DNA of 53,987 nt from IMG/VR virus record IMGVR_UViG_3300035015_000011, positions 1 to 53,987 of that record. One strand, 5' to 3'. This stretch comes from a virus. Taxonomy: Duplodnaviria; Caudoviricetes. The position numbers and the translations under genes are program-made. Below the pieces are notes generated by a model. It ran no database searches, was not told the DNA's origin, and was given only the letters and a program-made list of their open reading frames with translations. Position 1 is the first letter of the stretch. The number at the start of each line of letters is the position of its first letter. Below, piece by piece: positions 1 to 53,987 of the stretch.

Positions 1-1086
1 CTAGTGGCCCTCTGACGACGTTCTCGTCTTCTTCCCCTTGAAGGCCTGGATCACCTTCGCCTCGTTCTCGACGTGGCGCGTATAGTGCGCGCCCATGCGC
101 TCGGACTTGTCGCCGAGCGCTGCTGCGACTTGGCCAGCGTCAGCGCCGGATCTCCTGAGGTCTGCGGCGTAGGTCACGCGAAGGCCGTGCAGCGTCGTCT
201 TGGCGCCTATCAATCCATCCTTCTCCAGCTTGCGAAGGAAGTGGCTGACCTCGGTCTGCATCTGGACTTCATTGTCCCAGGGCTGGCCGCTCGCCTTCGT
301 GGCGATGTGCAGCGCTGACCTGGTGCAGGCCTTCAGATAGTCTTGCAGCTCGATCGCTGCCGGCACCCAGAGGATCTCGCCGTTCTTGCGGGTGACGGTG
401 CGGAAGCATTTCCCATAGGATGCGTCGTCCTGATATTCGCGCCAGGTTAGCGTTGCGATCGTCTGGCCCCGGAATCCGGCGTAGCGGGCGAGATAGAGGA
501 TCCGCCTGATATGGTCAGGGGCGGCGTCCATTGCGGCCTTGACCTCGTCGGCCATCCATTCCCGGTTGGCCTGTTTCGAGGCTTTGTGAGCCTTGTCGAG
601 GCCCTTGGCCGGATTCATCGAAATCTTGCCGCGGCGTGCGGCCTGGCTGAACATCGAGGAAAGTGCTGCGACCATGTTGTCGGCGAAGCGCGGCCACTTC
701 TCCCGGGCGCAGCGATCGCGGATGTCGTAAATGTCGGCCTGGGTGATTTCGTTGACCGGATAGTCGAACTCCGGCTTGAGGTATTTGAAGGCGGACGAAT
801 AGCTCTTCTTGGTCGCCTCTGACAGCGTCTGGTATTTCGGGCAGTCGGTCTCGTACCATTGCACGATCGAGCCCAGCGTGCCCTCGGGGTAGATGCGGGT
901 GAGGTCGCGGATGCGGCGGGCGTTATACAGCGCGATCATGTCGGGCATCGCGAGGCGCTTCATCAGCTCGTCGCGCGTGCCGTCGAAGCCGCCGAGCAGC
1001 TTCTCCTTCGTGCCACGGATATAGACGTAGAAGCGGCCGCGCGCGCGGACAATGTTAAGCCCTTCGAGCTTCACCTTCACCACCAT
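1..1086 (-). CDS. int: Tyrosine recombinase / phage integrase
   Basis: Catalytic motifs RYAGFRG (R), TRKNG (K), LHGLR (HxxR), ALGD (usual LGH position) and HYT (Y); sits at the prophage end. Confidence 0.95.
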   Translation of the reverse strand: MVVKVKLEGLNIVRARGRFYVYIRGTKEKLLGGFDGTRDELMKRLAMPDMIALYNARRIRDLTRIYPEGTLGSIVQWYETDCPKYQTLSEATKKSYSSAFKYLKPEFDYPVNEITQADIYDIRDRCAREKWPRFADNMVAALSSMFSQAARRGKISMNPAKGLDKAHKASKQANREWMADEVKAAMDAAPDHIRRILYLARYAGFRGQTIATLTWREYQDDASYGKCFRTVTRKNGEILWVPAAIELQDYLKACTRSALHIATKASGQPWDNEVQMQTEVSHFLRKLEKDGLIGAKTTLHGLRVTYAADLRRSGADAGQVAAALGDKSERMGAHYTRHVENEAKVIQAFKGKKTRTSSEGH

Positions 1087-1321
1087 TCAGTCGATCCCCG
1101 AATTTCCGACGGGGCATGTTATCCTGCTTGTTCGGATCAAGCGAGAGCATCCATTCGTCCAGGCGCTGGCGCAGATACCGCTCGCCGCGGGCGGAATCGG
1201 TGTAGCGCAGCGGCTTCACCGGGCAGACGGCGTCGAAGGTGTCGACGCATATGCCGCAATAGGCGGCGGCCATCTTGCGGTTCATTGCCGCCGGCCAATA
1301 GGGCAGATCGGTCCCGGTCAT
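1055..1321 (-). CDS. Probable excisionase / recombination directionality factor (88 aa)
   Basis: Small protein with MNRKMAAAYCG...RYLRQRLDEW winged-HTH-like pattern, overlapping the int start; ATG at 1321 with GGAAGG upstream. Confidence 0.7.
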   Translation of the reverse strand: MTGTDLPYWPAAMNRKMAAAYCGICVDTFDAVCPVKPLRYTDSARGERYLRQRLDEWMLSLDPNKQDNMPRRKFGDRLNGGEGEARRA

Positions 1322-1554
1322 GCCTTCCTCCCTTGCAGTTGCAGGTTCCAGAGATGGGCCGCCAGGATCGAGGCATCCTGGCAAGCGTTGCCGACGGTGA
1401 TGCGTCCGTTCGCTGTCAGAAAGCTCGCGCCGCATTCGAAGTCCGCACGGGCGTAGTGGGTCACGCCGTGGCGCCAGACGAGGTCAGTCCTCGGCGACTT
1501 GCAGCAAGGGCAGGCTTCGGTGGCAACGATCTTGTCGACGTGAGCGGCGGTCAT
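1318..1554 (-). CDS. Small Cys-rich protein, Lar (restriction alleviation)-like pattern
   Basis: MTAAHVDK start with GGAGG RBS; CPCC...ECGA...AAHLWN resembles the Lar CPxC...WN pattern; 4-bp overlap with the next gene. Confidence 0.5.
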   Translation of the reverse strand: MTAAHVDKIVATEACPCCKSPRTDLVWRHGVTHYARADFECGASFLTANGRITVGNACQDASILAAHLWNLQLQGRKA

Positions 1555-1646
1555 TTCACCCCACCTCCCTCGGTTGGGGCGATGGGTTTGGAAGCCCCAG
1601 CAGATTAGCGGCATGTTCACGGCTGATCTCGCCGGTCGTCTGAAAA

Positions 1647-3257
1647 TCAAGATGCAGTACATTGCAGAGCAGACCAGTTTCGACCCTGCTTTCGATCAAG
1701 GACAGTGCTTCGGACCATTGGCCACTGGAGAACTCTTCGCTCTCGACCAGATTTTGGTGGGCCTCGCCCCCCCCCCCAGACATCCACGCGGATTTTCCCT
1801 TCTCGCACTACTGGCGTGTCGCCAACCACATTCGGTTGAGGCGGTGGTGTCAGCGTGGAGAGGCGCTTAGCGAGCGCCGCCATGAAGCGCGCGAACTCTG
1901 GGTCGAGCTGTTCGCGTGACTGCATACGGCACTGAGCGGCAAAGTCTGCCAGCGACCATTCTTCAAACCGCCCGCCATCGATTTCCGGTGCCTCATGTTT
2001 CTCGGGCGCTGGTGTCTCGGCCTCCGAGGTGTCGATGGCATCGACAGCCGAGCGAAGCTCCTCGAAGGCATCGAACGGCACTATCCAGCACTTCTCGCCG
2101 CTACCGTCTTCGAAGCTCGCAAGGTGCCCGTTCCGTTTTTTGTAGGTGTCGAAAGCAGACGCAATTACATCACGAGCGGCTTGGACCAGCCCCCGCACAT
2201 TCGGTTGAGGCGGTGGTGTCAGCGTGGAGAGGCGCTTAGCGAGCGCCGCCATGAAGCGCGCGAACTCTGGGTCGAGCTGTTCGCGTGACTGCATACGGCA
2301 CTGAGCGGCAAAGTCTGCCAGCGACCATTCTTCAAACCGCCCGCCATCGATTTCCGGTGCCTCATGTCGAGAGGGCGGCGGCTCGATGGCTCTATCCCAG
2401 CACTCTGCGCTGCAGACCCAGCGGCCATCCTCAAGCTCGCATTCGGTCCCGCCGTCGCCTTCTACCGTCGAAAGCCCTTTCTTGCCGCACATGCAGCACT
2501 GCGGTGCCACAGGTTTCTCGGCTGCTGGGCTCGACTGAGTTAACTCTGCAAGACGGCCGCCTTTTGCGATGTCCCACCAAGGCAGCCAAGCGAGGGTGTC
2601 AGCGAATTCCGGCGACTGTTCGAGGGCGACTTCGTAAACCTCCTTGAGGTGCTGCAGGTTTCGCGCCTCGTGCTTACTGATTGTTGCAAGCCTGGTCGGC
2701 TTCCCGACTACATGGTCAAATGCCTGCCGGGCTGCGAGGGCAGATCGCTTGAACTCTTCGTGCGCGTTCCAGCCCCCCACAATCGGTTGAGGCGGTGGTG
2801 TCAGCGTGGAGAGGCGCTTAGCGAGCGCCGCCATGAAGCGCGCGAACTCTGGGTCGAGCTGTTCGCGTGACTGCATACGGCACTGAGCGGCAAAGTCTGC
2901 CAGCGACCATTCTTCAAACCGCCCGCCATCGATTTCCGGTGCCTCATGTTTCTCGGGCGCTGGTGTCCGCCCAGGCGGCAGCCCGCAGTGATCACATGCG
3001 ACGGTCTTTCCGCCGTACTTGATCATGGGAAATTCGCACTGGCAGCGCGGCTGCGAGAATGGCACCAAATGTGGTGAGGGCGGTGGGGTGGGCGCCCGGA
3101 GATCAAGGTTTCCAGAAAGCTCTTTGTGAATAGCCTGCGCCGTACGGCGGGTAACTTCGTACCCGACCTCGCGGCCATCTGCGGTCGCTATCAGGAACTC
3201 AAACTGATCCTCGCTGTCATGGAAGCGACTGAGGGACACTCCGATGATTTCTTTCAT
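1647..3257 (-). CDS. Modular multi-domain hypothetical protein with three identical internal repeats; probably extends to 1556 if the G-tract is G10
   Basis: ATG at 3257 coupled to the HNH stop; three copies of HEAPEIDGGRFEEWSLADFAAQCRMQSREQLDPEFARFMAALAKRLSTLTPPPQP; Cys-rich modules and Pro-rich linkers. Confidence 0.75.
   Translation of the reverse strand: MKEIIGVSLSRFHDSEDQFEFLIATADGREVGYEVTRRTAQAIHKELSGNLDLRAPTPPPSPHLVPFSQPRCQCEFPMIKYGGKTVACDHCGLPPGRTPAPEKHEAPEIDGGRFEEWSLADFAAQCRMQSREQLDPEFARFMAALAKRLSTLTPPPQPIVGGWNAHEEFKRSALAARQAFDHVVGKPTRLATISKHEARNLQHLKEVYEVALEQSPEFADTLAWLPWWDIAKGGRLAELTQSSPAAEKPVAPQCCMCGKKGLSTVEGDGGTECELEDGRWVCSAECWDRAIEPPPSRHEAPEIDGGRFEEWSLADFAAQCRMQSREQLDPEFARFMAALAKRLSTLTPPPQPNVRGLVQAARDVIASAFDTYKKRNGHLASFEDGSGEKCWIVPFDAFEELRSAVDAIDTSEAETPAPEKHEAPEIDGGRFEEWSLADFAAQCRMQSREQLDPEFARFMAALAKRLSTLTPPPQPNVVGDTPVVREGKIRVDVWGGGRGPPKSGRERRVLQWPMVRSTVLDRKQGRNWSALQCTAS
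1767..1777 (-). repeat. Homopolymer G11 (C11 on the + strand) within coding sequence
   Basis: gcctcgCCCCCCCCCCCaga; a G10 tract would fuse the modular ORF to the 1556-1783 frame. Confidence 0.9.
1832..2949. repeat. Three identical 167-bp direct repeats (1832-1998, 2201-2367, 2783-2949) with unique spacers
   Basis: Base-by-base comparison shows identity from tcggttgagg to cctcatgt. Copies 1 and 3 share a further 18 bp. Start-to-start distances of 369 and 582 bp are both multiples of 3. Confidence 0.97.
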
Positions 3258-3556
3258 GAGAAAATCTCTCCGTTTCTGATGGTCTTCCAGGTCAACCAGT
3301 CGATCTCGCCGCGGTCGCGGTTGCAGGCAAAGCAAGCAAGCGCAATGTTATCTGGGCGGTTCGTCCCGCCCTCAGCCTTGCGGCGAAGATGCTCGATGGT
3401 TTCGGCGTCTTCAGGAATAGGACCCTCATCGGGATGCTTTTCCCACCGCGTCATTGGGCGCCCGCAGTAGCAGCAGGCTCCGCCCTGTGCCCGACGAAGC
3501 TTGGTTTTCAGGATGCCTCGGACCTTCGGAGACATCCTTGCGAGCCTCTTCGCCAT
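3254..3556 (-). CDS. HNH endonuclease
   Basis: CCYCG...TIEHL...GGTN..DNIALACFACN motif. Confidence 0.9.
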   Translation of the reverse strand: MAKRLARMSPKVRGILKTKLRRAQGGACCYCGRPMTRWEKHPDEGPIPEDAETIEHLRRKAEGGTNRPDNIALACFACNRDRGEIDWLTWKTIRNGEIFS

Positions 3557-3563
3557 GACGTTT

Positions 3564-4679
3564 TCAAACCCGCATCGGCATCAGCACGACGACGTTTTCC
3601 TTGTGATCTCCGTCGACGCGCAGGATGGCGGGTGAGCCGGCGTCGGTGACTTCCATCAGGAGCGGGCCGTCGGGGAGGGAGCCGATTGCTTCGAGCACGT
3701 ATTTCGCGTTGAAGCCTGTCTCCATCGCGGCGTTGCCGTCATAGGCCAAGGTCTCCTGGGCCGTGCCTGCGTCCGGATTGTTGACCTCAAGCGTGAGGGT
3801 CCCATCTTCGAAGCGGAATCGGGCGGCGCGGCCGCGCTCGCTGGAGATAACCGCGACGCGGTCGACCGCGGCTTTCAGGACCGCGCCGTCGAGCTCGGCC
3901 GTGCCGGTGTGGCTCTGCGGCACGACACGCTGATAATCCGGGAATGTACCGTCGATCAGCTTCGAGGTGATGGTGACCCCGGGCAGGCTGAACCGAACCT
4001 TCTGTGTCGAGGCTTCGACATGCACCTCGGCATCCTTGGCGCTCTTGTCGGACAGCAGCTTCAACAGGATGCCGACCGTCTTCCTGGGCAGGATGATGCC
4101 GGGAAGGTCGCCGGGGTCTGCCGAGACGAAACGCTTGGCGAGGCGGTGGCCATCGGTCGCCACCAGCATCATGCCGCCCTCGACCGGATGCAGGAAGATG
4201 CCGTTCAGGTAGTAGCGCGTCTCCTCGGTCGAGATGGCGAAGGCGACGGCGCCCATGGCCTTGGCGAGGTGTGCTGCGGGGACTGGGAAGCTCGCTGCGA
4301 AGCCGCCGGCCGTGAGGTCCGGGAAGTCGCTCGCGGGTAGGACCTGCAGCGCAAAGGTCGACCGACCCGCCGACAGCTTTACCTGGTTCAGATCCGGCCC
4401 CGCCGCCTTCACCGAAATCTCACATCCATCCGGCAGCTTGCCGACGATCTCGCGGAGCAGCCCGGCTGGCACGGTGAAGGGCTGGAAGCTCTGGTCGATA
4501 TCGGCCTCGAACAGAATGCGACCCTCGACGTCCATGTCGGTCATCCGGACCTCAAGCTCCGTCTTCGAGGCGCGCTCGATCAGCAGGTTCGACAGGATCG
4601 GAATGGTGTTGCGACGCTCGACGATGTCGCCAGACAGGGCGAGGGCTGATTTCAGGGCGGCTTTACTGGCCTTGAACAT
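3564..4679 (-). CDS. dnaN: DNA polymerase III beta sliding clamp, phage-borne
   Basis: ERRNTIPILSN, STEETRYYLNG, VATDGHRLA, KLIDGTFPDYQRV, GFNAKY and C-terminal VLMPMRV; 371 aa. Confidence 0.95.
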   Translation of the reverse strand: MFKASKAALKSALALSGDIVERRNTIPILSNLLIERASKTELEVRMTDMDVEGRILFEADIDQSFQPFTVPAGLLREIVGKLPDGCEISVKAAGPDLNQVKLSAGRSTFALQVLPASDFPDLTAGGFAASFPVPAAHLAKAMGAVAFAISTEETRYYLNGIFLHPVEGGMMLVATDGHRLAKRFVSADPGDLPGIILPRKTVGILLKLLSDKSAKDAEVHVEASTQKVRFSLPGVTITSKLIDGTFPDYQRVVPQSHTGTAELDGAVLKAAVDRVAVISSERGRAARFRFEDGTLTLEVNNPDAGTAQETLAYDGNAAMETGFNAKYVLEAIGSLPDGPLLMEVTDAGSPAILRVDGDHKENVVVLMPMRV

Positions 4680-5091
4680 GAGAGGTCTCCTGCAGGTGTC
4701 GGCGCCACTCGAAGAATCCGAGTGCGCCCTTGACGGCGATGAATGGGACGGGGCGCGGGTTGGCGAGGACGAAGCCATAGGGACCGAAAAACCACGGGCT
4801 CCCGTGATGCGTGACGCAGTCGACGATATCGACCACCCCCACGATGCCGCCGAGCTTCAGTTCGCTGCGTTCAGGGAAGGCGCGAAGGCGCTCGAAGCCC
4901 GCACCCGACATGCGGTATGTCTCAAGCCCATCGCGCCATTCGTTCAGGGTCATGCCCTTGGACGCATGGATGCAGACGGTCCCGCGCACCTTCGTCGACC
5001 AGCTGCGGTTTTCGACAGGCTTGCCGAAATGCAGGATGCAATGCGCCCAGGGCTGGCGGATCGATAGAGCGAGCTTTGGCAGCACTTCCAT
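4663..5091 (-). CDS. ASCH domain protein
   Basis: ALSIRQPWA...GKPVENRSW...IHAS...GGIVGVV...KGALGFF. Confidence 0.9.
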   Translation of the reverse strand: MEVLPKLALSIRQPWAHCILHFGKPVENRSWSTKVRGTVCIHASKGMTLNEWRDGLETYRMSGAGFERLRAFPERSELKLGGIVGVVDIVDCVTHHGSPWFFGPYGFVLANPRPVPFIAVKGALGFFEWRRHLQETSHVQGQ

Positions 5092-5092
5092 G

Positions 5093-5350
5093 TCAGCGAC
5101 CTTTCAGGCGCGCGGCGGCGATCTGGCCGGCCTCGGTGAGGTTGAGATTGGGGATCTGCCCACGGACCAGGCCGAGGCGGCGGAGGCGCGTGATCGTGAG
5201 GTCGGCTGCCTTCACCGGGCCGAGCATGACGCCGGCCATCGTGGTGTACTGGCGCCGGTAGTCACGGATGGCGAGCAGGGCCCTGCGCTCGCTGACATTC
5301 AGCGACTTCTTTGGGTCGGTGACGGCAGGATTGTCAGCGAGGCAGGTCAT
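5093..5350 (-). CDS. Hypothetical protein (small, basic, possibly winged helix)
   Basis: Tightly packed in the operon with GGAG RBS. Confidence 0.65.
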   Translation of the reverse strand: MTCLADNPAVTDPKKSLNVSERRALLAIRDYRRQYTTMAGVMLGPVKAADLTITRLRRLGLVRGQIPNLNLTEAGQIAAARLKGR

Positions 5351-5364
5351 GGCGATCGCTCCCG

Positions 5365-6309
5365 TCAGGCCGACATTTCCGGCTTGCCACGGAAGTGCGG
5401 CAGGTCGGTCGCTTCGGCGGCGCGTGCGAGGTCAGCCTCGATCTGGGTCGTGATGTAGACATCCGGACGGAAGATCTTGAACATCCACTTCACCTGGCCG
5501 CTGTTCACGCGGTAGCGCAGGCGAACGGGCATGCGGACCGGCTCGCCCATGAAAAAGGGCGGGATGGCGAGGATGAAGAGGCCGGGGACGGAGAGCTTGT
5601 TGCCGGCGGCGTCACGATGCTCCTCCTCGAAGAGCAGCTCGCCTTCGCCGGACTGAAGCGTGGTCGAGTTCTTGACGCGGCTTTCAACATTCACCTGCAG
5701 GCCGCGCGACAGCATGACCATCTTGTTCGGGCTGGCGACCGTCATGTTGAAGGTCTTCTCCAGTTCGTCGACCTCGTCGGCGGTCGGTGCTGCCAGTTCC
5801 GGAAGGTGTTCCTCGATCCACTCGGCAAAGGCCTTCTGGTCCATCTGCTGGCCGTCGAGCTTGATCCAGGCATCCCACTCATCGGACAGGGGGAATTCGT
5901 AGTGGACGCGGTGCTTGCCATTGTCGGGAGGGCCTGCCGGATCCTTGGTGTGATAGTCGACGACGGTCGTCAAAGACGGCTGACGCCAGTTGGTATCCGC
6001 GAAGATGACGCTCTCGACCGTCTTGTGGCGGTTGGTCAGCGCGATGAAGCTGTCGAGCGTGAAGACCTTGGCGATGCCGCTCTTGCGGGCGGGCCGGTCG
6101 CGATATTCTTCGAACAGGGGCTTGAGGCTTTTCGCCTGGCCTGACTTCCGGTCGATCAGAATGGGGAAGGTGCCGTCGATACCCAGCGCCTTGATCGTCG
6201 CGGGTTCGACGCTGGTGCCGGCGTCGTCGGCCATGCGGCGGATCGCCTCGATGTCGAGCGGGCCCGAGGCGGCGATCAGTTCGCCTGTGACTTCTGTGGT
6301 GGTGGTCAT
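5365..6309 (-). CDS. DUF2303 (YfdQ-like) phage protein
   Basis: SFIALTNRHK...VVDYH...HRVHY...SDEWDAW...MDQKAFAEWIE...IPPF...RLRYRV pattern. Confidence 0.8.
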   Translation of the reverse strand: MTTTTEVTGELIAASGPLDIEAIRRMADDAGTSVEPATIKALGIDGTFPILIDRKSGQAKSLKPLFEEYRDRPARKSGIAKVFTLDSFIALTNRHKTVESVIFADTNWRQPSLTTVVDYHTKDPAGPPDNGKHRVHYEFPLSDEWDAWIKLDGQQMDQKAFAEWIEEHLPELAAPTADEVDELEKTFNMTVASPNKMVMLSRGLQVNVESRVKNSTTLQSGEGELLFEEEHRDAAGNKLSVPGLFILAIPPFFMGEPVRMPVRLRYRVNSGQVKWMFKIFRPDVYITTQIEADLARAAEATDLPHFRGKPEMSA

Positions 6310-6334
6310 GCTGCTTTCCTCTTGGGGCTGGTGG

Positions 6335-6676
6335 TTACTGCTGACGGCCTTCGATCACGCGCGGACCGCCGAACATGTCGGTCTGTGCGGGATGTTCGGT
6401 GGAGAGCGCGCCTTCCTCGGTGGTCCAGAAGACGTCCAGGCGACGCGGGACCTTGGGCAGGGTCGATGCGATATCGTTGCTGATCGTGACCATGCCGTTC
6501 TCGACCGAGAGCTTCATTTTCAGGGTCAGCGATCCGGAGAACTTCTTCTTCGGATTGTCTTCCGACAGTTCGTGCAGGCGGGTGACGACCTTGGCGATCT
6601 CTCCGCTCAAGTCGACCTTCAGTTCGCCCTGTTCGAGAACGCCGATCAGGGTGTCGGCATCACGGATGAATTTCAT
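6335..6676 (-). CDS. Hypothetical phage protein, usual partner of DUF2303
   Basis: Strong RBS AAGGAG; GSLTLK...FWTTEEGALSTEHPAQTDMF pattern. Confidence 0.75.
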   Translation of the reverse strand: MKFIRDADTLIGVLEQGELKVDLSGEIAKVVTRLHELSEDNPKKKFSGSLTLKMKLSVENGMVTISNDIASTLPKVPRRLDVFWTTEEGALSTEHPAQTDMFGGPRVIEGRQQ

Positions 6677-6781
6677 GGTGTGGCTCCTTTCTTTGGTCTT
6701 CACGCTTGGCTCCAGACGGGGCGCGGGATGTCCCGCGACGGCCTACCGGCCTGTATGGGTGCCCGCCGCACCACCTCCTCG

Positions 6782-7270
6782 CTAAAAGGGGATGTCGTCG
6801 TCGAGGTCGCGGGAGAAGCTGCCGGTGGACTGGCCGCGCTGGGTGGACTGGCCGGTCTCGCGGGTGCGTTCCTGGCCGTAGTCGTCAGGACTGCCGGCCG
6901 CAGGCGGACGATTGCCGGAGGGCGAGCCGAGCATCACGAGCTGGCAGTTGAAGCCCTGCAGGATGATTTCGGTCGACCAGCGGTCGTTGCCGCTCTGATC
7001 CTGCCACTTGCGCGTGGCGAGCTGGCCTTGGATGAAGACGGACATTCCCTTCTTGAGGTACTGCTCGGCGACCTTGGCGAGGCCCTCGGTGAAGATGACG
7101 ACGGAGTGCCATTCGGTGCGCTCCTTCTTCTCGCCTGTGTTCCTGTCGCGCCAGCTTTCAGACGTGGCGATGCGCAGGTTCGCGATCGGGCTGCCGTCCT
7201 GCTTGCGCCGGATCTCGGGATCGGCGCCGAGATTGCCGATCAGCTGCACCTGGTTCAGATAGCCGGACAT
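6782..7270 (-). CDS. ssb: Single-stranded DNA-binding protein
   Basis: [14 protein letters not shown]...ATSESWRD...TEWH...acidic tail DLDDDIPF. Confidence 0.97.
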
Positions 7271-7602
7271 CAGGCTTCCTCTCGTTGGGGTGAGGTGGCG
7301 CGCTGAATCATGGCTTGCCATTCGCGGAAGCCGGTCATCTTGCGATCCATGCGGGCGTTGTGGGTTTCGACGTCGAGATCGAGCAGCTCGAACAGCCACG
7401 AGATCGCGGCGTCGATGTCCGCCAGTTCCTCGGCGAGGCGTCCGATATTCGGCTGGCCGGTTTTCGGATCTCGGGCTGCGAGGCCTTGGATCAGGCAGCG
7501 CGCCAGGATCTGGGATGCCTCTCCGCATTCTTCGGCGGCCTTGCCGAGCGCCTGGTGCGTGACCGGATCAGGCTCCGGCAGCCAGAGCGTGATTTCAGCC
7601 AT
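7270..7602 (-). CDS. MazG-like nucleotide pyrophosphohydrolase
   Basis: EECGE...EELAD acidic motifs of the all-alpha NTP-PPase fold. Confidence 0.7.
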
Positions 7603-7780
7603 GGTCACCGCTCCTGTCGCGCTTCACCTTGTCGATGATGCCGGCGTGACGAGCCTTGGCCTGCTCGCGGGCGTCGTTGGGGTCGCTCGCGCGAACGCTC
7701 AGGATCTCGCCGTCCTCGAAATGGACGCGGAAGGTTATGAGCGGAGCGTCCGCTTCGGGCGTGCGATCAGGCCTGGACAT
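7595..7780 (-). CDS. Hypothetical protein (61 aa)
   Basis: GAGGAGG RBS, overlaps both neighbours. Confidence 0.7.
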   Translation of the reverse strand: MSRPDRTPEADAPLITFRVHFEDGEILSVRASDPNDAREQAKARHAGIIDKVKRDRSGDHG

Positions 7781-8117
7781 GGCGCGCCTCCTCGGCGGTG
7801 GCGCGCGGCGTCAGATTGCCGATCAGAGCCAGCAGGGCGCTGGCTAGGCGCAGTTCGATGCCGGGGCTGGTCAGCACACGCGCATCGCCTTCGATGACGG
7901 CGACGGCCAAAGCCTCCGCGCCATCAAGATCAAGCGGGCCGGCCAGAAGCTCACCCGTCGGGCCCGCAAGCACGACGGCACCAGCACCATAGGCCAGCGT
8001 GCGCGGGCTGCCGTCCTTGGCAACACCGTCGGTGACAGTGTCGCCCGCCAGCGTCTGACGCAGGTTTCTTCCGTTGGCGAAAGTCTTGATAGGGCCTGAG
8101 GTCAGGATCTCGGTCAT
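7767..8117 (-). CDS. Hypothetical protein
   Basis: ATG at 8117 coupled to the upstream stop, AAGGAG RBS. Confidence 0.7.
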   Translation of the reverse strand: MTEILTSGPIKTFANGRNLRQTLAGDTVTDGVAKDGSPRTLAYGAGAVVLAGPTGELLAGPLDLDGAEALAVAVIEGDARVLTSPGIELRLASALLALIGNLTPRATAEEARHVQA

Positions 8118-8842
8118 CGGGTCTTCTCCTTTGCTGCAGGACCTGGCCGGTTGGCCGGGGCGAAGGCGCTGTAGTCGCGCTCCATCACGCCGGACGAGGC
8201 GACGCGTTCGCGGCCGATCAGCCGTTCCAGCAATTCGAGCCAGGCGAACTCGGCCTTGGCGGGCATCCATGGCTTGATGGTGCCGGCGATCGGCGGGCGG
8301 GTGAGACCGCGACGGAACCCCGGCCATTTCGCCGCCTCTTCGCCCAGCAGCTCGCGCGCCTCGGTGGCGGTGAGGCGATCGCCCATGCCGTTGATGACGG
8401 CGCTCCACGACCGCTTCCACGCCGTGGGCGCGGGCAGGCCTGCCGCCTCGTAGACAGCCTCGTCCCAGCCTGCGCGCATGTCGGCAATGGTTTCGAGGAA
8501 GCGCGTGGCCTCCTCGATGCCGTAGCGGGAGCCGAGCGTTACCTCGACGAGCTCGATGCTTGGCTGAGACAGATCGCCCAGGAAAGCGACATTGGCCGTG
8601 CGCAGCAGGAAGAGAGCCGCGATCATCTCGGGCGCGCCTTCGCGCAGGAGGGCGTCAGCGCCATGCACCGCATGCTGCGCAAAGGAATATGTGCCGGCGA
8701 AGGGAAGCCCATTGAAGCGCGGGATGCGCGACAGCTGCCCGGCCATGACGCGAAAGTTCACCTCGTCGACGACCGGGCGCGCAAGATCTAGGCCCGTGCC
8801 ATTGGCGCGAAAGGCAAAGACGGACGTGGCCAGCGGCTTCAT
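8114..8842 (-). CDS. HD-domain-like (YfbR/YfdR-type) protein with degenerate active site
   Basis: LSRIPRFNG...YSFAQHAV...LLRTANVAFLGD, where the family has LLHDAxEAYxGD. Confidence 0.65.
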   Translation of the reverse strand: MKPLATSVFAFRANGTGLDLARPVVDEVNFRVMAGQLSRIPRFNGLPFAGTYSFAQHAVHGADALLREGAPEMIAALFLLRTANVAFLGDLSQPSIELVEVTLGSRYGIEEATRFLETIADMRAGWDEAVYEAAGLPAPTAWKRSWSAVINGMGDRLTATEARELLGEEAAKWPGFRRGLTRPPIAGTIKPWMPAKAEFAWLELLERLIGRERVASSGVMERDYSAFAPANRPGPAAKEKTR

Positions 8843-9006
8843 GCAGCACCTCTCAGGATGCCTGCGATGGCATAGTCGGCCACGTCCTCGCCTGTGTCGA
8901 TCGGCATCAGCGCCAGGACAAGGGACAGGACGCCAAAGAGTGCGGCGCCGCAGACAATGAGCACAAGCCAGATGACCAGCCGGGCAAAATCATGAGTATT
9001 CAGCAT
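8839..9006 (-). CDS. Small membrane protein (55 aa), not in the ORF track
   Basis: MLNTHDFARLVIWLVLIVCGAALFGVLSLVLALM...; GAGGGG RBS; stop overlaps the ATG of the next gene. Confidence 0.65.
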   Translation of the reverse strand: MLNTHDFARLVIWLVLIVCGAALFGVLSLVLALMPIDTGEDVADYAIAGILRGAA

Positions 9007-9009
9007 GGA

Positions 9010-9708
9010 TCACACCCCCTCGGCATCGATCGAGGCCTGCTGGACCGCAGGCAGGCGGACGACGGCGGCGTAAAAGGCGCTGGCGCTCAGGACGGCCAGA
9101 AGGGCAATGGCGGCATAGCCAATCATCATCGAACGGGCATAGGCAAGCCGCGTCTCGCGGCTGGCTCCGAGGCGAATGTCGAGCCGCTGCAGATGGGGGT
9201 CGAGATCCGGCGGGGGGGAAGCCGTCGATGAGCCGATGTGATAAGCAGCGCCGGGCTCGTCGAGCGACCAGTCGTAGGGGCGCGACTGGTAGCAGGCTTG
9301 CGCCACGCGTGCAACGGCGGCATGATGCCCGTCAAGGTCGAAAGAGGAGGTCTGCCGATGGGCAGGTTGTTCAGGCTCTGCGCCACACTGCTGGCGCTCA
9401 CCAACGGCACAGCGATTGCCGGTGAGCGGGAGAATGCGCTGTCCCACATTGCCCAGGCGCTGGCCGTCACCAGGCTCTGCCCAACTGCCGACGTCGTCCG
9501 GGGCGCAATGCTGACCGTGGCTGTCGCCAACGGGGTAGACTTCGAACGCGACGAGCACGAGCTCCTGTTCCAGGTTGCCGACCAGGCCAAAGCCTTCAAG
9601 GGGCTTGCGCCCGAGGCCGCCTGCGCGGCCGGGAAGGCGCTCTATGGCCCCGGCGGCGCAAATGTGCCGGGATTGCTGCAGTTTCGATGATGCAAAAACA
9701 GGGGACAT
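9010..9708 (-). CDS. Hypothetical protein with C-terminal TM helix, first ORF after PL (start uncertain)
   Basis: ATG at 9708 with GAGG RBS; C-terminal MMIGYAAIALLAVLSASAFYAAVV; the middle lies antisense to 9358-9690. Confidence 0.45.
   Translation of the reverse strand: MSPVFASSKLQQSRHICAAGAIERLPGRAGGLGRKPLEGFGLVGNLEQELVLVAFEVYPVGDSHGQHCAPDDVGSWAEPGDGQRLGNVGQRILPLTGNRCAVGERQQCGAEPEQPAHRQTSSFDLDGHHAAVARVAQACYQSRPYDWSLDEPGAAYHIGSSTASPPPDLDPHLQRLDIRLGASRETRLAYARSMMIGYAAIALLAVLSASAFYAAVVRLPAVQQASIDAEGV
9298..9326 (+). promoter_or_regulatory. Putative sigma70 promoter of the antisense moron
   Basis: TTGCGC-N17-CATGAT, about 30 bp upstream of ATG 9358. Confidence 0.5.
9358..9690 (+). CDS. Small secreted/periplasmic protein (moron)
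   Basis: AGAGGAGG RBS; signal-peptide-like N-terminus ending AIA; two Cys in the mature part; opposite strand to its operon. Confidence 0.75.
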   Translation: MGRLFRLCATLLALTNGTAIAGERENALSHIAQALAVTRLCPTADVVRGAMLTVAVANGVDFERDEHELLFQVADQAKAFKGLAPEAACAAGKALYGPGGANVPGLLQFR

Positions 9709-9740
9709 GTTGGCCTCGTGCCTCGCGTTGAAGGCCGGCT

Positions 9741-9827
9741 CCCGTCGCTGCTGTCCCGGTTGGAAGAGGATCGTTGCAGCGACGGGCTCACGGCATCCGA
9801 CGCCGGGAGGAGGAGGGCGCCGAATGC
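9741..9827 (-). ncRNA. Putative cuckoo-like (CCUCCUCCC-loop) structured RNA at the 5' end of the PL transcript
   Basis: Hairpin 1 (9793-9827): about 12-bp stem with G-U pairs and loop CUCCUCCUCCC. Hairpin 2 (9741-9786): 11-bp perfect stem enclosing CCUCUUCC. Confidence 0.55.
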
Positions 9828-9831
9828 GGTC

Positions 9832-9885
9832 AAGTATGCGGACAAATGACCTCATGTCAAGTAGATGGAGGACAAATGACCTCAT
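9832..9885 (-). promoter_or_regulatory. PL promoter with two repressor operators (OL)
   Basis: Minus-strand TTGACA (9860-9855)-N16-CATACT; operators ATGCGGACAAATGACCTCAT (9836-9855) and TGGAGGACAAATGACCTCAT (9866-9885). Confidence 0.85.
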
Positions 9886-9987
9886 GTCGTCCCGCGTGCG
9901 GGCTTAAGCCGTTGCGCATGCGCCAGAATCAGAAATGCCGCCAGGCGCGGGGCCGGGCGGCATGGTGTATGGTGTCAGTGGGTGATG

Positions 9988-10737
9988 TCAGACGCCGAAA
10001 AGTTCGTTGACCGTCAGGACCCGGTGGACCGAGGTCACGTGTTCGCGTGCTATTTCAATTTCAGCCGGCGGATTGCGCTTGCCAATGACAAAGGCTTTCT
10101 CCGTCTTCCGGCGATAAATTCCCAATGTCGCTTCACCCTGGGCGTGCTCCCCGTTCCTGCACTGAACCACGACGATGTCGCCGGTGCGAGGTGGTCGGTG
10201 CGGATGGACATAGATGAGGTCGCCCGGAAAATATTGCGGCTCCATGGATGAGCCCTCGACGTATAGACCGTAGATTTCCTTTGCTCCGACCAAGGCCGGA
10301 GGACGCCGCACATAATCCACAATGCCTCCCTCGAACTGAAATGCGCCTCTCAGGTGAGACCCAGCCGCTGTCCCCATCACCGGCACGTCGAGCGGCATCT
10401 CAGCACGCGCGGGGAGCAGTGGAGGTGTGTCGGCCGGCTGGCCATCGACAGCCGCCCCGCGACTGTAAGCTGAAAGCCATGGGCCCAGCAAGTTCTCCGT
10501 GTCTCCTGCCGTCAGTGGAGATGCTCCCGTCGTCAGCCACGCTACGTCTGCGCTCAGCGCTGCTGCAATGCGCTGCAGCGTGTCGATGCGCGGGTGAGAG
10601 TTGGGGCGTTCGAACAGCTTCCGGAAGTAGCTGCGATCCGTACCGACAAGCAGGGACGCGGCTTCCTCGGACAGGCCGAGCTCGTCAATTCGCTGCCTGA
10701 TGCGATCGTGCAGCCCGTTTTTCGCTTTCTGAACCAT
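9988..10737 (-). CDS. cI: CI-like repressor (XRE HTH plus S24 peptidase-like domain)
   Basis: N-terminal HTH (...PRIDTLQRIAAAL...WL), AAG cleavage-type site, YVEGSSMEP motif; divergent from cro. Confidence 0.9.
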   Translation of the reverse strand: MVQKAKNGLHDRIRQRIDELGLSEEAASLLVGTDRSYFRKLFERPNSHPRIDTLQRIAAALSADVAWLTTGASPLTAGDTENLLGPWLSAYSRGAAVDGQPADTPPLLPARAEMPLDVPVMGTAAGSHLRGAFQFEGGIVDYVRRPPALVGAKEIYGLYVEGSSMEPQYFPGDLIYVHPHRPPRTGDIVVVQCRNGEHAQGEATLGIYRRKTEKAFVIGKRNPPAEIEIAREHVTSVHRVLTVNELFGV

Positions 10738-10772
10738 GGGGTCAATTATCCTCGCGGAATGTCCTGATGGAA

Positions 10773-10818
10773 ATGAGGACAATTGTCTCTTGACTATGCG
10801 GACAAATGACCGCATAAA
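10773..10818 (+). promoter_or_regulatory. PR promoter with two operators (OR)
   Basis: TTGACT (10790-10795)-N17-CATAAA; operators ATGAGGACAATTGTCTCTTG (10773-10792) and near-palindromic ATGCGGACAAATGACCGCAT (10796-10815), matching OL. Confidence 0.85.
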
Positions 10819-10825
10819 TCCCGAT

Positions 10826-11080
10826 ATGAAGATGCGAGATCAGATCCTTCTGACGGCTGACACCTATGCGCGGCATCGCGGCGTGGGGCGCAAGCGCGTC
10901 TCGAAACTGGTCCTGAACCGGGGCTCGAAGCTTGACGACATTGCCGGAGGAGGCGACCTGACTACCTCCATTTTCGAGCGTGCAATGCTGTGGTTCTCTG
11001 ACAACTGGCCGGCGGATCTTGCCTGGCCCGAAGGTGTATCGCGTCCTGTAGCGGACCTCTGCCGGGAGGCGGCTGAATGA
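10826..11080 (+). CDS. Cro-like regulator, probably leaderless
   Basis: Small HTH-like protein divergent from cI; ATG about 7 nt after the -10 element, no RBS. Confidence 0.75.
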   Translation: MKMRDQILLTADTYARHRGVGRKRVSKLVLNRGSKLDDIAGGGDLTTSIFERAMLWFSDNWPADLAWPEGVSRPVADLCREAAE

Positions 11081-11243
11081 GTGTGTTTCGATCTTCGTGT
11101 CCATGCTGCGGGCCGCCCTGACTCCGGTTTCGTGATCGCCGTTTCGGCGATGAGCTGACCCTACGTACCCAAACCATTTCCCACGACGGGAAACGACGCC
11201 GGGATTTCCCGGCGCGGGAAACTCTTTGTCCTGAGGTGACCAG

Positions 11244-11747
11244 ATGAGTGTTTCGGAAAATTGGTTCTACAGCGTGAAGGCAGCCCAGCGCGACCTGGTG
11301 AAGCTTTGCGGCACCATCGAGCGCGCAGCGGTCGTCGCCAATATCTCTAAGACGCAGATGGGCCGCTTCGTCAACGCGACCGACCCGGAGCTGATGCCGC
11401 TGCATGTGATCGTCGTTCTTGAAAAGGAATGCGGCCAGCCGGTGGTCACGCAGGTGATGGCATCCGAGCAGGGCCGGCGGCTGACGGACCCGGACGAGGA
11501 GCGCCAGGTCGAGCGCGACGTCATGACGGGGTATGCGGCGCTGATGCAGCAGAGCGCGTCGGTGGTCAACGCGCTGGCCTCGGCCATGGCCGACGGGCAG
11601 GTGACTCCAGTGGAGGCTCAGGCGGTCGACCGTGCACTTTCGTCGATGCAGAACGCGACGCAGGACCTGCGTGCGGCTCTGGCCGGCGTCAAAGCTCGCG
11701 GCGGCGTCAAGGCATCGCTGTCCGTGGTTTCGGGAGAGGGTGCATGA
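11244..11747 (+). CDS. CII-like phage regulatory protein
   Basis: Position after cro; KAAQRDLV...MPL...LE.ECGQPVVT...AMADGQVTPVEA pattern. Confidence 0.65.
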   Translation: MSVSENWFYSVKAAQRDLVKLCGTIERAAVVANISKTQMGRFVNATDPELMPLHVIVVLEKECGQPVVTQVMASEQGRRLTDPDEERQVERDVMTGYAALMQQSASVVNALASAMADGQVTPVEAQAVDRALSSMQNATQDLRAALAGVKARGGVKASLSVVSGEGA

Positions 11748-12007
11748 ACGCGCATCTGCCCATCGAGACGCTGGCCGCAGCCACTGCCGCTGTCGCCTGC
11801 GGCGCAAGCCGTCCGGACGACGTGGCACTCTTCGATGTCGACACGTTCGGCCTTGTGATCGTCGGTCGCGGCCATCCCACGGATCTTGCCTGTCAGCTCG
11901 TCATAAAAAACGACGCGACTGGCGCCGGCTGGAACGCATGGAGCGCCGCTACCTCGACAGTTTGCCGGGTCCTTCGCGCGCGCCGACCATCGCGCCTGTT
12001 CGTCTGA
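11744..12007 (+). CDS. Hypothetical protein
   Basis: ATGA coupling to the upstream gene, GGAGAGG RBS. Confidence 0.6.
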   Translation: MNAHLPIETLAAATAAVACGASRPDDVALFDVDTFGLVIVGRGHPTDLACQLVIKNDATGAGWNAWSAATSTVCRVLRARRPSRLFV

Positions 12008-12017
12008 GGGGGCGCCT

Positions 12018-12494
12018 GTGATTCTTGGCGCACCGAACCGCAGGCTGGAGACGCTTCAGGTCCACCATGGGGTGGTGGTGCCGGGGCTTGCCAAACACGT
12101 CAAGCGCTTTGGCTGCTCGCGGTCGGATCTCTGCACGGCCATTCTGCTGACCGTCTTTCAATCAGAGTTGGTTGACAGCATCCTTGACGGTGACGAGCCG
12201 CGCGGCATTGCTTCGGCTGCCGAGCGACTGAGTGTCGGCGAGGCAGGCCCGCGCCTGCGTTTGCCCTTGCGGGGGCGTTACCAGACCGTTTTTGACTGGC
12301 TTTGCCAGCAAGGCCAGGTCGGGTCGGTCGTCACCGTAGCCCATGCGGACATGGCAAAAGCCCTTGATATGCCGCTCGCGACGGCAAACTCGGCTCTGCA
12401 GACGCTGACCCGGCACGGACTGATCGAGCAGGTTCTGCGGGGCGTCCGCGCCAAGCCGGGCGCCTATCGCGTGCTGATGACGGGGGCTAAGTGA
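12018..12494 (+). CDS. Hypothetical protein with C-terminal winged HTH
   Basis: HADMAKALDM...NSALQTLTRHGLI...GAYRV. Confidence 0.65.
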   Translation: MILGAPNRRLETLQVHHGVVVPGLAKHVKRFGCSRSDLCTAILLTVFQSELVDSILDGDEPRGIASAAERLSVGEAGPRLRLPLRGRYQTVFDWLCQQGQVGSVVTVAHADMAKALDMPLATANSALQTLTRHGLIEQVLRGVRAKPGAYRVLMTGAK

Positions 12495-13207
12495 TGGGCC
12501 AGAACCGTTCTTCTGCCGTGATGGCGCAGCGCAAGGAAGCGCATGACAGCCTCGATGACTTCCCGACGCCGCCATGGGCAACACGAGGGTTCATCGAACA
12601 TGTGCTGATGCCGCGCATGATCAGCCGGGGCAAGATGCTGGCGCGATCGACCGCGTGGGACCCGGCCTGCAATCGCGGCTTCATGGCAAGGCCGCTCGGC
12701 GAGTATTTCGCCGACGTCAAGGCGACCGACATCCATGACTATGGCTATGCCGGCCACCAGAAGACGGCCGACTTCCTCTGGCCGGGGTCCGAGCAGGGTC
12801 TTGGTGACGTCGACTGGGTGATTACCAACCCGCCCTTCCGTCTCGCCGACCAGTTCATCGAGCGGGCCTTCGACCTCAACGTCGAAGGGTTCGCCTTCCT
12901 GATGCGCACGGCCTTCCTCGAAGGCGATGGCCGCCACACCCGCATCTTCTCGCGCTTTGCGCCGACCGTCGTTGCCCAGTTTTCGGAACGGGTGGTGATG
13001 CACAAGGGCAAGATCGTTGACCCGAACATCGCCGTGCCGGTCGAGGACAGGAAGTCCGGCGAGACCGTGATGCGCAAGCCGAGCACCGCGACCTCCTACA
13101 TGTGGTTCGCCTGGCTGAATGGCCGGAAGATCAACACCGCCTCGGAGCTGGTCTGGATCCCGCGCTGCCGGCAGGAGTTGGAACGGGAGGGCGACTATGC
13201 GCTCTGA
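12494..13207 (+). CDS. SAM-dependent DNA amino-methyltransferase (N6-adenine type)
   Basis: DDFPTPPWAT, WDPACNRG (motif I) and ITNPPF (motif IV). Confidence 0.85.
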   Translation: MGQNRSSAVMAQRKEAHDSLDDFPTPPWATRGFIEHVLMPRMISRGKMLARSTAWDPACNRGFMARPLGEYFADVKATDIHDYGYAGHQKTADFLWPGSEQGLGDVDWVITNPPFRLADQFIERAFDLNVEGFAFLMRTAFLEGDGRHTRIFSRFAPTVVAQFSERVVMHKGKIVDPNIAVPVEDRKSGETVMRKPSTATSYMWFAWLNGRKINTASELVWIPRCRQELEREGDYAL

Positions 13208-13616
13208 CCTGATCCGTCTCACCGTCGTCACCGATTCCGCCGAGCGCGCGAGCCTTGCGATCTTCGGCTTCCGTCTGCGGACCGCCGCGCTCGAGGCGCC
13301 CTGGTGCCGCTTCGTCGAGAAGGCAGACGATTTTGCGACGATCCCCGACGGTGCCTCCGTCATGGCGATCTGGTTCGACGTCGAGCCGCTTCTCGACATC
13401 CGCTGGTTCAACGAACGGCACAAGCGCCGCTTCAATGACGACTGGGGCATCCATGCTGCTCGTATCGACGCCTGGCTTGCCGAGCGCGAAGCGCGGGAGC
13501 TGGACCTGCTCGCCCGCGCTGGCTCCACCGATGAAGTCGTGGCCGACCGCCAGCCCTTCACGGTGCCGATGGCCGCCGCCATTCCCCAAACCCCGCCGAG
13601 GACGATGTGGTCATGA
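13197..13616 (+). CDS. Hypothetical protein
   Basis: GGAGG RBS, overlaps both neighbours. Confidence 0.6.
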   Translation: MRSDLIRLTVVTDSAERASLAIFGFRLRTAALEAPWCRFVEKADDFATIPDGASVMAIWFDVEPLLDIRWFNERHKRRFNDDWGIHAARIDAWLAEREARELDLLARAGSTDEVVADRQPFTVPMAAAIPQTPPRTMWS

Positions 13617-14128
13617 GCGAAATCACCCTGTTCGGCCCTTGCGCCATCAGCGAGAGCGTCTTTGCCGCCATGGCGCCGCACCTGAAGACCGAGGCCCTGC
13701 GACTGATGGCCGAAAGGGGCATGCCCGCTGGCGCGATGTGTGATGCGACGGGCGCCACGGCTTGCGAGTTGAAGACGATCAGCGCGCAGTCTCACCGGAT
13801 CATCCTGAAGACGGGCGAGCGGGAGGCGTCTGCGACGCGCGGCAAGAAGTCGTTCGGGCTGTCCGATTCGGCGCGGCTGATCCTCCTGATGATGCGCGAC
13901 CAGGCCGGCACGCTCGCGGCCTCCGTCTTCTCGATCGGCTACGACATCGGCAAGTCGACCAGCAGCGTGCGCGACGCCCTGAGCCTTCTCGTTGGCCGCG
14001 GGCTGATCGTGCTCACCGCCCCGTCGGCCGGCAAGAACCAACCGGCGCAATACCGCATCACACGCGAGGGCGAGGCGCTTTGCGACACGCTGTCCGCCAT
14101 GCCCGAGGGGGAGAACGACGATGCGTGA
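13613..14128 (+). CDS. Winged-HTH protein
   Basis: IGYDIGKSTSSVRDALSLLVGRGLI...YRITREG. Confidence 0.7.
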   Translation: MSEITLFGPCAISESVFAAMAPHLKTEALRLMAERGMPAGAMCDATGATACELKTISAQSHRIILKTGEREASATRGKKSFGLSDSARLILLMMRDQAGTLAASVFSIGYDIGKSTSSVRDALSLLVGRGLIVLTAPSAGKNQPAQYRITREGEALCDTLSAMPEGENDDA

Positions 14129-14426
14129 CGCGCCGTCAAGGATTCTGCTCATCGTCGGACCTTATCCGGGTTTCGTGCGCGACTGGGCCCGACGCATGGG
14201 GCTTTCCGCAGCATTGGTGCGCGGCAGTGTGCGCATCGTCACCAAGCCCGGCCAATTGCGCGGCTGGCGCGCGGGCACGCTCTATCACGTCGTCGGTTCC
14301 GACCAGATGGACGGCGAGCAGAGGGGAGAGTTCGCCGCCGCGCTGAAGGTCTACGGCGAAAAGGGGCAGTTGCGATGTGCGACGCCTGATGATGTGCAAT
14401 CCGTTCTTGACGAGGTGACGGCATGA
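14121..14426 (+). CDS. Hypothetical protein
   Basis: Overlapping operon gene with GGGGAG RBS. Confidence 0.65.
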   Translation: MRDAPSRILLIVGPYPGFVRDWARRMGLSAALVRGSVRIVTKPGQLRGWRAGTLYHVVGSDQMDGEQRGEFAAALKVYGEKGQLRCATPDDVQSVLDEVTA

Positions 14427-16519
14427 ACATGCGCACGCTTTTCGACACGGCCTCGCCGGTTGCCATGCCAACGCTCTGGAAGGGGCGGCCGATGATCGTC
14501 GACAGCTTTGCCGGTGGTGGCGGGGCCTCGACCGGGATCGAGATGGCGCTGGGCCGCTCGCCCGATATCGCGATCAACCACAATCCGGCAGCGCTGGCGC
14601 TGCATGCGGCGAACCATCCCGAGACGCTTCACCTGTCGGAAAACGTGTATCACGTCGACCCGTTGGACCACATGCGCGGTCGCCATATCGGTCTTATGCA
14701 CTTCTCGCCTGACTGCAAGCACTTCTCCAAGGCGAAGGGCGGCAAGCCTGTCGAGCGCAATATCCGCGACCTTGCCTGGATCATTCCCGGCTGGATCGAG
14801 CGCATCCAGAAGAGCGGCGGCAAGGTCGACGTCGTCACCATGGAAAACGTCGAGGAATGGAAGGACTGGGGACCGCTGGTGCAAACCGAGCGGGGCCTGA
14901 TGCCTTGCCCCGACCGGCGCGGGCAGACCTTCGAGGCCTGGTGCAAGGCAATCCGCAAGCTGGGCGGCAAGATCGAATGGCGCGAACTGCGTGCCTGCGA
15001 CTATGGCGCGCCGACGATCCGCAAGCGGCTGTTTGTGGTGATCCGGTTCGACGGCAAGCCGATCGTCTGGCCTGAGCTGACGCATGGCGATCCGCGGAGC
15101 GAGGATGTCATCGCGGGCCGCAAACTGCCCTGGCGCTGTGCCGCCGAGATCATTGACTGGTCGCTGCCTTGTCCGTCGATCTTCGATACCAAGGCGGAGA
15201 TCTGGGAGAAGCACCATCTGCGGGCCGTGCGGCCGCTGGCCGACAATACCATGGCGCGGGTGGCGCGCGGCATGAAGCGTTATGTGCTCGATGCGGAGCG
15301 GCCGTTTCTGGTCAACATCACCCATGGCGGACGCGAGGAAGATCTTGCGGAGCCCATGCGGACGATCACTGGGGCGCACCGGGGCGAGAAGGCGGTGATT
15401 GTCCCTCACTGCATGACGATGCGCAACGCTCAGAAGCCATTCAACGGTGCTGATGAGCCGCTGCACACGATCACTGCAGGCGGGGCAGGCATGACCGTTG
15501 TCACGCCTGTCATCACCTACGCGCAGCAAGGCGGAGGGGTGCGCTCGGTCGAAGAGCCGCATCATACGATCACTGCAAGCGGCAAGGACCAGAACGCCGT
15601 GATCGTGCCGACGCTGATCCAGACGGGATATGGCGAACGGGAAGGCCAAGCGCCGCGGGCGCTCGATATCGAGCAGCCGTTGGGCACCGTCGTCGCCGGT
15701 GGCGTGAAACATGCTGTCGTCGTGCCGACCATCGTCGGCTGTGGCGGTCGCGCAGGGCAGAGCAGACCGCGGGGCGGGGATGAGCCGGTGGCCACACTGA
15801 CCACCAAGGCTGACGGTTGCGTGGCTACCGCCTTCGTTGCTCAACAAAACAATGACAGCCGCCGGATCGGAGGCGTCAATCCTGGCCGTGGCGCGGACGA
15901 GCCCTTGTCGACCGTGACGGCGACGGGTGCGCAGCAATCGCCCGTCACAGCCTTCATCGCGCGCCAGTTCGGCAACAGCACCGGGCACGCGATTGACGAG
16001 CCGCTGGGCACTGTCACAGCAGATGTGAACAAGTCGCAGCTCGTTGCACCGTTCTTCTCCAAGTATTACGGGACCGGCGATGGAGCCCGTCATGACGAGC
16101 CATGCCACACGATCACGGTCAATGACCGCTTCGGCCATGTCGAGACCTCGATCGAGGTGCCGCCTTTCCGGCCAGAGCAGGAGGCGCGGGCGCGCGAGGT
16201 GGCGGACTTCATGCGGGCGCACGGCTTCTGGGATGAGCGCGAGTTCGTGACGCTCCATATCGCTGGCCAGACTTTCGTGATCGTCGACATCGGCATGCGC
16301 ATGCTGTCGCCCCGCGAACTGTTCAACGCGCAAGGTTTCCCGCCAAACTACGTCATCGATGGCGTCTGGGAAGGCGAGGGCGAGGCTCGCCGTTTCGTCG
16401 AGTTTCCGAAGGATGTGCAGGTCAGCTGCTGCGGCAACAGCGTGTCGCCGTTCCCTTATGCCGCGCTCGTGGCGGCGAACTGCGGGGATCTCGTCGAGGT
16501 CCGGGAGGCGGCGGAATGA
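14423..16519 (+). CDS. DNA (cytosine-5) methyltransferase with tandem internal repeats
   Basis: DSFAGGGG (I), SPDC (IV), MENV (VI), RKRLF (VIII), RML..RE...AQGFP (IX), GNSV (X). Confidence 0.92.
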   Translation: MNMRTLFDTASPVAMPTLWKGRPMIVDSFAGGGGASTGIEMALGRSPDIAINHNPAALALHAANHPETLHLSENVYHVDPLDHMRGRHIGLMHFSPDCKHFSKAKGGKPVERNIRDLAWIIPGWIERIQKSGGKVDVVTMENVEEWKDWGPLVQTERGLMPCPDRRGQTFEAWCKAIRKLGGKIEWRELRACDYGAPTIRKRLFVVIRFDGKPIVWPELTHGDPRSEDVIAGRKLPWRCAAEIIDWSLPCPSIFDTKAEIWEKHHLRAVRPLADNTMARVARGMKRYVLDAERPFLVNITHGGREEDLAEPMRTITGAHRGEKAVIVPHCMTMRNAQKPFNGADEPLHTITAGGAGMTVVTPVITYAQQGGGVRSVEEPHHTITASGKDQNAVIVPTLIQTGYGEREGQAPRALDIEQPLGTVVAGGVKHAVVVPTIVGCGGRAGQSRPRGGDEPVATLTTKADGCVATAFVAQQNNDSRRIGGVNPGRGADEPLSTVTATGAQQSPVTAFIARQFGNSTGHAIDEPLGTVTADVNKSQLVAPFFSKYYGTGDGARHDEPCHTITVNDRFGHVETSIEVPPFRPEQEARAREVADFMRAHGFWDEREFVTLHIAGQTFVIVDIGMRMLSPRELFNAQGFPPNYVIDGVWEGEGEARRFVEFPKDVQVSCCGNSVSPFPYAALVAANCGDLVEVREAAE

Positions 16520-17883
16520 GCAGGGATAACCCCGCCATAAAGGAATTCATCGAGCGTGCCCGCAATGTTGATTTCGACACGGCGATCGATCTCGTTGGAA
16601 TAAGGGTGCCCGCCGGTCTAGAGTATCAGGGGCCGTGTCCGAAGTGCCGCGACGGCAAGGACCGGTTTTCGATCAACCGTGCCAAGGGTGTCTGGAACTG
16701 CCGCCAGTGTGGTGGCGGGCGCGACGCGATATCGCTCGTCATTCATTGTCACGACCTGCCGAGCCACGGTTTTGGATTTCTCAAAGCCTGCTCGATGCTG
16801 CTGCGCGAAGCGATCCCGGAAGGGGGGGAGCGTGAGAGCGAGGAAGATCGCGCCGCAAGGCTCGCCCGGATTGCCGCGGCCGAAGCGAAGGCCTCACAGA
16901 ATCGGGAAGACAGAGAGAGAAACGACAATGCACACCGCCAGCGCGAGATCAGCCAAGCGCGGGGCCTTTGGCTGAATGCCGTTGATTGCCGGATGGCAAC
17001 GCCTGAGGCGACCGATGGCGCGCGGCTGATCTCGTCCTACGTCAAGGCGCGCACCGGCTTTGACCCGGCCGGCACGATCTTCGACCATATCCGCTATGCA
17101 CCCCGCGCCACCTACTGGCACGGCCAGGACGAGGCGGGCAGGGCCCTTGCGCTCTATTCCGGTCCGGCGCTGGTTGTGCCGATCGTCGATGTCGGTGCGC
17201 GCCAGATCACTGGCAGCCAGACGATCTGGCTCGACCTCTCGGTGAGGCCGAAGCGTCGGCCGGTGCTTTGGGGCCTGACCAAGGTGGGACGCGAGGCCGG
17301 TTTTTCCGAGCTCGAGGATGGTGGTGCGCACAAACCTCCGCGCGAGGACTGGGTCACTGCCGGATATTTCGAACGGATCTCCTCGAAGAAGATGCGCGGC
17401 CACAAGAAGGGCGGCGTGATCCCCGTTGCAGGCGATCCCGCAGCGTCTCGTTGGCTGGGCGGCGAGGGGATCGAGACGACGCTTGCAATAGCCGGACCCG
17501 AAGGGTTTCGCGACGACACCTTCTACTTCGCGGCGGGCGATATCGGCAACATGGCCGGGCCAGCCGACAAGGACAGCGACTTCAACCATCCCACACTGAC
17601 CGTCACCGACAGGCGCGACCGCGTGAAGCCCGTCCGCGTCAAGGGGCCGGTGCCCAAGCCTGACAGTGCGGGCGAGGCGATGGTGATCCCCGAGCATGTG
17701 ACCGAGGTTGTGCTGATCGCCGATGGCGACAGCGAAATCGTTGCAACTGCTTCGGCCATGGCGCGTGCCGCAGCACGGCACTCCATGGGAGGGAGCCGCA
17801 GGGTCGAGGTCGTCTGGCCGCCTGATGGCATGGATTTCGCCGATGCCATGGCGCTTGCGATGAACGGGGACGAACAGGCGTGA
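16516..17883 (+). CDS. Primase-like protein (P4 alpha-type Zn finger plus Toprim)
   Basis: CPKC..KDRF...WNCRQC; GEGIET...IADGD. Confidence 0.85.
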   Translation: MSRDNPAIKEFIERARNVDFDTAIDLVGIRVPAGLEYQGPCPKCRDGKDRFSINRAKGVWNCRQCGGGRDAISLVIHCHDLPSHGFGFLKACSMLLREAIPEGGERESEEDRAARLARIAAAEAKASQNREDRERNDNAHRQREISQARGLWLNAVDCRMATPEATDGARLISSYVKARTGFDPAGTIFDHIRYAPRATYWHGQDEAGRALALYSGPALVVPIVDVGARQITGSQTIWLDLSVRPKRRPVLWGLTKVGREAGFSELEDGGAHKPPREDWVTAGYFERISSKKMRGHKKGGVIPVAGDPAASRWLGGEGIETTLAIAGPEGFRDDTFYFAAGDIGNMAGPADKDSDFNHPTLTVTDRRDRVKPVRVKGPVPKPDSAGEAMVIPEHVTEVVLIADGDSEIVATASAMARAAARHSMGGSRRVEVVWPPDGMDFADAMALAMNGDEQA

Positions 17884-19703
17884 CAGACAAGAAGAATTCG
17901 ATACCGGATCTCGTTGCCGACATGATGGCCCAGGCGGTTGCCCATCGTGGCATCTATGCGGCAAACCCGGACCCTGTGACTGTATCCGAGCCGGAAGCGG
18001 AAGAACCGGCCCTTGAGTTGAGCGCCGAAGAGCTGACCGATGAATGCTCTGTCGAGCCCGAGACCGACATCGGCAATGCGCGTCGGTTTCTGGCTCGCTA
18101 TGGCGACCAGGTGCGCCATGTGACGCATGTCGGTTTCCACGGCTATATCGGCGGGCGCTGGCTAGAAGACGCGTCTGGTGCTGTCGTGCGGCAGCTGGCC
18201 CACAAGGCGGCCGAATGGATCGACGAAGAGGCGATCAAGCTCGATTGCTCTGACGAGGAACGGGCGGCGATCGAGGCCGGACGCATCGCGGCGGACGAGC
18301 AGAAGGCGCTGGGCAAGAAGGACAAGGACTGGGGTGCCGAAAAGCTCGTCGAGTTCGAAAAGCTCCAGACCGCGATCGACCGCATGGCCAAGGTGGAGAA
18401 GGACCGGTCCGGTCGTATGTCGTCGCGCCATGCCTGGGCGAAGCGCAGCGCCTCGACCAGCGCCATCAACAATATGCTGACCGAGGTCGCCCCCTATGTG
18501 TCCTGCGAGGTCAATGACCTCAACCGGGATCTCTATGCCTTCAACTGCCAGTCCGGCACACTGCGCTTCTTCGAGCAGGAGACCGACGGCAATCGCACAT
18601 GGCGGGTCAGGCTTGACCCACATCGCCCGCGTGACCTGATCTCGAAGCTTGCACCGGTCAAGTTCAATTCCTCTGCCTCGGCGCCGATGTTCATGCGCTT
18701 CCTGCAGAAGGTGATGCCGAATGTCGACCTGCGCGCCTTCCTGCAGCGCTATGCCGGCTATGCGCTTCTCGGCCTGACCGTCGAGCAGTGCCTCGTCTTC
18801 TTCTATGGCGCCGGGCGAAACGGCAAATCGACGTTTGTCGACGTGCTGATCGAGATCCTCGGTGACTATGCCATTGCCATGTCGATCGACAGCTTTGCAG
18901 GCGAGAGCCGTCGCGGTGGGGCCGAGGCGACGCCTGACCTTGCGCGTCTGCCCGGTGCGCGCCTTGTGGCGGCCTCAGAGCCGGAAATGGGCACCCATCT
19001 GAAGGACGCCCTGATCAAGACCCTCACGGGCGGTGAGCCGGTTGCCGTGCGTCGCCTGCATCAGGATTTCTTCGAGCTGATCCCGCAGTTCAAGATCATT
19101 CTTTCGGGCAACCACAAGCCGATCATCCGTGACGATTCGGACGGGATCTGGCGCCGCGTGCACCTGGTGCCGTGGGAGATCCAGATTGCCGAGGATGAGG
19201 TTGATCGCGACCTAAAACGAAAACTGCTCACCGAGCGCGAGGGCATCCTCGCCTGGATGGTCAAGGGCGCGCTCGACTACCTCGATGGGGGCTTGAGGGT
19301 CCCGGAGGGCGTGCGGGCTGCCACGCAGGAGTATCGCGAGGAAAGCGACCCGATCGGCGCCTTCATCCGCAATGGCTGCATTGTGACGGGCAAGGACGAG
19401 GACAGGTCGAGCCCCGAGGATCTCTTCATCGGCTACAGCAATTTCGCCAAGCGCGAGGGGCTGTCCGAGTTCAAGCAGCCGACCTTCTCCAAACGCCTGC
19501 CCGATCAGACCCGCAAGAGCTGGAGGGGGCCGGACAATCTCATGCACCAGTTCCGCAAGGGCAAGAGCGGAACGACGATCTATTACGGCATCACGGTGAA
19601 GCCGGCCTATCTGCGAATTCAGGGCATCGGGCAGGGCGAGGGTGACCCGCCGCCGCCTGACTGGCCGCCTTACGCCACGGACGACGGAGGCTTCCCCGTA
19701 TGA
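17880..19703 (+). CDS. P4-family / D5-like SF3 helicase
   Basis: TDIGNARRF (D5_N), GAGRNGKST Walker A, LARLPGARLV..SE, IKTLTGGE, GIWRR. Confidence 0.92.
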   Translation: MTDKKNSIPDLVADMMAQAVAHRGIYAANPDPVTVSEPEAEEPALELSAEELTDECSVEPETDIGNARRFLARYGDQVRHVTHVGFHGYIGGRWLEDASGAVVRQLAHKAAEWIDEEAIKLDCSDEERAAIEAGRIAADEQKALGKKDKDWGAEKLVEFEKLQTAIDRMAKVEKDRSGRMSSRHAWAKRSASTSAINNMLTEVAPYVSCEVNDLNRDLYAFNCQSGTLRFFEQETDGNRTWRVRLDPHRPRDLISKLAPVKFNSSASAPMFMRFLQKVMPNVDLRAFLQRYAGYALLGLTVEQCLVFFYGAGRNGKSTFVDVLIEILGDYAIAMSIDSFAGESRRGGAEATPDLARLPGARLVAASEPEMGTHLKDALIKTLTGGEPVAVRRLHQDFFELIPQFKIILSGNHKPIIRDDSDGIWRRVHLVPWEIQIAEDEVDRDLKRKLLTEREGILAWMVKGALDYLDGGLRVPEGVRAATQEYREESDPIGAFIRNGCIVTGKDEDRSSPEDLFIGYSNFAKREGLSEFKQPTFSKRLPDQTRKSWRGPDNLMHQFRKGKSGTTIYYGITVKPAYLRIQGIGQGEGDPPPPDWPPYATDDGGFPV

Positions 19704-19807
19704 TGTCCTCGCGCTTTCCCGGACCCTTTGGGCAGGTGGGTCGCCTTGTCCTGAGCGCATCGCCCTGCCGTCCCCACGCCTCCCTTCGGAGGGTTTGGGG
19801 CGCAAAA

Positions 19808-20140
19808 AGGGACGCTAGGGACGGTGGCGGTGGGGCAATCCGGTTATCGACCCAATCGAAAGGTTTGGAGTTTCAACAGCTTGCGACGCTAGGGACGCTA
19901 GGGACGCAAATCTTCGGGTTCGCACTACGCGTGCATATCTCCGAGGGGTTTGGGTGCTCCATCACAACGGAGGAATGAACAGCAAAAGGGTCGCGCGTAT
20001 GTGTGTAGGTCGAATTTACCTTCCCTACCGTCCCTAGCGTCCCTTCCGTTTCTGATTGTCCAATGAATTCAACGAAAGGGTGTTTCTGGTTCGGGTCGAT
20101 AAATCTTGTTTTGGGACGGAAAGTCGAAATTTTGGGACGC
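19808..20140. repeat. Iteron-like repeats (unit AGGGACG(C/G)T), putative replication origin
   Basis: Tandem copies at 19808-19825 and 19885-19907, an inverted cluster at 20023-20044 and single TGGGACG copies near 20112 and 20133, in AT-richer DNA after the helicase. Confidence 0.7.
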
Positions 20141-20148
20141 AAAGGGTG

Positions 20149-20949
20149 ATGAGCATGAAAACGACGACGATTGAGGCGCTTCTGGCCTGGGCCTTCTGCC
20201 AGGAGCTTTGCAAGGTGGGTTCTGGCGGCGATGGCCTGACGGCAGTTTCCATATCCAGCTGGAGCCTGACGCGGGACATGGCCGTCCTTGGCACGCTCAT
20301 CGATCGCAGCCCGAACATCTTCGGCGTGATCCCCGGCTTTATCGAGGATGGCGAGCCGCATCCGGACGCGCTGGCCGTCGGTCGCGCCGTCAAAGCGCTG
20401 GATGCTATCGGCTTCGAGATCCCTGATGGATGGATGCCGTTTCCGGAGCTGGACGATGCGCATGGGCTGATCGCCGCCGAAGTGGCCCGCGTGGTGGCCG
20501 AAGTGCGGCTGAAGGGTGACAGGCTCGGCGGTCGCCACCTGGTGACGCTCGTGACCGGCGCTGCCATTCTGGGCCGTGGGCCGGACTGGCGCTGCGATCA
20601 GCCGAAGGTGCGCATGGTCGAGATGCGCGGTGAGCCGCAATGGTTCGTGAAGCGCACGGCGACAGATGCTCTCGGCCGCGCCTATCAGTACGAGGCCAAT
20701 GGCTATGACCCGGTCAAGCATCGCCCGCGCAAGGGTGCTTATCGCAAGTATGAGCTTTCGCAGATGATGCGCGGCGACATCCTTTCCCGGCTGGACTGGC
20801 AGCTGTGGCAGGATGCCCTCGCTTTTCTCGCAGAACGGCTCTCTGGCGAGGTCTCTGGTCACCGAATCATGCCCTTCGTCCCTGATCGTCAGCCCTGGGC
20901 ACGTATAAAAATTTATGTGCCGCCCTCGCAAGCTGTTGAAAACGTTTGA
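20149..20949 (+). CDS. Hypothetical protein, candidate late-transcription regulator
   Basis: Clear ORF in the lambda Q position, between replication and late genes; function inferred from position only. Confidence 0.65.
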   Translation: MSMKTTTIEALLAWAFCQELCKVGSGGDGLTAVSISSWSLTRDMAVLGTLIDRSPNIFGVIPGFIEDGEPHPDALAVGRAVKALDAIGFEIPDGWMPFPELDDAHGLIAAEVARVVAEVRLKGDRLGGRHLVTLVTGAAILGRGPDWRCDQPKVRMVEMRGEPQWFVKRTATDALGRAYQYEANGYDPVKHRPRKGAYRKYELSQMMRGDILSRLDWQLWQDALAFLAERLSGEVSGHRIMPFVPDRQPWARIKIYVPPSQAVENV

Positions 20950-21023
20950 TTGATGGTGTTGTTTTGACCTCTTCACATGCGGCGGTCGCTTGACTATCTT
21001 CAGGACAGTGAAAAAGGTTCGAA

Positions 21024-21053
21024 AAACCCGCTCGGCGAAAGCCAGGCGGGTTT
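21024..21053 (+). terminator. Hairpin / probable terminator upstream of the late operon
   Basis: AAACCCGC-TCGGC-GAAA-GCC-A-GGCGGGTTT stem-loop. Confidence 0.55.
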
Positions 21054-21135
21054 GCCATTTCTGGCGATCATGCAGAGCCGATGGAGGCTGCTATGAACCC
21101 CGCCGCTGTAATGGCGGCATCCTGATGAGGGCGCG

Positions 21136-21699
21136 GTGACGGCCGATATTGTTTTTGACGCGGAAGACGTAAGGGTGCTTTCCAGCGCGATTGCTGGTTT
21201 ACCCGACCATATCCACGCTCGGGCTTTCAGCCGTGCCATGCGCCGCATCAATGAGATGGTTCGCACTCAGATAGTTGATAGAAGCGCCGAGCGCATCAAG
21301 GTGCAGAAGCGCGTCGTCAGGTCGCGGACCACAGCAACCTTCAACGCTGGCAGCAATACGATCGATGCTGTGGTCTATGCGGGTTGGATACCGCTGTATC
21401 AGCTTGGCGCACGTCAGACGGCGCGAGGTGTCTATGTTCGGACGCGCGGATCGTATCGATCGGCATTTATCGCGACCATGAAGAGCGGGCACACAGGCGT
21501 CTTCAAGAGAGCGCCTGGCACGATTATGCGGGGCAAGAACAAGCAGGCGATCAGAGAGTTGCATGGGCCTAACCCGGCAAACGACATCACGAACAATCCT
21601 GAAGTGTTTCTTCAGGTGCTCGCAAAGGTCATTGAAGATCATCTGGCTCCGCGCGTGCTCCACGAAATTGATCGACATCTCCGTCGGATGGACCGATAG
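21136..21699 (+). CDS. Lambda gpZ-like tail completion protein
   Basis: Basic protein with ARQTARGV...SAFIATMKSGHTGVFKR...IRELHGP pattern. Confidence 0.7.
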   Translation: MTADIVFDAEDVRVLSSAIAGLPDHIHARAFSRAMRRINEMVRTQIVDRSAERIKVQKRVVRSRTTATFNAGSNTIDAVVYAGWIPLYQLGARQTARGVYVRTRGSYRSAFIATMKSGHTGVFKRAPGTIMRGKNKQAIRELHGPNPANDITNNPEVFLQVLAKVIEDHLAPRVLHEIDRHLRRMDR

Positions 21700-21835
21700 C
21701 CCCCCCTCTGGGTAAGGGACCGTATAAATCCGGGTTCACCTGCGGGCTCCGGGGGCACCCGACGTTCGGTAGTCTGAGGCTCAATTCGAAGCCTAAACTT
21801 CTAAAGAACGGCTAAAGACCTAAAGTGGATTGGTA
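21700..21835 (+). promoter_or_regulatory. Putative cos/packaging region
   Basis: Non-coding stretch just upstream of the small terminase with four CTAAA(G/C) repeats at about 21793-21825; function inferred from the lambda layout. Confidence 0.45.
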
Positions 21836-21843
21836 AAGTCGCA

Positions 21844-22539
21844 ATGCAAGCCTCTGTCAGCAAGGGCGAATTTGCAGCGCTGATCGGCGTTTCACCTGGT
21901 CGGGTCAGCCAGTATCTGGCGGAAGGGAAAATTACGGCGGCGGCGCTCGAGGGTGTCGGGCGCAATGCGCGGATCATCGTCGAGCAGGCGAAGTCGGATC
22001 TCCGGCTGACGCTCGATGTCGGGCAGAGGCTTGGCAACGGGATCGATACGCGGCTTGATCCTTCCGCGCCGATCACGGCACCAGCCCAGGGGACGGCGAT
22101 CGGCGAGCGTCCGTCTGGGTTTGTTGATGCTGGTGGTACCATCCCCAGTGCCGCTGCTGGTACGCTCACGTCGTCGGGCATCGACTACCAGATCAAGCAG
22201 GAAAAGCTTGAACAGGCGCGTCGCGCAAACCGGAATGCTGCCATCAACGATGCGCGCGACCGGGGCCAGCTGATCGAGACGGAAGCGTCGCGGGCCGAGA
22301 TGACCCGCGTGGCGGCCGCCCTGATGGACGTCTTTGACGGTGGTTTGAATGACATGGCATCGGCCGTCGCCGCGGCCTTCCAGTTGCCGCAGCGTGACGT
22401 GAAGCACCTGATGCGGCGCGAGTTCCGTAAGCTGCGCGAGAAGGCGGCCGAGCAGATGCGGAAGAAGGCAATCGAGCTGCCGGCCTATGCGTCGGCTGTC
22501 GTCGAGGCCGAGGATCTCGAGGCCACGGATCTCGCATGA
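21844..22539 (+). CDS. Terminase small subunit
   Basis: N-terminal HTH SKGEFAALIGVSPGRVSQY plus helical C-terminus; directly upstream of the large subunit. Confidence 0.85.
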   Translation: MQASVSKGEFAALIGVSPGRVSQYLAEGKITAAALEGVGRNARIIVEQAKSDLRLTLDVGQRLGNGIDTRLDPSAPITAPAQGTAIGERPSGFVDAGGTIPSAAAGTLTSSGIDYQIKQEKLEQARRANRNAAINDARDRGQLIETEASRAEMTRVAAALMDVFDGGLNDMASAVAAAFQLPQRDVKHLMRREFRKLREKAAEQMRKKAIELPAYASAVVEAEDLEATDLA

Positions 22540-24506
22540 ACCAGATCGTCGTTGAGACGGCCAATGCCGAGCGCATCGCCTACGAGATTCTGCACGATGT
22601 CCTGAAGCCCGCGGCCAATGTCGACTATCTCGCATGGGCCGAAAACAACATCGTGTTCTCCGAACTGGAAAGCCCCGATTATCCGGGACCGTACAATCGG
22701 AGCCTGTTTCGCTACTTCGACGAGGTGCTGCGGGCGCTTTCGCCTGACGATCTCTGCCGCATCGTAACGCTGGCCAAGTCGGCGCAGATCGGCGGCACGG
22801 TCATCGCCAACATCTATACCGGCGGATCGATGGACATGGACCCTTCGTGGTTCCTGTATGTCCACCCGACGGAAAACAATGCCGAGCGCTGGAGCAAGAT
22901 GAAGCTTGCGCCGATGCTGCGCAACACGACATCGCTGACCGCTCTCTTTCCGAAGAAGAGCCGGGATGGTCTCGACAGCCTGCTGTACAAGGAGCGGGCC
23001 GACGGGCGCGGTGCCATCCAGATCTCGGGCGCCAATTCGGCGGCGTCTCTGAGCCAGGTGACGATGAAGCGGCAGGTCCAGGATGACCTGTCGAAATGGG
23101 AGAACAATTCGGGCGGTGACCCGGAAACGCAGGCCGACAGTCGTTCGCGCGGCGTGGAAGAGGCGAAGATCTTCAAGATCTCGACGCCGCTCGTTATGCC
23201 AGGCTGCCGGATTACGGCGAATTTCGAGGCGGGAAGCCAGGAATACCCTTATGTGCCGTGCCCGCATTGCGAGCACCGCCAAGTACTCGAATGGGAAAAC
23301 ATGCTGGCGAACCTCGACGAGGCAAAGCCAGAGGATGCCCATTTCACCTGCATTGAATGCGGGACCGAGATCCGGGAATATCATCGCCAAGCGATGGTCG
23401 ACCAGATCGAGTGGCGGGCGCGTAACCCGGTCCAGAAGCGGTTCCATCGATCGTTCTATATCTGGTCTGCCTACAGCCCGTTGCAGAGCTGGGAGCGTAT
23501 TGCTCGCGAGTGGCTCAGCGCCAAGGGAGATCCTGCCTCCGAGCAGACCTTCCTGAACGACACGGTGGGCAAGGCCTATGTGACGCTGGGCGAGGCGCCG
23601 CCCTGGGAGACGCTGCGCGATCGCGGGGCCAATTCGGACTATCCGCGCGGTCGGATACCCGCCGGCGGGATCATCCTGACGATGGGGATCGACTGCCAGG
23701 ACGATCGCGTCGAGTGGCAGCTCGTCGCCTTTGGCCGGAACTTTCGGCGCTTTGTCGTCGACTATGGGGTGATCCCCGGTCACATCTCGGACCAGACCTG
23801 CCGCGACCGGCTCGACGCGCTGCTCGGACAGACCTGGCCGAACAGCTACGGGCGGCGGATCGGTCTCGATAAGGTCGGCATCGACGGCAACGCCTATACC
23901 GAGGATGTCTGGGACTGGGCCAAGCGGCATCCGGCGAGCAAACTCGTCATGGTGCGCGGTGGCAACAGTGACAATGCACCGCTGACCCAGCGGGTGAAGA
24001 AGGAACGCAACGTCAAGACCGGCAAGCTGCTGCGATATTCGAAGCGGTTCTACACCTTCAACGCCTCGGTACTGAAAATGGCACTCTATCGCAACGTCGC
24101 CAAACTCGATCCCCTCGAGCGCGGCTATGTGGCGTTTCCGACCGGGCTCGATGACGAATACTTCAGGCAGCTCACCTCCGAGCGCCGGGTGCCGAAGAAG
24201 CGCAAGGACGGCTTCACGGAATACAAATGGGAAAAGGAACCCAACCAGGCCAACGAAGGCCTGGATACGATGAACCAGGCGGAAGTCGCAGCCTTGCTGT
24301 TCGGGCTTCGTGGTCTTCCGGACAAGATCTGGGACCGCATGGAAGCCGAGCGGGAATCGGCGCCGACTGATGCGCAGCTCGATTTCGAGGACGGGCTTTT
24401 TGCCGTGGCCTTTCGGCCCGAGCAGCTTGCGAAACCGCCACAGACGACTGAACAGAAAACGGCACTCAAAGCGCCCAAAGAAAACAGGTGGAAGAAGCGG
24501 AAATGA
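22536..24506 (+). CDS. Terminase large subunit, lambda gpA family
   Basis: KSAQIGGT Walker A, KISTP, CPHC...CIEC, GIDCQDDR nuclease start, NEGLD. Confidence 0.95.
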   Translation: MNQIVVETANAERIAYEILHDVLKPAANVDYLAWAENNIVFSELESPDYPGPYNRSLFRYFDEVLRALSPDDLCRIVTLAKSAQIGGTVIANIYTGGSMDMDPSWFLYVHPTENNAERWSKMKLAPMLRNTTSLTALFPKKSRDGLDSLLYKERADGRGAIQISGANSAASLSQVTMKRQVQDDLSKWENNSGGDPETQADSRSRGVEEAKIFKISTPLVMPGCRITANFEAGSQEYPYVPCPHCEHRQVLEWENMLANLDEAKPEDAHFTCIECGTEIREYHRQAMVDQIEWRARNPVQKRFHRSFYIWSAYSPLQSWERIAREWLSAKGDPASEQTFLNDTVGKAYVTLGEAPPWETLRDRGANSDYPRGRIPAGGIILTMGIDCQDDRVEWQLVAFGRNFRRFVVDYGVIPGHISDQTCRDRLDALLGQTWPNSYGRRIGLDKVGIDGNAYTEDVWDWAKRHPASKLVMVRGGNSDNAPLTQRVKKERNVKTGKLLRYSKRFYTFNASVLKMALYRNVAKLDPLERGYVAFPTGLDDEYFRQLTSERRVPKKRKDGFTEYKWEKEPNQANEGLDTMNQAEVAALLFGLRGLPDKIWDRMEAERESAPTDAQLDFEDGLFAVAFRPEQLAKPPQTTEQKTALKAPKENRWKKRK

Positions 24507-26134
24507 CCGAGAAGGTACGGATGAGGGTGCAGGCCGGCAGTCGACCGGCGCCCGAGGTCCGTCCCGTGGGCCAGCCGTCGACGCCGCGGCCACGCTCGGC
24601 TTACATGCGCGATACCCAGTCCGGTGTGATCGCTGCCCGGCCGGCCTCTCTTCGCGAGCATCGCGACGAGGTACGCCGGATCTGGACACGGGCTGCCGGG
24701 CTTACCATGGACCTGCTGCAGAACTCCGGCCGGCTGCGTGGTGCTGCCGACCAGATCCTGGCCGATACGGTGGGTGTCGAGCTGCAGCTCAATCCGAAGC
24801 CGCAGATCGCGGATCTCGGCTATTCGCCAGAAGAGATCACGGCGCTGTCGCGCCTGATGAAACAGGTCTGGAAGGTTCATTCCTGGAACCCGCTGGAATA
24901 CGATTTCCGTGCCAAGGCGAACAATGCGCAGCATGTAGACATCGGGCTGCGCAACTGGATGGCCTATGGCGAAAGTACAGGGATCAGCATCTATGTGCCT
25001 CGCGCCCAGAGGCTGCCTGGCACGAAGACCGGCTGGAAGTTCCTGCTGTCCTCGCCCTACAAGCTCACGCAAGACACGAGCGACGTCGAAGGTCTGTATC
25101 AGGGCGTCATTCATGACGCCTTCGGACGGCCTGTTGCCTACCGCTTCGAAGAGAAACGTGACGGCCTGACCCAGAAGGTGACCTATGCTGCGCGCGATGC
25201 CGATGGCCGGCAGCTTGTCATGCATGCATTCGACCCGTTTTCGGCTGAAGATGTGCGCGGCATCTCGCCGATGGTGCCGACCTTCCGCAAGTATCTGATG
25301 GCGGAGAATGTCGACGACGCCAATGCGCAGGTGCGATTCCTGCAGACCATCTACGCGGCCGTGCTGAAGAGCGACAAACCGAGTGCCGAGGCATTCGAAG
25401 CCTTCGAAGCGATGGCTCAGGCTAACGTAGATGGGGCGAGCGAGCTGACCGGCGACTTCGTCAACTACTTCAAGGCCCAGCTCGACAAGGCCGCCGAAAG
25501 CGAAATTCGTCTCGGCGCGGGGGCCGGCGTTTCTCATCTGGCGCCAGGCGAGGACCTGGAATTCAAGAACGTCACTGCGCCGGGCCCGGAGAACTCCGAG
25601 TTCATGGCCTCGCTACATCGCGAGACGGCTCGCGCGCTCGGCATGAGCTATGGCGGTTACACGCTCGACTACACCAAGGCGACCTATGCTAGCACCAACA
25701 TGGAGAATTCGGCCATCTGGCCGGTGACCCGTCGTCGCACCGATCGCATCGCTTCGCCGCATGTGCTGGTGCCCTATGCGAACGTGATGGACGAAGCGAT
25801 CGAGGAAGGCCGAATCCAGATCAAGGGCGGGCTCGACGTCTATCGCGCCCATCGCGAGCAGTTTCTTTGGGCGACCTGCAACGGTCCCGCCAAGCCGACG
25901 GCCGACGACGAGAAGCGGGCGCGCGCTGCCAGCGAGCGGATCGCCAACGGGACCGGCGACATCGAGGTAGAATGCGCAGAGCTCGGTCTCGATCCGGAAG
26001 AGGTCTTCGAAAGCCGCCAACGGTGGCACGAAAAATACAAGGATGCCGAGATGCCGTCGCCATTCGAGCGAGGGCAGGCATCCAAGTCGGCAACCGCAGC
26101 GGACGAAAACCAGAATCAGCGAGGCGCCGCGTGA
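24503..26134 (+). CDS. Portal protein, lambda family
   Basis: Follows the terminase; VRGISP, LAPGE, DYTKATYAS motifs. Confidence 0.92.
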   Translation: MTEKVRMRVQAGSRPAPEVRPVGQPSTPRPRSAYMRDTQSGVIAARPASLREHRDEVRRIWTRAAGLTMDLLQNSGRLRGAADQILADTVGVELQLNPKPQIADLGYSPEEITALSRLMKQVWKVHSWNPLEYDFRAKANNAQHVDIGLRNWMAYGESTGISIYVPRAQRLPGTKTGWKFLLSSPYKLTQDTSDVEGLYQGVIHDAFGRPVAYRFEEKRDGLTQKVTYAARDADGRQLVMHAFDPFSAEDVRGISPMVPTFRKYLMAENVDDANAQVRFLQTIYAAVLKSDKPSAEAFEAFEAMAQANVDGASELTGDFVNYFKAQLDKAAESEIRLGAGAGVSHLAPGEDLEFKNVTAPGPENSEFMASLHRETARALGMSYGGYTLDYTKATYASTNMENSAIWPVTRRRTDRIASPHVLVPYANVMDEAIEEGRIQIKGGLDVYRAHREQFLWATCNGPAKPTADDEKRARAASERIANGTGDIEVECAELGLDPEEVFESRQRWHEKYKDAEMPSPFERGQASKSATAADENQNQRGAA

Positions 26135-26400
26135 GCAACACGGTCAAGATTGGCGGCGTGCTCGTCGATATCGATGATCCCTGCGCTCTTTATGCGGCGC
26201 TTGCCGCGGCCAAGGCCAAACGCCTCGCGGGTGGCCAGGTCGAGGAAAGCGAGATCCGTTCTCCGGTCATGCACCAGCGCCTGAAGGTCGCTTCGTCCAC
26301 CATCGCCGAGATCGATAAGGAACTGGTGCGGCTTCAGGCCGCCTGCCAGGCCAAGACGACCGGATGCCGTCCGGGGCGGCGCTGGCCGCTGAGATACTGA
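26131..26400 (+). CDS. gpW-like head completion protein
   Basis: GTG coupled to the portal stop; DPCA...L..A...L.GGQV pattern; 89 aa. Confidence 0.65.
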   Translation: MSNTVKIGGVLVDIDDPCALYAALAAAKAKRLAGGQVEESEIRSPVMHQRLKVASSTIAEIDKELVRLQAACQAKTTGCRPGRRWPLRY

Positions 26401-26409
26401 GGACTTGCA

Positions 26410-27330
26410 ATGAGCTTTCGATTTGCCCAGATCGCACAGCGGCTGTTCGACACGCCGCTGATGTATGACGCGCGCAAGGCGGAAGCCTTCCTGCATGGAC
26501 TTGGCAGCCGCATTGCGGGCGACACCATCGTGATCGCCAACCCGGAAGGCGCGGTCGATCACGTCGCCGGGGCCAATGGCCGGCCGCTTGCCGGCAAGAT
26601 CGGTGGACGTATCGAGCGGGCCTATACGCGCGCCAACATGCTGCCGTTCGACATGGTCGACAATGTCGCGATCATTCCCGTGGAGGGGAGCCTCGTGCAC
26701 AAGGGTGCCTGGCTTGGCAACTCTTCGGGCGAGACATCCTATCAGGGGCTGCAGGCGCAGATCGCGGTGGCGCGCAAGTCGAACCAGGTGAAGGGCGTTG
26801 TCTTAGAATATGACAGCTATGGCGGCGAGGTGAATGGCGGCTTTGAGACCGCGCGCGACATTGCGCTGCTCTCGAAGGAAAAGCCGACGATCTCGATCCT
26901 GACCGACTGGGCCTATTCTGCCGGTTACCTTCTGGCGTCCCAGAGCCGGCAGATCGTCATGCCGCGATATGGCGGCACGGGTTCGATCGGCGTGATCATG
27001 ATCCATGCCGATTATTCGCAGCAGCTCGAAGACAACGGCATCAAGCTCACCATCATCCGCTCCGGCAAGAAGAAGGCCGATGGGAACCCCTTCGAACCGC
27101 TGAACTCGGAGGTGGCCGAGAAGTGGCAGGCCCAGGCCGATGTCATTCGGCAGGAGTTTGCTGCCGCCGTCGCGCAGGGTCGCAAAAACCGGATCACGAA
27201 GGCGAAAGCCCTTTCGACCGAGGCGGCCGTGTTCGATGCCGATGAGGCTATTGCCATGGGGCTTGCCGATGCAATCGGCGATCCGGTTGAGGCCTTCGAC
27301 ACCTTTGTCAGGGAAGTGAACCGGGGCTAA
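26410..27330 (+). CDS. S49 family head maturation protease
   Basis: DSYGGEV, AYSAGYLLAS, GSIGV motifs. Confidence 0.93.
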   Translation: MSFRFAQIAQRLFDTPLMYDARKAEAFLHGLGSRIAGDTIVIANPEGAVDHVAGANGRPLAGKIGGRIERAYTRANMLPFDMVDNVAIIPVEGSLVHKGAWLGNSSGETSYQGLQAQIAVARKSNQVKGVVLEYDSYGGEVNGGFETARDIALLSKEKPTISILTDWAYSAGYLLASQSRQIVMPRYGGTGSIGVIMIHADYSQQLEDNGIKLTIIRSGKKKADGNPFEPLNSEVAEKWQAQADVIRQEFAAAVAQGRKNRITKAKALSTEAAVFDADEAIAMGLADAIGDPVEAFDTFVREVNRG

Positions 27331-27347
27331 CCCCGAGGAGAAAAACC

Positions 27348-27953
27348 ATGACCAGTCTGTTCTCAGCCATCCGGAGCGCCGTGCGCTCGGGCACGGCGGA
27401 CCATGTCCTCGACCATGCCGAGGGTGAACCGGGTGCCACCGCACTCAATCCCGAAACGCCTCACCACGAGGCTACCACCGAAGGAGGCAACATGTCTGGA
27501 AACCAGACTGTAGCCGGTGCAGCGCAGGCTGCCACCGCAATCACCGCCGCCGTCGCCGCCGCCTCCGGTGGTGCCGACGGCTTCAAGACTGCCACGGAGC
27601 GCATGCAGGCGATCCTTGGCGCAGACGGCATCAAGGGCGATGGCAAACGCATGGCGGCTGCCCTCGACCTCGCCACCGCATCGCCGGACATGGCGGCAGA
27701 TGCCGTGGTCGCTTTCGTGACGGCGAATGTGCCGGCCAGCACGACGACGGCCTCTTCCGAACCCGCAGCAGCGGCTGCTGCGACCGCCCCAGCCGCTACC
27801 CAGCCGAAGCCCGCGGCCGGTGCCTACGAGGCATCGGTCCAGGCCGCCGCATCGCTCGCCATGCCGGGCGGTTCGTCCGCCCAGGCGAGCGGATCCCAGA
27901 TCAACCGTGACGCCATCTTCGCTGCGCGTCGCATCGCCCCGAAGGGAGTCTGA
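27348..27953 (+). CDS. Probable scaffolding protein
   Basis: Ala-rich low-complexity ORF between protease and decoration genes. Confidence 0.6.
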   Translation: MTSLFSAIRSAVRSGTADHVLDHAEGEPGATALNPETPHHEATTEGGNMSGNQTVAGAAQAATAITAAVAAASGGADGFKTATERMQAILGADGIKGDGKRMAAALDLATASPDMAADAVVAFVTANVPASTTTASSEPAAAAAATAPAATQPKPAAGAYEASVQAAASLAMPGGSSAQASGSQINRDAIFAARRIAPKGV

Positions 27954-27955
27954 TC

Positions 27956-28612
27956 ATGCCCACGACTTTCACCGAAACCCCGCGTGATCTGGCGTTCCTT
28001 CTTTCTGAAGCGAACGGCATGCTTTCGCGTGAAGCGATCACCATCCTGTCCGGCGAGGGCAAACTCTCCGCCGGGACCGTGCTTGGCAAGATCCTTTACG
28101 GTGCCGCCACCGCCGCTGCCAAGAGCGGCGGCAACACGGGCAACGGCACCATCAGTGCCGTCACCGTGATCGGCGGCTCCGGTGCCAAGACCGGTGTCTA
28201 CAAGCTGCGCTTCACGGCGGCCACGACGTGGAACCTCGTCGACCCTGATGGTTTCGAGGTTGGGTCCGGCGTCAATGGCGCGGCCAATGCCAATGATCTC
28301 GCTTTCACCACCACGGCAGGCGGTACCCCCTTCGTAGCCGGCGACGGCTTCGACATCACCGTGGCAGCCGGGAGCGGCAAGTATGTCGCCAGCCCGAATG
28401 CGCTCACCGCCGGCAAGGAAGGCGCGGAAATCGCCTGCGCTGTTCTCGCCTACGAGACCGATGCGACCTCGGCCGATGCCACGGCTGTGGCGATCACCAA
28501 CGACGCCGAAGTCAAGACGCTGATGCTGGTCTATGCGGCCAGCGTCAACGACTCCACGAAGAAGGCCGCGAAGCTGACCCAGCTCCGCGCCGTCACCATC
28601 AAGGCACGATAA
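27956..28612 (+). CDS. Head decoration protein (gpD-like, with inserted domain)
   Basis: FLLSEANG.LSRE...AGTVLGKI...A.AVL pattern; upstream of the capsid gene. Confidence 0.85.
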   Translation: MPTTFTETPRDLAFLLSEANGMLSREAITILSGEGKLSAGTVLGKILYGAATAAAKSGGNTGNGTISAVTVIGGSGAKTGVYKLRFTAATTWNLVDPDGFEVGSGVNGAANANDLAFTTTAGGTPFVAGDGFDITVAAGSGKYVASPNALTAGKEGAEIACAVLAYETDATSADATAVAITNDAEVKTLMLVYAASVNDSTKKAAKLTQLRAVTIKAR

Positions 28613-28623
28613 GGAGAACGATC

Positions 28624-29634
28624 ATGCCCGCACCGAATGTCCACGATGCCGATCCGTTCAGCCTTGAAAGCCTGACGGCGGCGATCAATGCCGTGCCCTA
28701 CCGGCCCGGTCAGGTCAGCGCTTCCGGGATTTTTCAGGAAGACAGTGTCTCGACGACCGTCATCTCGATCGAGCAGCGCGACGGCAAGCTGTCGCTGATC
28801 GAACCGTCGCCGCGCGGCGGCCCCGGCGAAACGACCGATGACGAGACCCGCAAGAAGATCCCGTTCAACGTCCCGCACTACCAGCGCGACGATACGGTCT
28901 ATGCCGACGAGGTCCAGGGTGTCCGCGAATTCGGCACCGAAAACGCTGCCGAAACGGTGATCAATCGCGTCAACCGCAAGGCCCAGCGCCATGCGCAGGA
29001 TCTGACGATGACGCTGGAACACCAGCGCGTCGGAGCGCTGAAGGGGATCGTCCTCTCCAAGTCCGGCGGCACGCTTCTCAATCTCTACAACGCCTTCGGC
29101 GTCGCAGTTCCGGCCGATGTTTCGCTGGAACTCGATGTGACCACGACCAACGTCATGTCCCTCTGGCAGGACGTGATCTATTCGATCGAGGATGCGCTCG
29201 ACGAAACCTATTCCGGCATCCATGTGTTCACGGGCCGTGACTTCCACAAGGCGCTCTGGCAGCACAAGTCAGTCACCGACACCTTCCTGTATCACAGTGG
29301 TGCCGAAGTTCTCCGCAGCGACGTCCCCGACACCTTCACCTGGGGCAATGCGACTTGGGAGCGGTATCGGACCGGGGCGAAGGCCACCGCCGATCTCGGC
29401 TCTCCCTACATCGCGGCCAACGAAGCCCGCGTTGCGATCCTGGGTGTCGATGACCTCTACATCACCCGGTTTGCGCCCGCCGACTACAACGAGACGGTTA
29501 ACACGCTGGGTCTCCCGTTCTACGCCAAGGCGATCGCGAAGTCGAACGACAAGGGTTACGACCTCGAAGTCCAGTCCAACCCGATCTCGATCTGCACCCG
29601 CCCGCAGGTCCTGCGCAAGCTGACGCTGACCTGA
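28624..29634 (+). CDS. Major capsid protein, lambda gpE family
   Basis: FSLESLTAAIN..PY.PG, ADEVQGVREFG, TLEHQRVGALKG, QSNPISICTRP. Confidence 0.95.
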   Translation: MPAPNVHDADPFSLESLTAAINAVPYRPGQVSASGIFQEDSVSTTVISIEQRDGKLSLIEPSPRGGPGETTDDETRKKIPFNVPHYQRDDTVYADEVQGVREFGTENAAETVINRVNRKAQRHAQDLTMTLEHQRVGALKGIVLSKSGGTLLNLYNAFGVAVPADVSLELDVTTTNVMSLWQDVIYSIEDALDETYSGIHVFTGRDFHKALWQHKSVTDTFLYHSGAEVLRSDVPDTFTWGNATWERYRTGAKATADLGSPYIAANEARVAILGVDDLYITRFAPADYNETVNTLGLPFYAKAIAKSNDKGYDLEVQSNPISICTRPQVLRKLTLT

Positions 29635-29659
29635 GGCCGCGTTCCCTCTGGTCGACGCC

Positions 29660-29694
29660 GGAAGCCGGTCGTTTCTTCGGAATGGCCGGCTTCC
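29660..29694 (+). terminator. Stem-loop after the major capsid gene
   Basis: GGAAGCCGGTCGTTT-CTTCG-GAATGGCCGGCTTCC followed by TGTTCT. Confidence 0.6.
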
Positions 29695-29747
29695 TGTTCT
29701 CCAGCCGGAGCCTTCCGCTCCCGCTCGGCAACAGGAAGGATTTCACG

Positions 29748-30188
29748 ATGTCCGACAAGACGATTTCCATCATCTTTCCGCAGGGCGGAATCATCCCGGC
29801 TTCCATCATGAAGGCGGACAAGGATGTTCATGTCGACGCGCATGTGCCTGTCACGGTGCCGGAGCGCTACGGCCGTCATTTGATCGACGATCGCTTCGCG
29901 GTTGAGGTGCCGGCTGCCAAGGCCGAAGAGCCGAAGCCGGTCAAGAAGACTGCTGCGGAGAAGGCCGCCGAGAAGGCGGCGGCGGAAGAAGCTGCGCGGC
30001 TGGCCGCCGAGCAGGCTGCTGCGGACAAGGTGGCGGCCGAGAAGGCTGCCCAGATCGCTGCGGCCGAGAAGGCACTCGACGAGGCCAAGGCGCTGCTCGC
30101 CACCAGTGGCGCCGACCTGGTGGCGAAGGGTGAGGCGGAGCAGATGGTGGCGGCTGCCGAGGCGGCGCTGGCTGCGCTGCAGGCCTGA
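29748..30188 (+). CDS. Hypothetical head-associated protein (gpFI position), Ala/Lys/Glu-rich
   Basis: AGGAAGGA RBS; helical low-complexity tail. Confidence 0.7.
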   Translation: MSDKTISIIFPQGGIIPASIMKADKDVHVDAHVPVTVPERYGRHLIDDRFAVEVPAAKAEEPKPVKKTAAEKAAEKAAAEEAARLAAEQAAADKVAAEKAAQIAAAEKALDEAKALLATSGADLVAKGEAEQMVAAAEAALAALQA

Positions 30189-30191
30189 CCG

Positions 30192-30596
30192 ATGGTCGAC
30201 TGGGATGGCGCTCGGGCGCTGATGGAGGAGACGGTGGCCGGCGTGTTCGACACGACGGTACTCGATCTCATTCCGGTCACGCAGGGCGTCTCCGTCAATT
30301 CCCTGCGGCAGCAGGACCCATCGCGGCCAGTCCAGCGCGTGATGGGCAGCATCCATCTGGAGCCGCCCAGCGACCGCGTCAGCCGCTTCCCGCCGGGTGA
30401 TCCCGGTGCAGGACGCACCGTCAGCTACGAGGCCGTGATGACGGCACGGGTCACGGACTGGGTCTGGATCCCGAAAAAGGACGACAAGGTGATCGACGTG
30501 GCGAAGTCCGAGGCCTGGCAGGTCGAGGCGCGCGAAAGCGACGGATCGAGCCGGATCGCCTTCTATCTGTCGAGGGCTCGCCATGTTGGCGGCTGA
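30192..30596 (+). CDS. Head-tail joining protein (gpFII position)
   Basis: Synteny and size; beta-rich C-terminus. Confidence 0.6.
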   Translation: MVDWDGARALMEETVAGVFDTTVLDLIPVTQGVSVNSLRQQDPSRPVQRVMGSIHLEPPSDRVSRFPPGDPGAGRTVSYEAVMTARVTDWVWIPKKDDKVIDVAKSEAWQVEARESDGSSRIAFYLSRARHVGG

Positions 30597-31326
30597 AGCG
30601 GTCCGACTGGTCGCGATAGAGATCCTGTCGCCGACGGCGGCGAATCTTGCGGGCACCGGCTTTCCGACACTTGCGGGCCCGCGGGTGTTCGACAGCCGGG
30701 CCGCCTCGCTCGACGAGATCGACCGCTCGAAGGACTACACGCCGGTAATCTCGGTCTATACCCGGCGAAGCACGACCGCACCGCGCGGGCCGGCCAGCAG
30801 TTTCGTCGACTTCGAAGCCTCGACGGTCCTCGAAGTTGTAGCCGAGCTCGCCGTCGTGGCACGCGATGTCGATACGATCCCGGGGCAGAACCCGGAATAT
30901 GTCGATGCGATGGCCGACGGCGACCCGGCGGCGCGGCTGGTGCTCGGCGCGCTGGGTGGGCAGATACGTTTCCTCCTGACGCGCAGCGCCAAGGGGGCTC
31001 CCTGGCGGCAGCTGGTTCGGCAGGTCAACAGCTTCACGGTCGAGACTTTTGCTGTTCCGGAATTCGGTCTTCGCTTCCAGCGTCAGTCGCTCGTCTTCGA
31101 TCTTTCGATCCAGGACGATGATTTCCTCACCTCGTCCAACGGGCTTCCGGAGCCGCTGCGCTCGGTGGCCGCGAACCTGCCTGACGGCAGCTATGCCAAG
31201 GGCAAGCTCGCCGAGCTCGCCGGCCACTTCCTGGCGGAAACGCCGGATGCGCTCACCGAAATCGCCGGCACGATAGGTCTGCCGGGCTCCGAAGAGCTGA
31301 CCGGTGGCTGGTCGTCCGGCACCTGA
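30583..31326 (+). CDS. Putative neck / tail terminator protein
   Basis: Synteny; PTLAGPRVFDSR...PVISVYT pattern. Confidence 0.6.
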   Translation: MLAAEAVRLVAIEILSPTAANLAGTGFPTLAGPRVFDSRAASLDEIDRSKDYTPVISVYTRRSTTAPRGPASSFVDFEASTVLEVVAELAVVARDVDTIPGQNPEYVDAMADGDPAARLVLGALGGQIRFLLTRSAKGAPWRQLVRQVNSFTVETFAVPEFGLRFQRQSLVFDLSIQDDDFLTSSNGLPEPLRSVAANLPDGSYAKGKLAELAGHFLAETPDALTEIAGTIGLPGSEELTGGWSSGT

Positions 31327-31339
31327 ACCAGAGGACAAG

Positions 31340-31540
31340 ATGTCAAAACTCTATGTGGCCGCTCCCGGCCGCACGATCCCCGGCGGCTGGCCGGAGGCGG
31401 GTCGCGCGATCGACGAGCTTTCCAGGATGCATCGCCGCTTCATTCAGGACGGCGACCTGATCGAAAAGCCGGACGCTCCGGCACGGACCAAACGGCCGGC
31501 GAGCCCGGACCTGAAGAAGGAGAATACCCATGGCGAGTAA
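31340..31540 (+). CDS. DUF2635 (Mu gp38-like) small protein
   Basis: APGR...P..G...RRFIQDGDL directly before the sheath gene. Confidence 0.7.
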   Translation: MSKLYVAAPGRTIPGGWPEAGRAIDELSRMHRRFIQDGDLIEKPDAPARTKRPASPDLKKENTHGE

Positions 31541-33017
31541 CATTCCTTCCGGCGTCGTGGCGCCACTGCTGGCCTTCGACGTCGAGAGCGGCGGACAGTT
31601 CCAGTCCGAGACGCGCATGATCCTGCTCGGCCATGGCACCAGCGCCGGCACGCTCGCCGATGGTGCCATCGCGCTTTGCGGCTCCGTCTACCAGGCGCGG
31701 GCGCTGGCCGGGCGTGGCTCGATGCTGGAAAGCATGTTCATCCGGGCACGGCGCAACGCCTCGGCGCAGGAAATCTGGCTCGGGCGCGTTGCGGAAGCGG
31801 CCTCGGCGCAGATCCGCACCATCACCGTCGGCACGCCGCCGGCTGCCGGCGGGCAAGGGGTTCTCTCGATCGCCGGCGAAGACATCGCGGTCAACATTGC
31901 GGCGGGTGACAATGCCGCGACCGTGGCCGCTGCCCTTTCTGCTGCGATCAATGCCTATTTCAACCCGATCACCAAGATCTCGCTGCCGTTCACCGCGACG
32001 GTCGCCAGCAACGTCGTCTCGATTACCGCGCGCCACAAGGGCACCTATGCGGCGGGCATCGACGTGCATGTTCCGCTGCTGGAAGGATCGAACGCCTTTA
32101 CCGGTCTCTTCACCTTCGCAGTGGGGACGGCGGGCGCCGGCACGCCGGATGTCGCTGCCGTTCTCGCGTCCATGGGCGACGATGTCTTCGAGATCGTGGT
32201 CTCGGCCTTCGGTGACGATTCCAACCGGCTGAAGCTGGACACGCTGCACAGCAACACCTCCGGGCGCTGGTCCTACCTCGAGCAGCTCTATGGACATGTC
32301 TTCTATCCGCGGACGGATACGGTGGCGAACCTCGCCGTGGCGGGCCTGGCGCGCGACAGCTGGCATCTGACGCTCATGCCGCTGATGCCGGCGGCTGCCG
32401 GCATGGCACGCCCTGACTATGAGTTCGTGGCGGCCGTCGTCGCGCGTGTCGCACCGTTCTTCGACGGTGGGTCGAACGGCCTCGTCTCGGTCAACCAGTC
32501 CGGTCTCGATGTCGTCGACATGATCGCGCCGCGCGATCGGAACTACTGGCCCGACTATGCGACCCGCGACAGCCTGCTGAAGAATGGTGTTTCGACCTGG
32601 AAGGTGGACCGTTCCGGAAACATCCTGATCGACAAGATCATCACCCAGCAGCAGACGACGAACGGCGTGCCGGATACAGCGCTGCGCGACATCCAGGCGG
32701 TCTACCAGATCACCTATGCGCTGAAGTACTTCCGGGCCCAGCTTGCCTATGAGCACTCGAACAAGGCAATCGTCGACGACAACCCGGCGAACCTCGATGC
32801 GCTGCGCACGGTGAAGGACATCCGGGCGACGCTGGTCAATTCGACGATCGAGCTGCAGCAGCGCGGTGTGCTGGAGGCGTCCAACGCCGTGCTGGACGAG
32901 ATCTCGGTGACGCGCAACGCGGACAATCCCAACCGCGTCGACATCATCCTGCCGATGGACCGGGCGAACCCGCTCGACATCTTCGCCGGTCTCGCCCGCG
33001 TCTACGCCGAGACCTGA
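31530..33017 (+). CDS. Tail sheath protein, Mu gpL-like
   Basis: GRGSML, TARHKG, GRWS..EQLYGH, LLKNGVST, NPNRVD; 495 aa. Confidence 0.92.
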   Translation: MASNIPSGVVAPLLAFDVESGGQFQSETRMILLGHGTSAGTLADGAIALCGSVYQARALAGRGSMLESMFIRARRNASAQEIWLGRVAEAASAQIRTITVGTPPAAGGQGVLSIAGEDIAVNIAAGDNAATVAAALSAAINAYFNPITKISLPFTATVASNVVSITARHKGTYAAGIDVHVPLLEGSNAFTGLFTFAVGTAGAGTPDVAAVLASMGDDVFEIVVSAFGDDSNRLKLDTLHSNTSGRWSYLEQLYGHVFYPRTDTVANLAVAGLARDSWHLTLMPLMPAAAGMARPDYEFVAAVVARVAPFFDGGSNGLVSVNQSGLDVVDMIAPRDRNYWPDYATRDSLLKNGVSTWKVDRSGNILIDKIITQQQTTNGVPDTALRDIQAVYQITYALKYFRAQLAYEHSNKAIVDDNPANLDALRTVKDIRATLVNSTIELQQRGVLEASNAVLDEISVTRNADNPNRVDIILPMDRANPLDIFAGLARVYAET

Positions 33018-33086
33018 GGCATTCCGCTTCTCGTGACGGGCTGATGCCCGTCGCCTTCCTTTCCAGCCATCTCAGGAGCACCCATC

Positions 33087-33461
33087 ATGGCAGGCAATGA
33101 TTTCGGCGGGCGCATGTCTGTCCGCACGTCGAGCGGCTCGACGATCTCGTTTCGCGGCACCTTCAACGTCATGCCCTCCCGGCAGAGCGTTGAAGCCATC
33201 ACCAACCAGGACGGCTCGACCGATCGCGTTTCGACGCCGGTTTCGCCGAGCGCCGAGCTGACCTTCAAGGATGCGGGCGACAACCTTCCGGCGATCATGG
33301 AAGCCCCGCGGCAGAACGTGGTCGTGACCGAGGAGGCGACCGGTGTCCAGCACCATTTCATCAGCGCCTTCTTCTCCGGTCAGCCGAATATCAACCGGAT
33401 CAATGGTGAGGTCAGCGGTCTTTCGATCGTTGCTGAGACCTATCGCCGGACGGGTGGCTGA
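33087..33461 (+). CDS. Tail tube protein
   Basis: 124 aa directly after the sheath, as in Mu. Confidence 0.8.
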   Translation: MAGNDFGGRMSVRTSSGSTISFRGTFNVMPSRQSVEAITNQDGSTDRVSTPVSPSAELTFKDAGDNLPAIMEAPRQNVVVTEEATGVQHHFISAFFSGQPNINRINGEVSGLSIVAETYRRTGG

Positions 33462-33463
33462 TC

Positions 33464-33829
33464 GTGGCGAATACGGAAGTCACGCTGACCAAGACCTATG
33501 AGATGCCGGGCGCGGTCCTTTTCAGCAAAATCGTGCTGCGCGAGCCGCGCTATGAGGACATCTTTCCCTCGGGGCTCGGCATGCCGATGGAGGTGCAGCC
33601 GGGGCCGCAGGGGAGCCGTATGATCGTTGCCTATCCGGTCACGGTCGACGCCTATCTGCAGAAGCTTGTGGTGTCGCCCGGCTATGATGCGGTGCGCATG
33701 CTCGGCGCGCTCGATGCCATCCGGCTTGAAAAGGCCGTCTGCGGTTTTTTCATGGATGCGGCGGACTCGAGTTCGCCGCAGACCTCCTCGTCTTCCGCTT
33801 CGGATGGGACGCAACCCGCGTCCAGCTGA
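33464..33829 (+). CDS. Tail assembly chaperone (G); -1 frameshift extension to 33894
   Basis: LREP motif; slippery GGTTTTTT at 33743-33750; the -1 frame encodes ADLLVFRFGW...MTISEIVWWYGRA. Confidence 0.85.
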   Translation: MANTEVTLTKTYEMPGAVLFSKIVLREPRYEDIFPSGLGMPMEVQPGPQGSRMIVAYPVTVDAYLQKLVVSPGYDAVRMLGALDAIRLEKAVCGFFMDAADSSSPQTSSSSASDGTQPASS

Positions 33830-33890
33830 TGACCATCAGTGAAATCGTTTGGTGGTATGGTCGCGCCATGGCGCTTCTCAAGGATAAGAC

Positions 33891-35594
33891 ATGACCCGTG
33901 AAGTCGAAGCCCGGCTGAAGATCTCGGCGCGTGATGCGACCGGGCGCACCTTTGGTGCGATCGCCGGGAAGCTCGGTGAGATCGACAAGCGGGCAGCAGC
34001 CTTCAATCGGCGCCAGAGCGTGATGGCGCGCCAGGCGCAGGAGATGTTTGGCGTGATCTCGCGCTATGCTGCGCCCGCTGTGCTGGCCTATGCAGCCAAG
34101 GAGGCTCTGCTCGACTTTGCGGCTCTTGAGCGTCAGATGACACGCATCGGGATCACTGCCGGTTCCAGTGCAGAGCAGACGGCGCAAGCCTTCGAGCAGG
34201 TGCAGCAGGTGTCGAAGGACATGAACTTCGACGGCGTGCAGCCGGCGATCGAGGCTCTCGACACGTTGGTCGCGTCGGGCAAAAGCCTTGAAGAGGCCAT
34301 GGCTTTCCTGCCTTCGGTGCTTGCTACTGCGCAGGCCTCGGGTGCTGCGACCGCAGACATTGCAAACACTGGCCTCAAGGCTGCCTCGGCGCTCAAGATC
34401 GAGACCAGCGAGCTGCAGCGCGCCTTTGATATCATGGTCACCGGCGGCAAGGCGGGCCAGTTCGAACTCAAGGACATGGCGCGGGAGATCCCGGGGCTTG
34501 CCAACAGTTTTGCGACACTCGGCTATGAGGGCGAGGAAGGGCTGAAACGTCTCGTCGCGATCCTGCAGACGATACGCGAAGACACTGGCGACGCGTCCTC
34601 GGCTGCGACACAGGCGCAGAACATTTTCGGCAAGATGCTGTCAGGCGACACCATCAGGAAGTTCTCCGATTTCGGCATCGATCTCCGCAAGGAAATGGAG
34701 GCGGCACGGAAAACCGGCGAAGATGCCGTGTCTGCTTTTGTCCGGCTGTCCAAAGAGGCCGTCGACGGTGACTACACAAAGCTGCCGCTGCTGTTTACCG
34801 ACCAGGAATTCCGGCTCGGCATGCAGTCGCTGATGACCAGCGCGGAAAGCCTGGAGAAGTTTCTCAAGGTCATGAACTCAGCCGAGGTGGACGGCACGGT
34901 TTTCCGTGACGTCAATCGTGTCATGTCGGATACGCAGGCCTCGATCGACCGAATGTCCAACAGCTGGGAAAGGCTGAAGACGTCGCTGGGCGGTGCAATT
35001 GCGCCGATTGCGGCGCCTGCCATGGATGCCGTGAGTTCTGACCTCGACAAGGGCGGCGCAATCCGCAGAGGCTTGCAAAAGCAGGGCATGAGCAGCTTCT
35101 TTGATCGTGAAGCGTGGATGCTCAGGGAAATGCCTTTAGGTGCCTTTTCCAGTTCGCGCGATGCCGATCGCATGGCCATGGCCGGCGGCTACCGGGATCG
35201 CGACTTTCTGCTGGATTACCGGGCGGGCACCGAAGCGAACAAGGACGACGCCTTCAATGTGCCTCAGACCCGGGCCCAGCGCCGCGCGCTGCTCAAGGCT
35301 GCGGATCCTGAAGCGATCGGCATGGCCGGCATGGGCGGCACGCTGATCGAGGATGCGAGCCGGGCGGGCGACGAAATCAAGACTCGCAGCGAAGAGGCCG
35401 GCAACAATCTGGCCAAGGGTGGCGAGCAGGCGGCATCTGCCATGGAGCGGGCGGCGCAGGCGATCCTCAGTGCCGCCACGGCGATCTCGCGGCTCGGCAA
35501 TTTCTCAGGCGGCGGTGGCACGGGCGTGAATGCCAATACGGGCCGCAGCATGCCGGCGGCTGCCGGTCGGCCTGCCGGGACCGGGCGGCAGTAA
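33891..35594 (+). CDS. Tape measure protein
   Basis: Ala-rich helical protein; GKAGQFELKDMA motif; position after the chaperones. Confidence 0.9.
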   Translation: MTREVEARLKISARDATGRTFGAIAGKLGEIDKRAAAFNRRQSVMARQAQEMFGVISRYAAPAVLAYAAKEALLDFAALERQMTRIGITAGSSAEQTAQAFEQVQQVSKDMNFDGVQPAIEALDTLVASGKSLEEAMAFLPSVLATAQASGAATADIANTGLKAASALKIETSELQRAFDIMVTGGKAGQFELKDMAREIPGLANSFATLGYEGEEGLKRLVAILQTIREDTGDASSAATQAQNIFGKMLSGDTIRKFSDFGIDLRKEMEAARKTGEDAVSAFVRLSKEAVDGDYTKLPLLFTDQEFRLGMQSLMTSAESLEKFLKVMNSAEVDGTVFRDVNRVMSDTQASIDRMSNSWERLKTSLGGAIAPIAAPAMDAVSSDLDKGGAIRRGLQKQGMSSFFDREAWMLREMPLGAFSSSRDADRMAMAGGYRDRDFLLDYRAGTEANKDDAFNVPQTRAQRRALLKAADPEAIGMAGMGGTLIEDASRAGDEIKTRSEEAGNNLAKGGEQAASAMERAAQAILSAATAISRLGNFSGGGGTGVNANTGRSMPAAAGRPAGTGRQ

Positions 35595-35603
35595 GGGGTT
35601 CAT

Positions 35604-36686
35604 ATGCGGAACTGGGCGGCGACGCTGCGCAAGGCGAGCTTTCGGGGCGTCGACTTCTATGTCGATGTCGACGATTTCGGCGGCGGCAAGCGGATTGCGC
35701 GGCATGAATATGCCGGGGGCGTGAACTACTATCTCGAAGAGATGGGCCACGCGATCCCGGCGATCAATGTCACGGCCTATCTGCTCGGCGACCAGAGCGA
35801 CGCTCAGGCGCTGTCTCTGCAGCGGGTATGTCTGGCGGCGGGGCCGGGGCGGCTGGTGCTGCCGATCGACAGCGGGCGGCTGGCGCGGATCGAGAATTTC
35901 AGCCGGGTGCGCGAGAAGGATCGCGCCGGCTTCATTGCCTTCGGCTTTACCGCCATTCCGGAATCGAGCCAGCCCGGCGGGGTGCTCGGCCTTGGTGACA
36001 TCAGGTCTGTTCTCACGGGCGGCATTGCTTCCGCCTTTCCGGCGCTGGCGTCGGTCTACGCCCAAATCGGCGATGTGATTGCGGTGGCGAACTGGATGTA
36101 TTCGGTGGGCTCGCTTGCCGTGTCCGATGCCATCGATCTTGCGCGGCTCGTCGACCTGACGCTCGCCTCGGGCGTCGATACCGTCGACAGCTTTTTCGGC
36201 ACGGCTCTGGAGGCCTCGCGGATCATCGGCGAAAGCGTCGTGACGCCTTCCGGCTTCGACAGCATCAAGCCGGCGCGCTTCGATGCCCGAGGCGCTGCCG
36301 ATCTGCATGCGCTGGTCGATGCCATCGTGACGGCTACGGCAGCGCCGCAGGTGGCCTGGATCTCCCGGCCGCAGGCGCGAGCAGCAAGGCAGGTAGTCGA
36401 GGGCAAGGGGGAAAAGGCGCTGGCCGTTCTCTCGGGCCTCGGGCCTGAGCATGTCGATCTCTATGTCGCGGTGTCGCGACTGGTCGAGACTTCGGTGCGC
36501 ATCGTTTCCGATCGGGCGGCGGATGCCGTTCCGGTGGTGCGGGTGGAAACGGGGATCTCGTTGCCGTCAACCGTGCTGGCCTACCAGCTCTATGGGGATG
36601 CAAAGCGCGCCGAGAGCCTGGTGGATATTGCCAGGGTCGGCGCGCCGATGCTGATGCCCGTTTCCTTCGAAGCTTTGGAAAGCTGA
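35604..36686 (+). CDS. DNA circularization protein N-like (Mu gp43)
   Basis: LRKASFRGVDF...HEY...EEMG; C-terminal LAYQLYGDAKRA. Confidence 0.9.
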   Translation: MRNWAATLRKASFRGVDFYVDVDDFGGGKRIARHEYAGGVNYYLEEMGHAIPAINVTAYLLGDQSDAQALSLQRVCLAAGPGRLVLPIDSGRLARIENFSRVREKDRAGFIAFGFTAIPESSQPGGVLGLGDIRSVLTGGIASAFPALASVYAQIGDVIAVANWMYSVGSLAVSDAIDLARLVDLTLASGVDTVDSFFGTALEASRIIGESVVTPSGFDSIKPARFDARGAADLHALVDAIVTATAAPQVAWISRPQARAARQVVEGKGEKALAVLSGLGPEHVDLYVAVSRLVETSVRIVSDRAADAVPVVRVETGISLPSTVLAYQLYGDAKRAESLVDIARVGAPMLMPVSFEALES

Positions 36687-37753
36687 TGGTTCTTCCTCTG
36701 AGCACCGGGCCGCTGGAGCGGATTGTCTGTGACGGTCTGCCTGAGGTCAAAAGCTTCAGCATGTCCGTCTCGGCCGAAGAGGCGGCGCGGACGGCGAGCG
36801 GGGAATTCGTGATCATGGGGCCGGGGCTTCCGGCTTTTCCGGGGCTGGAGACGGCGGTCAGGGCGAGCGGCGATCTCATGCTCACCGGCTATGTGCGGGA
36901 CGTCAACACCGGCTACACCGAGCAGGATCGCACGCTCTCGCTCGGGATCGTCTCGCGGACCGTCGACATGATCGAGGCCTCGGCCATCCATCCGACCGGC
37001 GAAATCCTGAACAAGGACCTGGTCGCGATTGCCAAGGAGCTGGACAGCTACGGCGTCGGGATCGAGACGGATGGCTCCAGCTTCCCGGTCGAGATCCGGC
37101 ACAAGCTGATGCTGGGCGAGACAGGGTTTTCCTCGATCGAGCGGCGGGCAAGGGCGCGCGGGGCGCTGCTCTATGACACACCGAAAGGTCGGCTGAAGAT
37201 CGCGACAAAGCCTGAAGGCATTCATGCCGGCACGCTGAAGCGCGGCGTCAACATTCTTGGTGGCGCCAGTGCCAGCTTTACCGAGGAAGGTCGCTACAGC
37301 GAGACGCAGATCCGGGGGCAGCAAAGCGAGGGCAGCGAGAAACAGCACCTTCGCGCACAGACCAAGGTCAGCGACACCGGCGTGACGCGCAAGCGTGTCC
37401 TGATCCTGCCACAGGAGGGCGAGGGCACGATCGACCGGATGCGCAAGCGCGCGATCTGGCAGGCGCGGCGGGCAGCCGGCAACAGCGTGACGGCTTCCAT
37501 TCCTGTGAGTGGCTGGCGCGACGACAATGGTCGTCTCTATTCGCCGAACTGGCTGGTGGAGGTCGATGACGACTTTTTGGGTATCGAGGGGCTGATGATC
37601 ATCAAGAACGTCAGCCTTCAGCAGAGCGACCGGACCTTTGCGGTTCTATCGCTGGCGGACCCCCGAGCGCTGGGTGGCGAGAACCCGCGCGGCAAGACCA
37701 GCGCCGGCTATGGCGCGCCAGGCGTGATCGAAGCGGAGTATGAAGACGAATGA
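36686..37753 (+). CDS. Baseplate hub protein (Mu gp44-like)
   Basis: LTGYV...SRTVD...GET....IER.AR...RYS...VSGWRD..G.LYSPN. Confidence 0.88.
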   Translation: MVLPLSTGPLERIVCDGLPEVKSFSMSVSAEEAARTASGEFVIMGPGLPAFPGLETAVRASGDLMLTGYVRDVNTGYTEQDRTLSLGIVSRTVDMIEASAIHPTGEILNKDLVAIAKELDSYGVGIETDGSSFPVEIRHKLMLGETGFSSIERRARARGALLYDTPKGRLKIATKPEGIHAGTLKRGVNILGGASASFTEEGRYSETQIRGQQSEGSEKQHLRAQTKVSDTGVTRKRVLILPQEGEGTIDRMRKRAIWQARRAAGNSVTASIPVSGWRDDNGRLYSPNWLVEVDDDFLGIEGLMIIKNVSLQQSDRTFAVLSLADPRALGGENPRGKTSAGYGAPGVIEAEYEDE

Positions 37754-38196
37754 TGCGGTTCGACTACGACGGGCGCGAAGAGGTCAGGAATGGCCAGCAG
37801 TTCGTCTCGGGCCGCGCTGCCTATGGTGACGGCTGGACGCGCATCCATAGGATCGAGAGCCATGGCTTTGCCTCCTCGCCCGTTAAGGGCGCCAAGGGGC
37901 TGATCCTGCCGTCGCGGTATGATCCAGAACTCGCCTTCGTGCTGGGGCTGGAAAGCCCGGGGCATCGGCCTGGCGATCTGCCGGCGGGCGGGACTGCCAT
38001 TTATGATTCGACCGGCAACATCATGAAATTCATCGGTGACGGCATCGTTGTCGACGTGGCCGGCCGGACGATTACGACGACAGCGGGCGACTGGGTCTTG
38101 AACGGCCCGGCGACGATCAACGGCGACCTGACCGTTAATGGCAACATCAACTGTTCCGGCTCCGTTGTCGACGGTGACGGAAACAACGGGGCGTGA
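37750..38196 (+). CDS. Baseplate spike (Mu gp45-like)
   Basis: HGFASSP...RP.DL.AG.TAIYD, beta-helix-like C-terminus. Confidence 0.85.
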   Translation: MMRFDYDGREEVRNGQQFVSGRAAYGDGWTRIHRIESHGFASSPVKGAKGLILPSRYDPELAFVLGLESPGHRPGDLPAGGTAIYDSTGNIMKFIGDGIVVDVAGRTITTTAGDWVLNGPATINGDLTVNGNINCSGSVVDGDGNNGA

Positions 38197-38262
38197 GGCC
38201 TCGCAACGAGATCCGCCTCGCAGGTGGGCAAACGGCCAAGGGCCACAAAAAGGAGAAGACGC

Positions 38263-38508
38263 ATGAACGTCCGAGCAAAATTCCGCTGCATGTCCATTCA
38301 GCACATCCACACCGGCAGTGCCGATTGCAGTGTTGCAAACGTCGTTCTTGCCCCGGTCTGGGAGCAGGAGGGCGTAAACCGCAAGTGGTCGAAAGCGACT
38401 CCGCAGGGCAAGCTTGAAATGACGATCACCAATGCCGAGGCGATTAGCTCCTTCGAGCTTGGCCACGAATACTTTCTGGATATCAGCCCGGCAGTTGCTG
38501 AGGCCTGA
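38263..38508 (+). CDS. Small hypothetical protein inserted in the baseplate operon
   Basis: AAGGAG RBS; MNVRAKFRC...WSKATPQGKLEMTITN...EYFLDISPA. Confidence 0.8.
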   Translation: MNVRAKFRCMSIQHIHTGSADCSVANVVLAPVWEQEGVNRKWSKATPQGKLEMTITNAEAISSFELGHEYFLDISPAVAEA

Positions 38509-38509
38509 G

Positions 38510-38547
38510 CCCCTCACCCTGACCCTCTCCCCGCAAGCGGGGAGAGG
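38510..38547 (+). repeat. Rhizobial REP-like intergenic palindrome
   Basis: CCCCTCACCCTGACCCTCTCCCCGCAAGCGGGGAGAGG with a CCTCTCCCCGC / GCGGGGAGAGG stem. Confidence 0.7.
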
Positions 38548-38571
38548 AGATAATCCCGCTGAGAGGTTTCC

Positions 38572-39108
38572 ATGATCCGCATCGTTTCGATCGAAGATAC
38601 GGCTGAGCCGTATCGCGCGCCGGATCTCGGCTGGGATGGGGTCGTGGGGGATCTGATCCTCAATGCGCTGACGCATCCGACAGCGCCGGGGGACTTTCGC
38701 GCAGAGCAGGGGCTGGCAACGCAGATCCTGATCCATCTGATGACTGACCGGCGCGTCGAGGACAGCGAGCTGCGGCACGGCGAGGCCAATCGGGGCTGGC
38801 TGGGCGACAGCTTCGACATTCAGGACGGCGAGGGGCCGCTTGGTTCGCGGCTCTGGCTGCTGAGGCGCACGGCGATCACCGATCAGACGGCTGTGCTGGT
38901 CGAGGACTATGTGCGCGAGGCGCTGCAGCCGCTCATCGACCAGGAGGCAATTGCCTCGCTCGATGTGACCGTGACCGTCGACCGATCGGCCAACCGGGTC
39001 GACTACGTTGTGAATACCTATGGCCGCGATGGCGCGCGGTCCTTCGATGACAAATTCCAACTGTTCTGGGAGCAGATCAATGGCGTGGCAAATCCGCTCG
39101 CTCGATGA
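38572..39108 (+). CDS. Baseplate protein (Mu gp46-like)
   Basis: L.TDRR...RGWLGD...GSRLWLLRR...YVREALQPLI. Confidence 0.9.
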   Translation: MIRIVSIEDTAEPYRAPDLGWDGVVGDLILNALTHPTAPGDFRAEQGLATQILIHLMTDRRVEDSELRHGEANRGWLGDSFDIQDGEGPLGSRLWLLRRTAITDQTAVLVEDYVREALQPLIDQEAIASLDVTVTVDRSANRVDYVVNTYGRDGARSFDDKFQLFWEQINGVANPLAR

Positions 39109-40165
39109 CGCGTCGGCCGCGATCCGCGGTGCGTTCCGGCGCTTCCTTCCGGGCACGGATACGGCGCTCAAGAACAACTTCGTGACCGTCGTCGTGAAGG
39201 TTCTGGCGGGCTTGTCCCATGAGTTCGAGCTGCGCATGGGCTATCTCGCGCGGCAGCTCTTTGCCTCCACGGCAATGCTGGCTTTTCTCAGACTGCACGG
39301 GGCCGATGTCGCAATCTTCCAGAAGGGCGCGTCGGCGTCGTCGGGGTCTATCACGGGCGAGGGCGAGGCGAACCGGGTCTATCCTTCCGGCATACGCTTC
39401 GTGTCCGGCAACAACACCTATCTGTCGACGGCGCCCGCGCAGGCCTCGACGCTCGGCGTCGTCGTTTTCCCGGTCCAGTCGGAAGACAAGGGCGCATATA
39501 CCAATCGCGATGCGGGTGGCTTGCTGTCGCTCGCTGATCCCGCGCTCTACCCTACGCTCGGCACCAGTTTCACCGTTGGGGACGATGGACTGGGTGGCGG
39601 TGCCGATGTCGAAGATGTCGAGGATTTTCGAGCCCGCGTTCTGTTTCGCAAGGCAAATCCGCCGGGGGCTGGAAAGCTTTCCGACTATGAGCGCATCGTT
39701 CGCGAGGTGCCGGGGGTTCTCAAGGCATGGGCCTATCGCGACAGCCTGACGCCCAGCTTTCTCGTCGTGTACTTCCTGTTCGACGGACGCCCCAACCGGA
39801 TTCCAACCGAGGGCGACACGCTCGTCGTGCAGGCGGCGCTTGATGCGCAGCGGTTGATCCGGGTGAACGACAGCGTGGTGGAAGCGCCGACAGCGGTTGC
39901 CCTGAACCCCGTCATCGCCAACGTGACCAACGACACGGAAGCTGTACGCGCCGCGATCACAGCTGCAATCGAGGCAGTGCTGTACGAAAAGGCCAGGCCC
40001 GGCGTTGCCGGTGATGTCTTCGTCCTTTCGCGCAGCTGGATTGCCGAGGCGGTGAGCCAGGTGGTGGGCGAGGAGCGTCACACGCTGAACTGGCCCGCCG
40101 GGGACCTTCCCTACACGGGTGGGCAATATCCTGTCGTCGGAACGGTGAGCTTCGTGAATGAGTAG
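39080..40165 (+). CDS. Baseplate J / Mu gp47-like wedge protein
   Basis: GGGADVEDVEDFRARVL...PPGAG..SDY...EVPGV. Confidence 0.92.
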   Translation: MAWQIRSLDDASAAIRGAFRRFLPGTDTALKNNFVTVVVKVLAGLSHEFELRMGYLARQLFASTAMLAFLRLHGADVAIFQKGASASSGSITGEGEANRVYPSGIRFVSGNNTYLSTAPAQASTLGVVVFPVQSEDKGAYTNRDAGGLLSLADPALYPTLGTSFTVGDDGLGGGADVEDVEDFRARVLFRKANPPGAGKLSDYERIVREVPGVLKAWAYRDSLTPSFLVVYFLFDGRPNRIPTEGDTLVVQAALDAQRLIRVNDSVVEAPTAVALNPVIANVTNDTEAVRAAITAAIEAVLYEKARPGVAGDVFVLSRSWIAEAVSQVVGEERHTLNWPAGDLPYTGGQYPVVGTVSFVNE

Positions 40166-40943
40166 GAAGAATTCATTTTCGCACACTGTGACCAACAGCT
40201 TTACGGCGGAGGTTTCCGCTTCGGTCGGCGTGCCCTCGGATGCGCTGGCTGCGCCGGATAGCGACAGCCTTGTTACGGCGGGCCTGACCTTGTGGCCGCC
40301 GGGTGCGGCATGGGGTTCTCCGGACGGGCAGGCGGTGTCGCTGTCGTCGACCCTGGCCAAGTTCACGCGGGTGCTGCTCTCGCCTTTCGAATGGCTCTAT
40401 GCGCGGGCCTTCCGGCTGGCGCTGGAGGCCAATACGCAGACCGTATCGGAACTGCTGGCGGACTGGGAAGCGGAGCACGGGCTCCCGGAGAATTGCTTCA
40501 TCGGTGAGCAGTCGGCGAGCCAGCGGCTGACGGCGCTTCGCCGCAAGGTGATGGCGAGGCCGCTCGCCCATCCACAGGATTTCGTGCGGGTCGCGGCGGA
40601 CTTCGGTTTCGAGATCGAGATCGAAGAGCCGAACATCTTCGGATGCGGGTTTTCCGAGTGTGGTGGCTATCACGAGGCCGGGGCTGCGGCGGAAGAGGCC
40701 TTCATCACAGTGCGCGTCAGGGGCAGCGCCGAAAGCTTTTTCGAGGCTGGCATCTCCGAATGCGGCGCCGACCGGCTGTACGACGTCGTCGGGTCTTCCG
40801 ACGTGTTGTGCTTTCTGCGGCAGGAACTGCCGGGCTGGGTGGTGGCTGTCCCCGAAGCGTGGATCAACCTGGCTTACTGGGTCACCGAAGAACCGGCCTT
40901 CATGGTCGACGAATATGGCAACCGGCTGATGTTCCGGATCTGA
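40158..40943 (+). CDS. Baseplate protein Mu gp48 / YmfQ-like
   Basis: LWPPGAAW...ELLADWEAEHGLP..C...R. Confidence 0.85.
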   Translation: MSRKNSFSHTVTNSFTAEVSASVGVPSDALAAPDSDSLVTAGLTLWPPGAAWGSPDGQAVSLSSTLAKFTRVLLSPFEWLYARAFRLALEANTQTVSELLADWEAEHGLPENCFIGEQSASQRLTALRRKVMARPLAHPQDFVRVAADFGFEIEIEEPNIFGCGFSECGGYHEAGAAAEEAFITVRVRGSAESFFEAGISECGADRLYDVVGSSDVLCFLRQELPGWVVAVPEAWINLAYWVTEEPAFMVDEYGNRLMFRI

Positions 40944-40961
40944 CAACCAAGCGAGGAAATC

Positions 40962-41855
40962 ATGAGCGACTATGTCCAGCCCTATGGCGAGGGAGACCCG
41001 AACGCGCCCTACAAGGACAGGAACAGCGCGGCCGGAGAGCCTGGATCGCGTGTTCCGGCGCTGGCGATCGAGATGCCGCAGCGGGAAATCAAGACGGTGC
41101 TCCTGGCCGCCGGTCTGGTGCCAGACCGCACAGACCCGACGCAGCTCAATGCGGCTATCGATGCGAAGATTGCTCTGGCGACGGCCGGCGGAGAGAACCC
41201 GCTGAACGATCTGCTCGATCTCCTGCGGGCGCGCCTGCTCTTCTATCCCGAGATCGTCACCAGCGACGGGGCGTTCAACCTTTCCGTGCCGTCCACTGGA
41301 ACCGTGCGCATCCCTGCCGGTATCGTGATCAAGCATCGCGGCGTGTTTCCGATCACCACCCTGCAGCAGGATTTTGTCACTGTTGCCAACAAGACCTATC
41401 ACCTGCGCTACAGGTTCACTGGCACGCCCGGCTGGTCGCTGGTGGATGTTTCCGACAGCTCATACAACCCGTCCGCCCTGGCCGAGACCGACGCCAGCTT
41501 CGATACTGGTTATGACGACATGATCAGCCACAAGGTCGTGACCAGTCCGTCCAACGTGGCGACGATCACGCCGCTGGTGAACCTCGACCGCCTCATGGAT
41601 CGCCGCGACGTGACACTTTCCTACGGTTCGACGCCTGCGAATGGAATGACGGCAGCATTCACGGCCTCCTTCAACTGGGCTCGTACTCCGAAGGTTCCGC
41701 TGATCACCTGGACTTACCGCAGCCAGGTTGCGCCCATCAGCGACAATGACGAGCAGTTCACCCGGACGGTGTCCCGCTACGCAATCGCCGGCACGGCGAT
41801 GCTCGATTTTGCCGATGTCGCAGGGACCAACCTGCAGGTTTCGGCCTGGGCTTAA
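40962..41855 (+). CDS. Tail fibre protein 1 (baseplate-proximal)
   Basis: Y..P.G..DPNAPY...GS..PA.AIE.PQREI...AAGL.P...D.TQL..AI N-terminal anchor pattern. Confidence 0.8.
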   Translation: MSDYVQPYGEGDPNAPYKDRNSAAGEPGSRVPALAIEMPQREIKTVLLAAGLVPDRTDPTQLNAAIDAKIALATAGGENPLNDLLDLLRARLLFYPEIVTSDGAFNLSVPSTGTVRIPAGIVIKHRGVFPITTLQQDFVTVANKTYHLRYRFTGTPGWSLVDVSDSSYNPSALAETDASFDTGYDDMISHKVVTSPSNVATITPLVNLDRLMDRRDVTLSYGSTPANGMTAAFTASFNWARTPKVPLITWTYRSQVAPISDNDEQFTRTVSRYAIAGTAMLDFADVAGTNLQVSAWA

Positions 41856-41867
41856 GGGGCGTATCCG

Positions 41868-42560
41868 ATGGAAGAAGAAAGACTTATCAGCGGCCTGGAC
41901 CCATTGCCTGGCGGTGCTGCCGAAGCAGGGGATCTCATACCGGCGTCGCGCGGTGGAGTGACGGGTCTCCTGTCGGTCGCAAGGGTACTTACGGCCGCCC
42001 AGAACATAGGGCTGACGATTCTCGGGGCGGCAAGCAAGTCCAGTCTCGTCGATGCAGACCTTATCGGAGTGTCCGACAGCGCCGATTCAAATGCGCTGAA
42101 AAAGACAACGCTGGCGCAACTGATCTCCAGCGTTTTCACCACGGCAAGGACCATCGCCAATGCTCAGTTCGCGGCGGCGACATTCAAGCTGTTCAATGCT
42201 GCAGGGACGCCAAGGGCACTCACATTCAATGTCAGCGCTCTTACCGCTGATCGCGTGCTCAATCTTCCGGATGGGAACGTGACGCTGCCAAGCGGAACGG
42301 TGATCACGTCCGCCGATGTGTTGCCGACCATCGCGGCGACAACTCCGGGGGCTGTCGGAACCTATGTTCAGGCACGGCAGAGCGTTACATCGACGGCTCG
42401 CGCGCTCGGTGCCCTGGTGGCGGGCAGCAACCTCGTCCCGACAAATGCGGACGGGTCCGGAACCGGCGCTGCTCTGACCGGGATGTGGTCGCTTGCCGGA
42501 ACGATCCCAAGTGCGACCGGCGCTGCTGCAAACACAGGCAACTGGCTGAGGGTGTCCTGA
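41868..42560 (+). CDS. Tail fibre protein 2 (distal / receptor-binding candidate)
   Basis: LTADRVLNLPD repeat; C-terminal AVGTY...GSNL...G.W...G...WLRVS tip; followed by a chaperone gene. Confidence 0.75.
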   Translation: MEEERLISGLDPLPGGAAEAGDLIPASRGGVTGLLSVARVLTAAQNIGLTILGAASKSSLVDADLIGVSDSADSNALKKTTLAQLISSVFTTARTIANAQFAAATFKLFNAAGTPRALTFNVSALTADRVLNLPDGNVTLPSGTVITSADVLPTIAATTPGAVGTYVQARQSVTSTARALGALVAGSNLVPTNADGSGTGAALTGMWSLAGTIPSATGAAANTGNWLRVS

Positions 42561-43036
42561 TGGATTTTCGAAACGCAGTCTATTCATCTGCTGACGGCCA
42601 GCAGATCGACATGGAAATTGACCATCCGGTTTTCGGGTGGGCGCCATTCACGGCGCGGCCTGACGATCCGGAGCCGCTGGGCCGCGATCTCTATGCCGCA
42701 GCCCTGCTGGGTTATGTCGCTGACTATGTGGAACCCGAGATCGAGCTGGAGACCCCGGCGGAAATATCGGACCGGCAGTTCTTCCACGTTCTTGCCCTGG
42801 ACGGGCTTATCAGCGAAGCCGAAGCGCTGGCCGCAGTCAAGACGGGAGACGCCCCGGCTGCGTTTGATGTGTTCATTGCCTCCTTGCCGGAAGCGGAGCG
42901 CTTCGGAGCCAGGATGCTGTTGGAGGGGGCGACAATGTTCCGCCGCGACCATCCGCTGACGAACGCCTTTGGCTCAATGTACGGCCTGTCGTCTGAAGAG
43001 ATCGATGATCTCTGGCGGCGAGCTTCAGATCTTTAG
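42560..43036 (+). CDS. Tail fibre assembly chaperone (Tfa-like)
   Basis: RNAVY...IDMEIDHPVFGWAPFTARPDDPEPLGRDLY N-terminal domain; C-terminal ISDRQF...F.RDHPL...IDDLWR.A; stop/start coupled to the fibre gene. Confidence 0.8.
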   Translation: MDFRNAVYSSADGQQIDMEIDHPVFGWAPFTARPDDPEPLGRDLYAAALLGYVADYVEPEIELETPAEISDRQFFHVLALDGLISEAEALAAVKTGDAPAAFDVFIASLPEAERFGARMLLEGATMFRRDHPLTNAFGSMYGLSSEEIDDLWRRASDL

Positions 43037-43076
43037 GCTCCAAGTCCCCTCAAAATTGAACATCAAGGACATCGTC

Positions 43077-43652
43077 ATGATTGCGAACCGCGCAGCGTTC
43101 TTCTCTGCCGTGCGCTCGTCGCTGTTTGGCGGCAAGCTCTCGGCAAGTCAGGTTGCCGGGATGGACGCCATCCTGGATGAATGGACGGTGCAGGGGCTCA
43201 CCGACCATCGCTGGCTTGCGTACATGCTGGCGACAACCATGCATGAAACGGCCGGCACAATGCAGCCGATCACCGAATACGGCGGCCGGAAGTACTTCGA
43301 CAAGTATGACACGGGAAGGCTCGCGAAAGAGCTTGGCAACACGCCCGAGGCTGATGGCGACGGTTTCCTCTATCGCGGCCGGGGCTTCGTGCAGATCACC
43401 GGGCGTGCCAACTACCGGAAGTTCGGTATCGAGGCAAATCCGGAAAAGGCGCTCGAACTTCCTACTGCCGTAAAGATCCTCTTCGAGGGAATGAAGAGCG
43501 GCGTTTTCACTGGTCGCAAGCTGTCAGACTATTTCAGTGGCCCGAAGGCTGACTGGATCAACGCGCGCCGCATCATCAACGGGACTGATCGCGCAGCTCA
43601 AATTGCGGATCTCGCCCAGCGTTTCCTGAAGGCGATCGAGGTTGCCCGATGA
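43077..43652 (+). CDS. Endolysin, glycoside hydrolase family 19-like
   Basis: LAYMLATTMHET...PITEYG...LGN...GDG..YRGRGFVQITGRANY...ARRIING. Confidence 0.9.
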   Translation: MIANRAAFFSAVRSSLFGGKLSASQVAGMDAILDEWTVQGLTDHRWLAYMLATTMHETAGTMQPITEYGGRKYFDKYDTGRLAKELGNTPEADGDGFLYRGRGFVQITGRANYRKFGIEANPEKALELPTAVKILFEGMKSGVFTGRKLSDYFSGPKADWINARRIINGTDRAAQIADLAQRFLKAIEVAR

Positions 43653-43966
43653 AGAAGGCAACCGGTGAGCCGGGCTGGACCTGGCGACGGGCGATCATCT
43701 TTCCGGTGGTGATATATGCCTGCTGGCAGCTGAGGCTTCTGATTGACGCCCCGGACACGAGGGTGAATGAGCGATTAGCCGATGGCTGGATGATCCTGAT
43801 TGCGGTTCTGGTGCTCGGCTATACGGGCTTTGCCACCGTGCAGGACGTCGCGGCGATCTGGCGGACGGGCACCGGGCTTCCCTATGCGCCGCAGAATCCG
43901 AACATTGGCAATAGCTTGAGCGCGCCCGGCATAACCGATGCGCCCGGGCCCCACCTGCAGCCGTAA
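43649..43966 (+). CDS. Putative holin (two TM helices)
   Basis: Coupled to the endolysin; two hydrophobic segments after W..RR. Confidence 0.55.
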   Translation: MKKATGEPGWTWRRAIIFPVVIYACWQLRLLIDAPDTRVNERLADGWMILIAVLVLGYTGFATVQDVAAIWRTGTGLPYAPQNPNIGNSLSAPGITDAPGPHLQP

Positions 43967-44034
43967 GGTTTGCCCTGCCGCCTTCGCCGTTCACATGAAA
44001 AATCGAGTTACCAGACAGAGAACAGGAGACTGTG

Positions 44035-44592
44035 ATGACCGATGCTATTTCCACTGCGCTCACGGCGGCCGATGCCAGCGTTCTGCGCGGGGGCGGGCTC
44101 ATGGAGCAGGCTGAAGCGCATGGCCGCTACGTCGTCGAGTGCATCGGCGCTGACGGCGAGGTCAAGTGGCGTGAGGAGATCGAGAACCTCGTAACCACTG
44201 CCGGCAAGAACGACGCGCTTGACAAGTATCTTTCAGGCTCTGCCTATACCGCCGCCTGGTTTCTCGGTCTCGTCGACGGTGCCACGACGCCGACCTATGC
44301 GGCGGCAGACACCGCCGCCAGCCATGCAGGCTGGACGGAAAACACGGCCTATTCGAACGCGACCCGCCCGGCGCCGACCTTCAATGCGGCGGCGTCCGGC
44401 GCCAAGGCGACGACGGGGACGGCATTCAGCATCAACGCGAATGGGCAGACCATTGCCGGCGTGTTCCTGATTTCCAACTCCACCAAGGCTGGCACGACGG
44501 GCGTGCTCTATTCGGTCGGCGCATTTACCGGCGGCAACAAGGCTGTGGGTAGCGGCGACACGCTGAACGTCACCTGGACCGGCTCGCTGTAA
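44035..44592 (+). CDS. Virion structural protein, fibre-subunit-like
   Basis: AGGAG RBS; Thr/Ala/Gly-rich, beta-rich; ENLVTTAG...GDTLNVTW. Confidence 0.7.
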   Translation: MTDAISTALTAADASVLRGGGLMEQAEAHGRYVVECIGADGEVKWREEIENLVTTAGKNDALDKYLSGSAYTAAWFLGLVDGATTPTYAAADTAASHAGWTENTAYSNATRPAPTFNAAASGAKATTGTAFSINANGQTIAGVFLISNSTKAGTTGVLYSVGAFTGGNKAVGSGDTLNVTWTGSL

Positions 44593-44612
44593 TCGAGACG
44601 GCGGATTAACCG

Positions 44613-46244
44613 ATGGCGATCACGCGGGTAGGGCAGAACACAGGCACGACGACGGCGTCGCTTCCGACGCTGGCAATCGGTGACCTGATCGTCGTTGCCG
44701 CCTATCGCGACGGCAGCGCCACGGCACCGACCGTTCCCTCTGCCTTTTCCGGCGGCGTCATCACCACAGGTGGCTCCAACACCAATTCCATGGTGTTGGC
44801 GGCGCTCGAGGTGGCGACCGGATCCGAGACTGTGGGCACGTGGACCAATGCCACGAGCTTGATCGCGGTTGTTTACCGTGGGGTCGACCTGACGGCGCCC
44901 GGCGGCACCGTGCAGACCGGCGGGTCATCGAATGCGATGCAGTATGGCACCATTACGGTGCAGGATACGACCGGTGGCAACTGCCTGGTTGCCTTTGGTG
45001 GCAATCGTTCCAACAGCGTCACCATCGAGACGCCACCCTCCGGCTTCTCGCTTGTTACCACTGTTTCTGACTCGACGGACGAGATGGGCTGCTTCGAGCG
45101 ATTTGGCGTCGCAGCCGGGTCTGTTGCTCTCGGCGGCGTTACAGTTGCGGTCGTGGCTTCCGGCTATCGCACTGCCGTGGTCGAATTGCTGCCTTTGGCT
45201 GGCGGCGGCACGACCTACAATGAAGCCGCCAGTGAAGCAGGGGCTGCGGCCGAGAGTGCATCACAGACCCTGACGGCCAACGGTGCGATTGCCGAGGCCG
45301 CAGCAGCGGGGCATTCCCAGACGGCAGCGCTGACCGGCGTTGTGACAGCGAGCGAGGCTGCAAGTGCTTCGGATCTATTTGCCGGGGCGGTTTCGACATC
45401 GGTCGGGCTGAGCGAGGCTGCGAGCGCCGGCAACGTCCAGGTGAGCGGGCTTGCGCTTTCGGCCTCTGTTGCGGAGTCGGTGAGCGCCGCTGACACATCG
45501 GTGCCGAGCACGAGCCCGACAGGGACCGCAAGCGCAACGGCGAATGCTACCGAGACGAGCGCAGCCGCGGCGACGCTTGCTGCCAGTTCAACCGATGCGG
45601 CTGTGGCTGTCGACGTTTCGACGCGAACGGTCGTCCTCAGCACGAGCCTCAGCGAGGCGGGGACGGCGGGCGAGATAACTTCCAGCGCTCGCACGACGAC
45701 GGCGGTTTCTGCCGAGGTGGCCAGCGCCACGGATAGTACAAGTCGGGCAGTTGCGACCTCCGCCACAGGTTCCGATGGGGTGACGGCGACGGATGCCAGT
45801 CTCGCGAGCCGCAGCACGGTGTCTGTGCTTGCAGAGCCCGCTGCAGCGACAGACCAGGGGCAGGCGGCCAAGGCAAGTGCGACTGGCGGCAGCGAGGCGG
45901 CTGAAGCTGGTGGTGCCGGCAGTGCATCGCTGCAGGCAGCGGGCACCAGCATCGAGGCTGCCGACGCCAGTGATGCGGCGATGGCAACGCGAGTTGTCGA
46001 CGCCGCCATAGTCGAGGCTGCTTCGGCGCTGGACAGCGCGGTTGTGGCCAGTGCGGAGGCAAACGCCCTGCGCATCGTCGTGAGAGCGCCGGCGCCGCTG
46101 CACCAGGTGGTGCGCGCGCCGGAGCAACAGAAAATTCAAGCTCGTTCGTTTCTGCTGTGCTGTATCGCGCGGGCGGCAGATCCGCCGAGATACATGGCGC
46201 GAGCGAGCGGGCCGCTGCGCCTGGTGGCGCGTGACGCATTTTAG
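44613..46244 (+). CDS. Ala/Ser/Thr-rich protein with 14 tandem 20-aa repeats
   Basis: About 200-aa globular N-domain, then a strict 20-aa period (mostly acidic residues at positions 8 and 14) at 45213-46052. Confidence 0.8.
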   Translation: MAITRVGQNTGTTTASLPTLAIGDLIVVAAYRDGSATAPTVPSAFSGGVITTGGSNTNSMVLAALEVATGSETVGTWTNATSLIAVVYRGVDLTAPGGTVQTGGSSNAMQYGTITVQDTTGGNCLVAFGGNRSNSVTIETPPSGFSLVTTVSDSTDEMGCFERFGVAAGSVALGGVTVAVVASGYRTAVVELLPLAGGGTTYNEAASEAGAAAESASQTLTANGAIAEAAAAGHSQTAALTGVVTASEAASASDLFAGAVSTSVGLSEAASAGNVQVSGLALSASVAESVSAADTSVPSTSPTGTASATANATETSAAAATLAASSTDAAVAVDVSTRTVVLSTSLSEAGTAGEITSSARTTTAVSAEVASATDSTSRAVATSATGSDGVTATDASLASRSTVSVLAEPAAATDQGQAAKASATGGSEAAEAGGAGSASLQAAGTSIEAADASDAAMATRVVDAAIVEAASALDSAVVASAEANALRIVVRAPAPLHQVVRAPEQQKIQARSFLLCCIARAADPPRYMARASGPLRLVARDAF

Positions 46245-46253
46245 GAGGCAGGC

Positions 46254-46577
46254 GTGGATCCCAAGGTCATAAACCGAGGCTATGGCTTCAAGCTGGGGTT
46301 CAGCCTGGAGAAGGCGGACGGCACGGCGCAGGTGGTGTCCGGAACGACGGCGACTTGGAAGATTGCCGCCAGCCAGGCTGGGCCCGTGCTGATCGAGCGT
46401 GCCGGCATCACCCCGTCGACCGTGTCAGGGAAGACAATCGCCGCGCTGGCGCTGACGGCGCTTGAAACGAAAGCGCTTGTTCCGGGGCAATATTACCACC
46501 AGCTGGCGGTGACGCTTTCCGGCGGTGAGCCGGAAATCCATTTCAAGGGCTGGCTGGCCGTCGAAGAGCGGCTGTGA
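46254..46577 (+). CDS. Small beta-sandwich (BppU-N-like) structural protein
   Basis: AGGAGG RBS; INRG...L....T..L.PG.YY.QL.V...G.L.V pattern. Confidence 0.6.
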   Translation: MDPKVINRGYGFKLGFSLEKADGTAQVVSGTTATWKIAASQAGPVLIERAGITPSTVSGKTIAALALTALETKALVPGQYYHQLAVTLSGGEPEIHFKGWLAVEERL

Positions 46578-46969
46578 TGAACCCGTTTTCCCAGATCATC
46601 ATGGCGGCCGTCTTTGCCGCCGGGATTGCCGCAGGTTCTGCGGGCTATTCGCTATACGACCGGCTCATCGACGACCCTGCCGTGCGGCGGGCTGGCGTGG
46701 CCCATGGTGTGCAGGCCGAGCGGCTGGCCTGGCAGGAGGCGCGCAACCGGGCGGAGGTTGAAAAGGCGCAACGACTGGCGGAAGCGCAGGCAAAGATTAC
46801 GGCTGCTGACCGGGCGCTGCAGGACCAGAGGGCGAATGAGCGACGGCGAGCTGACGCGATCCGCCGCGCATACGAGGAGCGGAAGACTGATGACAAGGCT
46901 GATCCCGTGCCTGGTTGCGATTGCAGCCAGTACGCTCTTCCTGACTGGGTGCGGAAGGAGCTTGAATGA
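46574..46969 (+). CDS. i-spanin (Rz-like)
   Basis: N-terminal TM helix, coiled coil, C-terminal Cys. Confidence 0.75.
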   Translation: MMNPFSQIIMAAVFAAGIAAGSAGYSLYDRLIDDPAVRRAGVAHGVQAERLAWQEARNRAEVEKAQRLAEAQAKITAADRALQDQRANERRRADAIRRAYEERKTDDKADPVPGCDCSQYALPDWVRKELE

Positions 46970-47180
46970 ATTCCGTGCAGTTCAAGCACTGGTGCCGGAT
47001 CAGAAGCCGGTTGTCCCGGCGGCTGTTCTGGCCAAGCCGGAAGGCAAGACGCAGATTCCAGAGCGCGCGCCACTGGTGACGCAATGGGAACTCTGGGCTG
47101 AAGACCGCGACAGGCTGGATGCCTGCGTGATGCTGTCGACGGCGCAGCGCATGACGATCGAAGCCCTGCAGGAGCGATAG
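46890..47180 (+). CDS. o-spanin lipoprotein (Rz1-like)
   Basis: MTRLIPCLVAIAASTLFLTGC lipobox, Pro-rich, overlaps the i-spanin 3' end. Confidence 0.75.
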   Translation: MTRLIPCLVAIAASTLFLTGCGRSLNEFRAVQALVPDQKPVVPAAVLAKPEGKTQIPERAPLVTQWELWAEDRDRLDACVMLSTAQRMTIEALQER

Positions 47181-47181
47181 T

Positions 47182-47535
47182 ATGGATGGCACTGACCTCA
47201 TCATGAGGCAACTCGAGATGATGAACGGACGTCTCGATACGATCGCAGCGGATGGTTCGAAACGCGGGCATGATCTCTGGGAAAAGCTGAACGAGCAGGG
47301 CCGGGACCTCGCCGTCCTCACGCATCGATTTGGTAGCCTGGAAGAAAGCGTCAACGGCCAGGCCGTGACGCTGAGCGAGTATCAGGATCTCAAGAGACGA
47401 GCCGAGGGCGCCGGATGGCTCGGGCAAAGGCTTCTGCGGTTCGGCTGGATCATTCTCGCGGCTGCAGGCTGGGTCTATGCCAGCTGGACAAGCATCGTCA
47501 GCATGCTCAAGTGGTTGATCGGGAAGGTTCCATGA
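47182..47535 (+). CDS. Coiled-coil protein with C-terminal TM helix
   Basis: Heptad-like N-terminus and hydrophobic C-terminus; lysis-region location. Confidence 0.7.
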   Translation: MDGTDLIMRQLEMMNGRLDTIAADGSKRGHDLWEKLNEQGRDLAVLTHRFGSLEESVNGQAVTLSEYQDLKRRAEGAGWLGQRLLRFGWIILAAAGWVYASWTSIVSMLKWLIGKVP

Positions 47536-47759
47536 ACAAGATCGCTCTCATTCTGGCAGTTGTCCCATCGATTGCGCTCGCAGATCTGCCGCCTGACATC
47601 GATGATCGTCCGGCAGAACCGCCGGCCCTGTCCCAGGTGGCGGTGCCCTGTCTTCGCGAGAAGGACGAGCGGGGCTATGTCGTGACATGGGAGATCCGCA
47701 ACACGGTGACGGGCGAAAGAAAGAGTGTGGGAAGTCAAGAAGTCAGGCAGATATGCTAA
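47532..47759 (+). CDS. Small secreted hypothetical protein
   Basis: MNKIALILAVVPSIALA signal peptide; ATGA coupling. Confidence 0.6.
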   Translation: MNKIALILAVVPSIALADLPPDIDDRPAEPPALSQVAVPCLREKDERGYVVTWEIRNTVTGERKSVGSQEVRQIC

Positions 47760-47881
47760 CGCATGCAGGTGGCATCAGCTTGGTGGATTGCGGGAGGAGA
47801 CAGTTTCCGGTAGTGACCCACACAGCTACCCTCGACCAGGGTGCGCAGTTGCTTGACGACGGGGATTCCAGGGGCACTTCT

Positions 47882-49894
47882 TTGGCGACTTCAGCCTATC
47901 GGCCGGAAATTGATGGCCTACGCGCTATAGCGGTCATCTCGGTCGTCATCTACCATGCTGAACTGAGCCTGTTTGGATATAGTTTCCTGCCCGGCGGTTT
48001 TCTGGGCGTTGATGTTTTCTTTGTAATATCGGGCTACCTGATCGGCAGGATCGTCATCGGCGACGTGTCTGCCGGACGGTTCAGCTTCAGGGACTTTTAC
48101 GAGCGACGGGTTCGGCGGATAGCTCCCGCGTTGTTGTTGGTCATCGGGGCGACAATCCCGTTTGCGTGGTCACTGCTGACGATCGAACAGTTTCGAAGTT
48201 TCGGCTTGAGCATCATCTCATCGCTCACCTTTGTTTCCAACTTCCAGTTCTGGCTGGAGGATGGGTATGCATCGGAGGCCAGTTCGCTCAAGCCTCTGCT
48301 TCATACCTGGAGCCTGGCAATCGAAGAGCAGTTCTACCTCTTCTTCCCTGCCGCCGTGCTCCTGGCTTTCGCTCTCGGTCGCAGAGTGCTTACTGCGGCG
48401 CTGCTGATTGCGCTCGGCCTCTCGATCCTTGTTGCGGAATATCTGACTTATCGAGCGCCATCCGCATCTTTCTATCTTCTGCCAAGCCGTCTGTGGGAGC
48501 TTCTCGCGGGGACTGTGCTCGCATGGCTGGAGATCCGGGGTGTGCGCCGCGTCGGAGGACTTTCTGCCCGGCTCCTGATGATCGCAGCCCTGGCCGTCCT
48601 TGTCGCGTATGTCTGCTTTCCGCTGATAACGCTTGACCGGCATCCGGGATTTGAAACCGTGCCCGTCGTGATCGCCGTCATGGCCATGATCTGGGCAGAC
48701 GGGAAGGGCGGCCGGGCGTACGGGCTGCTCTCTGCTCGGCCTGTTGTTGGGTTGGGGTTGATTTCCTATTCGTTCTATCTCTGGCATCAGCCGGTGTTTG
48801 CTCTCGCGCGAAACGCAAATGTCGACGAATTGTCGTCGTTTCTGAAAATCCTGCTGGTATTTCTATCCGGGGCTCTGGCATGGGCCAGCTGGAAGTTTGT
48901 GGAGACACCCTTCAGGAGCAAGGCAAAGGTACCAAGCCGGGTCCTCTGGTCGGCTTCCGGCTGCGGTCTTGGGCTGATGATCGTCTGCGGGGCCTATTTC
49001 GCCAAGGATGGCCTTCCAATGCGGTATCCTGAATCCGTCCGCTACCAGCCTGTCCAAGAGTGGAAGATCCTCAAGCAGGGTGGACAGCCGTGCCACACCG
49101 AACTTGCGAGTTTTTCCTGTCAGTTCGATCTTTCTGGAGCGGGACGCCCGTGGATGCTCGTCGGTGACAGCCATGCAAGCGTCTTGGGGCCTGCTCTCCT
49201 CGATGGCCTGAAGCAAAAGGCCAGCCGCCTGACGACGTGGACCTGGGGTGGCTGCCCGGTCATCTTCGATGTCGATTATGCGGTCTACAATTATGAAGGC
49301 GAACAGTGCGCCGCGCGCAACATCGAGGTCAGAAAGGCATTGGAAGCGGCGCCGCCCAGTGTTGTCGTCTATGCGGCCCGTATGCCTCTTTGGCTGTCAG
49401 CGGAAAGATTCAACAACGAAGAAGGCGGTGTCGAGGCCGGAACAGCTTTGAAGCTTGCCGTCAAAAACTCGGACGGGGCGACTGTGCCACAGGCCGTGAC
49501 GGAGACGCTTCAATCCATCATAGAGATGGGCCACGAGTTGATTGTGGTCTATCCTGTTCCTGAGGTTGGATGGAGCGTGCCGCGCGCGCTCAACCGTCTC
49601 ACCCCTAAAACTCCGAAATTGGCAGAGGAATGGCTGGCTCGCCAAGGCGTGACCACCTCGCTGGAGGTTTTCCGGCGCCGTAGTGCCGTGGCGTATGACG
49701 CATATGACGCGATCGGTGCCTTGCCGAACGTTCACCGGGTCTACCCGGAGCATGTTTTTTGCAGCGAGGTTTCCATGCGCTGTAAAACGCACGACGTCCG
49801 GTCTGTCTGGTACTCCGATGATGACCACCTTTCACGAGCTGGCGCAGACAAGGTCGTTTCCCAAATTTTTCGTGTGATTTCGAATTCGCTCTAG
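47882..49894 (+). CDS. O-acyltransferase, AT3 plus SGNH domain (OafA/YrhL-like)
   Basis: YRPEIDGLRAIAV, GFLGVDVFFVISGYLI, HTWSLAIEEQFY, SYSFYLWHQP; SGNH GDSHA and DDDH; TTG start inferred. Confidence 0.93.
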   Translation: MATSAYRPEIDGLRAIAVISVVIYHAELSLFGYSFLPGGFLGVDVFFVISGYLIGRIVIGDVSAGRFSFRDFYERRVRRIAPALLLVIGATIPFAWSLLTIEQFRSFGLSIISSLTFVSNFQFWLEDGYASEASSLKPLLHTWSLAIEEQFYLFFPAAVLLAFALGRRVLTAALLIALGLSILVAEYLTYRAPSASFYLLPSRLWELLAGTVLAWLEIRGVRRVGGLSARLLMIAALAVLVAYVCFPLITLDRHPGFETVPVVIAVMAMIWADGKGGRAYGLLSARPVVGLGLISYSFYLWHQPVFALARNANVDELSSFLKILLVFLSGALAWASWKFVETPFRSKAKVPSRVLWSASGCGLGLMIVCGAYFAKDGLPMRYPESVRYQPVQEWKILKQGGQPCHTELASFSCQFDLSGAGRPWMLVGDSHASVLGPALLDGLKQKASRLTTWTWGGCPVIFDVDYAVYNYEGEQCAARNIEVRKALEAAPPSVVVYAARMPLWLSAERFNNEEGGVEAGTALKLAVKNSDGATVPQAVTETLQSIIEMGHELIVVYPVPEVGWSVPRALNRLTPKTPKLAEEWLARQGVTTSLEVFRRRSAVAYDAYDAIGALPNVHRVYPEHVFCSEVSMRCKTHDVRSVWYSDDDHLSRAGADKVVSQIFRVISNSL

Positions 49895-49901
49895 GTGGAC
49901 T

Positions 49902-50183
49902 TCAGGTGCCAGGTTCGCGCCCGAGCTTCCACCTGATCAAGTCGGGAAAGCCGACGCCGCAGACCTCATTGAGCCGCGTGACATCGTTCGATTTTTCGCA
50001 GGTCGATTCGAAGGCCTTGCGCAGCTGCATGAAGGTGAAGTCCGGGCCGTGCCGCTCGATCAGGCCCTTGATGCCGTAGCGGCCGACGCGTCCGCATTTG
50101 CTGCAGGCGACCTCAACCGTCGGATAGGGATAGTCGCAGAGCCTCGAATGATTGCTGTCGGGCAGGGGGATCTGGCGGGTCAT
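49902..50183 (-). CDS. Small Zn-binding hypothetical protein
   Basis: CSKC...C...C; coupled to the upstream gene. Confidence 0.7.
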   Translation of the reverse strand: MTRQIPLPDSNHSRLCDYPYPTVEVACSKCGRVGRYGIKGLIERHGPDFTFMQLRKAFESTCEKSNDVTRLNEVCGVGFPDLIRWKLGREPGT

Positions 50184-50407
50184 CGCCGGAATTGCTCCCG
50201 GATCTTTGCCAGCATGCGGTCGTTCTCGCCGATCGCCAGCATGCGATTTTCCGCAATGCTGATGGCCGCCTCCAGCGCTTCAATCTCTCCCCATCCAGCC
50301 GCTACGGCATTCTCGATGATCTGGAGCACGGCCGCCTCCAAGGCCTCCTGTGCGTCCAGGAAACGATCCGGGTGTTCGGGCGGGCGTGGTGGCGGGGTGA
50401 TGGGCAT
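50180..50407 (-). CDS. Small helical hypothetical protein
   Basis: ITPP...HPDR..D.QEALE...AVAAGW.E.EA pattern; start at 50407 or 50434. Confidence 0.7.
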   Translation of the reverse strand: MPITPPPRPPEHPDRFLDAQEALEAAVLQIIENAVAAGWGEIEALEAAISIAENRMLAIGENDRMLAKIREQFRR

Positions 50408-50512
50408 GAGCGAAGATATGGGTCGCGAGATCATCGTGGCAAGGTATTCGCTCTTCGATTGAAAAATGACAGGCTACACGCTAAGGCTACTATCTATACT
50501 CTTGGAGGCTGA

Positions 50513-51238
50513 GTGCTAGTGGACATAAAGATTCTCGGTGTACGGAATCCAAGGTGGGAGAATGCGACCAGTATCTACTGTGAAGTTATTGCAGCGCACT
50601 GGAACGGCTGGTTGCCCTTCTCGGCTTCCTTGAATGACCCTGAGCCTCATGGCCGACAACTGTACGAAGATCTTGTTTCCGGTGTGCACGGACCCATAGC
50701 CACTGCCTTGGCAGTGGAGACGCCGGAACGGCTTGAAGATGATGCTGGTGGAGGTCTTGCTAAGTTCTGGCCCGACGCTGATGAATTTCTTCGCGAGGCG
50801 AATGCCGAAAATGCGAGGGGGACCAGCCGCGGTATGTGTCTCGTCTGGACTGCCATGGTTGAAATCGCGCTGAGAGAGAAGTTGCCCGCTTATCTGGCGG
50901 AGCGCGGGAAGAAGTTTAGTGACTTTAGAAAACCTGATGGGAAAAAGTACGGAACGGGCTTCTATGACGTTATTGAGGTTGCAGAGGCTTGTGAACTGAT
51001 AAACGCCGATACTGCTCGGCATCTGCATATACTTCGAGACGTGAGAAACGTTTGTGCGCATCAATGGCGGCTGGATTTTTCAAACCCGGAAGTAGCAAAG
51101 CTGCTGCCCAAATTTGAGGTTCTCCGCGACGAACTCTTCCCGAGCCTGATCATTTCACATGATTTCGAGTTTCTAATCCGGATGCTCGTAACCTCGACGT
51201 CCGCGAAAATTGTGGGTGAGTTGCTATATTCATCCTGA
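50513..51238 (+). CDS. Fusion of a tail-fibre-assembly-chaperone-like N-domain and an MtlR/HEPN-like C-domain (putative anti-phage RNase)
   Basis: N-terminal GWLPFSASLNDPEPHGRQLY vs GWAPFTARPDDPEPLGRDLY in 42560-43036; C-terminal SRG...LV..AMVE..L...F...I..A...LI......L..LRDVRNVCAH; GGAGG RBS; low GC. Confidence 0.75.
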   Translation: MLVDIKILGVRNPRWENATSIYCEVIAAHWNGWLPFSASLNDPEPHGRQLYEDLVSGVHGPIATALAVETPERLEDDAGGGLAKFWPDADEFLREANAENARGTSRGMCLVWTAMVEIALREKLPAYLAERGKKFSDFRKPDGKKYGTGFYDVIEVAEACELINADTARHLHILRDVRNVCAHQWRLDFSNPEVAKLLPKFEVLRDELFPSLIISHDFEFLIRMLVTSTSAKIVGELLYSS

Positions 51239-51248
51239 AGAGGGAAGG

Positions 51249-51647
51249 TCAGTCACACCACGGGCGGCGTTTGCCTGTCCATGGGCGTGCAAGTCCCTCG
51301 GCGATCAATAGCTCGCCGAGATCGACGCCATCGATGCCGACCACTGCCAAGGTTCTTCCGTATTTGTCTTTCAGCCTGCCCCTATCGCCCCGGAGAATAT
51401 TGATTGTTCCGGCCGCAAGGAGGTTCGCAACACGCTGCTTAGCAATTTGACCAAGCCTACGTTCTGCATCGCACTGGGCATGGCGGATCTCGGGGGTGTC
51501 GATGTTTAGTATGCGGATGGTCTCGCCGTTGACCTCGATCGTGTCGCCATCAATGACGCGCATGGCAGCAGCCGGGGCGTGGGTGGCCGCCAAGGCGGAA
51601 AGCAGCGCGGCGAATAGGGCGGAGCGAATTGTCTGTCGTGTTCTCAT
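51249..51647 (-). CDS. Thermonuclease (SNase-like) with signal peptide
   Basis: VIDGDTI...IRILNIDTPE...DKYGRTLA...LIAEGLA. Confidence 0.92.
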   Translation of the reverse strand: MRTRQTIRSALFAALLSALAATHAPAAAMRVIDGDTIEVNGETIRILNIDTPEIRHAQCDAERRLGQIAKQRVANLLAAGTINILRGDRGRLKDKYGRTLAVVGIDGVDLGELLIAEGLARPWTGKRRPWCD

Positions 51648-51649
51648 GA

Positions 51650-51664
51650 GAACGTCTTGCGAAC
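51650..51664 (-). promoter_or_regulatory. Alphaproteobacterial LexA (SOS) box
   Basis: GAAC-gtcttgc-GAAC (GTTC-N7-GTTC on the minus strand), 2 bp upstream of the thermonuclease ATG. Confidence 0.65.
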
Positions 51665-51670
51665 CCGATT

Positions 51671-51700
51671 TGCAAAACACAAGAGTGAACCTGCAAAACA
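51671..51700. repeat. TGCAAAACA direct repeat, candidate integrase arm-type sites
   Basis: Copies at 51671-51679 and 51692-51700, about 40-70 bp before the tRNA. Confidence 0.45.
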
Positions 51701-51742
51701 TGGCCTTGATTTTCTCCGCCAAACCATTGAGAACGCTGGCAT

Positions 51743-51828
51743 GCGGACGTGGCGAAACTGGTAGACGCAAGAGACTTAAAATCTCTCGGCCTCAGGTCAT
51801 GCGGGTTCGATCCCCGCCGTCCGCACCA
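51743..51828 (+). tRNA. tRNA-Leu (anticodon TAA), likely attR
   Basis: GCGGACG/CGTCCGC acceptor stem plus ACCA; anticodon arm AGAGA-CTTAAAA-TCTCT; long variable arm; T-loop GGTTCGATCC. Confidence 0.96.
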
Positions 51829-51952
51829 GTGTTGCGCGTGGCGCGCGCAGCTGAGTGTCTTATCCGGACTTTCGCTCGTGTACGGTGATAGATATCGATG
51901 CTTGAGATTTTGCGTGCTGGTGTTCCGAATGGAGGGCTGAAGAGGAGATGCC

Positions 51953-52342
51953 ATGCGGTTGACGGATCGAGCCTTCTTATCGGCCATCGTCTTGGCCGGT
52001 GTGGTCTTTCTGCTGTGTGTCTGGCATTTCTCATCGCGTATGGTCGATGAGCTTTCGGGCCGTTGGGTCGTTGAACAGGTCTGGAGTGAGAAAGACAATC
52101 TGGCGCGCTCTAACATCGTGCAAGGCACCGAGTTGAGAATCGATCGCGAGGGTTACGTGCAACTGGGCCGCCTTGGTCTCGATGGCATGATCGGCAGCGG
52201 GTTTTGCGGACTGAAATGCGGGAAATTCGTCGTGAACGGTTCTGGCGATGCCTACCGTCTGACGGTTGGCGGAAAGTTGAACCTGATGATCCTGACTTCG
52301 ACGAGCCCGGCCAGTGTCATCGTTGCGCGCCGTCAGCGCTGA
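51953..52342 (+). CDS. Hypothetical membrane-anchored protein (probably outside the prophage)
   Basis: AAGGAG RBS; N-terminal TM helix. Confidence 0.65.
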   Translation: MRLTDRAFLSAIVLAGVVFLLCVWHFSSRMVDELSGRWVVEQVWSEKDNLARSNIVQGTELRIDREGYVQLGRLGLDGMIGSGFCGLKCGKFVVNGSGDAYRLTVGGKLNLMILTSTSPASVIVARRQR

Positions 52343-52343
52343 G

Positions 52344-53987
52344 CTAGCGGCTCAGGTTTACCGATCGCAGGAAGCTCTGCGCCTGCATTGAGCAGAGACG
52401 CTGATCGCCACCGCATCGCGCTTGCACCTTTTCGATCTGCTTCAGCCTCCCGCTGGGTTTCACGCCTGCGAACTTCGTCAGAAGAGAGGCCGCCTCTTCC
52501 ACCGTCACTCGCACTTTGGGCTTGACCGAAGGGCCTTCGAAATTCCTCCACATCAGCAATGGTGTGATGAAATCCGGCTCATCGATCGTTTCCAGCACTC
52601 TCTGAGCGTAGTGCTTCGCAAAGGCGGGATGGTGATCACCATAGGCAAGGATAGTGATTGGATAGGGGGCGGAACGGGCGAAGTTGAGGACGGCTGTCAG
52701 CGCTGTCACGCTGTCGTTCAGCCGGTTCACGTAATCAGCAAGAGCTGGACGGTCGGCCTTCGCAAGGTCGTAGGGACCCGGATACCTTACGGATAGGCGG
52801 CTGAGACCATGCGGGCCATGATTCCAATTGGTGGAGACGAAATAGGCGCGGGGCCCGGTTCTTGGGCTTTTAAGCGCTTCGAGAAGTTTCCTGTAGATCA
52901 GGAGATCGTGCAGTTCTTCCCATTTGTCGGGAAGCTCGAGTGAAGAAAAGTCACGGAAGTCGTCGAACCCGTATCTGCGGAAGGCGGTCCTCACGCCCGA
53001 GAAATCTCCGTTCAGGGAATAGAACACATGATTTTCGTATCCTAGAGATTTGAGGTCGTTGCCGAGGCAGCTTTTGAAATGAGGGGCGACATTGACGTGC
53101 GGCTGAAGGCCTCCCCAGCCGAATAGCTGATGATTGACGGAGCAGAGAAGTTCGAATTCCGTCACGACGCTGTTGCCTCCCCAGGTGTGGACCTGCATCT
53201 GCGTGCTCCAGCTCTCAAGCGGCGATGCTATCACCTTGGCAAGCGGCGGCATGTCAGCGAAAGCCGCTTCGAACTGCGGGTCGAAAACCGATTCGAGATG
53301 GACGATGATAATGTCAGGGCAGTTCCCGCAAGATCTAGCAGCCGGACCGATGGGCGCTGGCGGCCAATTCGCCGCATCGGCCGAGAGAGTGTGGGTCAAG
53401 CTGATACTTGCAGAAAGCCCGGCGACCATAGCCGAGACCCGCAAAGGGCCGCGGTCTGCGGTGACACGAGCGGGCATCTGGCGCCTTATCGCATCCATGT
53501 AGCCGCTCGACATGAAGATCTCAGTTGCTGCGATCGAAAGGCACAAAAGCGTCACCCCGACGAAAGCCCTGATGCGAACCGGAGCGGCAGGACGCTCCAA
53601 ACGCCAGGAAACACCGCTCGACAGCATAAGCACTACAAGGAAGCCGGCCGCGGTGGAGGCCGCCGCCGAATAGGTAAAGAAGATGCCGAATTCGAGGTCC
53701 TGTATGAATTGCAGGATGATGTCGAGATCATGCTGATGAAGATGCTGGCGGAGTTCGGCAAACTTGAAGCGGTCGGCCTGGTCGATCCCGACTAGAAGCC
53801 CGGTGATGACGAGCGATGTGCCAAGGGGGCGCCCAGATATACCGAGCAACGTCAGTTGCCATAAAGACAGAAGACTGAAGACGGAAAGCAACCCATCCCA
53901 TGTGTATTCCCGGCTTGATGCAACTGCATTTACCACGCCGAAGATCAGGCAGGCCACAACCAGACCTGCGAGTTTACTGCGCCCCAT
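52344..53987 (-). CDS. LTA synthase / sulfatase-like membrane protein (probably host)
   Basis: N-terminal TM helices; HLESVFDP, WGGNS..TEFE, NHGPH, YGDHHP metal-binding motifs. Confidence 0.85.
   Translation of the reverse strand: MGRSKLAGLVVACLIFGVVNAVASSREYTWDGLLSVFSLLSLWQLTLLGISGRPLGTSLVITGLLVGIDQADRFKFAELRQHLHQHDLDIILQFIQDLEFGIFFTYSAAASTAAGFLVVLMLSSGVSWRLERPAAPVRIRAFVGVTLLCLSIAATEIFMSSGYMDAIRRQMPARVTADRGPLRVSAMVAGLSASISLTHTLSADAANWPPAPIGPAARSCGNCPDIIIVHLESVFDPQFEAAFADMPPLAKVIASPLESWSTQMQVHTWGGNSVVTEFELLCSVNHQLFGWGGLQPHVNVAPHFKSCLGNDLKSLGYENHVFYSLNGDFSGVRTAFRRYGFDDFRDFSSLELPDKWEELHDLLIYRKLLEALKSPRTGPRAYFVSTNWNHGPHGLSRLSVRYPGPYDLAKADRPALADYVNRLNDSVTALTAVLNFARSAPYPITILAYGDHHPAFAKHYAQRVLETIDEPDFITPLLMWRNFEGPSVKPKVRVTVEEAASLLTKFAGVKPSGRLKQIEKVQARCGGDQRLCSMQAQSFLRSVNLSR

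Follow-up and report, generated by a model that had tools for sequence, protein, structure and literature searches.

The ORF at 50513-51238 of the window, by which we mean the whole stretch of 53,987 nucleotides analysed, encoded a 241-residue protein in which an N-terminal domain of the tail-fibre assembly chaperone (Tfa) type was joined to a HEPN domain. We put the probability at roughly 55% that this focal protein is an abortive-infection RNase that acts as a single chain, is carried by mobile elements and is triggered by fibre protein, a reading built on sequence, structural models and analogy with known systems. The N-terminal ~65 residues would be a client-binding Tfa module that senses the C-terminal tip of newly made tail fibre late in infection, and the C-terminal 158 residues would be the effector, a HEPN domain of the MtlR/DUF4145 type with its R-N-x-x-A-H motif intact. 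The features concerned are given below in window coordinates.

41868-42560, plus strand: resident distal tail-fibre protein, PHROG 19294 'tail fiber protein'; its residues 141-230 are the modelled docking site
42560-43036, plus strand: resident Tfa-like protein (P0002), directly 3' of the fibre genes; same N-domain type as the focal protein, different C-domain (phrog_6034)
50466-50493, plus strand: match to a sigma-70-like promoter (ATGACA-16-TACTAT) between the divergent genes, in a gap of 78 nt; a consensus match only
50504-50508, plus strand: GGAGG ribosome-binding site, read directly from the sequence
50513-51238, plus strand: focal ORF (P0001), 241 aa, GTG start; Tfa-type N-domain, linker and HEPN domain
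50513-50710, plus strand: N-domain, aa 1-66, proposed fibre-binding sensor; beta-strands 7-15, 20-27 and 33-39, then helix 45-56
50711-50761, plus strand: linker, aa 67-83; length and sequence vary across the family and the alignment is gappy here
50762-51235, plus strand: HEPN domain, aa 84-241, all-helical, MtlR/DUF4145-like by family Pfam matches and VIA-align
51044-51061, plus strand: R178-N-V-C-A-H183, predicted Rx4H HEPN catalytic motif, conserved in the aligned relatives

The start point of the focal ORF was shared by its homologues. As the original prediction had stated, the gene had its own ribosome-binding site (GGAGG, 4 nt ahead of the GTG), opposed both neighbours (50180-50434 and 51249-51770, both on the minus strand) and started 7.5 kb past the Tfa-like gene. 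Lysis and other genes lay in between. Two small overlapping minus-strand ORFs (49902-50434) were located immediately upstream. Two sigma-70-like sites were found within 49800-51900, compared with 0.9 ± 1.0 in shuffles. The AT-richness claimed for the gene was borne out by its GC content of 0.518, against 0.633 ± 0.024 for 726-nt windows over 1100-47500, which is below even the minimum of 0.554 among those windows. Its GC3 was 0.537, compared with 0.65-0.68 in the tail genes. By these values the composition of the focal gene is foreign to its phage.

The window is a myovirus-type prophage carrying the focal gene near its end. The earlier description of the gene as right-end cargo was plausible; the integrase is truncated by the left end of the contig, which leaves no att repeat from which to fix the right boundary of the prophage. 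In the empty-site test, the sulfatase-family protein (52344-53987) had no relative in the genome contigs. A blastn search of 43600-51400 against phages gave a single match, a small ORF of a Nostoc phage, which was uninformative on phage ends.

The N-domain modelled alone gave a pLDDT of 90.6 and a beta3-alpha arrangement with one Cys, and block-mean pLDDT over focal residues 61-90, around the linker, was 65-86. The first ~60 residues had been said to align with the N-domain of the phage's own chaperone, and three comparisons agreed with this. BLASTP against the resident Tfa-like protein showed 19/46 identities (E 4e-8; aa 32-76 against 26-71). PHROG 1141 and 1795 ('tail fiber protein') matched the focal protein with E 3.5e-10 and 5.2e-10, and the resident Tfa-like protein with E 3.3e-4 and 3.1e-5, respectively. 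An HMM built from the N-domains of the fusion family alone recovered, from a set of 1032 ORFs, the one that encodes the resident Tfa-like protein (E 2.3e-6). By these sequence measures, the likeness of the two N-domains is well beyond chance.

Short relatives of the N-domain placed it within the Tfa proteins. All 56 matched PHROG 1141 and 1795; Caudo_TAP (PF02413) was present in 7/56 and Phage_tail_APC (PF16778) in 7/56, and these Pfam domains sat at residues ~61-138, behind the N-domain, in four of the ten short relatives whose coordinates were examined. On this evidence, the focal N-domain is a homologue of the module with which members of both families begin, and it stands where genuine Tfa proteins have theirs. 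For Tfa of Mu and for Pam3 gp25, the available text of the source describes fibre binding by the N-terminal domain and trimerisation by the C-terminal domain (PMC9608196), and the focal N-domain was likewise modelled on the C-terminal region of a fibre. Unlike Tfa, the focal protein lacks the conserved C-terminal domain and has HEPN at 84-241 instead, so that the trimerising part of Tfa is exactly what HEPN replaces. The gene also differs from Tfa genes in lying outside the chaperone position and in its foreign composition.

The fold of the focal N-domain did not match solved Tfa N-domains in the PDB: the best VIA-align result was Z 4.0 (chromodomains), and Foldseek gave no match at E <= 0.001. 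This absence is not evidence of a new fold, and fibre binding by the module is therefore argued from its Tfa position and from the model described below. In the N-domain tree the focal domain clustered with other fusion proteins and not with the resident Tfa, which indicates that it was not copied recently from the chaperone of this phage. The tree was poorly resolved, being made by a quick method with 2/136 branches starred, and is too weak to tell a single fusion origin from several. All seven BFVD matches at E <= 0.001 were short N-domain proteins, none of them full-length. No N-domain was found in longer fusions of 423-2000 aa, which by the search tool's own statement is weak evidence.

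The C-terminal part showed the sequence and model properties of a HEPN domain. The RxxxxH motif claimed earlier was located at aa 178-183, where R178 was invariant in 50/50 aligned full-length relatives and N179, A182 and H183 were at least 90% conserved; a pattern search detected Rx4H in nearly every full-length relative. Over 50 family members, Pfam matches were to DUF4145 (PF13643) in 31 (best E 2.5e-8), MtlR (PF05068) in 7, Abi_2 in 3, and HEPN_RiboL-PSP and HEPN_Cthe2314 in one each. The focal protein alone remained below the Pfam cut-offs, with 17.9 bits against 25.6 for Abi_2 (residues 156-187 only) and 14.5 bits against 23.1 for DUF4145 (E 0.037), and it had no match in NCBIfam.

The AF2 model of the focal protein (pLDDT 94.1, pTM 0.88) was helical over residues 82-239. 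VIA-align matched it to YggD (Z 12.0), MtlR (Z 10.8 and 10.6), the HEPN protein 2hsb (Z 10.6), the HEPN-MNT toxins 5yep (Z 9.9) and 7ae2 (Z 8.6), Csm6 (Z 8.9) and the Gifsy-1 HepS (9oik; Z 8.7 over 146 residues). VIA-align cautions that chance similarity between helical bundles can give Z values of ~13, so the fold does not by itself settle membership of HEPN. Foldseek likewise gave MtlR, YggD and HEPN proteins as its top matches (first 6kcr), with a best E of 1.6e-3 and none at or below 0.001. The family profile searched against PDB sequences gave MtlR at E 5.6e-4 and HepS (9oij) at E 0.0087 over 56 motif-flanking residues. Taking motif, profiles and model together, we assign the C-terminal helical domain to the HEPN superfamily. 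The MtlR-like helical pattern noticed at first was recovered both in the Pfam matches and in the top folds, and RxxxxH was conserved in the homologues.

A model with a trimeric fibre C-terminus, including the product of 41868-42560, had also been proposed. In the 3:3 model of the resident fibre C-terminus with the focal N-domain, ipSAE was 0.81 (runs 0.82, 0.81 and 0.79), compared with 0.00 for the best of three controls. The runs shared at least 71% of contacts, with partner pLDDT of at least 80. The mark of this complex score was reached by 58/80 solved complexes and 2/110 mismatched pairs, counts that apply here only roughly because the present model, unlike the calibration, used its own alignments and 3+3 copies. 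According to the tool's notes, a protein closely related to a true partner will pass as well. Modelled contacts of the N-domain were residues 1-5, 7, 16-17, 20, 22, 25, 27, 29-30, 34-39, 41-44 and 46-47. The interface thus predicted joined fibre residues 141-230 to a surface that includes the most conserved N-domain residues of the family (P35, F36, A38, D42 and G47). In the model, then, the N-domain sits at the C-terminal tip of the trimeric fibre. Some homologues of the resident distal fibre carry Pfam PF18454.

Both domains were present in 65 of 153 collected proteins, and on this count the fusion of a Tfa-type N-domain with HEPN is a real family. A word-index search with the focal protein returned three relatives only; the wider set came from an exhaustive profile search. 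A protein identical to the focal one was noted on a contig of 671 kb. The carriers of the homologues differed: the window is a myovirus-type prophage, locus L002 contained a siphovirus-type tail module with three ORFs between the fibre gene and the homologue, locus L003 (16.8 kb) had an integrase-like ORF 5 kb off, and two further loci (L017 and L018) showed an S24 repressor-like and an endolysin-like ORF, respectively. No ORF of L003 gave a phmmer match to the fibre ORFs of the window or of L002. In the viral records with the gene, it lay within about 6 kb of the contig end in 4/4. No conserved neighbour of at least 60 aa was found in 16 loci and the window by BLASTP, nor one of at least 70 aa in 13 loci and the window by phmmer. 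These observations show that the fusion family is solo and mobile. Full-length copies were absent from 50,697 deposited phage records (0/312 and 0/242 matching records cover 80% of the query), and a blastn search of E. coli genomes with the homologue from Pseudocitrobacter was without a match. A second N-domain gene was seen in only one of 14 sources, the window itself, within the sequence examined for each; the tie to a resident Tfa is therefore not general.

If the preferred reading is right, the focal protein would be made in the lysogen under a promoter of its own and would be inactive at rest. During late expression of a phage with a matching fibre, several N-domains would dock on the fibre tip, 3:3 as in the model. 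Going by HEPN enzymology and by the RAZR and HepS systems, docking may then gather or re-orient the HEPN domains, and a composite active site would arise from two Rx4H motifs. Cleavage of tRNA or other single-stranded RNA would stop translation and abort the infection. That a chaperone was co-opted as a sensor, as first proposed, agrees with the combination of a Tfa N-domain with HEPN and with a fibre model that beat its controls; the N-domain tree speaks against a recent copy of this phage's own chaperone.

Two difficulties attach to this mechanism. The trigger was originally taken to be the fibre of a superinfecting phage, and the predicted docking of the N-domain onto a fibre tip suits that proposal, but the modelled fibre is the carrier's own, which needs explaining. 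The sensor should then fire on prophage induction, unless Tfa out-competes it or the true target is a cousin of this fibre. A prophage that carries a sensor apparently able to bind its own fibre thus raises a sharp question. The other difficulty is one of geometry, as HEPN active sites need dimers and fibres are trimers; a 3-fold fibre scaffold would have to give rise to a 2-fold HEPN site. A tentative answer, which we consider possible but less probable than not, is that the client-binding domain of a chaperone was captured as an immune receptor and that trimeric fibre tips nucleate an open lattice which switches on the RNase. The reasoning is that 3-fold fibre tips combined with 2-fold HEPN dimers leave no way of forming a closed assembly. 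By analogy, activation of this kind would be supramolecular and RAZR-like, with a sensor of viral origin.

Other readings were weighed against the same evidence. The protein could belong to the carrier's own late programme, as a fibre-coupled RNase or RNA-binding protein that shuts off host or early mRNA or sets timing. The docking onto the carrier's own fibre suits this, as do the location of the modelled interface in the stretch most alike between the focal and resident Tfa-like proteins and the shared strand of the focal and late genes. We nevertheless regard it as unlikely: the GC content is foreign, two minus-strand genes split the gene from the late operon, and it has its own ribosome-binding site and promoter-like site. 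The carriers are also unrelated, 13 of the 14 sources lack a second N-domain gene, and a function in lytic growth would be expected in isolated phages, yet the 50,697 phage records contained no full-length copy and BFVD none. The near-invariance of Rx4H in 50 relatives, unexplained by a scaffold role, makes it improbable that we are dealing with a variant tail-fibre chaperone, in which the helical C-domain would merely stand in place of the Tfa trimerisation domain and the protein would help to fold or cap a fibre. This would account for the N-domain being the client-binding module of Tfa and for the 3:3 tip binding in the model, as in the Tfa-fibre complexes treated in the available source text (PMC9608196). 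Against it, Caudo_TAP and Phage_tail_APC were unmatched in the focal protein (Pfam, E <= 1), a distance of 7.5 kb separates the gene from the fibre genes in the window, as three ORFs do in L002, the canonical place is already filled by the resident Tfa-like gene, and L003 combines an integrase-like ORF with no match to those fibre ORFs.

HEPN domains are common as toxins, and the HEPN-MNT fold matches (5yep and 7ae2) together with the two small overlapping minus-strand ORFs just upstream would fit an addiction or toxin-antitoxin toxin, or a constitutively regulated HEPN RNase, whose N-domain would have nothing to do with fibres and would act as a regulatory or autoinhibitory lid. Homology of the N-domain to a fibre-chaperone module, and a fibre model scoring far from controls at 0.00, render this equally improbable; as no neighbour was conserved across 13 loci and the window, there is no candidate antitoxin, and the toxin-antitoxin form of the reading was set aside. 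More doubtful still is a non-catalytic MtlR-like regulator, in which the helical domain would bind protein or nucleic acid and tune transcription, as MtlR does with HPr. YggD and MtlR were indeed the top folds (Z 10.6-12.0; first Foldseek match 6kcr), and Pfam MtlR was matched in 7/50 members, but R-N-x-x-A-H is strictly conserved, the gene sits in a mobile element that lacks a sugar operon, and DUF4145 matches exceed those of MtlR (31 vs 7). DUF4145 is an active RNase in RAZR, according to the accessible part of that report (PMC13017515).

A fibre-triggered HEPN RNase would stand close to several known families and differ from each. The MtlR/YggD and DUF4145 branches of HEPN gave the best structural matches and the Pfam matches across the family, and neither branch has a Tfa module at its N-terminus; MtlR is encoded on the chromosome, in connection with the mannitol operon and HPr. 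The focal protein itself scored below the curated cut-offs of both PF05068 and PF13643. Unlike AbiD/AbiF, the focal protein scored below the curated Abi_2 cut-off. PADLOC 2.0.0, which presumably includes a PD-T7-4 model, matched the focal protein at E <= 1 only to AbiD (E 0.0045), so by that model it is not a PD-T7-4 member.

[quoted passage not shown] In the same description it becomes active when it assembles on rings of the phage portal or of Gp77, owes its specificity to the sensor domain, which is its most variable part, and acts by abortive infection (PMC13017515). The focal protein resembles this account in being a single polypeptide of similar size, with a ~65-aa N-terminal sensor, a short linker and a DUF4145-type HEPN domain with conserved R and H, and, as proposed, in a sensor that would bind an oligomeric phage structural protein and an RNase that assembly would activate. 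It differs in that its sensor is a beta3-alpha module of Tfa origin with one Cys and not a Cys4 zinc ribbon, and in that the tip of a trimeric fibre is the trigger proposed for it, compared with the 12- or 24-mer ring reported for RAZR. This comparison is one of architecture and not of direct sequence, as no RAZR chain was among the matches of the PDB sequence search.

HepS, a HEPN protein of the Salmonella Gifsy-1 prophage, is described in the text available to us as activated by direct binding of the tail-tip protein J and as cutting tRNA anticodon loops (PMC13043305). Like HepS (about 210 aa), the focal protein is a prophage-borne, partner-less HEPN protein with an RNxxAH-type motif, and its proposed trigger is likewise a late protein of tail-tip or fibre type bound directly. 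The two differ in that HepS, in the same account, has no separate sensor, its own N- and C-terminal strands forming a sheet with a peptide of J; HepS rests as a tetramer and is triggered by binding a monomer of J, the central fibre of a siphovirus (PMC13043305). The focal protein has a distinct 66-aa Tfa-derived domain, and the model pairs this domain 3:3 with the tip of a side fibre as its client. Sequence homology of the focal family to HepS is weak and not established.

A review of bacterial Schlafen tRNases reports a variable sensor with an anticodon-type RNase, triggering by the T5 tail assembly chaperone and trigger-induced oligomerisation (PMC13434031). The logic of a fused variable sensor and RNase with a tail-assembly-related trigger is shared, whereas the nuclease there has the Schlafen fold, the sensor is Ig-like and the chaperone itself is the trigger (PMC13434031); the focal sensor, unlike the Schlafen case, derives from a chaperone.

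That single-chain RNases can sense phage structural proteins directly is a recent concept, known from HepS and RAZR. The original prediction had recognised the architecture from no named system; this has to be tempered, since HepS and RAZR, in the portions of the reports at hand, already establish structural-protein sensing by HEPN proteins and are close in principle (PMC13043305, PMC13017515), while the chaperone-derived sensor appears new. Among the openly accessible papers listed by literature searches, none described the fusion; the supplementary homologue tables of the HepS and RAZR papers could list related architectures.

If the preferred reading is true, the origin of the sensor would be legible, as the part of the virus's own fibre chaperone that binds the client, and the protein would be a natural case of an immune receptor made from a captured viral domain. 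It would also supply a concrete trigger hypothesis, fibre tip plus sensor, that is cheap to test. The phages seen by such a defence gene might be predictable from the match between chaperone N-domain and fibre-tip type, and receptor specificity could be read from the phage chaperone repertoire.

One relative (P0099) showed the same HEPN domain (E 1.7e-44) behind a different, Cys-rich N-terminus, the Cys pattern being read by eye; phmmer of this protein against PDB sequences gave nothing relevant. A Cys-rich N-terminus on the same HEPN domain hints at sensor swapping, and swaps between Cys-rich and Tfa-type sensors on one HEPN chassis would, if real, constitute a modular receptor family.

The focal protein (P0001), encoded by the ORF at 50513-51238, combines a Tfa-type client-binding module with a HEPN domain whose catalytic motif is intact and conserved. 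Searched alone, P0001 gave sub-threshold matches to Abi_2 (E 0.0041), DUF4145 (E 0.037), and the PADLOC AbiD (E 0.0045). The C-domain family alignment consisted of 50 full-length relatives with 23-56% identity to P0001. In Pfam, 31 of the 50 matched DUF4145, 7 MtlR, and 3 Abi_2, and two other HEPN families were matched by one relative each. R178 was invariant and N179, A182, and H183 were each at least 90% conserved in the aligned relatives, so the RxxxxH motif pointed out in the original prediction is kept in homologues. A second conserved block contained the invariant N97 together with E99 and R106 (at least 90%).

The AF2 model of the focal protein had a pLDDT of 94.1 and a pTM of 0.88. A VIA-align structure search over 48,161 chains gave Z scores of 12.0 for YggD, 10.8 and 10.6 for MtlR, 10.6 and 9.9 for archaeal/bacterial HEPN proteins, 8.9 for Csm6, and 8.7 (146 residues) for Gifsy-1 HepS bound to the lambda J tail tip (9oik); helical bundles may reach such values by chance, and the fold match carries weight because it agrees with the profile matches and the motif. 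PDB sequences searched against the family profile gave MtlR at E 5.6e-4 and HepS at E 0.0087, the latter aligned across the RNxxAH motif. The focal protein belongs to the HEPN superfamily, where the DUF4145 and MtlR branches are closest to it, and the MtlR-like character predicted for its C-domain was borne out.

The predicted kinship of the N-terminus to the phage's own Tfa-like protein (P0002) was also recovered. BLASTP aligned focal residues 32-76 with residues 26-71 of that protein (19/46 identities, E 4e-8), and both proteins matched PHROG 1141 and 1795 ('tail fiber protein'), which focal residues 5-65 matched with E 3.5e-10 and 5.2e-10, respectively. An exhaustive profile search returned 2221 cluster representatives at E <= 0.001; among the matches listed, most were proteins of 66-170 aa matching the N-domain only. 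PHROG 1141 and 1795 were matched by all 56 short N-domain proteins, five tail-fibre assembly PHROGs by 8-14 of the 56 each, and Pfam Caudo_TAP and Phage_tail_APC by 7 each. Among ten short proteins checked for coordinates, four carried Caudo_TAP/Phage_tail_APC at residues ~61-138, after the N-domain, and the other six had no Pfam match. Structural neighbours of residues ~3-80 in the ESM Atlas and BFVD were short phage proteins, with tail-fibre assembly and tail assembly chaperone among their names. The Pfam, PHROG, and structural-neighbour evidence therefore places the N-domain where genuine Tfa proteins have their N-terminal module.

For the Tfa proteins with solved structures (Mu; Pam3 gp25), PMC9608196 describes fibre binding by a variable N-terminal domain and trimerisation by a conserved helical C-terminal one. 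Folded alone, the focal N-domain showed three strands and one helix (pLDDT 90.6). The separate structure search proposed for this domain gave no convincing match: Foldseek gave nothing in the PDB at E <= 0.001, and the best Z score was 4.0 (chromodomains). A common fold with solved Tfa N-domains is thus unsupported, and the fibre-binding role of the N-domain is putative, drawn from where the domain sits in Tfa proteins and from a model.

For this model, the resident distal fibre protein (41868-42560; 13-row alignment) and focal residues 1-77 (41-row alignment) were combined at three copies each. The binding score was 0.81 (runs 0.82, 0.81, and 0.79), compared with 0.00 for the best of three controls, so the complex with a trimeric fibre that the original prediction called for did form in the model. 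In calibration the mark was reached by 58/80 solved complexes and 2/110 mismatched pairs, counts that are only rough here, since the fibre job used its own alignments and 3+3 copies. The runs agreed in at least 71% of contacts, with a partner pLDDT of at least 80. Fibre residues 141-230 contacted N-domain residues 1-5, 7, 16-17, 20, 22, 25, 27, 29-30, 34-39, 41-44, and 46-47, and this interface takes in the most conserved positions of the N-domain (P35, F36, A38, D42, and G47). The model supports, and does not show, docking of the N-domain on the C-terminus of the resident fibre. Memorisation of a similar complex by the modelling tool could also yield such a score, but seems less likely because no solved Tfa was matched by the N-domain. 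A near relative of the real partner would also pass; therefore the model says that this type of module fits this type of fibre tip, rather than that this fibre is the physiological trigger.

Features of the window, which spans the entire 53,987-base virus record
Left part of the window: integrase (cut by the left end), sliding clamp, SSB, and S24 repressor
3564-4778, minus strand: prophage-encoded DNA polymerase III beta sliding clamp (all three Pfam domains, E 1e-20 to 1e-24)
39020-40943: baseplate wedge proteins, myovirus-type module
40962-41855 and 41868-42560: fibre proteins of the myovirus-type baseplate/fibre module
42560-43036: Tfa-like ORF
42969-43652: endolysin
47687-49894, plus strand: AT3-SGNH acyltransferase (Pfam E 4e-27 and 1.4e-40)
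50180-50434, minus strand: 84-aa protein matching PHROG 37486 (unknown function)
50466-50493: sigma-70-like match (consensus match only; 2 sites in the region against 0.9 +/- 1.0 expected)
50513-51238, plus strand: focal ORF, GTG start, 241 aa
51249-51770, minus strand: staphylococcal-nuclease homologue (Pfam SNase, E 2e-10)
51743-51828, plus strand: tRNA-Leu(TAA)
52344-53987, minus strand: membrane sulfatase-family protein running off the right end (E 8.5e-17)

Read from the sequence, GGAGG lies 4 nt ahead of the focal GTG start, and minus-strand genes flank the ORF on both sides, as had been claimed. The claimed AT-richness also held: focal GC was 0.518, compared with 0.633 +/- 0.024 (minimum 0.554) in 726-nt windows over 1100-47500, and GC3 was 0.537, compared with 0.65-0.68 in the tail genes. 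By composition, therefore, the gene is foreign to its carrier phage.

Further phage ORFs lie between the endolysin and the acyltransferase. From there the order is acyltransferase, two small minus-strand ORFs, focal gene, nuclease, tRNA-Leu, and sulfatase. The description of the gene as right-end cargo of the prophage is likely in view of the acyltransferase morons and small PHROG-matching ORFs on its left; attL must lie beyond the left end of the window, which leaves the right boundary of the prophage unfixed. An empty-site search using the sulfatase-family protein found nothing. The acyltransferase and the sulfatase-family protein flanking the region share a surface-glycan modification type and may mark a serotype-conversion cargo block.

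The tRNA-Leu may serve as the att tRNA of the host, or it may be cargo of the phage or of an island. It lies 505 nt downstream of the focal gene, a candidate anticodon-type RNase gene, with its 5' end towards the prophage, an unusual arrangement for an integration site with the integrase at the far end. The long TTG-started form of the SNase ORF overlaps this tRNA gene, so its true start is probably internal; with the internal Met as start, a sequence resembling a signal peptide is seen by eye. The Cys-containing 93-aa ORF at 49902-50183 (minus strand) overlaps the PHROG 37486 ORF by 4 nt, and across 281 nt its DNA shows 75% identity with a gene annotated as hypothetical in Nostoc phage Nsp-JY10, a cyanophage match in an apparently rhizobial-type prophage. 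At 1821-2967, a 196-nt unit occurs in three direct copies (92-98% identical, spacings 369 and 582 nt) within a 562-aa ORF (1647-3335) that weakly matches DUF2894 and AraC-HTH.

HEPN RNases that sense a phage structural protein are already established. HepS is described as a prophage HEPN without a partner. At rest it forms a tetramer whose R and H residues are mis-set; when a 32-residue stretch of the tail-tip protein J binds it directly, it becomes active and cuts tRNA anticodon loops, and its carrier prophage escapes via a J variant (PMC13043305). RAZR/PD-T7-4 is described as a zinc-finger sensor of ~65 aa followed by a linker (residues 66-79) and a DUF4145 HEPN; assembly around portal or Gp77 rings activates it. 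Variability is greatest in its sensor, and exchanging the sensor switches specificity (PMC13017515). The focal protein has the layout of RAZR with a different sensor, apparently a phage chaperone domain that has been captured. Related triggers are reported for type II Thoeris, to which side-fibre alleles and their chaperones determine sensitivity (bioRxiv 10.64898/2026.06.04.730250), and for a bacterial Schlafen triggered by the T5 tail assembly chaperone (PMC13434031).

The original prediction recognised no named system in this architecture. That claim needs tempering: the protein could be filed neither under RAZR (no zinc finger, no profile match) nor under HepS (extra domain, marginal homology) nor under Tfa, yet the sensing principle is not new. 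No description of a Tfa-HEPN fusion turned up in the main texts of the openly accessible papers searched, and the supplementary homologue tables for HepS and RAZR could bear on its novelty. P0099 (265 aa), a metagenomic cluster representative, carries the HEPN C-domain of the family (E 1.7e-44, family C-domain HMM) behind a different N-terminal 115 aa, in which CxC...CxxC, a possible zinc ribbon in a RAZR-like layout, was seen by eye. This Cys-rich N-terminus on the same HEPN hints at sensor exchange on one chassis.

Leaning on HepS and RAZR/PD-T7-4, we infer that the focal protein would be made in the lysogen in an inactive form. Late in infection, fibre protein would recruit it through the modelled docking of the fibre C-terminus by the N-domain, then cluster or re-orient it, so that two Rx4H motifs could join into one site; RNA would be cut and the infection aborted. 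The trimeric symmetry of fibres clashes with the dimeric HEPN sites. The family offers a trigger hypothesis that is open to direct testing.

Since the client in the model is the fibre of the carrier itself, prophage induction should, if the model holds, trip the carrier's own sensor. There are three possible ways out: the resident Tfa-like protein, in which the same interface segment occurs, may outcompete the sensor; the real target may be a cousin; or the gene may have a role in the phage's own late programme. An effector of the carrier's late programme is, as an explanation of its own, unlikely. A variant chaperone would share the Tfa-type N-domain; the Tfa C-terminal domain is absent and the gene lies off the chaperone position, and we regard this reading as more doubtful still. 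Equally doubtful is a toxin or addiction module, to be set beside a gene that stands solo. A non-catalytic regulator would suit the MtlR fold matches; with the catalytic motif conserved, it is the least probable of these.

The Tfa-HEPN fusion is a real, well-defined family, and the focal gene is solo, mobile, foreign in composition, and carried by temperate elements. Among 153 collected proteins, 65 had both domains, 79 the N-domain only, and 9 the C-domain only; some short single-domain entries are probably fragments, such as P0069, nearly identical to the N-terminus of P0006. Full-length copies occurred in nine species-representative genomes of Alpha- and Gammaproteobacteria (Amaricoccus, Rheinheimera, Halomonas, Pseudocitrobacter, Budvicia, Ensifer, Brucella haematophila, and two MAGs) and in three viral contigs. 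A further genome, Salipiger, held a frameshifted copy: on the Salipiger bermudensis contig (L001, 9986-10761) the homologue falls into two ORFs in different frames (9986-10417 and 10486-10761), by either a frameshift or a sequencing error. None of 50,697 deposited phage records held a full-length copy (0/312 and 0/242 matching records cover 80% of the query), and the seven BFVD matches at E <= 0.001 were all short N-domain proteins. A second N-domain gene was found in 1/14 sources, the window only (sequence at each source).

No neighbour ORF was shared beyond two or three unrelated coincidences (BLASTP 1e-8, 16 loci and the window; phmmer 1e-4, 13 loci and the window). In all four viral records, the window included, the gene lay no more than about 6 kb from a contig end. 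Carriers varied, and the loci with homologues contained the following phage or integration features:
L002: siphovirus-type tape-measure and fibre module, homologue three ORFs after the fibre
L003: integrase-like ORF 5 kb from the homologue
L017: S24 repressor-like ORF 2.4 kb from the homologue
L018: endolysin-like ORF

By eye, large ORFs in L003 and L017 resemble P4-type primases. Two ORFs after the L002 fibre gene, a 111-aa ORF (8997-9332) without the N-domain has a match in PHROG 6034, to its C-terminal part (E 6e-4); this PHROG is also the one matched by the C-domain of the window's Tfa-like protein. On the Budvicia diplopodorum contig (L007), a ~214-aa ORF of unknown function occurs as two direct copies 9.8 kb apart (4343-4987 and 14138-14782), which flank the homologue and, by eye, an ABC-transporter-like operon; a relative of this ORF lies at 8923-9561 of another homologue locus, L006.
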